A DNA stretch of 15,806 nucleotides, from IMG/VR virus record IMGVR_UViG_643348547_000009; one strand, given 5' to 3'. Positions 1 through 15,806 of this stretch are shown piece by piece. The position numbers and the translations under genes were made by a program. The notes under the pieces were generated by a model. That model was not told the origin of the DNA and ran no database searches. It was given only the letters and a program-made list of their open reading frames with translations. How positions within the stretch are numbered: position 1 is the first letter of the stretch; each line of letters begins with the position of its first letter. This DNA is from a virus. Its lineage: Duplodnaviria; Heunggongvirae; Uroviricota; Caudoviricetes.

Positions 1-1461
1 ATGAAAAAATTACTGCGTCTTTTTTTCCCGCTCTCGCTGCGGGTACGTTTTCTGTTGGCAACGGCAGCGGTAGTACTGGTGCTTTCGCTTGCCTACGGAA
101 TGGTCGCGCTGATCGGTTATAGCGTCAGTTTCGATAAAACTACGTTTCGGCTGTTACGTGGCGAGAGCAATCTGTTCTATACCCTTGCGAAGTGGGAAAA
201 CAATAAGTTGCATGTCGAGTTACCCGAAAATATCGACAAGCAAAGCCCCACCATGACGCTAATTTATGATGAGAACGGGCAGCTTTTATGGGCGCAACGT
301 GACGTGCCCTGGCTGATGAAGATGATCCAGCCTGACTGGCTGAAATCGAATGGTTTTCATGAAATTGAAGCGGATGTTAACGATACCAGCCTCTTGCTGA
401 GTGGAGATCATTCGATACAGCAACAGTTGCAGGAAGTGCGGGAAGATGATGACGACGCGGAGATGACCCACTCGGTAGCGGTAAACGTCTACCCGGCAAC
501 ATCGCGGATGCCAAAGTTAACCATTGTGGTGGTGGATACCATTCCGGTGGAGCTAAAAAGTTCCTATATGGTCTGGAGCTGGTTTATCTATGTGCTCTCA
601 GCCAATCTGCTGTTAGTGATCCCGCTGCTGTGGGTCGCCGCCTGGTGGAGTTTACGCCCCATCGAAGCCCTGGCAAAAGAAGTCCGCGAACTGGAAGAAC
701 ATAACCGCGAATTGCTCAATCCTGCCACAACGCGAGAACTGACCAGTCTGGTACGAAACCTGAACCGACTGTTAAAAAGTGAACGCGAACGTTACGACAA
801 ATATCGTACGACGCTCACCGACCTGACCCATAGTCTGAAAACGCCACTGGCGGTGCTGCAAAGTACGCTGCGTTCTCTGCGTAGTGAGAAGATGAGCGTC
901 AGTGATGCTGAGCCGGTAATGCTGGAGCAAATCAGCCGCATTTCACAGCAAATTGGCTACTACCTGCATCGTGCCAGTATGCGCGGCGGGACATTGCTTA
1001 GCCGCGAGCTGCATCCGGTCGCCCCACTGTTGGACAATCTCACCTCGGCGCTGAACAAAGTGTATCAACGCAAAGGGGTCAATATCTCTCTCGATATTTC
1101 GCCAGAGATCAGCTTTGTTGGTGAGCAGAACGATTTTGTCGAGGTGATGGGCAATGTGCTGGATAATGCCTGTAAATATTGCCTCGAGTTTGTCGAAATT
1201 TCTGCAAGGCAAACCGACGAGCATCTCTATATTGTGGTCGAGGATGATGGCCCCGGTATTCCATTAAGCAAGCGAGAGGTCATTTTCGACCGTGGTCAAC
1301 GGGTTGATACTTTACGCCCTGGGCAAGGTGTGGGGCTGGCGGTAGCCCGCGAAATCACCGAGCAATATGAGGGTAAAATCGTCGCCGGAGAGAGCATGCT
1401 GGGCGGTGCGCGGATGGAGGTGATTTTTGGTCGCCAGCATTCTGCGCCGAAAGATGAATAA
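1..1461 (+). CDS. phoQ: Sensor histidine kinase PhoQ of the PhoP/PhoQ two-component system, complete 486 aa
   Basis: ATG at 1, TAA at 1459-1461. Two hydrophobic TM segments flank a periplasmic domain with the acidic cluster EDDDDAEM; H-box [11 protein letters not shown]; ATP-binding G-boxes DDGPGI and GQGVGLAV. Sequence matches E. coli PhoQ as I remember it. Confidence 0.97.
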
Positions 1462-1584
1462 ATATGTCCTTTTATCACTATATCAAGACAAACCATTGAT
1501 TTAATTAAATAATCTTCACTGCAAAAAGTGCCAAAAATCGCAAATTGACTACACCATTAACTACACCGTTCGGTGCACCGTATG

Positions 1585-1610
1585 AAACAACGTGGAACAA
1601 ATAGACACAA
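1585..1610. repeat. Three direct hexamer repeats (AAACAA, GAACAA, ACACAA) at exact 10 bp spacing; shares the 15-mer AACAACGTGGAACAA with 8861-8875
   Basis: Read directly: tgAAACAAcgtgGAACAAatagACACAAgaa. The 15-mer at 1586-1600 is identical to 8861-8875, and the flanks also align with indels. Confidence 0.6.
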
Positions 1611-1755
1611 GAAATATACAGGCGGATCATCTTTCCAGGGGGAAGCGCACCAATTCATGAGGGGCGTTAATGTCTATATGGGGATCTCCACCTACCTGGA
1701 TTTTTTTCCGGTTAAACGTTAATCAGGCTGGTGGGTTTTACCTGTTCTGTAGGAG

Positions 1756-1770
1756 TGGTCATTATGACCA
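1756..1770. repeat. Perfect 15 bp palindrome TGGTCATTATGACCA, copy 1
   Basis: Read directly; a 17 bp exact direct repeat GTGGTCATTATGACCAT is shared with 1850-1866. Confidence 0.7.
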
Positions 1771-1850
1771 TCCCTTATATCGTCCGAATGCCGGACGAAG
1801 GCACACATCAACCGTAACGAAAATCGTTATGGTTGCCTTGATGGTCTGCG

Positions 1851-1865
1851 TGGTCATTATGACCA
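1851..1865. repeat. Perfect 15 bp palindrome TGGTCATTATGACCA, copy 2
   Basis: Read directly; lies 95 bp downstream of copy 1 in the island/host junction zone. Confidence 0.7.
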
Positions 1866-1898
1866 TTCAGCCAATGACCTTAATCAGAATTTTTCGCT

Positions 1899-1922
1899 AA
1901 AAAATGACGTTGGCCACGTCAT
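1899..1922 (-). terminator. Candidate rho-independent terminator ending the packaging operon
   Basis: On the minus strand, inverted repeat ATGACGT / ACGTCAT (1904-1910 and 1916-1922) with a 5 nt loop, followed by a T6 run (A-run 1899-1904 on plus). About 70 nt downstream of the stop of ORF 1993-2274. Confidence 0.45.
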
Positions 1923-1992
1923 CCGGAAAGCACAAAATCACGTCGATTTTTAATGGATGGTTAAACCGTCTTTATCTCGATGTCCGTACGTA

Positions 1993-2274
1993 TTACGTAC
2001 GCAGTCGTTCCGGCTTCTTCCAGTGGTACGTTATTTTCTCCTTCTCCCGATACATCTCCACGCGGCGACGGTAGGCCAGCAACTCAAGAACTCTGGTTCG
2101 TATGTTGCGCATATCCACGCCATTAAGCTGGATACCATCACGGCGCATCACCTCAGCAACAACACGCGCATAATTTTCGGCTGTCACGCTGTCCGGCTGC
2201 GTGGTCTGTTCGTCAGCCTGCTGGTTGATTCCAGAGACGCGGCGGATTAATCGCAGTATTTCGGCTTCTGTCAT
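1993..2274 (-). CDS. Hypothetical 93 aa protein, last gene of the packaging operon
   Basis: ATG at 2274 with a GAGG Shine-Dalgarno 8 nt upstream; starts 13 nt after the TerL stop; basic C-terminus. I do not recognise the family. Confidence 0.5.
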   Translation of the reverse strand: MTEAEILRLIRRVSGINQQADEQTTQPDSVTAENYARVVAEVMRRDGIQLNGVDMRNIRTRVLELLAYRRRVEMYREKEKITYHWKKPERLRT

Positions 2275-2287
2275 GCTGCTGACCTCA

Positions 2288-3949
2288 TTACACCCCGCTA
2301 AATTCTTCCAGTTTCTGGCGGTGGCTGTCGCTTATATCAAAAGCAAAATCCTCATGCTCTGCCTGAAATGTACCAAACGCCATCAGTGCCGCTACGCTCG
2401 GGTCTATCTTGTTCGGTGATTTTTTCTTGTTCGGCTTGATATTGGCGTTCGCGTCACTCTGCATCACGACGTTACTCATCGACCAGGACAACACCGGATC
2501 GCCACGATGCACAATCACCCTGCGGTTAACAAAAACTTCGAACGATTTCGCCGCCGGACTGAATCTGAGGTAGGTTTGCGGGAACGGCTCCACCTCAAAG
2601 CCTGCCCCCTGTAATTGCGTTCTCAGGTGCGTGGCGTTCCACGTATCGAAGCCCACCAACCTGATATTAAATTTCTCGGCGTCCTGCATGATGTCATCTC
2701 TGATCCGGTCGTAATCAATGCAGTCGCCAGGCGTTGTGCATATCCAGCCCGCTTTAGCCCACTGGCGATAGACAGCGCGATTTTTATTGGCTGGGTTCTG
2801 TAGCTGGAACTCCGGCAGATAATGACGGGAAACCAGCATGATATTTTTACCGACCGGAAAGGCATAGCATACGCTGGAAATATCGCTGGTTGATGATAAG
2901 TCCAGCCCCGCGTAACACTCCTGACCGTGTAAATCTTCCTCCGTGAACGTTCCGGTACACTCAGCCCATGCACCATTACCCATCCACGGGGTAGTCCCCT
3001 GACACCAGATATTAAATCGCTTTGTCATCATCTCCACCCACTGCGACGGAATACCCCGCGCTTTCTGGATGGTTGAGGCCAGTTTTTCACGATCGACGGA
3101 AACATCGATGTTAGGGTTAGCCTTTATCCACATCGCCGGATCATCAACCTCGTTTTCGTCGTCCAGTTCGTAAATCAGTACAAAAATTGAATCGTTGACC
3201 TCTTCGCCGTCCAGGATCTGGCAGCAATAATCATAGTGCTGCTTACAGGCTGAAACGACGTTACTGCCCGATGTGGTAATGGCAAATAACAGCCCTTCGG
3301 GACGTGCGCCCATCCCCAGCTCAAGCGCGGAATAAACGCCGTTATCGGGGTGTAGGTGGTATTCGTCCACGATAGAAAGACTGGGGTTTGTCCCCTCGAT
3401 GGTTGCTGCTTTTGCTGCCAGCGGCTTTAACAGGCTGTTGCTTTTCGGGTGTATCACCTTATGCGCCTGAATATTCACCCGCCTGCGTAACGGTCGGGAT
3501 AAAAGGCACATCTGACGCGCATCATCAAAGACGATCCGCGCCTGGTCACGGCTCACCGCTGCGGTGTAGATATCCTGCTGACCGTTCTCCATAATCAGAA
3601 ACCAGTTAGCCAGAATCGCGGCGGTCGTGGATTTCGCATTTTTGCGCGGCACTTCGATAAAGGCGCTCGTGTATTTGCGCCGTCCGGTGGCCTTAACCTT
3701 AAAGCCGAGGATGCACGCAAAGGCGAACTGCTGCCACGGCTCCAGCTCAATGGGTCTGCCACGCATCGGTCCTTTTACGTGCGGGCACACCCTGGAAAAG
3801 GCAATAAACCGCTCCACAACCTCACGATCGAACGTGTAAAGGGGGCTTTTAAGGTCCGAAAAGTACCGTTTAACAGCCTGTTTTAACCGTTTACAGGCCG
3901 GAATTTTGCCCGTTTTTACGTCTTCTGCGTACTTATTCCAGGCGGTCAA
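2288..3949 (-). CDS. Phage terminase large subunit (553 aa)
   Basis: Walker-A-like PRKNAKST in the N-terminal ATPase region and an acidic nuclease-type C-terminal half; follows TerS directly. Start is TTG at 3949 with a GAGGA Shine-Dalgarno 5 nt upstream and overlaps the TerS 3' end by 17 nt; there is no in-frame ATG nearby. Confidence 0.88.
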   Translation of the reverse strand: MTAWNKYAEDVKTGKIPACKRLKQAVKRYFSDLKSPLYTFDREVVERFIAFSRVCPHVKGPMRGRPIELEPWQQFAFACILGFKVKATGRRKYTSAFIEVPRKNAKSTTAAILANWFLIMENGQQDIYTAAVSRDQARIVFDDARQMCLLSRPLRRRVNIQAHKVIHPKSNSLLKPLAAKAATIEGTNPSLSIVDEYHLHPDNGVYSALELGMGARPEGLLFAITTSGSNVVSACKQHYDYCCQILDGEEVNDSIFVLIYELDDENEVDDPAMWIKANPNIDVSVDREKLASTIQKARGIPSQWVEMMTKRFNIWCQGTTPWMGNGAWAECTGTFTEEDLHGQECYAGLDLSSTSDISSVCYAFPVGKNIMLVSRHYLPEFQLQNPANKNRAVYRQWAKAGWICTTPGDCIDYDRIRDDIMQDAEKFNIRLVGFDTWNATHLRTQLQGAGFEVEPFPQTYLRFSPAAKSFEVFVNRRVIVHRGDPVLSWSMSNVVMQSDANANIKPNKKKSPNKIDPSVAALMAFGTFQAEHEDFAFDISDSHRQKLEEFSGV

Positions 3950-4289
3950 GCTCGTCCTCTTCTTCTGTTTCCGGTGGATTTTTACGGCGGCTTATCGGGT
4001 CAAAACCGAGCAAGGAGGCCATTTTTATCATCACTCTTTCAGCGTCGGATTTTGCGCTTAATGCGGGGTTTCTGCTCTCGCCGCCCTGACTGTTAACAAT
4101 GCTGAACCCGCGCGCCGCAAGGTCTGCAACGGCTTTCCGGTAAATGGAGTAGTTGACGCAATACAGTTCCAGATTGCTCCAGTCGGCGGGGGTCAGGTCT
4201 CCCCGTTCCGCAAGCTGCCGCGATTTTTCCCGCCACTGCTTCACGGCGATATCATCCAGGTAGGCGGGGGCTTTCGGTGGTCTTGCCAT
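3933..4289 (-). CDS. Phage terminase small subunit, P27-like (118 aa)
   Basis: Small protein immediately upstream of and overlapping TerL, with an acidic C-terminal tail (ETEEEDELDRLE). The sequence resembles P27-family TerS as I remember it. Confidence 0.75.
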   Translation of the reverse strand: MARPPKAPAYLDDIAVKQWREKSRQLAERGDLTPADWSNLELYCVNYSIYRKAVADLAARGFSIVNSQGGESRNPALSAKSDAERVMIKMASLLGFDPISRRKNPPETEEEDELDRLE

Positions 4290-4340
4290 GCTTATTTTTC
4301 GTCAGATTATTTTTCAAAAAATTCCCGTGCATAAAAATTT

Positions 4341-4400
4341 GGGGAGGCGGTCGGTGCCCGGCGGGGTCGGGTTTGTCCTGAAAACGCCCCCCACCCCGTC
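4341..4400. other. Candidate cos / packaging recognition site in the HNH-TerS intergenic region
   Basis: GC-rich tract ggggaggcggtcggtgcccggcggggtcgggtttgtcctgaaaacgccccccaccccgtc, with a G-rich left end and a C-rich right end in inverted symmetry, lying between HNH and TerS where HNH-dependent cos sites usually sit. The first 10 nt (GGGGAGGCGG) resemble the start of the P2-type cohesive end GGCGAGGCGG, which I recall from memory. Confidence 0.35.
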
Positions 4401-4577
4401 ATACAGCCTCATCAGCGATTGCGGAAACATTCCATAACCTCGCGGTCACGGTCGGTTAATCGCTTCGCTGTGATGCGTTCTGCGCGTCCTGACGCTTTAT
4501 CTTTATGCCCTGTTTCCTGTGTCTTCCATGCGTCACGCTGCCTTATAAGTCCACGGATAAGGCGGTTTTGTTCCCGC

Positions 4578-5018
4578 TCATTCATCAGCGTCATACATCC
4601 AGTTATTGCGGTTAGCGGCCCGTTCTTCCTCTTCACGAAATCCACCTGCGGCACGCTTGCTTTTTGTTGCCGGATCAAGCCATTTCGTTTTCTGGTTATG
4701 GCACGCCTGACACAATGGTTGATGGTTCCATTCGGGCCAGAAGAGAACATCATCACCGCCATCGATGGGGATAATGTGATCCACCACCACGGCGGGCGTA
4801 TATATCCCCTTCTCAAGGCATCGCACGCATAACGGGTTTTTACTCAGATACATGGCGCGGTATTTGTCCCACTGTCTGGAGTACCCACGCGCGCGGCGGT
4901 GTCCTCGTCTGGCATCCTCTGCACGCCATGCCGCCCGCCTGTGCTCCTCACACTTGCCGGACTTCACGCGCCTGTTACAGCCTGGTTCTGTGCATCGTCT
5001 TAATGGTTGCCACGGCAT
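4578..5018 (-). CDS. HNH endonuclease, phage packaging-associated (146 aa)
   Basis: HNH-type motifs CVRCLEKG, VDHIIPIDGG and CQACHNQK; sits directly upstream of TerS as in HK97-like HNH/terminase systems. ATG at 5018 overlaps the stop of the upstream gene (ATGA). Confidence 0.85.
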   Translation of the reverse strand: MPWQPLRRCTEPGCNRRVKSGKCEEHRRAAWRAEDARRGHRRARGYSRQWDKYRAMYLSKNPLCVRCLEKGIYTPAVVVDHIIPIDGGDDVLFWPEWNHQPLCQACHNQKTKWLDPATKSKRAAGGFREEEERAANRNNWMYDADE

Positions 5019-5314
5019 CAGTACACCCCCACATCACGATAAACCGACCAGAGCATCCCTACAGCCAGCGGGATTTCTTTTGTGTCTCCATCCCCGACCG
5101 TGGCCCTGTATTCGTACAGTTGCGACACGTACATCATGCAGCCAATCTTTATGGCTGGCGTGAACTCCAGCCCGTCATCAAAGCGCCTGCCGATGTGTTT
5201 CTGGCACACCTCAAGCGCGGCGGCGATGTATCCGCTGATTAACTGGTCTTCCTCATTGCCATCAATGCGGCAATGGAGTTTCACTTCTTCCAGGGTGATT
5301 AATTCTGCTGTCAT
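5018..5314 (-). CDS. Head-tail connector protein, gp6-like (98 aa)
   Basis: N-terminal LEEVKLHCRIDGNEEDQLISGYIAAA pattern typical of gp6-like connector proteins; start and stop overlap neighbours by ATGA. Confidence 0.7.
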   Translation of the reverse strand: MTAELITLEEVKLHCRIDGNEEDQLISGYIAAALEVCQKHIGRRFDDGLEFTPAIKIGCMMYVSQLYEYRATVGDGDTKEIPLAVGMLWSVYRDVGVY

Positions 5315-5649
5315 CGTGGCGCACCTGTTTTACAAAGAATTTCCAGACGAGTCCTTTTACCGTCGGGAACGGGGGGGCCAACAATATCAAGCTCATTGCC
5401 GGAATAAGCCCCCGTGAGTACCCGTATCCGGCTGGATGCCGTAACATCCACACGAAAACGGATCCAGACTCTTACGGTTGCCTGTGCCGTTTCTGCACCT
5501 GCGGTCATGCGTTCCCGTCCGCTGATCCCTTTCACCTCCGCCCATACGGTGGCAACATCCTCCCATGTGCTTTTCATTGCACCGGAAGGGAGGCGGGAAA
5601 GTTTCGCGCTCATGATGACAATGCGATCCCTCATGCTCCCCGCTCTCAT
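5311..5649 (-). CDS. Phage head closure / head-tail joining protein (112 aa)
   Basis: Size, position between portal and connector, and resemblance to the head closure protein family; ATGA overlap with the portal stop. Confidence 0.68.
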   Translation of the reverse strand: MRAGSMRDRIVIMSAKLSRLPSGAMKSTWEDVATVWAEVKGISGRERMTAGAETAQATVRVWIRFRVDVTASSRIRVLTGAYSGNELDIVGPPVPDGKRTRLEILCKTGAPR

Positions 5650-6860
5650 GATTTGCCCTCTTTATCATCCTTTACTTCGATCTCCTGTTTCCAGGCCTGG
5701 CTGAACTCATCGCCACCATCACGCGGCGATAATCCCTCACGTTCGCGGGCTTCGTTCGGGCACATAACGCCGGACTTGATGCCGCGTTCATAGGTGGCAA
5801 AGCGTTCGCCAGGTGTGGCCCGTAACAGATCCGCGCTGTCAAACTCCACCTGATACCGGATACCAGGTACAGGCGAGGCCACCAGCAAAGCATTTTTTAT
5901 CTGCTGCTCAAAGTTCGCCAGCCACGGGCGCATCGTCATGGTGAGAAATGCGCGGCTTGCCTCGCTGAAATTGCTGTAGGTGCTGTTGCTGTATTCCTGC
6001 AGAAAAATCGGCGAGACGTTGAACATTCGGGCGATGTCTTCAATGGTGAAGCGACGGGAGGCCAGCCATTCAGCATCCTGGTTACTCATGCCAAGCTGCT
6101 GATAGCTCATACCCCCTTCAAGAATGGGCGTTTTTCCGGCGTTTCTGGCTCCTTTGTAGCGTTCCAGTGCGGCTAATGCCTGTTTGCCCTTCACGCCGTC
6201 CAGCCATTCGCCTGACGTGATAACCCCTGCTGCCATCATGCCATCACGCATCACGCTCGCGCCGTGGCGCTGTTGGGCCAGCCCAAGCCCCAGCGATTCG
6301 CGGCAGATGGTCACAGGTGAGCGCCCCATAAAGCCGTCATCCGTGGAGTAACGAAGGTGGAGAACCTCCCACGGTAAATAGTTGCGGGTGTTTCCGCTGT
6401 AAGCGTCAGTGATGCGGTAACGCCAGTTATGTTCCCCTGTCTGCTCAACATTCACCGACTGCGGCGGGTAAGGGTGCAAAGCCACTGGAAAACCATCACG
6501 CCCCCACTGAATCACCGCATAAGCATTACCGTTTAACAGGCAGTGGCGGACCATCATTCGCTTAAACTGATAGGGCGTCTGCCACGCGTTCGGGCGCTCG
6601 TTGAGGATATGATCGACCGGATGAGAATCAAGCCACTCGCGGGCCTCCTTCCCCTTCTCATTGCGTACCAGGTACAGGTAGCATGGCATAGTAGCCACCG
6701 CCTCAGAGATGACCGTGACGGCGTTCATGACGGCGGGGAGTGATTCCGCTGTCCCCGATGATACGTACTCACCCGCCCCCGTGTTCGATGTGCCAGCCAG
6801 CGCCATAAATTCATCCAGCGTCATGCTGCGATGCTCTTGTTTTCGTCTGAAAGGCCACAT
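5646..6860 (-). CDS. Phage portal protein, HK97 family (404 aa)
   Basis: About 400 aa protein adjacent to the prohead protease with an acidic C-terminal tail; GGGGG Shine-Dalgarno about 6 nt upstream of the ATG at 6860. Confidence 0.88.
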   Translation of the reverse strand: MWPFRRKQEHRSMTLDEFMALAGTSNTGAGEYVSSGTAESLPAVMNAVTVISEAVATMPCYLYLVRNEKGKEAREWLDSHPVDHILNERPNAWQTPYQFKRMMVRHCLLNGNAYAVIQWGRDGFPVALHPYPPQSVNVEQTGEHNWRYRITDAYSGNTRNYLPWEVLHLRYSTDDGFMGRSPVTICRESLGLGLAQQRHGASVMRDGMMAAGVITSGEWLDGVKGKQALAALERYKGARNAGKTPILEGGMSYQQLGMSNQDAEWLASRRFTIEDIARMFNVSPIFLQEYSNSTYSNFSEASRAFLTMTMRPWLANFEQQIKNALLVASPVPGIRYQVEFDSADLLRATPGERFATYERGIKSGVMCPNEAREREGLSPRDGGDEFSQAWKQEIEVKDDKEGKS

Positions 6861-6861
6861 A

Positions 6862-7437
6862 TCACACCCCCGCTAAATCCGCCCACCAGCGGCGATTATC
6901 CGCGCGTGGCATTTTTTCGGGGTGCTGCTCATACAGGGAACGGCGGGCCAGATCCACGCCGGAATCAGGGTAAGCCGGTACGGATGTAACGGTAATTTCG
7001 TACAGTTCCGCCACCAGCACGGTGCGCACGCATGGATCTGTTGTGGTATCCCATACATCCTTACGGGAACGAAAGCCAAAGCTCATCCCCGAGATATCAC
7101 CACGCTTAACCAGTTCGATAACGTCCCGCCCTGTACTGGTATCCGGTGGGGTCAGTTCAAAGCGTAACCCTGTTTCATCCTCTTCCAGTTTCAGCGTACC
7201 GGAACGGGTACGCCCCAGTAACATGCTGTGGTCGTGCTCATACAGGCCGCGAACGTCATTACCCGCCGCCAGCCACTCACTGAACGCCCCCCGCTGGAAT
7301 TTTTCGTAAAACTCACCCCATAGCAGATCAGAAAGGTTATTCCAGCGAACAACGTAACCCGTCAGCGTACTGGCTCCGCTGGTGGTGATTTCTGATGACC
7401 GGATTTCCATGCTCTTTTTCATATTTTTTTCACCCAT
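6862..7437 (-). CDS. HK97-family prohead protease (191 aa; start may instead be the ATG at 7422)
   Basis: Conserved protease-family segments LYEHDHS, GRTRSGTL and GMSFGF. The ATG at 7437 has no good Shine-Dalgarno; the in-frame ATG at 7422 has GGTGA about 9 nt upstream. Confidence 0.85.
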   Translation of the reverse strand: MGEKNMKKSMEIRSSEITTSGASTLTGYVVRWNNLSDLLWGEFYEKFQRGAFSEWLAAGNDVRGLYEHDHSMLLGRTRSGTLKLEEDETGLRFELTPPDTSTGRDVIELVKRGDISGMSFGFRSRKDVWDTTTDPCVRTVLVAELYEITVTSVPAYPDSGVDLARRSLYEQHPEKMPRADNRRWWADLAGV

Positions 7438-7445
7438 AAAACACC

Positions 7446-7468
7446 AAAGGGGCTTTTTAGCCCCTTTT
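7446..7468 (-). terminator. Stem-loop plus U-rich tract between the capsid and protease genes (candidate attenuator)
   Basis: Inverted repeat AAAGGGGC / GCCCCTTT (8 bp stem, 6 nt loop) 4 nt after the capsid stop; on the minus strand it is followed by GGTGTTTT and then the protease ATG. Confidence 0.4.
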
Positions 7469-7472
7469 TCTG

Positions 7473-8645
7473 TTAACCGCCGTTTTTCATCTCGAGGACT
7501 TTTATCGCGCGGGAGTCAACAACCCCGCCGCCGATGTATTTGTCCGTGTGTACCTTGTAGAAACCCGGCTCTGTAATGTTGTCCGGTCGGGTACGAATAC
7601 CCGTTTCATGGTCAACGATGAAATAACCGCGCTTAAAGTCACCGACAGCCAGCGGCGTTTTGCCTTTGCCGATGTCCGGCATACTTTCCAGGTAATAAAC
7701 AGGACGGCCCAGCAATGTGTCAGGTGCGCCCTCTTTGAGGCTGTCACGCCATACGTAATCACCGCTCTGGTTTTTCAGCTTCTGCAATGCTGCCGCTGTG
7801 CTCGAGTTCATCACCCATACGGCGTTCTTACGGTATTTCGCTTTCAGCTTGTAGAGGATGTCGATCAGTTCGTCCGCTGTAATGGCGGCTTCGGCTGCTG
7901 CTACCATTTTTTCAATGGTGCCAAAGGCGCGGGTTTTGTCGTTGGTTAGATCTCGGTTGTAACTCAGGAAACCTTTCGGCTTGCCAGTACCATTACCATT
8001 TACAAAATCATCTTCTTCGGTCGTGGCGAACGTATCGGCGATTTCAGACGATAACCAGCCCAGTACGTCCACCTCTGAAAAATCCAGAATTTCCTGTGTG
8101 GTTTTCGGGTAGGCATAGATCGGGTTAAGTTTGATGCTTACGCGCTCAACTTTCGGGGTGTTGGTTTCGTTACGCTTGCTGCCCTCGGTTCCATAATTTA
8201 CAGCCGCGCCACCTGTGGAAACCAGTTTCTGATATTCGTTTGATTTCGCCGTTTTCACGGTCGCAATCATTCGCATGACGCTTTCATCACTCAGTAACCG
8301 CATGACCTCGCGATCAAGCTCAGGGATAACGGTATAGCCACCGTCCTTGCCGCTGTTGCTAGTGGTGGATAATGAGCGAACGTCACCCGTTACGATGTAA
8401 TTGCGAAGTTCTGCGGGGTCAGTGGTCTGGCTGGCTTTACCTGGCTTGCTGCGCTCTTCGTCTGCAATGGCTTCAAGGCGGGAAATGTCTTTATCGAGGG
8501 ATTCAGCTTTAGCGCGTAATTCGTCAAATTTTGCGCCCTCAGCATCGTTAAGACTGCGGTTTTCTTTTTCCGCGTTCTCCAGCATGTCGCGCATCTGATT
8601 TTTAATGGCGGTTTTCTGCTGGCGTAATTCGATTATTCTCGGCAT
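7473..8645 (-). CDS. Major capsid protein, HK97 fold (390 aa)
   Basis: N-terminal coiled-coil scaffold-like delta domain (ELRQQKTAIKNQMRDMLENAEKE...), about 390 aa, adjacent to the prohead protease; ATG at 8645. Confidence 0.92.
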   Translation of the reverse strand: MPRIIELRQQKTAIKNQMRDMLENAEKENRSLNDAEGAKFDELRAKAESLDKDISRLEAIADEERSKPGKASQTTDPAELRNYIVTGDVRSLSTTSNSGKDGGYTVIPELDREVMRLLSDESVMRMIATVKTAKSNEYQKLVSTGGAAVNYGTEGSKRNETNTPKVERVSIKLNPIYAYPKTTQEILDFSEVDVLGWLSSEIADTFATTEEDDFVNGNGTGKPKGFLSYNRDLTNDKTRAFGTIEKMVAAAEAAITADELIDILYKLKAKYRKNAVWVMNSSTAAALQKLKNQSGDYVWRDSLKEGAPDTLLGRPVYYLESMPDIGKGKTPLAVGDFKRGYFIVDHETGIRTRPDNITEPGFYKVHTDKYIGGGVVDSRAIKVLEMKNGG

Positions 8646-8682
8646 AAAAAAAGTCCTGGGGTTAAGTAAGGAACTCCAGGAC
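8646..8682 (-). promoter_or_regulatory. Terminator-like hairpin plus T7 tract directly abutting the capsid start codon
   Basis: Minus strand reads GTCCTGG-(16 nt loop)-CCAGGAC-TTTTTTT-ATG. The only Shine-Dalgarno candidate (AGGA) is inside the 3' arm of the stem. Confidence 0.4.
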
Positions 8683-8859
8683 GCGGCAAAAACTCAACCG
8701 TTTTTCATAAGGAAATCAGCAATCGCACCGATCGTTTTCCCGCCTGGTAATGAATATTGGCGAGAACATTAACAGGCGGAAAAGTGGCCCCAGCGTCCTG
8801 GCACCACGGGCGAGAATAATCATGATTCAGTTCGGGTAAAATATGCCGATCCGGTCAGC

Positions 8860-8885
8860 GAACAACGTGGAACAACCACGAACAA
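8860..8885. repeat. Three GAACAA direct repeats at exact 10 bp spacing in the packaging-operon upstream region
   Basis: Read directly: cGAACAAcgtgGAACAAccacGAACAAataa; shares a 15-mer with 1586-1600. Confidence 0.6.
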
Positions 8886-8904
8886 ATAATTTACAAAACA
8901 TGAC

Positions 8905-8925
8905 AAAAAGCCGGATTGCTCCGGC
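8905..8925 (-). terminator. Candidate rho-independent terminator after the perC-like gene
   Basis: On the minus strand, GCCGGA-gcaa-TCCGGC (6 bp stem, tetraloop) followed by TTTTTGTCATGTTTTG, starting 7 nt after the perC-like stop. Confidence 0.5.
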
Positions 8926-8932
8926 TGTGTGA

Positions 8933-9205
8933 TTATCTGTCCTGGTAATTTCGCCATATTTCATCACCAGCACCATCCATACCCATTTCGGCATAAGTGC
9001 GATCGACCGCCTTTTTCAGGTCTCCGTAATTATCCGGCGGCTCCGGTGGCCTCTGTGCCTTCCTGGAACATTCCAGCCGTCGCATCGTGATGTGATGCCG
9101 TTCCTTGTCTGTCTCCACCAGTTGCATGACTTCACCCCATCGCGCCGACGCTCTCCGGTAAAAGCCTTTCGCCTCCAGTTCTTCCGCTATGCGGTCATGT
9201 ACCAT
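8933..9205 (-). CDS. PerC-family transcriptional regulator-like protein (90 aa)
   Basis: N-terminal pattern MVHDRIAEELEAKGFYRRASARW matches my recollection of PerC-family proteins; strong Shine-Dalgarno (GAGGGGGG); last gene before the head module. Confidence 0.55.
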   Translation of the reverse strand: MVHDRIAEELEAKGFYRRASARWGEVMQLVETDKERHHITMRRLECSRKAQRPPEPPDNYGDLKKAVDRTYAEMGMDGAGDEIWRNYQDR

Positions 9206-9214
9206 CGCCCCCCC

Positions 9215-9625
9215 TCAGAACGGAATATCATCACCGTAAGGGTCATCGCCTCCCGCTGGTGGCTGATTACCCTGTGTGCCTGTGGTCTTGCGTCGGCTCC
9301 CACCAGGTCGCGCCGTTCTGGCACTGATTACGCTGTCTGCAATAACCTGCCAGCCCTGCCGCGTTTCGCCGTTCTGGCCTGTCCACTGGCTTACCTGCAT
9401 GTTACCCGCCACGCTCACCAGCTCGCCTTTGTGGTGTTTTGCCAGTGCGTCGGCCTGTCTGCCAAACGCCAGGACGGATAACCACATCGTCGCCTGTCCG
9501 TCATCTGCCTGATTGCACGGCAGGGGGACCGCCATGCTTGCCATAGCCATTTGTGTGCCCTTGCTGGTGGTCTTTAACTGCGGGTCAGCCACCAGCCGCC
9601 CGTAAGCGGCTATCTGTGCTGTCAT
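9215..9625 (-). CDS. ssb: Single-stranded DNA-binding protein (136 aa)
   Basis: OB-fold-like N-terminal region alignable with E. coli SSB, a Gly/Pro/Gln-rich linker, and the acidic C-terminal tip DDIPF. Confidence 0.8.
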   Translation of the reverse strand: MTAQIAAYGRLVADPQLKTTSKGTQMAMASMAVPLPCNQADDGQATMWLSVLAFGRQADALAKHHKGELVSVAGNMQVSQWTGQNGETRQGWQVIADSVISARTARPGGSRRKTTGTQGNQPPAGGDDPYGDDIPF

Positions 9626-9879
9626 GATTCCACCTCTCCGGTTTTAACGTTGATGGTTGTTACCTGTTCCGCTTCGGCAATCTCCCGTTCCGTCAGCGTG
9701 GCAAAGTTTGCCGCCGCCGTGGTCATGAATGCGCTTATCAGGTCGGGATGTGCTTTCGCGTATCCTTCCCCCGTGTTGCGGTCGATGATTTTTATCGCCA
9801 CTCTCAGCCAGTGCTCTGTAAGGTCAATGGCGCGGTTATGCTGCTTCTTCTGATTATTAAGTTTTCCTGATGTGCGCAT
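9622..9879 (-). CDS. Hypothetical 85 aa protein between the ori and ssb
   Basis: ATG at 9879 with a GAGGGGG Shine-Dalgarno upstream; stop overlaps the ssb start (ATGA). Function unknown. Confidence 0.5.
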   Translation of the reverse strand: MRTSGKLNNQKKQHNRAIDLTEHWLRVAIKIIDRNTGEGYAKAHPDLISAFMTTAAANFATLTEREIAEAEQVTTINVKTGEVES

Positions 9880-9928
9880 TTTTATTTTTACCCCCTCGTT
9901 TAAAAAGTTTTGAGTTGTGCCTCCCCTT

Positions 9929-10154
9929 GTCTACCTTATCTACCTTACTGGCTCTCATGCCAGTAATGGCGCGGCTTTCAGCGGGGTAGAGTGCTTTTAT
10001 CCACTATCTACCCCGTATCTACCTCCCTGTCTGATTCAGGTAAAATCAGGTAGAGAGGGTAGATAGTAGGTAGACAGTGAAAAAAGGCTGTCTACCTAAG
10101 TTAATATACTGAATTAAATGTATTTTTCTTTACTCAGGTAGACAGGGTAGACAG
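9929..10154. repeat. Candidate replication origin: about 11 iterons with core GGTAGA / TCTACC in both orientations, plus an AT-rich stretch
   Basis: TCTACC at 9931, 9940, 10007, 10018 and 10091; GGTAGA at 9985, 10049, 10058, 10069, 10138 and 10147. AT-rich segment at about 10100-10130. Located immediately 3' of the primase gene. Confidence 0.65.
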
Positions 10155-10167
10155 CCATTGCAAAAAA

Positions 10168-11916
10168 TTATAAAAACGCGTCGCAATCGTCTGTTGTTAT
10201 TGCGTTAGTCTGCGTTACTCCCTTAACTTTCCGCGTAATATATTCATGTCCGTAAACTTTCGCGGCTGGCTTCATAGCCTTGCCAAAGTCATTTACGTTT
10301 AGCGGTTTGCTCCTGCCTGCGTATGCCATAAACGCCAGATAGACGCGGTAAAGGCTGTTTCTGGTCGTGTACTTCACTGAATCGCCACCGCCACCCATCA
10401 TCAGGCCGCGCGCTTCCTCCAGAAAATTCAGGAACTGGCAAAACTCAATAACCGGATCCGTCTGTTGCTTTATTGCCAGTGCTTCATCACCGTCACGCTG
10501 TTCCAGTAGTAAAGCCCGTGCCTTCTCAGGGTCGGTAAAGTTCGCCAGCAAGCGGCGGATAATGACAGGGATTTCAGCCGCGATCTTTTCCGGTAGCTCC
10601 CTGTCTTTTTCTGCCTCGCTTACGATATTGTCGAAGCGGAAAATAACCCGACGACGTGACACGCCTCCGGCCCGTTCGGTGAATATCATCGGGTTGTTAT
10701 TGGTCGCCAGCACCACCGCCCTGATTACCGTAGTGAAACGCTTTTCATATTTCGGGTTGATTTCCACGGGGTCGCCGCCCGTGATTTTCTTGATGCCCGT
10801 GCCTTCGCCTGTATATTTCGGCTGGTCTGCCAGGACGATAAGACGACTCCCGACAACCTGCGCACGCCCACCAGCATCATCAAGCGATGTCATTTCCGCG
10901 CTTACCGTGTTTTGTTTCCCCGCTAAAAGGCTGGCGATGTGGGTGAATGTACTTTTGCCGCTCCCGCCGTCTCCGGTGGCCTCAATAAACATCTGCCAGT
11001 CGTACCGGTTCGCCATAATCATGTACAGCGCGGCACATATACGCATCATCTTGCGCGAGTCTTTTCCGGCTGCGTGCTCAAGCCATTTATGAAAGTTTGG
11101 CGCGTTATCGCGGATGTTCTCCCCTGGTGCTGGTGGCGTGTACTCAATGCCGTTGTTCGTGGTGATCCAGTTCTCCGGCGTGTGCGGGGAAAATTCCCCC
11201 GTTTTCAGGTCAAGCGCACCATTGGCGAACGGCAGCAAATCGCCGGACGGCTCGCCCATTGGTTCGGCAATAACTTTTAACGCTTCCACGGCGTTATTGA
11301 TTACGCGCTTGCTGAAAGTGGCCCTGTGCTCTGAATAGATCGCCACCATTTCGCGGCTAAGTTCCATTGTGCTGACCGGACACCATACCCCGCCGCGCCA
11401 TACGTGAACGATTTCACTTTCCGGATGCACACAAACGCCATCAAATCGACCAGCAAGCATCTGTGCGCGCTCACTGTCTGCCATTTGTGCCAGTTGCGTA
11501 TTTTTCTGCTCCGGCATGGTAAGCCCTGCGGCAATATTTTCACGCTCAGCATTCAGATAGCGCCGCCAGTTTTCACACTTCTGGACGTGCATTCCTTCGG
11601 GGTAAAAATTTGCGTCCTGAATATCTGCCGCCGCCAGCTTCTGACCAATCTTTTTGGTCTCCACCAAATCCAGTTCTCCGGCCTGGTACAGCCTTACGCG
11701 TTTTTTTCCATCCGGAACAATTTTCAGTGCATCAAGTTCGGCAAGCTGATTTGGCCCAAGCCACACAGGCGGCACATTATCGCCGGATGCGGGGCCATCC
11801 TGCTCCTGCCATTGTTTCGCGTGCGACCAGGCATCACTACCCGCGAAAATAATTACCTCTGTGTCTTTGTGTTTTATTCCGCGTGGCTGTTTTTTTACGT
11901 TCGGTGCCAGTTTCAT
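10168..11916 (-). CDS. Phage/plasmid primase-helicase, P4 family (582 aa)
   Basis: Walker A motif GDGGSGKST in the C-terminal NTPase domain and a primase-like N-terminal half; ATG at 11916 with an AGGGG Shine-Dalgarno; followed by the iteron region. Confidence 0.88.
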   Translation of the reverse strand: MKLAPNVKKQPRGIKHKDTEVIIFAGSDAWSHAKQWQEQDGPASGDNVPPVWLGPNQLAELDALKIVPDGKKRVRLYQAGELDLVETKKIGQKLAAADIQDANFYPEGMHVQKCENWRRYLNAERENIAAGLTMPEQKNTQLAQMADSERAQMLAGRFDGVCVHPESEIVHVWRGGVWCPVSTMELSREMVAIYSEHRATFSKRVINNAVEALKVIAEPMGEPSGDLLPFANGALDLKTGEFSPHTPENWITTNNGIEYTPPAPGENIRDNAPNFHKWLEHAAGKDSRKMMRICAALYMIMANRYDWQMFIEATGDGGSGKSTFTHIASLLAGKQNTVSAEMTSLDDAGGRAQVVGSRLIVLADQPKYTGEGTGIKKITGGDPVEINPKYEKRFTTVIRAVVLATNNNPMIFTERAGGVSRRRVIFRFDNIVSEAEKDRELPEKIAAEIPVIIRRLLANFTDPEKARALLLEQRDGDEALAIKQQTDPVIEFCQFLNFLEEARGLMMGGGGDSVKYTTRNSLYRVYLAFMAYAGRSKPLNVNDFGKAMKPAAKVYGHEYITRKVKGVTQTNAITTDDCDAFL

Positions 11917-12212
11917 TTTTTACCCCTGAATACGTTAAGCATCTTTTTTATTTCCTGAATATTGGCGCGTGCTTTCTCCCTGCTGGTGGGCACGTTACGC
12001 GGTACGGCCTGCACCAGAGAAAAATCACGATCGAACTGATAAACAGGCATCACGCAATCATATTCGTAGCCTTCACGACGGTAGGTTACGCGCCGTTCCT
12101 CCACGCCCTTAATCATTACCATGCCGCCATATTTATCGCGGTAAATATCGCCGTTCATAAATTCAGGACGAGCGGGGCCGCTGGCAGTAACGCCAGAATT
12201 TTTATTTTTCAT
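11913..12212 (-). CDS. Small hypothetical protein (99 aa), possibly DUF4222-like (tentative)
   Basis: ATG at 12212; stop overlaps the primase start (ATGA). The RDKYGGMVMIKGVEERRVTYRREGYEYDCVMP segment resembles small proteins I recall upstream of P4-family primases. Confidence 0.5.
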   Translation of the reverse strand: MKNKNSGVTASGPARPEFMNGDIYRDKYGGMVMIKGVEERRVTYRREGYEYDCVMPVYQFDRDFSLVQAVPRNVPTSREKARANIQEIKKMLNVFRGKK

Positions 12213-12217
12213 GTTTT

Positions 12218-12445
12218 TTATTCTCCGGTGTGCTGCGCTTTATTATTCTCGTGAATTGCCATCACTGTATTTAATTCATTAATAACAGGCGTTAATAGCG
12301 TACGCACGGCAGAAAACATCATTGAATCAGATTCATCGCCACTTTCCGGCACATCAATTAACTTAAGTAGTAATGCGTCCATTTCCTTTGCGCGGATTAA
12401 TGCGTTTTCAGAATGAACAAGAACATCAAAGGGTATTTTATGCAT
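12218..12445 (-). CDS. Hypothetical 75 aa protein
   Basis: ATG at 12445 preceded by AGGGGGGGA; start overlaps the last codons of the upstream Icd-like ORF (ATGCATAA). The longer 109 aa reading in the ORF track has no Shine-Dalgarno. Confidence 0.5.
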   Translation of the reverse strand: MHKIPFDVLVHSENALIRAKEMDALLLKLIDVPESGDESDSMMFSAVRTLLTPVINELNTVMAIHENNKAQHTGE

Positions 12446-12902
12446 GACTCCCCCCCTGGCGAATACGGGCGACAAAAATAAGATGTGCGTGCGGCAGCTG
12501 TGCACGTGCTTCGCGCTCAGTGGCAGCGGTAACGGTGAATATTGCAATACTGTCTGTCAGGCACTGCATAAAGCGCCAGACAAAATAAGGGCGTGCGAAT
12601 ACAGCCATGTGAAAGGCTCCCAGATGAATTTTAAGGAGTCTCGCTACTACGCTGCTAAACATGGTGGCGAGACGTAACAGGGTTAGCAGACTGGTCATCT
12701 GGAAACCAGCGAGCACAAAGGCTCCCCCGTTACGCCCCGCCATAATGCGGGTATGGGTAGGTTTACGGACACAAAAAAACCGCTTATCGGATGTGGGCGG
12801 CTGTCCGCCAGATGTATTCAGGCTGCTAAACCCGGTCGCCATGTGGGCGACGGGGGAAGCATACAGCCCCGTGATAATTTTTTGCAAGCGGTTTTTACGC
12901 AT
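12438..12902 (-). CDS. Icd-like (P4 cell-division-inhibitor family) domain protein, copy 1; full ORF is 154 aa, and an internal start at 12608 would give 56 aa
   Basis: C-terminal WRF...ATEREARAQ...FVARIRQGGSHA is paralogous to the C-terminus of copy 2. The ATG at 12902 has an AGGGG Shine-Dalgarno and overlaps the copy 2 stop; the ATG at 12608 has a GGGAG Shine-Dalgarno. Confidence 0.45.
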   Translation of the reverse strand: MRKNRLQKIITGLYASPVAHMATGFSSLNTSGGQPPTSDKRFFCVRKPTHTRIMAGRNGGAFVLAGFQMTSLLTLLRLATMFSSVVARLLKIHLGAFHMAVFARPYFVWRFMQCLTDSIAIFTVTAATEREARAQLPHAHLIFVARIRQGGSHA

Positions 12903-13098
12903 GATGTGACCCCTGACGAATACGGGCGGCGAATACCATCACGCAGCCAGCCGGGGATTGCTGGCGTGCCTCCTGTTCGCTGGTGGCCTCAATGGTAATC
13001 ACGCGCGGTTGTGCCGTGCTCAGGGCGATAAAACGCCAGATGTATTTATTCAGGTTGTGCGAATCCCGCCCTTGCGGGTGTGTGGTATGATTTAACAT
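12895..13098 (-). CDS. Icd-like small protein, copy 2 (67 aa)
   Basis: ATG at 13098 with GAGG 5 nt upstream; ...KYIWRF...ATSEQEARQQ...FAARIRQGSHHA. The long upstream in-frame extension (353 aa ORF) is Cys/Arg-rich and antisense to plus-strand genes, so it is treated as non-coding. Confidence 0.5.
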   Translation of the reverse strand: MLNHTTHPQGRDSHNLNKYIWRFIALSTAQPRVITIEATSEQEARQQSPAGCVMVFAARIRQGSHHA

Positions 13099-13192
13099 AG
13101 CTACCTCGATACTTTCGCTATCGTTGGTGGTTAGAAGCCCCGTTACTGCTCCTACAGTGCGGGGTTTCGTCGTTTCTACACCTTGCCTTAAT

Positions 13193-13249
13193 AAGGTGTT
13201 GAACACCAATTTAAATCGAGGTGTTAAACACGTCAAGTGTTGAACACTT
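13193..13249. promoter_or_regulatory. Three palindromic operator-like sites GTGTT-N-AACAC in the divergent control region
   Basis: GGTGTTgAACACC at 13195-13207, GTGTTaAACAC at 13221-13231, and the perfect 15 bp site AAGTGTTgAACACTT at 13235-13249; centres are spaced 25 and 16 bp apart. Confidence 0.55.
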
Positions 13250-13268
13250 ATTTTTTTTCCTGCATACT
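13240..13268 (+). promoter_or_regulatory. Candidate sigma70 promoter for the plus-strand RHH gene, overlapping operator 3
   Basis: TTGAAC at 13240-13245, a 17 bp spacer containing a T8 run, and CATACT at 13263-13268, about 30 nt upstream of the ATG at 13298. Confidence 0.3.
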
Positions 13269-13297
13269 GCATTTGTTTTTTATGAAGGGTGCTCAAC

Positions 13298-13477
13298 ATG
13301 GCGACAAAAGCAGTAAACGCAAAATCACAAACAGTTGCGGCAAGGGTTCCACATGAAGTTATGAACAATGTTGAGGCGGTAAAAATGCCCGGCGAAAGTA
13401 CAGGGCAGTTTGTTACAGCTGCATTAAAGCGGGAAGTTGAATACCGCCAGCGTCGCAAGGCCAAAGAATCAGAATAA
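13298..13477 (+). CDS. Small ribbon-helix-helix-like DNA-binding protein (59 aa), candidate island regulator
   Basis: ATG at 13298 (the ORF track starts at an upstream GTG at 13289); AAGGG 9 nt upstream. The pattern ARVPHEVMNNVEAV...GESTGQFVTAALKREV fits a beta-strand, helix, helix (Arc/CopG-like) layout. Confidence 0.5.
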   Translation: MATKAVNAKSQTVAARVPHEVMNNVEAVKMPGESTGQFVTAALKREVEYRQRRKAKESE

Positions 13478-13534
13478 TCACTATCAGCGCCGTGGCGTGA
13501 GGTACTCCGGCGCATTGCTTTACAGGTCAGTACT

Positions 13535-13744
13535 ATGAGCAAAAAACACCGATCAGCAGATGAGATTTTTGCAGAACAACGAAGATTGCTTTTGCAAAGT
13601 ATCATTTCACGCCAGCAAGAGAAGGCGCGAGCTAAACAAATGCCACCAAATACAGAACCAGCGCCTACAAGATTTGCGCTTGATGACTTTCTCGATAAAC
13701 ACCCCAGGGTAATGAAAGCAAACAAAAACCGCCCACCAGGCTGA
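13535..13744 (+). CDS. Hypothetical 69 aa basic protein, second gene of the plus-strand module
   Basis: ATG at 13535 with a weak Shine-Dalgarno; co-directional with the RHH gene and followed by a strong terminator; no family recognised. Confidence 0.35.
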   Translation: MSKKHRSADEIFAEQRRLLLQSIISRQQEKARAKQMPPNTEPAPTRFALDDFLDKHPRVMKANKNRPPG

Positions 13745-13839
13745 TCACATTGCCCACCAGCCTGATAGCGGCTATCATCCCCGTGCTTATGTTTGAGATC
13801 ACACACACAAACGGCGCAGCGGGTTATCTGTTCAGAAAG

Positions 13840-13870
13840 GCGGCTCCATTTCGGGGCCGCTTTTTTTATT
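13840..13870 (+). terminator. Rho-independent terminator of the plus-strand module
   Basis: GCGGCTCC-atttc-GGGGCCGC (8 bp stem with one G-U pair) followed by TTTTTTTATT. Confidence 0.6.
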
Positions 13871-14013
13871 CCTGAAAAACCCCAATTTTGTTGTTTTTCA
13901 GTTTCACCAGGGCGAACGAATCCCCGCCCACGTTCTGGCGTATATTCAATCTTCATGGTTATAGCTCTGTGTTCAGATGATTGATGTGTGGCGGCTGCGT
14001 GCCGCCAGCGTGA

Positions 14014-14202
14014 TTAATGAACTGCCTTGCAGCTATCCTTCCAGGCCAGAACCTCGGATAAAGACCAGCCAACGGAACGACCGCCAAGTTTACGACGTGA
14101 TGGGAATTGTCCGGCCTTTTCCAGGCGGTAGCGACACGTACGGCTAAGGCCGGTTAGTTTTTCGCATTCTTTTTCACGTATAAACCGATCAGTGCTTAAC
14201 AC
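14014..14202 (-). CDS. alpA: AlpA-family phage transcriptional regulator (62 aa)
   Basis: HTH segment LTGLSRTCRYRLEKAGQFPSRRKLGGRSVGWSLSEVLAW typical of the AlpA family; GTG start at 14202 with an AAGGGGG Shine-Dalgarno 5 nt upstream; immediately downstream of int. Confidence 0.8.
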   Translation of the reverse strand: MLSTDRFIREKECEKLTGLSRTCRYRLEKAGQFPSRRKLGGRSVGWSLSEVLAWKDSCKAVH

Positions 14203-14361
14203 TATTGCCCCCTTTCGTTTCTTAAAGAGTTATTTCGTGTTCTATTGCGTTGGGATGTGTCTGATTGTGTCAGGATGATTCAGAGTTGGCAAATGTTGAG
14301 GCCGTATGGTTTACAGAAAGAGGAATAATCAGGATAAAATCATTTAATTTCATGTTAATAC

Positions 14362-14396
14362 AAAGGCATAAAATATTGTTTCATGCCTTTTTTCTC
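14362..14396. terminator. Hairpin with flanking T-runs between int and alpA (weak, possibly bidirectional)
   Basis: AAAGGCAT / ATGCCTTT arms (14362-14369 and 14383-14390) with a 13 nt loop, then TTTTTT on the plus strand and TTTGTATT on the minus strand. Confidence 0.3.
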
Positions 14397-14576
14397 GCTA
14401 TTTAAAGAGTGATTCGCTAGTGTATAAAAAACCAGTAACACATTAAAAATCAGCTACTTATAAATCCGTACACTTTTTCGCCTCTTGTTCGTAGTTGTTC
14501 CGCATTGTTGCTCATTGTTGCACGTTGTATCTGTTCGCATATCCAGTATGCGCATACTGAAAAAACACGAAAAAAA

Positions 14577-15806
14577 TTATTTTCTTCTGGCTACTGGTAG
14601 CGTGGTTACGTTTTCATGTGTTCCCGCCAGTATCCCTAACCGCTCCGTCCACATATCCAGCGCATTGCGTTTAGCATCCAGATAACGGGAATGATTATAA
14701 ACTCGCTGCATTCCTGGCATCTGGTGGCCTGTAAGCTGCTCCACGACGTGAGGATCCACGCCTAAATCGCTCAGCATCGTTGTAAAGGTGCGCCGGATGT
14801 CATGTAGTGACCAGTGAGGGTGATTTAGCCTCCTGTGCGCTAATCTGCCGTACTGCGACACGCTTGTTTCCTGTTTCACTTCCCCCAGCAATAAGCCCGT
14901 GTGCCTGTTCTGCTCCACCAGCTGCGTGACGAACGGCAGTATTGCTTCCGGTATGGGCCGGAATATTGCCACCTTCGTTTTGCTGTGTTCTTTCGGCACG
15001 GTCCAGAGCATTTCGGTAAAATCCCACTCGCTGATCTCCGATAACCTCAGTTCTACCGTCCGGCATCCGAACACAATCAGGAGGCGGATTAACGCGATGT
15101 AGTAGGGGGAGAATATTTTTTTGTCCAGTGCCTGCAATAATTCGCCCAGTTCTTTGGTGCTTAAGACACGCTCGCTTATATCCGGTTTTTTCCCAACGTC
15201 CGCCACACTCATATCATCAAGAACGTTGCTGATTGCATAGCGCCGCCTCCGGCAGAACTTAAGCGCCTGTTTGCACGTCTGTAGCAAGAATCCGGCAGTA
15301 ACAGGCGTTCGCTTTGCCACCTGGTCAAAACAGGCCAGCCAGTGCCGTAGCTCGCATTTATCCAGCGGCATAGCACCAATGTGCTGTATTACGTGATTAT
15401 TAAGGCGCTTTTTCAGGGCGGCATAATCCACGCGGTTTTCCTTTGCGTACGACTCAAGCCAGTAGGTGAGCGCATCGCCAACCGTTACCGGCTTTAACGC
15501 TTCCTGTACGGTGTAATTAAGCTCATGACGTGGATTTTTCCCCTCTGCCAGCCATGCGCGACACTGGGCGGCTTTTTCCCTGGCTGATTTCAGGCTCAGA
15601 TCAGGATAATTTCCCAGCTTAATGCGTTCCGGTGGTGCCCCCCTTCCCGTTCCGGCCCTGTAAGTGAAATACCAGGTTAAAAGGCCACTGGTTGAATGCC
15701 TGACGCTCAGGTTTCCACCGTCATTAAGAAAGGCTGTTTTTTGGGCGGGTGTGCCGTTGATTTTCCTCAGCTGTGTATCGCTCAGTTTGTTAAGTGCTCT
15801 GCTCAT
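14577..15806 (-). CDS. int: Site-specific tyrosine integrase, P4-type (409 aa)
   Basis: ATG is formed by the last three bases of the window. N-terminal arm-binding-like domain, and a C-terminal catalytic region (...HDIRRTFTT...YNHSRYLD) consistent with the tyrosine recombinase R/H/R/Y arrangement. Confidence 0.93.
   Translation of the reverse strand: MSRALNKLSDTQLRKINGTPAQKTAFLNDGGNLSVRHSTSGLLTWYFTYRAGTGRGAPPERIKLGNYPDLSLKSAREKAAQCRAWLAEGKNPRHELNYTVQEALKPVTVGDALTYWLESYAKENRVDYAALKKRLNNHVIQHIGAMPLDKCELRHWLACFDQVAKRTPVTAGFLLQTCKQALKFCRRRRYAISNVLDDMSVADVGKKPDISERVLSTKELGELLQALDKKIFSPYYIALIRLLIVFGCRTVELRLSEISEWDFTEMLWTVPKEHSKTKVAIFRPIPEAILPFVTQLVEQNRHTGLLLGEVKQETSVSQYGRLAHRRLNHPHWSLHDIRRTFTTMLSDLGVDPHVVEQLTGHQMPGMQRVYNHSRYLDAKRNALDMWTERLGILAGTHENVTTLPVARRK

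Follow-up and report, generated by a model that had tools for sequence, protein, structure and literature searches.

The closest described relatives of the locus reported here are the immI region of phages P1 and P7 (P51, a1 b1, c4, a2 b2, icd, ant) and the immunity region of P4 (PLL, vis, eta with nested kil, PLE, seqA, CI RNA, seqC, kil, epsilon). The P1 record annotates b2 as a C4 target that represses translation of icd and ant, and Icd as a cell-division inhibitor 'apparently required for expression of ant'. In P4, eta starts upstream of the internal promoter PLE, crosses the RNA gene and ends as Kil; passages of Mageeney et al. 2023 (PMC10111431) summarise the eta/CI/kil mechanism. According to these passages, the Rfam C4 and isrK profiles match several Gram-negative phage-inducible chromosomal islands (PICIs), in the 'Bro zone', and the matches are read by analogy with P4 eta, CI and kil. 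Division inhibition or killing is known only for P1 Icd (from its annotation), P4 Kil (PMC10111431) and an ECOR61 prophage homologue.

The window, as the whole 15,806-nucleotide stretch of viral DNA analysed here is called, carries genes for integrase, AlpA, primase, SSB, PerC, capsid, protease, portal and TerL, a gene content that bears out the satellite context supposed for it. A tandem, diverged duplication of Icd-like genes had been proposed in this DNA and taken to suggest diversification of a host-manipulation or anti-helper function. Between the two genes, here called U (upstream) and D (downstream), lies a C4 RNA gene that was overlooked; the locus is therefore, as read from its DNA, a stacked form of the known P1/P4 immunity switch, with Icd-like genes on either side of the C4 RNA, and not a simple gene duplication (Table 1). 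We consider, with a probability of roughly 0.65 that covers the whole mechanism set out below, that the region belongs to the early (replication) operon of a PICI that encodes a capsid, is the immunity/leader segment of this operon and holds two icd/kil-type 'gate' genes in series.

Table 1. Features of the segment and of its neighbourhood (positions in the window).
Feature	Position	Strand	Basis or remark
AlpA/Vis-family regulator gene, head of chain	14014..14202	-	PF05930, 61.8 bits
353-codon open frame ending with U	12895..13956	-	open from alpA stop at 14014
Promoter-like site for U	13196..13247	-	TTGACG 13236..13231, 17 nt, TAAATT 13213..13208; divergent from YlcI/YnfO gene
Icd-like gene U, 67 aa	13098..12895	-	NF033153 phage_ICD_like, 69.8 bits, E 1.5e-19
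U junction ATGCGTAA	12902..12895	-	U stop overlaps start of 154-codon frame, -5 overlap
154-codon open frame (Eta-like)	12902..12438	-	in frame with D
Predicted internal sigma-70 promoter, TTGCAA-18 nt-TATGCT	12858..12887	-	read from sequence; putative start near 12851
c4-a1b1 leader motif	12815..12864	-	RF03163, 45.5 bits, E 9e-10; gathering score 46.7 (1.2 bits short)
Target a1	12830..12823	-	inside c4-a1b1 motif
Target b1	12814..12808	-	just 3' of RF03163 match
Terminator-like hairpin, then T7 run	12773..12803	-	between b1 and C4; 3' end of isrK-like match
C4-type antisense (immunity) RNA gene	12747..12660	-	RF01695, 72.7 bits, E 7.5e-13, full model
Target a2	12659..12652	-	complementary to C4
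Target b2, TCATCTGGGAG	12627..12617	-	complementary to C4
Icd-like gene D, 56 aa	12608..12438	-	NF033153, 53.7 bits, E 1.6e-14
D junction ATGCATAA	12445..12438	-	D stop overlaps orf75 start
orf75, coupled to D	12218..12445	-	phrog_2196 (unknown function); coupling read from sequence
Downstream cargo of operon	10168..12212	-	DUF4222 protein 12212..11913; P4-family primase 11916..10168

The two Icd-like genes are present where they had been placed, both intact and both on the minus strand, and each passes the curated cut-off (25 bits) of NCBIfam NF033153 phage_ICD_like, the Icd/Kil family. P4 Kil and P1 Icd belong to the same family (76.1 and 52.6 bits), so the proposed family relationship holds. 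All four proteins share the core W/F-R/V-F ... A-T-E-x-E-A-R ... A-R, with P8, F23, A38, E41, A44, R45, A58 and R59 as the invariant columns of a four-way alignment. The best PHROG of D, phrog_1426, is also the best-matching family of P1 Icd, and PHROG assignments split U from D.

U and D align as proteins over 48-49 residues with 41-43% identity, and their BLOSUM62 local score of 103 is reached by 0 of 2000 shuffles. The 'clear' DNA homology claimed for them does not extend to the genes as a whole: codon-aligned identity is 51.7%, third positions are saturated (18/49) and only the last 39 nt are alike (30/39; the local score of this block is reached by none of 1000 shuffles). Nor does the pair look like an in-situ duplication that later diverged. 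D is 53% identical to P1 Icd and 62% to another C4-linked Icd-like gene, against 43% to U, and U is 60% identical to single-copy Icd-like genes of other genera (satellites). Since D is nearer to P1 Icd and U nearer to single-copy satellite genes, cassette recombination appears to have brought the pair together; as part of the main reading, U and D would have been juxtaposed by recombination between the Icd cores of different satellite lineages. Natural U/D chimeras that have no C4 and in which the pair is collapsed to one gene (L005, L046, L047, P0111) exist, as do full tandem isrK-C4-Icd-a1b1-C4-Icd loci, which carry an upstream C4 copy (L036, L038, L045). A locus search with a single protein and one genome per species gave 9 loci.

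At the DNA level, the C4 region shares 75-79% identity with the c4 region annotated in P1/P7. Loop b' (CCAGATGA, 12702..12695) and the single-stranded a' (CTGCTAA, 12689..12683) are complementary to a1/b1 upstream as well as to a2/b2 downstream. Site b2 ends in GGAG, the Shine-Dalgarno sequence of D, which always stands 8 nt before the ATG of this gene. An isrK-like match overlaps the c4-a1b1 motif at 36.8 bits (E 8e-6; gathering score 50); full isrK matches upstream of C4 occur in P4 and in the tandem loci L036, L038 and L045. The hairpin before C4 is present in the leader fold (z = -3.66) and has an equivalent element in P1.

Evidence for an RNA switch comes from co-variation. In 29 related leaders the loops of C4 co-vary without exception with both sets of targets, which defines 13 specificity types, and among 25 distinct leaders nearly all variation is confined to a1/a'/a2 (2 alleles) and b1/b'/b2 (7 alleles), the alleles being always matched. 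Duplex energies follow the same rule, with means of -13.5 kcal/mol for cognate and -5.1 for non-cognate pairs at b2, -9.8 vs -4.1 kcal/mol at b1, and -7.9 vs about -3 kcal/mol at a1 and a2. This co-variation points to D as a C4-gated icd/kil homologue: by position and sequence it is a homologue of P1 icd and P4 kil, and its gating by C4 is predicted. The predicted internal promoter, which may be the analogue of P4 PLE and P1 P51, scores 8/12, below the scanner threshold of 9/12, and its sequence is almost invariant in the 29 leaders.

No C4 target sites were found at the ribosome-binding site of U, where GAGG lies 5 nt before the ATG, and a permissive Rfam search of 12150-14300 returned neither a degenerate second C4 nor an RNA match upstream of U. 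The motif CATCTGG inside U (13042..13036) was considered as a C4 target because it matches b1, yet it is unchanged in relatives with other b alleles (e.g. L004); as it does not co-vary with the C4 alleles, it reflects Ile-Trp codons and is not a target.

Of the genes that follow the divergent promoter/operator region, U comes first. Three GTGTTYAACAC palindromes bracket its promoter-like site and account, on both strands, for six of the 7 matches to this pattern in the window, a number reached by 0 of 200 shuffles. The 353-codon frame that ends with U has no Pfam domain that could be found, and crosses in antisense the YlcI/YnfO gene (13289-13477, + strand) and a 69-aa ORF (13535-13744, + strand). 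In 72 distinct intervals between alpA and the Icd gene, the median open length is 268.5 codons in the Icd frame, vs 1 and 7 in the other two. On the far side of D, the stops and starts of the DUF4222 and primase genes overlap. Homology of orf75 to P4 epsilon was considered and rejected (BLASTP E 0.3).

The stop/start overlap described earlier is indeed present at both genes: U and D end in the shared form ATGCRTAA, whose ATG is the start of the next ORF, and the G7 run before the D/orf75 junction doubles as a Shine-Dalgarno sequence. Among 81 distinct Icd-like 3' junctions, 76 have such an overlap, most commonly of -5 (48/81), and it also occurs at P4 kil/epsilon and P1 icd/ant. To judge from this distribution, the ATGCRTAA junction is a family-wide translational-coupling feature.

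By analogy with P1 and P4, the internal constitutive promoter (start near 12851) would produce untranslated leader transcripts that give rise to C4, and pairing of C4 at a2/b2 would block translation of D. Because D is coupled to orf75, DUF4222 and primase, this block would switch the replication genes off, and transcription would probably also end prematurely. Transcripts that begin before this point, either at the alpA promoter or at the promoter under operator control ahead of U, would instead be translated: ribosomes ending U would re-initiate at the overlapping ATG of ATGCGTAA and cross the promoter, a1/b1, the hairpin, C4 and a2/b2 directly into the D frame. Such read-through would bypass the masked ribosome-binding site of D and shield the RNA from termination, like P4 Eta on PLL transcripts. 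With re-initiation after U followed by read-through into D, ATGCRTAA would be the joint of a termination-reinitiation coupling. Where transcription starts, how C4 is processed, how efficiently the genes are coupled and whether Rho takes part are all inferred here. If the U promoter were dominant, ribosomes would cross C4 on every transcript, and C4 build-up would then need a real internal promoter.

Three alternative explanations were weighed. It is most improbable, and already disfavoured, that one copy is a decaying, functionless relic of duplication or recombination. The pair is rare relative to single copies, and G-run frameshifts at the 3' end of D, the only defects seen in this gene, fuse or truncate it in three loci (L018, L062, L027); but none of the 47 distinct window-type alleles of U is damaged, and D is intact up to ARIRQG in 22 of the 22 alleles scored. 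Moreover, third codon positions vary most (17/16/38 variable sites by position in U, 13/12/24 in D), pN/pS is 0.21 over the 47 distinct coding sequences of U and 0.34 over 22 of D, and relatives keep the start codons, Shine-Dalgarno sequences and coupling junctions. Neither copy is a pseudogene, a finding that would have spoken against the original prediction. Such clear purifying selection on U means that its protein must do something; the specific role that the regulatory model gives to U is that of upstream coupling partner, nothing beyond. The two proteins could be diverged effectors (cell-division inhibitors or killers) with different host or helper-phage targets, the tandem serving to diversify host manipulation or abortive infection. 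We think this unlikely. It would agree with purifying selection on two proteins only 43% identical, with a hypervariable patch at D residues 17-24 (LTDSIAIF, HHSSIDIY, QEKQTSLF, HGKNIRLH) in otherwise conserved surroundings, and with the annotation of P1 Icd as a cell-division inhibitor and the part of P4 Kil in cell killing mentioned in passages of PMC10111431. However, most related elements carry a single Icd-like copy (87 of 128 sources), U is found alone in about one in three complete E. coli genomes, much more often than together with D (the a1b1-C4-D cassette is present in 119 of 5426), and the natural chimeras reduce the pair to one gene. The tandem pair by itself is not evidence of functional diversification. 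The effector reading and the regulatory model are not mutually exclusive, and both proteins are still of interest as possible toxic effectors.

The 154-codon frame had been described as an in-frame fusion yielding a 154-aa protein. The ORF exists and is in frame with D, but its N-terminal part overlies an RNA gene: 98 codons run over the predicted promoter, a1/b1, the hairpin, C4 and a2/b2 before entering D, and the ATG (12902) lies 51 nt upstream of the predicted transcript start at 12851. A real protein of two domains, in which a working N-terminal domain is joined to an Icd domain and the overlap with C4 is incidental, would fit the PGAP call of a 154-aa product (WP_001230911.1, labelled 'Icd-like' by RefSeq/PGAP, like U, in near-identical E. 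coli genomes), the status of P4 Eta as a real translated product in passages of PMC10111431 and the match of the P4 eta frame to Pfam Phage_ASH (82 bits). Nevertheless it is very unlikely. No Pfam domain was found in the product of the window, conservation across the N-terminal stretch tracks the RNA elements and C4/target pairing, and this stretch shows no codon-position bias (42/45/42 variable sites) with a pN/pS of about 1.0; this was computed on unaligned equal-length sequences that contain internal -1/+1 indels, so that absolute pN and pS values are inflated and the usable result is the ratio of about 1 with the flat profile. Three configurations of -1/+1 indels that compensate each other are seen; in one of them (the L041-L045 group) a stretch of about 37 codons is read in a different frame, which is still open. 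The 294 nt hold 0 stops in 28 of 29 leaders (a 1-nt deletion breaks the frame in L040); the other frames have 1-8 (4-8 with one leader set aside). The leaders are, however, close relatives, and 'kept open' thus reflects few independent events. The 98 joining codons are conserved only as an open frame, whereas U and D are conserved as proteins. Read-through frames over C4 are found elsewhere: 152 codons are open upstream of kil in P4 and 125 in L007, and over the upstream C4 there are 409 in L036, 156 in L038 and 143 in L045.

A more tentative reading, to which we would give somewhat less than an even chance when all its parts are taken together, is that the satellite may maintain a relay of 'content-free' frames (353 then 154 codons), each ending in an Icd-like core. 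Selection would preserve these frames for one purpose alone, to hold ribosomes on transcripts begun upstream along the entire path between alpA and the replication genes. At the same time, the conserved Icd cores (WRF...ARIRQG with the coupling joint) would act as recombination handles by which satellites gain, lose and stack immunity-RNA cassettes of differing specificity.

These results correct an annotation: most of the '154-aa Icd-like protein' comes from reading an RNA gene as if it were coding. In P4, similarly, what PHROG labels 'transcriptional repressor' and what Pfam matches as 'Ash' sit on the historic cI ORF or the RNA-gene region. The results also point to a P1/P4-type antisense immunity switch in capsid-forming E. 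coli chromosomal islands, with at least 13 specificities built combinatorially from 2 a-alleles and 7 b-alleles. This set constitutes a natural series of compensatory mutations for RNA-RNA specificity and for satellite-satellite exclusion. The tandems and chimeras suggest that immunity cassettes move among satellites by recombination within the small Icd genes, of which they would be by-products.

The locus shares with P1/P7 immI the C4 Rfam family, the order a1 b1, C4, a2 b2, the position of b2 over the Shine-Dalgarno sequence of an Icd-family ORF and the overlap of the Icd stop with the start of the next gene. The loop specificity alleles parallel the heteroimmunity that P1 and P7 reportedly display. 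It differs in that orf75, DUF4222 and primase, instead of an Ant homologue, lie downstream of D; P1, for its part, has no open frame over c4 (ahead of icd the frame is open for just 11 codons) and no second Icd-like gene upstream of a1/b1. A further comparison is with the isrK-orf45-anrP locus of the Gifsy-1 prophage (PMC4825925): the leader of the window has an isrK-like match that ends in a terminator hairpin, although this match falls under the gathering score.

The window is an island of the kind treated in the passages of PMC10111431 cited above. Those passages of the survey do not describe an Icd-like pair flanking C4, the triple co-variation with its combinatorial 2 x 7 alleles, U/D chimeras or read-through frames that lack amino-acid constraint. 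In P4 the CI RNA belongs to the C4 family (74.9 bits) and Kil to the Icd-like family, a P4-family primase lies downstream and an AlpA/Vis gene upstream, eta runs across the RNA gene like the frame that ends in D, a TTGCCT-18-TATAGT element comparable to the predicted promoter of the window stands just upstream of the start of the isrK-type match, and stop and start overlap by -5 at kil/epsilon (GTGCGTAA), as they do in the window. In contrast to P4, the leader of the window is of the P1-like a1b1 type, with the isrK/seqA model reaching only the sub-threshold score given above; orf75 is unrelated to epsilon; and a YlcI/YnfO gene and operators lie antisense in the upstream frame. The C4-bearing unit is coupled to U and not directly to vis/alpA, the 353-codon frame abutting the alpA stop; the window strings together two nested-gene units, one of 353 codons and one of 154.

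An antisense C4 RNA, overlooked in the original prediction, lies between the two Icd-like genes U and D. It is a full-length Rfam match (RF01695, 72.7 bits, E 7.5e-13, 12747..12660) within the part of ORF154, the 154-codon frame that ends in frame as D, that had been read as fused protein. Permissive Rfam searches also detect the c4-a1b1 target motif at 12864..12815 (45.5 bits, E 9e-10, 1.2 bits under the gathering score), overlapped by an isrK-like match (36.8 bits) that ends at a hairpin and T7 run (12803..12773). Phages P1 and P7 share 75-79% identity with positions 12650-12839 in their c4 region. The window has the P1-like order a1, b1, C4, a2, b2, then D; the P1 record lists promoters, a1 b1, c4, a2 b2 (b2 over the icd ribosome-binding site), icd and ant. 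Every gene concerned is encoded on the minus strand.

Genes, open frames and C4 pairing sites in the window
Feature	Coordinates	Strand	Remark
AlpA/Vis-family gene	14202..14014	-	PF05930
353-codon open frame	13956..12895	-	final 67 codons = U (ATG 13098)
154-codon frame	12902..12438	-	final 56 codons = D (ATG 12608)
a1 TTTAGCAG	12830..12823	-	
b1 CATCTGG	12814..12808	-	
C4 loop b' CCAGATGA and tail a' CTGCTAA		-	
a2 TTTAGCAG	12659..12652	-	
b2 TCATCTGGGAG	12627..12617	-	its GGAG = D Shine-Dalgarno, 8 nt before D ATG
orf75	12445..12218	-	
DUF4222 gene	12212..11913	-	
P4-family primase	11916..10168	-	

From viral contigs, 31 loci akin to the 154-codon frame and 80 akin to U were collected; 9 loci of other genera and several annotated regions from E. 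coli, P1 and P4 supplemented them. Co-variation was followed in 29 distinct U-C4-D regions, 25 of them distinct across the leader, which is near-invariant except for three coordinated hot spots. The a1/a'/a2 sites occur as two alleles (AG/CT/AG or GA/TC/GA) and the b1/b'/b2 sites as seven; within a triplet the three sites always switch jointly, and 13 combinations of a and b alleles are seen. Mean duplex energies of cognate pairs are -9.8 (b'-b1), -13.5 (b'-b2) and -7.9 kcal/mol (a' with a1 or a2), compared with -4.1, -5.1 and about -3 kcal/mol for non-cognate pairs, and GGAG adjoins b2 in every allele. At the sequence level, this co-variation bears the hallmark of an antisense immunity RNA masking the D ribosome-binding site, as in P1/P7. 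D therefore appears to be the C4-gated icd/kil homologue. The start of U is without C4 target sites; a CATCTGG inside U was rejected as a target because it does not co-vary with the b alleles.

Both proteins match the NCBIfam model NF033153 (phage_ICD_like, cut-off 25 bits), U with 69.8 and D with 53.7 bits; P4 Kil and P1 Icd score 76.1 and 52.6 bits, and the protein comparison proposed earlier yields a four-way alignment of U, D, P4 Kil and P1 Icd. U and D are 41-43% identical across 48-49 residues, a score reached by none of 2000 shuffles, which bears out the prediction of two Icd-like paralogues. The clear DNA homology also claimed is present at the 3' ends, where 30 of the last 39 nt match, but not elsewhere (codon-aligned identity 51.7%, third positions 18/49). 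The matching block consists of the ARIRQG codons, the G-rich Shine-Dalgarno of the next gene and the overlapping start/stop. Residues 17-24 of D (12530-12560) form a hypervariable patch with four alleles (LTDSIAIF, HHSSIDIY, QEKQTSLF and HGKNIRLH) in an otherwise conserved protein, which could reflect mosaic recombination or diversifying selection. Structure prediction gave no lead on function. The label 'transcriptional repressor' on the PHROG families of Icd/Kil proteins probably goes back to the cI ORF of earlier P4 annotations.

The conserved stop/start overlap extends well beyond the pair. U and D both end in ATGCRTAA, whose ATG opens the next ORF, and the next start overlaps the stop in 76 of 81 distinct Icd-like 3' contexts (48 at -5, 23 at -8 and 5 at -1), including the P4 kil/epsilon (GTGCGTAA) and P1 icd/ant (ATGA) junctions. 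According to the P1 record annotation, Icd is "apparently required for expression of ant"; ATGCRTAA is therefore a translational-coupling joint of the Icd family. The G7 run at the 3' end of D (12448-12458, minus strand) is the orf75 Shine-Dalgarno. Its length is altered in two related loci (L018 and L062), where D is fused in frame to orf75, and D is frameshifted in another (L027); such changes in G-run length could be slippage or sequencing error.

Selection acts differently on the genes and on the frame leading into D. U and D are under protein constraint, with pN/pS of 0.21 and 0.34 and variable sites by codon position of 17/16/38 and 13/12/24, respectively. Neither copy is a pseudogene, and this purifying selection on both disfavours the view that one is a relic. 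From the ORF154 ATG to the D ATG, 294 nt are free of in-frame stops in 28 of 29 relatives, the exception being a 1-nt deletion in L040; the other frames hold 1-8 stops (4-8 in all leaders but one). The in-frame 154-aa fusion described in the original prediction exists as an open frame. The 294-nt stretch carries no protein-level constraint (pN/pS about 1.0, variable sites 42/45/42), and one group of relatives (L041-L045) reads about 37 codons, including half of C4, in another frame that is still open, both of which disfavour a true two-domain 154-aa protein. The -1/+1 indels that accompany allele replacements fall into three configurations, always with a net of zero.

A third view, that U and D are diversified effectors for host manipulation, is a less likely but plausible reading, although single copies and chimeras are the rule. 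Among 128 sources examined, 87 have Icd only, 34 Icd-C4-Icd, 4 C4-Icd and 3 C4-Icd-C4-Icd. Single-gene chimeras joining a U 5' part to a D 3' part, without C4, occur in L005 (2042-2242), L046, L047 and the protein P0111, with two or more distinct crossover points (close to WRF and close to EQEAR), which implies recurrent recombination between U-like and D-like genes. Three loci (L036, L038 and L045, about 2640-3620) carry two full tandem immunity modules (Rfam order isrK, C4, Icd, a1b1, C4, Icd) whose two C4 RNAs differ in their loops and are each matched by targets of their own, the entire unit lying within one open frame of up to 409 codons. D is 62% identical to the C4-linked gene of L007, 53% to P1 Icd and 43% to U, which is nearer single-copy Icd-like genes of Enterobacter and other genera (60%); the best PHROG family also differs between U and D. 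Of 5426 complete E. coli genomes, about 1800 carry the U segment and 119 the a1b1-C4-D cassette. Recombination at the conserved Icd core and 3' joint, bringing two family lineages side by side, thus explains the pair best; it is not a local duplication, contrary to the initial proposal of a tandem duplication.

Open frames also extend upstream of U. The U frame is open for 305 codons back to the alpA stop (12895-14013, minus strand), giving a 353-aa ORF from the first ATG that lies antisense to the YlcI/YnfO gene and to a 69-aa ORF and crosses the operator region, with junk-like composition and no Pfam match. Across 72 distinct alpA-to-Icd intervals from several genera (398-2110 nt), the median open length of the Icd frame is 268.5 codons, against 1 and 7 for the other two frames, and in 29 intervals the Icd frame reaches the alpA stop. 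In the near-identical record of E. coli AR_0013, the N-terminal part of this frame (13731-13953, minus strand) appears in the PGAP annotation as a partial pseudogene, 'Icd-like', with its C-terminus missing. Between U and the divergent YlcI/YnfO gene, three GTGTTYAACAC palindromes (13196-13247) bracket a promoter-like TTGACG-17-TAAATT; six of the seven matches in the window are these palindromes on both strands, and none of 200 shuffles reaches seven. They are probably operators for some repressor. A second predicted promoter (TTGCAA-18-TATGCT, 12887..12858, minus strand; sub-threshold in the promoter scan) would start at about 12851, where the isrK-like match begins, 51 nt from the upstream ORF154 ATG (12902). 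P4 likewise has TTGCCT-18-TATAGT just upstream of its isrK match start, with the eta ATG farther upstream, overlapping the vis stop. A comparable open frame crosses C4 in P4 (eta), L007 and the upstream C4 of L036, L038 and L045; only 11 codons are open in P1.

Downstream of the primase are SSB, PerC, major capsid, prohead protease, portal and large terminase genes. With its own capsid, protease, portal and terminase genes (1-9900), the element therefore looks like a capsid-encoding phage-inducible chromosomal island (PICI), that is, a satellite. The window edge holds phoQ, and the other flank in AR_0013 is roxA. The Rfam int-alpA RNA (RF02996, 50-63 bits) occurs near the integrase/alpA end of the related islands L008, L016 and L066 and has no match in the window at the gathering threshold.

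Taken together, a C4 gate overridden by read-through is favoured, with a probability of about 0.65. Internal-promoter transcripts would be untranslated, yield C4 and be shut off at D, leaving the primase operon silent. Transcripts from the operator-flanked promoter before U, or from the alpA promoter, would be translated; ribosomes re-initiating at ATGCGTAA could cross the RNA region into the D frame, and this read-through translation would override both C4 and termination. The mechanism is modelled on P1 and P4, following passages of a survey of Gram-negative PICIs (PMC10111431) and the P1 record annotation. Background on P1 and P4 comes from Biere, Citron and Schuster (1992) and Forti et al. 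(1999).

In the literature searches and passages checked, no description was found of a second Icd-like gate stacked upstream of a C4 cassette, of a combinatorial allele series with triple co-variation or of U/D chimeras, nor evidence for read-through frames without amino-acid information. PGAP already labels both U and the 154-aa ORF. The C4 and c4-a1b1 motifs have been described (PMC2864571), and passages of PMC10111431 report C4 and isrK matches in Gram-negative PICIs and P4 eta, known experimentally, with kil nested at its end. Residues 37-161 of the P4 eta frame (L003, 4172-4813) match Pfam Phage_ASH (82 bits); the isrK/seqA and CI (C4) RNAs are encoded in this stretch, and some of that family may therefore be translated conserved RNA genes. 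The P1 immI operon and eta, kil and CI of P4 are likewise known components.

Follow-up and report, generated by a model that had tools for sequence, protein, structure and literature searches.

A predicted autoregulated RHH repressor and its candidate operators at a divergent promoter region of a capsid-forming PICI

Results

Gene content of the island

The DNA analyzed here (hereafter the window) is the whole 15,806-nt stretch of IMG/VR record IMGVR_UViG_643348547_000009. It begins with phoQ (1-1461), and the remainder is a capsid-forming PICI (cf-PICI). On the minus strand, genes for TerL, TerS, an HNH protein, a head-tail connector, a head-completion protein, the portal, a prohead protease and the major capsid protein (2288-8645) are followed by genes for SSB, a D5-type primase and a DUF4222 protein (Pfam; 10168-11916). 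Farther on lie alpA and a tyrosine integrase gene, also on the minus strand (Table 1). Pfam searches found int, AlpA, a primase and the island's own capsid and packaging genes, and no tail genes, which is the gene content of a cf-PICI. E. coli islands at the phoQ/roxA site share 90-97% identity with the window, the island L001 accounting for 90-96%, and the O157 Sakai island, which occupies the same roxA/phoQ site, is 97.4% identical to it over the int-alpA segment.

Two plus-strand genes, one encoding a 59-aa protein of the YlcI/YnfO family (ylcI) and the other, ORF69, lying 3′ of it, converge on alpA. ORF69 matched no Pfam or NCBIfam family. The ORFs found after ylcI in E. coli loci (the window, L001, L004, L005 and L042) belong to different families and matched nothing in Pfam or NCBIfam; they have a common FAL(D/E)xFL motif. 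Between ORF69 and alpA is a strong hairpin with an A-tract and a T-tract, which was missed by a simple terminator scan. Judging from its sequence, it should serve as the terminator of the ylcI-ORF69 transcript, and as a weaker one for the converging alpA transcript.

Table 1. Features of the divergent promoter region and its surroundings (window positions)
Feature	Positions	Strand	Remarks
C4 antisense RNA	12660-12747	-	Rfam RF01695, 72.7 bits (gathering score 45)
IsrK-like element	terminator end near 12773	-	Rfam
a1b1-type target	12815-12864	-	RF03163, 45.5 bits, just below gathering score of 46.7
Icd-like gene	12895-13098	-	first leftward gene, 67 aa; NF033153, 69.8 bits
Structured 5′ leader of P_L transcript	13099-13198	-	
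Leader hairpin H3	13107-13123	-	small, beside ribosome-binding site
Leader motif UCUAACCAC	13126-13137	-	conserved single-stranded motif, invariant
Leader hairpin H2	13138-13164	-	two-part
Leader hairpin H1	13179-13198	-	5′ hairpin, adjoins O1
O1, GGTGTTGAACACC	13195-13207		13-bp palindrome over predicted P_L start point (~13201)
P_L	13208-13236	-	-35 TTGACG (13236-13231), 17-bp spacer, -10 TAAATT (13213-13208); sigma-70, 9/12 in promoter scan
O2, GTGTTAAACAC	13221-13231		11-bp palindrome; occupies P_L -35/-10 spacer, touching the -35
O3, AAGTGTTGAACACTT	13235-13249		perfect 15-bp palindrome; overlaps -35 of P_R
P_R (candidate, RHH gene)	13240-13268	+	TTGAAC (13240-13245), 17 bp, CATACT (13263-13268); 8/12
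ylcI, RHH gene	13298-13477	+	59-aa YlcI/YnfO-family protein, proposed repressor; predicted recognition strand at variable residues 11-15 (QTVAA)
ORF69	13535-13744	+	69 aa, 3′ of RHH gene; variable or absent in related loci
Hairpin with A-tract and T-tract	13834-13867		-21.7 kcal/mol, then TTTTTTT on plus strand
alpA	14014-14202	-	activator/excisionase-type regulator; PF05930, E 5e-17; converges on ylcI cassette
Tyrosine integrase	14577-15806	-	Pfam

Dyad sites and promoters upstream of ylcI

A sequence-only reading of the window had placed three inverted-repeat sites between a plus-strand RHH gene and minus-strand Icd-like genes, the last site being a perfect 15-bp palindrome that overlaps a candidate -35 element. 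All of this was borne out: direct reading and a pattern search of the 15.8-kb window found three exact GTGTTNAACAC matches (13196-13206, 13221-13231 and 13237-13247), the third extends to the 15-bp palindrome O3, the TTGAAC hexamer lies within O3, and ylcI and the Icd-like gene flank the sites on the strands proposed. When one mismatch was allowed, the whole window contained four matches against 0.45 expected, a count that was reached by none of 200 dinucleotide-preserving shuffles. These data support O1, O2 and O3 as predicted operators in a divergent promoter region. The centre-to-centre spacings of O1-O2 (25 bp) and O2-O3 (16 bp) put the sites off one helix face and so give no indication of cooperative binding.

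Two further candidates were rejected. The fourth match, GTGCTTAACAC at 14192-14202, carries one mismatch and covers the first alpA codons and the GTG start; the same sequence is found in the Sakai island, which lacks both the sites and the YlcI protein, and the match is therefore probably due to chance. A weak candidate at 13288-13298, which has two mismatches and covers the start codon of ylcI, was not kept in L001 or in L006.

P_L was the sole promoter reported by the promoter scan; P_R, with a weak -35, fell below its threshold. Related loci were collected both from complete genomes of E. coli and from a bacteria-wide set with a single genome for each species, covering Escherichia, Edwardsiella, Pectobacterium, Kosakonia, Dryocola, Yokenella, Limnobaculum, Serratia, Xenorhabdus, Proteus, Tenebrionibacter, Klebsiella and other genera. 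When 30 of these loci were aligned on the end of O2, the -35 of P_L was TTGACG in 22 and conformed to TTGAnn in all 30, while a -10 of the form TAnnnT followed after 17-18 bp in 28. The sequence xTCAA adjoined O2 in 30 of 30 loci, a counterpart of O1 was found in 29, and in 26 the ATG lay exactly 66 nt from where O2 ends. At the offset equivalent to the -10 of P_R, TATACT was present in 20 loci and CATACT in five. The layout as a whole, with one site in the spacer, one on the P_L start point and one at the RHH promoter, was near-fixed among ~33 related loci in at least 12 genera. The third site lies downstream of the P_R -10 in most specificity classes and on the -35 in the class to which the window belongs.

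The 59-aa protein as a probable member of the RHH fold

The 59-aa protein matched the NCBIfam model for YlcI/YnfO (NF041551) over residues 9-50 with 59.7 bits (cut-off 30; E 2e-16), and its orthologues are labeled as YlcI/YnfO family in RefSeq as well. An AlphaFold2 model built with 35 homologues (mean pLDDT 80.9) consisted of two helices (residues 19-28 and 35-58), and its closest structural matches were the RHH antitoxins TacA, CopA, HicB and ParD. In the family alignment, K9, S10, R16, H19 and G32-E33-S34 were invariant and T35 was present in at least 90% of sequences; G32-E33-S34 provides the G-x-S/T turn of RHH proteins at the start of helix 2. The residues expected to form the strand show the RHH kind of polarity pattern, with positions 13 and 17 hydrophobic and positions 11, 12, 14 and 15 variable. 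Variation within the family clusters at residues 11-15, which are flanked by the invariant K9-S10 and R16, and this is the position at which RHH proteins carry their DNA-reading strand. No match to the Pfam RHH families was obtained at E values up to 10 for the window protein or any of 35 members, and sequence and profile searches of the PDB with the 59-aa protein returned only designed cages and nothing relevant. Modeling thus agreed with the RHH assignment made in the sequence-only reading, and we regard the fold as well supported yet not complete, since the strand is unformed in the monomer model.

The family of this type is small (81 clusters at 50% identity). Matches to the ylcI/operator region were found in 1,208 of 5,426 complete E. 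coli genomes, with at least 80% query coverage in 569. A tblastn search of 50,697 phage records with the RHH protein found no homologue, Pfam and NCBIfam profiles found no cleavage or ligand domain in it, and a literature search on the function of YlcI/YnfO, on RHH proteins in PICIs and on PICI repressors and operators found nothing relevant.

The YlcI of E. coli K-12 MG1655 (L038; prophage DLP12, 580251-580445) has an RHH-like sequence pattern and its gene is divergent from nohD, presumably with the cos region adjacent. No comparable repeated dyads were found upstream of K-12 ylcI, so that the operator logic described here is not extendable to namesakes in the family, and the role of K-12 YlcI may differ from that of the island protein.

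The structural matches invite comparison with toxin-antitoxin systems. RHH antitoxins of the CopG, TacA, HicB and ParD kinds resemble the 59-aa protein in fold, in size and in having palindromes in their own promoters; here, however, no conserved toxin partner is present and most of the operators lie on the divergent promoter. The RHH protein and the product of the small ORF that follows its gene in E. coli loci could in principle be an addiction pair which the dyads merely autoregulate, and the RHH family that replaces YlcI in EDL933-type islands (see below) is indeed labeled 'HicB family antitoxin'. We nevertheless consider such a pair very unlikely: the downstream ORF comes in three or more unrelated types, is missing from Xenorhabdus and from a number of further loci, and has no Pfam or NCBIfam match, and two of the three sites are on the divergent promoter instead of the RHH gene's own.

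Covariation of operators with the predicted recognition strand

Comparison of the related loci distinguished at least 11 operator classes (Table 2), the operators of L013, L016 and L031 having been assigned by eye and checked against the sequence. Each class goes with a particular set of residues at positions 11-15 of the RHH protein, and none goes with AlpA, the Icd-like protein or the downstream ORF. Allowing one mismatch, each locus's own operator occurred 75 times in the intergenic windows of ~145 nt, as against twice in ~230 kb of flanking sequence. Among the 351 pairs formed by 27 loci, operator and strand were both the same in 57 and both different in 289, the operator alone differed in one and the strand alone in four, and operator distance was correlated with RHH residues 1-16 (Mantel r = 0.65, a value reached in none of 2000 permutations); both the pair counts and the Mantel p overstate independence, because descent and recombination link the loci to one another.

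Table 2. Residues 11-15 of the RHH protein and the operator found with them
Residues 11-15	Operator	Occurrence
QT[VLI]AA	GTGTTGAACAC	Escherichia, Edwardsiella, Pectobacterium, Kosakonia
[KR]KLEA	GTGTCAGCCAC	KKLEA in Escherichia, Pectobacterium, Xenorhabdus
KR[IF]D[AV]	GTGTCGGACAC	
Q[SA]LK[SA]	GTGTGGCCCAC	Dryocola, Yokenella, EcCICFT073
QK[LV]Q[AT]	GTGGA[CG]TCCAC	
QKIQA	CTGGATTCCAG	
QKMSA	CTGGCACCCAG	
QMTTV	GTGAAATACAC	
QKTSV	GTGnnGGACAC	
QSLTA	GTnnCTTACAC	
AQKKI	longer, GGTG-N-CAC type	

The argument for predicted binding rests instead on mosaic cases. In some, the same strand and operator occur with an unrelated AlpA in other genera; in others, the neighbors are near-identical while strand and operator are both different. 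AlpA identity is only 10-30% between loci that share an operator and 94-97% between Xenorhabdus loci that do not, and the Icd-like protein is near-invariant across loci whose operators differ. Because the residues of the β-strand covary with the operator sequence, the RHH protein is pointed to as the predicted binder of the sites.

Two observations concern individual loci. In L006 (Edwardsiella hoshinae NBRC 105699), which belongs to another family of the Enterobacterales, YlcI is identical to that of the window over residues 1-57 and the same three operators are present, together with an unrelated AlpA (20% identity); this combination would fit intergeneric spread of islands or exchange of the module between them. 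In L024, L029 and L031, the protein starts with MTRD.. or MSDN.. and not with MATK.., and the outer pair of the operator is C..G and not G..C, which suggests that an N-terminal arm may read the outermost operator position.

The same comparisons bear on whether the dyads are sites for another protein, namely AlpA (as activator of the early operon), the replication protein (as iterons) or the Icd-like protein. AlpA is a known activator of Gram-negative PICIs (PMC6092414), and PHROGs names Icd-like families 'transcriptional repressor'. AlpA, however, showed no association with the operator (r = 0.10, p = 0.19), and the O157 Sakai island, in which the AlpA sequence is identical to that of the window, has no GTGTTNAACAC sites and no YlcI homologue. 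The Icd-like protein does not vary with operator class, loci that both encode DUF927-type replicases differ in their operators, and the sites lie within promoters and do not adjoin the replicase gene. It is thus extremely improbable that any of the three is the cognate protein.

A protein that binds these sites need not be a repressor, since binding is predicted from covariation and the sign of regulation from position only. The RHH protein might act as an activator, as an architectural or roadblock factor, or as a regulator of its own operon only, and O3 is situated at about -41 from the predicted P_L start, a position used by some activators. We hold these roles to be unlikely. A site in the spacer and another on the start point of P_L, in all classes, form the classical arrangement for steric repression, and the third site is in most classes at +1 of P_R and not upstream of P_L. 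Repression by the RHH protein fits the sites in the promoter spacer, on the start point and in its own promoter.

The leftward transcript

The predicted P_L transcript opens with a structured 5′ leader of three hairpins and an invariant single-stranded motif (Table 1). Compensatory changes were found in 13 of the 15 pairs tested, across at least 10 genera, and the observed values were reached by none of 500 shuffles, the main hairpin having been specified by hand before its pairs were counted (RNAalifold alone missed it). The signal collapsed in slid controls, and no Rfam family matched the leader. Because the pairs of the leader RNA covary, they provide independent evidence that transcription probably begins at the operators and proceeds leftward, and that it is under selection. 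Read in the same sense, the UCUAACCAC motif of the leader is similar to the single-stranded antisense element found farther downstream in the C4 RNA.

The leader is followed by the Icd-like gene and then by a C4 RNA above the Rfam gathering score, an a1b1-type target and an IsrK-like element; C4 RNA, target site and icd-like ORF together make up a C4 module of the P1 immI type. All three RNA elements lie inside a 154-aa ORF (12438-12902) whose orthologues are called 'Icd-like' in RefSeq. Its Icd-like domain spans residues 107-149, and since the match is limited to the last ~50 residues, this ORF is probably over-called. Matches to C4 and isrK in Gram-negative PICIs have been noted previously, without the RHH/operator module (PMC10111431).

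An open frame of 353 codons on the minus strand (12895-13956) extends from near alpA, antisense to ORF69 and ylcI, through the operators and into the Icd-like gene, and its N-terminal part is the 247-aa 'hypothetical protein' of the Sakai island. This frame is probably not a gene, though its uninterrupted antisense length is odd.

Cassettes in EcCICFT073 and in the O157 Sakai island

A ylcI cassette is also present at the phoQ/roxA site in the prototype island EcCICFT073 (L041/L042; strain CFT073, NC_004431.1, 1380242-1381052). Its YlcI-family protein carries the sequence KSQALKARV, GTGTGGCCCAC occurs twice at P_L, and a third site follows TATACT. Gram-negative PICIs are induced through AlpA (PMC6092414; for cf-PICIs, bioRxiv 10.1101/2022.09.08.507074). 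In EcCICFT073, over-expression of AlpA alone induces the island with no phage present, deletion of alpA abolishes induction, and helper phages raise alpA transcription; the same founding paper called it 'unclear' whether a repressor exists in Gram-negative PICIs, and the contrast with Gram-positive PICIs a mystery (PMC6092414). As EcCICFT073 has the cassette and yet is induced by AlpA alone, the RHH protein is not the sole gate of induction, and any repression by it would be subordinate to AlpA, without which the island is dead and by which it is fully induced. Since the prototype carries the cassette, it may have been part of the reporter constructs already published, which extend from alpA to 'ORF3'.

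These findings weigh on the idea that the RHH protein is a master repressor in the sense of SaPI Stl or lambda CI, inactivated by a helper protein and with AlpA acting downstream. Operator and promoter geometry and the covariation speak for it just as they do for a repressor alongside AlpA, and the many specificity classes resemble those of immunity regions. It is made doubtful by the phage-free induction of the cassette-bearing EcCICFT073 and by the fact that helper phages act on alpA transcription (PMC6092414). There is no Cro-like partner either, the 59 residues contain neither a cleavage nor a ligand domain, and no RHH homologue was found among the phage records searched.

From its site and its host, we infer that the Sakai island is EcCIEDL933. 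The slot occupied by ylcI in the window holds here an unannotated ORF for a 63-aa RHH-like protein (L037:3588-3779, plus strand). The protein scored 20.4 bits against HicB (cut-off 21) and also matched Arc, TraJ and RelB, all below threshold; of its 54 database homologues, those with a name are called 'HicB family antitoxin'. Two GGTGACCAC repeats flank the ORF, one of them adjoining a TTGACA. RefSeq calls the 247-aa ORF over it on the opposite (minus) strand; this call is probably spurious and masks an RHH gene. Going by these sequences, the slot seems to be occupied by RHH proteins of more than one family.

Discussion

The computational results of this work are the sites and their non-randomness, the geometry of the promoters, the fold of the protein, its covariation with the operators, and a conserved leader RNA. 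The best explanation of these observations, to which we assign a probability of about 0.65, is that the 59-aa RHH protein represses the leftward early promoter as well as its own transcription, alongside AlpA. For binding and its stoichiometry, for the sign of regulation and for the way in which derepression comes about, we infer the following. One RHH dimer would bind each GTGTT-N-AACAC dyad, at all three sites. Occupancy of O2 in the promoter spacer and of O1 on the start point would block RNA polymerase at P_L, from which the structured leader, the Icd-like genes, the C4 RNA, the DUF4222 gene, the primase gene and probably further downstream genes would be transcribed, and a dimer on O3, which overlies the -35 of the RHH gene's promoter, would bring about negative autoregulation. 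The RHH module would in this way keep an internal early promoter silent in the quiescent island, and its specificity classes would amount to 'immunity types' of the satellite.

Such a repressor would not replace AlpA; events that depend on AlpA would override it or switch it off. Our preferred guess is that converging alpA transcription would run into or across the ylcI cassette and that replication would then titrate the repressor. This idea is complicated by the fairly strong terminator predicted at 13834-13867, between alpA and the cassette. An AlpA of Pseudomonas is reportedly an antiterminator, which would fit read-through and is a lead, not evidence. AlpA or a helper protein might also relieve repression by antagonizing the RHH protein directly.

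In the sequence-only reading, the layout was likened to the lambda OR region and a repressor-controlled induction switch was suggested. The second proposal is supported by the divergent sites, the covariation with the RHH protein and the repression-like positions, and fails as regards a sole gate of induction, given the behavior of EcCICFT073. The lambda analogy does not hold as a mechanism. Three operators between divergent promoters, one of them on the regulator's own promoter, do recall OR; however, the fold is another one, no second antagonistic regulator of the Cro kind is present (the first leftward gene is Icd-like and invariant across operator classes), the 59-aa protein has no domain for RecA-stimulated self-cleavage, and there is no sign of bistability through operator occupancy. 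With two of its defining features absent, this is not a lambda-type CI/Cro switch.

In function, the module appears closest to two phage systems, the control of P22 immI by Arc and Mnt and that of P1 immI by a promoter plus C4. In P22 immI, the RHH repressors Arc and Mnt act at the divergent Pant and Pmnt promoters. Small RHH repressors there bind dyads over back-to-back divergent promoters in a mobile element, with autoregulation and repression of an early operon on the lytic side, features that are predicted for the island as well. There is no detectable sequence relation between the two, however, and the island has one regulator and three separate dyads of 11-15 bp, whereas P22 has two regulators and single operators of 17-21 bp; the controlled operon starts with an Icd-like gene and a C4 RNA here and with ant in P22. 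The C4-family RNA, a1b1-type target and Icd-like ORFs are shared in kind with P1 immI (c4-icd-ant), the P4 CI RNA and Gifsy-1 IsrK. The P1 promoter is under the C1 repressor, whereas a RHH protein with its own operators is predicted here, and the window has no ant gene.

Stl and Rpr, the master repressors of SaPIs and other Gram-positive PICIs, are larger helix-turn-helix proteins, whereas the candidate repressor here is a 59-aa RHH protein. They are described as a sole gate lifted by helper proteins, whereas AlpA is epistatic here. As in SaPIs and other Gram-positive PICIs, the repressor gene lies between the integration module and a divergent replication operon (PMC6092414). In those islands, however, int is co-directional with the repressor gene, while int and alpA converge on ylcI here.

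It may tentatively be proposed, as a broader and rather less likely picture, that YlcI-like RHH proteins (in EcCICFT073 and this island) and HicB/Arc-like RHH proteins (in EcCIEDL933-type islands) are the dedicated repressors of Gram-negative PICIs, laboratory prototypes included. The slot between alpA and the replication operon would then hold fast-diversifying proteins, each matched to its own operators and defining an immunity group of satellites, and would form with the alpA unit a two-promoter bistable switch that sets the threshold of induction.

RHH repressors with dyad operators are of a well-known kind. What is new is a predicted RHH/operator module in Gram-negative PICIs, in many matched classes, and a function proposed for a subfamily of YlcI/YnfO. 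The predicted pairs of protein and operator specificity (Table 2) can be checked by swaps, and matched sets of small repressors and operators could be orthogonal parts for synthetic biology. The O157 island, in which an RHH gene lies under a probably spurious 247-aa ORF, illustrates how annotation hides such genes. Mutants and reporters are already available for EcCICFT073, which carries the cassette, and the question of a repressor in Gram-negative PICIs becomes directly testable, with a concrete function proposed for the uncharacterized YlcI/YnfO-like family.

Follow-up and report, generated by a model that had tools for sequence, protein, structure and literature searches.

A ribbon-helix-helix gene and its candidate operators as a probable repressor switch nested antisense within a stop-free frame of capsid-forming PICIs

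The plus-strand cassette between alpA and the icd-like gene of this island may be best explained as a type-specific repressor-operator switch embedded in an anti-termination open reading frame, a reading to which we assign a probability of roughly 0.6. The cassette encodes a ribbon-helix-helix (RHH) protein and a second small protein (ORF2), it lies beside palindromic repeats that change with the type of the RHH protein, and it is held entirely within a long open frame on the opposite strand. We consider it a probable, so far undescribed, off-switch by which these islands are kept silent, rather than a toxin-antitoxin pair. Two known kinds of element are combined in its nested two-strand arrangement, which is a new variant; our literature search found no link of any RHH protein to Gram-negative PICIs or P4-like satellites.

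If a broader and more tentative form of this reading is true, one DNA stretch would accommodate a repressor gene, operators, two promoters, a terminator and an opposite-strand open reading frame. The cassette offers a concrete candidate repressor with defined predicted operators and natural specificity swaps, as well as a clean case, found in nature, of coding on both strands where one of the two apparently needs just an open frame. It thus bears on satellite silence and induction, on the annotation of such loci and on the debate over antisense overlapping genes in bacteria.

Layout of the cassette and coding on two strands

The window (the whole stretch of DNA analyzed, 15,806 nt) is a capsid-forming PICI (cf-PICI) of the EcCIEDL933 type, lying between phoQ (1-1461) and roxA. 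It carries int, alpA and a primase gene together with genes for capsid, protease, portal, connector, HNH, TerS and TerL (by Pfam), and no tail or lysis genes were seen among the window ORFs scanned. The int, alpA, icd-like, C4 RNA, D5-type primase and head/packaging genes are all on the minus strand (Table 1), where the island also has a DUF4222 gene, an SSB gene and a PerC homologue. Further plus-strand ORFs, without assigned function, are found at 1670-1900 and 1957-2250, so the cassette may not be the sole plus-strand coding unit that the initial annotation took it for.

Table 1. Features of the cassette and its surroundings, in order of position in the window
Feature	Position	Strand	Remarks
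C4 antisense (immunity) RNA	12660-12747	minus	Rfam RF01695, 72.7 bits
icd-like ORF (66 aa)	12895-13095	minus	NCBIfam phage_ICD_like, 1.4e-19; phrog_6196, 4.9e-44
Stop-free eta-like frame (353 codons)	12895-13956	minus	holds the whole cassette antisense; ends in the icd-like ORF
Candidate operator O1, GGTGTTGAACACC	13195-13207		repeat motif; just downstream of the predicted P_left -10, at about +1
Predicted P_left	13208-13236	minus	TTGACG-N17-TAAATT, consensus scan; positionally equivalent to P4 PLE
Candidate operator O2, GTGTTAAACAC	13221-13231		repeat motif; within the -35/-10 spacer of predicted P_left
Candidate operator O3, AAGTGTTGAACACTT	13235-13249		repeat motif; overlaps the -35 of predicted P_right
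Predicted P_right	13240-13268	plus	TTGAAC-N17-CATACT, consensus match
RHH gene (ORF1, 59 aa)	13298-13477	plus	ATG; Shine-Dalgarno GAAGGG 8 nt upstream
Conserved spacer hairpin	13487-13514	plus	GCGCCG...CGGCGC, in the 57-nt spacer
ORF2 (69 aa)	13535-13744	plus	start context AGG-N8-ATG
Intrinsic terminator of the rightward unit	13834-13867	plus	14-bp hairpin then T7
alpA	14014-14202	minus	Pfam Phage_AlpA, 5.4e-17; directly upstream of, and co-directional with, the long minus frame
int	14577-15806	minus	

The cassette appears to be a genuine rightward transcription unit that runs from a predicted promoter through the RHH gene and ORF2 to an intrinsic terminator. Both plus-strand ORFs are present as the initial annotation, made from the sequence alone, had described them, in a unit that is indeed convergent with alpA and int. 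The strong terminator that it placed at the end of the unit was borne out: the hairpin folds at -21.7 kcal/mol (z = -5.1; as stable in 0 of 200 shuffles), and a simple consensus scan did not list it. At the position after ORF2, relatives carry two unrelated types of hairpin-plus-T-run terminator, in the plus orientation. The two ORFs are not chance reading frames: all of the Escherichia/Shigella loci examined have an RHH gene paired with a gene of the ORF2 family in the slot that separates alpA from the icd-like gene. No fewer than eight types of RHH and five of ORF2 occupy this slot, and one locus (L014) has two cassettes in tandem. An AlpA search of genome contigs gave only three loci, and an ORF2 search of viral contigs gave three. 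The spacer between the two genes measures exactly 57 nt in 12 of 12 modules, so both plus-strand ORFs are always in the same frame, and its hairpin is near-identical in these modules despite the differing types of the flanking genes. In the plus-strand RNA, G.U pairs extend the stem of this hairpin.

What the initial annotation did not include is that the cassette lies antisense inside a conserved stop-free frame, which we call eta-like, and so is not in free-standing DNA. Over the span of this frame there are no stops, whereas each of the two remaining minus-strand frames has 22. It is open from the alpA stop codon, with the first ATG 58 nt downstream of that codon, and has the icd-like ORF nested in the same frame at its 3' end; in locus L001 a Shine-Dalgarno sequence and ATG follow 11 nt after the alpA stop, and a strong Shine-Dalgarno sequence with ATG is present in some relatives. 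The frame was stop-free in nearly all of the approximately 25 relatives examined, far above chance: it was open in all 19 E. coli/Shigella loci of one set as well as in Salmonella, Klebsiella and Proteus, and in the tandem locus L014 it remained open for 1.6 kb across both cassettes (full ORF, 602 aa). The partial exceptions were Xenorhabdus, where it was open only over the RHH gene and operators, and locus L029, whose best frame contained three stops across a longer stretch. Within the plus-strand non-coding stretches, the frame had 0 stops versus 3-13 in shuffles (P(0) ≤ 0.035 in each of nine loci), and synonymous resampling of the plus-strand genes gave a combined P(0 stops) of 10^-6.4. Its amino acid sequence is not conserved over the RHH gene, and its translation yielded no family match except at the icd-like end. 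The long frame appears to need only to stay open, with its amino acid sequence little constrained over the RHH gene. In its N-terminal part, which has no plus-strand overlap, too few substitutions were present to indicate purifying selection one way or the other.

Over the RHH gene it is the plus strand that codes. An alternative in which only the long minus-strand gene is real, the plus-strand ORFs are its shadows and the RHH likeness is fortuitous would fit the persistence of the open frame. It would also fit the many cases in which PGAP and published maps show just a minus-strand gene in the slot: PGAP annotation varies among two plus-strand genes, an antisense "hypothetical" and a pseudo "Icd-like" gene, and a number of records show the antisense frame alone, such as the 247-aa WP_001304194.1 in O157:H7. 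Period-3 variation alone cannot decide between the frames, because the third codon positions of the minus frame coincide with those of both plus ORFs. The kinds of substitution are nevertheless one-sided: changes that are synonymous in the plus frame and non-synonymous in the minus numbered 7, 1, 1 and 2 in four RHH pairs, whereas the reverse class was 0 in all RHH pairs. Between the RHH genes of L011 and L014b, 25 of 26 differences were at third positions and altered one residue in the plus frame versus eight in the minus. In the same columns, RHH BLOSUM62 scores were 0.88 higher in the plus frame (CI 0.64-1.14), in alignments guided by plus-strand translations. Even RHH sequences that are unrelated to one another all give an RHH protein when the plus strand is translated, the operators covary with the plus-strand protein, and both the Shine-Dalgarno sequences and the terminators are in the plus orientation, while the minus-strand translation lacks a family beyond its icd-like end. 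Together with the match of the RHH protein to its family model, its supported fold and the existence of K-12 ylcI without a long antisense frame, these patterns lead us to reject the shadow explanation for the RHH gene, and we regard it as extremely improbable overall.

The product of ORF1 is a YlcI/YnfO-family ribbon-helix-helix protein, in agreement with the RHH-like character first assigned to it. It matches NCBIfam YlcI_YnfO_N (NF041551) at 59.7 bits (cut-off 30, E = 2.1e-16) and also phrog_949; RHH types 2-5 score 59-72 bits against the family model, and types 6-8 score 12-20 bits, under the cut-off. Pfam DUF3950 matched type 5 only and not the window protein. The protein has the N-terminal strand, the two helices and the G-x-S/T/N turn before helix 2 by which the RHH superfamily is recognized, and the turn is an invariant G-E-S in an alignment of 44 RHH homologues from Escherichia, Salmonella, Klebsiella, Serratia, Pectobacterium, Proteus and Xenorhabdus. 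An AF2 model gives the strand-helix-helix topology (pLDDT 84), and the protein has only about 10 residues beyond the fold. Searches found no sequence homologue with a solved structure, and a tblastn search of the phage collection gave no match.

Candidate operators and predicted promoters

Three GTGTTnAACAC palindromes fall within 13195-13249, and the window contains three exact copies of GTGTTNAACAC versus 0.45 expected. The repeats upstream of RHH genes differ with the RHH type: RHH1, the type in the window, is preceded by three copies of GTGTTGAACAC, RHH2 by CTGGATTCCAG and GTGGAATCCAC (three copies in all), RHH3 by three copies of GTGTCAGCCAC, RHH5 by three of TGTGCGCACA and RHH8 by two of GGTAATTACC. 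A natural swap is seen in locus L002: its flanks on either side match the window at 98.8% identity, but 13139-13443 is replaced, so that the operators change together with the first two-thirds of the RHH protein, counted from its N-terminus. The type-variable RHH residues 11-15 fall in the predicted beta-strand, and wherever the beta-strand reads SKKLEAR, in E. coli, Xenorhabdus and Proteus alike, the repeat is GTGTCAGCCAC. Chiefly because the operator repeats covary with the RHH type, we infer that the RHH protein binds these palindromes and would act as a type-specific repressor of the three predicted operators. The initial annotation had left the pair between a repressor or immunity module and an antitoxin/toxin module; the first of these gains from the covariation of operators with RHH type, and the second loses on fold, family, reassortment and distribution, as set out below. 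Neither the three operators nor the neighboring C4 antisense RNA immunity element had been part of that annotation.

The positions of the candidate operators suggest what such a repressor might control. With O2 in the spacer of predicted P_left, O1 at its start and O3 on the -35 of predicted P_right, a bound RHH protein would keep the replication operon off and hold back expression of its own gene. This geometry recurs in five YlcI-class types, all of which have a leftward TTGAC(A/G)-N17/18-TAnnnT match with one operator in its spacer and another at its start site, and a third operator on or beside a rightward promoter match. Occlusion of a promoter in this way is not a universal geometry: RHH types 6-8, a second class, have their operators near the start of the RHH gene, and the interval from these operators to the leader hairpin yielded no match to a leftward promoter. 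A fourth near-operator at the alpA start codon is probably a coincidence, since the same alpA accompanies other RHH types.

ORF2 and alternative roles for the cassette

ORF2 is very probably a real gene. Its family is small, with 124 clusters at 90% identity; at 50% identity, a set of 1.84 billion proteins held only 27 representatives, and the named members inspected were all from Escherichia or Shigella, including strain ED1a. Following a variable N-terminal helix, ORF2 has the motif FAL(D/E)xFL (family form (R/K)FAL(E/D)xF(L/V)xK), often followed in the family by YPRRLKxxKNRPPG. The coincidence of third codon positions also makes the synonymous/non-synonymous test non-discriminating for the ORF2 strand (58 versus 44, from non-independent pairs). 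BLOSUM62 scores were higher in the plus frame by 0.67-0.83 (CIs exclude 0), in alignments again guided by plus-strand translations, and substitutions in the motif are conservative in the plus frame (L/V/I, or CTT/TTG Leu) versus R/T/I/K in the minus. The ORF2 start context is also conserved, and both of the unrelated terminator types found after ORF2 are oriented as expected for a plus-strand gene.

The form of the ORF2 protein does not suit the toxin role that had been suggested for it. In its AF2 model a helix (residues 8-35) is followed by a short amphipathic helix on the motif (48-55) and a basic disordered tail, with a pTM of 0.38, which is not a globular toxin fold; searches of Pfam, NCBIfam, PHROGs and PADLOC gave no match, and thus no toxin or defense family. 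ORF2 would instead be a helical, basic, presumably co-transcribed accessory protein, very probably not a toxin, and would most likely act by protein-protein contact of its FAL(D/E)xFL helix with a partner that is not type-specific.

An RHH protein of small size with upstream palindromes does resemble the antitoxins of type II systems (ParD, TacA, HicB, MazE4 and CopG-type), and a type II toxin-antitoxin pair would make the RHH protein an antitoxin and autorepressor, with the 69-aa ORF2 product as a small toxin that stabilizes the island. However, the few RHH residues beyond the fold leave no toxin-binding domain or extension, and the partner lacks toxin features. The two genes also do not covary: a given type of ORF2 may be combined with any of various RHH types, and with either RHH tail class, in free reassortment, contrary to the inheritance of cognate pairs. 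Moreover, the partner is dispensable in other genera, as the RHH gene occurs without ORF2 in Salmonella, Xenorhabdus and Proteus and beside an unrelated 84-aa ORF in Klebsiella. Free reassortment and the occurrence of the RHH gene on its own both argue against such a pair, and with the ORF2 fold and family they lead us to reject it as very unlikely.

Alternatively, the cassette could be an accessory "moron" in which the RHH protein only autoregulates, ORF2 is the payload (for example, a fast-evolving anti-phage or host-modulating peptide) and neither has a part in the island switch. This would be consistent with a cassette that has its own predicted promoter and its own terminator, and with the high diversity of ORF2 and the restriction of its named members to Escherichia/Shigella, as expected of an arms-race gene. 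It would likewise suit RHH types 6-8, with their operators near the RHH start, and later cf-PICI work, in which a preprint calls the slot downstream of alpA a variable region with a gene of unknown function (10.1101/2025.02.11.637232). Against it stand the five types in which operators occupy the spacer and start of a conserved leftward promoter match, as well as the three genera in which the RHH gene keeps the slot without ORF2, so that RHH, not ORF2, is the conserved element. We therefore view an accessory role as unlikely, if less so than a toxin-antitoxin pair, and favor the repressor-operator switch.

Proposed mechanism and known systems

In the quiescent state, the RHH protein would occupy O1-O3, hold P_left down and limit its own promoter, in a layout like that of Mnt at P22 immI. 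Transcription from P_left would supply the icd-like gene, the C4 immunity RNA and the operon of the primase. Bound RHH protein may also obstruct transcription reading through from alpA, and the rightward RNA, stopped at its terminator, might oppose read-through from int and alpA. Upon induction, a helper phage would turn on alpA, and ribosomes would translate the eta-like frame on the alpA transcript. As in P4, such translation could keep Rho from terminating alpA-driven transcripts, and induction would thereby bypass C4-RNA immunity, so that the replication genes are reached, as we propose. A broader version of this model is a tentative possibility: the RHH protein would be the missing master repressor of Gram-negative PICIs and cf-PICIs, the RHH/operator types would define immunity groups, the RHH gene and ORF2 would be in obligate antisense overlap with an eta-like ORF selected only for its translation (an anti-polarity spacer), and ORF2 would connect this switch with either the helper phage or the product of the icd-like gene.

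The immI region of phage P22 offers a close parallel for a repressor of this kind. There, the small RHH repressors Mnt/Arc act at the divergent promoters Pant/Pmnt, with a palindromic operator that overlaps the promoter and with autoregulation. The repressed operon of P22 belongs to an "immI-type" region, of which the phage P1 equivalent consists of c4 RNA, icd and ant. As with Mnt, the window RHH gene is divergent from the promoter that it would control, has candidate palindromic operators over that promoter and is proposed to be autoregulated. Stl-type repressors are larger proteins and are not known to be of the RHH kind. The proposed role is nonetheless like that of Stl/Rpr in Gram-positive PICIs/SaPIs, a divergently transcribed repressor that silences the replication module (PMC6092414). 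For Gram-negative PICIs, the published account of induction invokes nothing beyond activation by AlpA, and AlpA overexpression suffices to induce EcCICFT073 (PMC6092414); any block by the RHH protein must therefore be bypassable.

The organization of the long frame matches that of eta/kil in P4. In the passage of PMC10111431 that cites Forti et al. 1999, the AlpA homologue vis is described as translationally coupled to eta, which contains a constitutive early promoter and a nested in-frame kil. According to the same passage, translation of eta on late transcripts prevents their termination, and late transcripts thus escape CI-RNA immunity (PMC10111431, citing Forti et al. 1999). Like the P4 vis-eta/kil-CI region, the window has an AlpA/Vis homologue followed by a long ORF with an internal early promoter (predicted here), a nested in-frame small ORF at the end of that long ORF (kil in P4, icd-like in the window) and, downstream, a C4/CI-type immunity RNA and a primase gene. 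In contrast to the window, P4 eta (about 200 codons) has no RHH gene or ORF2 on its opposite strand. BLASTP comparison of the window frame with P4 Eta gave no significant similarity (E = 0.22-0.32); only their C-terminal ends matched, weakly though at congruent positions, so the frame is an analogue of Eta and not a demonstrated family member. Anti-termination by translation is accordingly assumed here by analogy in organization.

The window RHH protein belongs to the same family of small uncharacterized prophage proteins (DUF3950/NF041551) as YlcI (DLP12) and YnfO (Qin) of E. coli K-12. The K-12 copies differ in setting: they lie in lambdoid prophages beside the terminase small-subunit gene rather than in a slot flanked by alpA and a primase operon, and the strand opposite them lacks a long open frame. 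The ylcI gene has been listed in a convergent transcription overlap with ybcW (PMC12288877).

Near the cassette, the a1/b1 target of the C4 RNA lies at 12815-12864, where RF03163 scores 45.5 bits, just below the gathering score of 46.7; complementarity of the C4 RNA to the remaining minus-strand transcript was limited to 8-mers, about what chance would give by a rough estimate. Sequence resembling the control region and cassette (window 13100-13900) is present in 1309 of 5426 complete E. coli genomes.

Near-invariant spacer and tandem cassettes

Exactly 57 nt (13478-13534) separate the RHH gene from ORF2, and this spacer is almost invariant among 12 modules, even though the flanking genes differ in type. 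It contains a hairpin, GCGCCG...CGGCGC, whose stem is lengthened by G.U pairs on plus-strand RNA. The spacer could serve as a joint for recombination, act as an RNA element or bind a protein. One E. coli element, L014, carries a tandem pair of full RHH-plus-ORF2 cassettes that differ in type (512-1756), and the stop-free antisense frame remains open through both, yielding a 602-aa ORF.

Public annotation of the cassette slot, the stretch between alpA and the icd-like gene, varies between records (L003 2698-3441 and equivalents). Some records annotate both plus-strand genes, while others carry either an antisense "hypothetical" of 247 aa (WP_001304194.1) or a pseudogene labelled "Icd-like, missing C-terminus". 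Two more plus-strand ORFs of the window, located between phoQ and the terminase genes, had no Pfam family match, so the pair at 13298-13744 may not be the sole coding unit on this strand.

Features of the window
Feature	Position	Strand	Remark
Two more plus-strand ORFs	1670-1900; 1957-2250	+	76 aa; 97 aa
154-aa ORF	12438-12902	-	contains C4 RNA
C4 antisense RNA and target region	12660-12864	-	C4 match, 72.7 bits
Hairpin CCCCG-N17-CGGGG	13139-13166		leader of predicted leftward transcript
12-nt inverted repeat	13265-13276 / 13304-13315		92% complementary; flanks RHH gene start region
Box CATTGCCCACCAGC	13752-13766		Chi inside at 13754-13761, minus strand
Chi sites, first half of list	1727, 5879, 6883, 7011, 7378, 9255, 9563		
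Chi sites, second half of list	9589, 10868, 11129, 11982, 12979, 13754, 14915		

C4 RNA immunity unit and structures around the cassette

The C4 RNA is accompanied upstream by a match to its c4-a1b1 target (12815-12864), which at 45.5 bits falls just short of the gathering score of 46.7, and likewise by an isrK match. Together these three matches constitute a P1/P4-type RNA immunity unit within ORFs annotated as Icd-like. In the 154-aa ORF, the Icd-like domain match covers only the last ~45 residues (107-149), and this ORF appears to be a second icd-like unit, one in which the upstream part encodes RNA and not protein.

The stem of the CCCCG-N17-CGGGG hairpin shows compensatory changes between loci, and the hairpin is followed by a T-rich run on its 3' side when read on the plus strand. 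At the start of the RHH gene, the arms of the 12-nt inverted repeat enclose both the Shine-Dalgarno sequence and the start codon; on the RHH mRNA, this repeat could occlude translation initiation. An operator-like sequence, GTGCTTAACAC, with one mismatch, lies at 14192-14202 and overlaps the GTG start of alpA. This likeness is probably a coincidence, since the identical AlpA protein occurs with other RHH types.

Chi sites and the box after ORF2

The 15.8-kb window contains 14 copies of Chi (GCTGGTGG), seven per strand, compared with 0.46 expected from dinucleotide shuffles. Because E. coli averages approximately one Chi per 4-5 kb, the density in the window would be several-fold higher than that of E. 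coli. The excess may reflect selection for shielding linear or concatemeric satellite DNA against RecBCD.

One of these sites lies within the box CATTGCCCACCAGC, which directly follows the ORF2 stop in the loci that have it; among the loci compared, it is absent from L012 and L014. Where the box is present, the Chi octamer is retained despite variation in the neighbouring bases, and the position of the box coincides with a boundary of mosaic modules. An earlier copy with one mismatch (13731-13745) codes for the ..RPPG C-terminus of ORF2.
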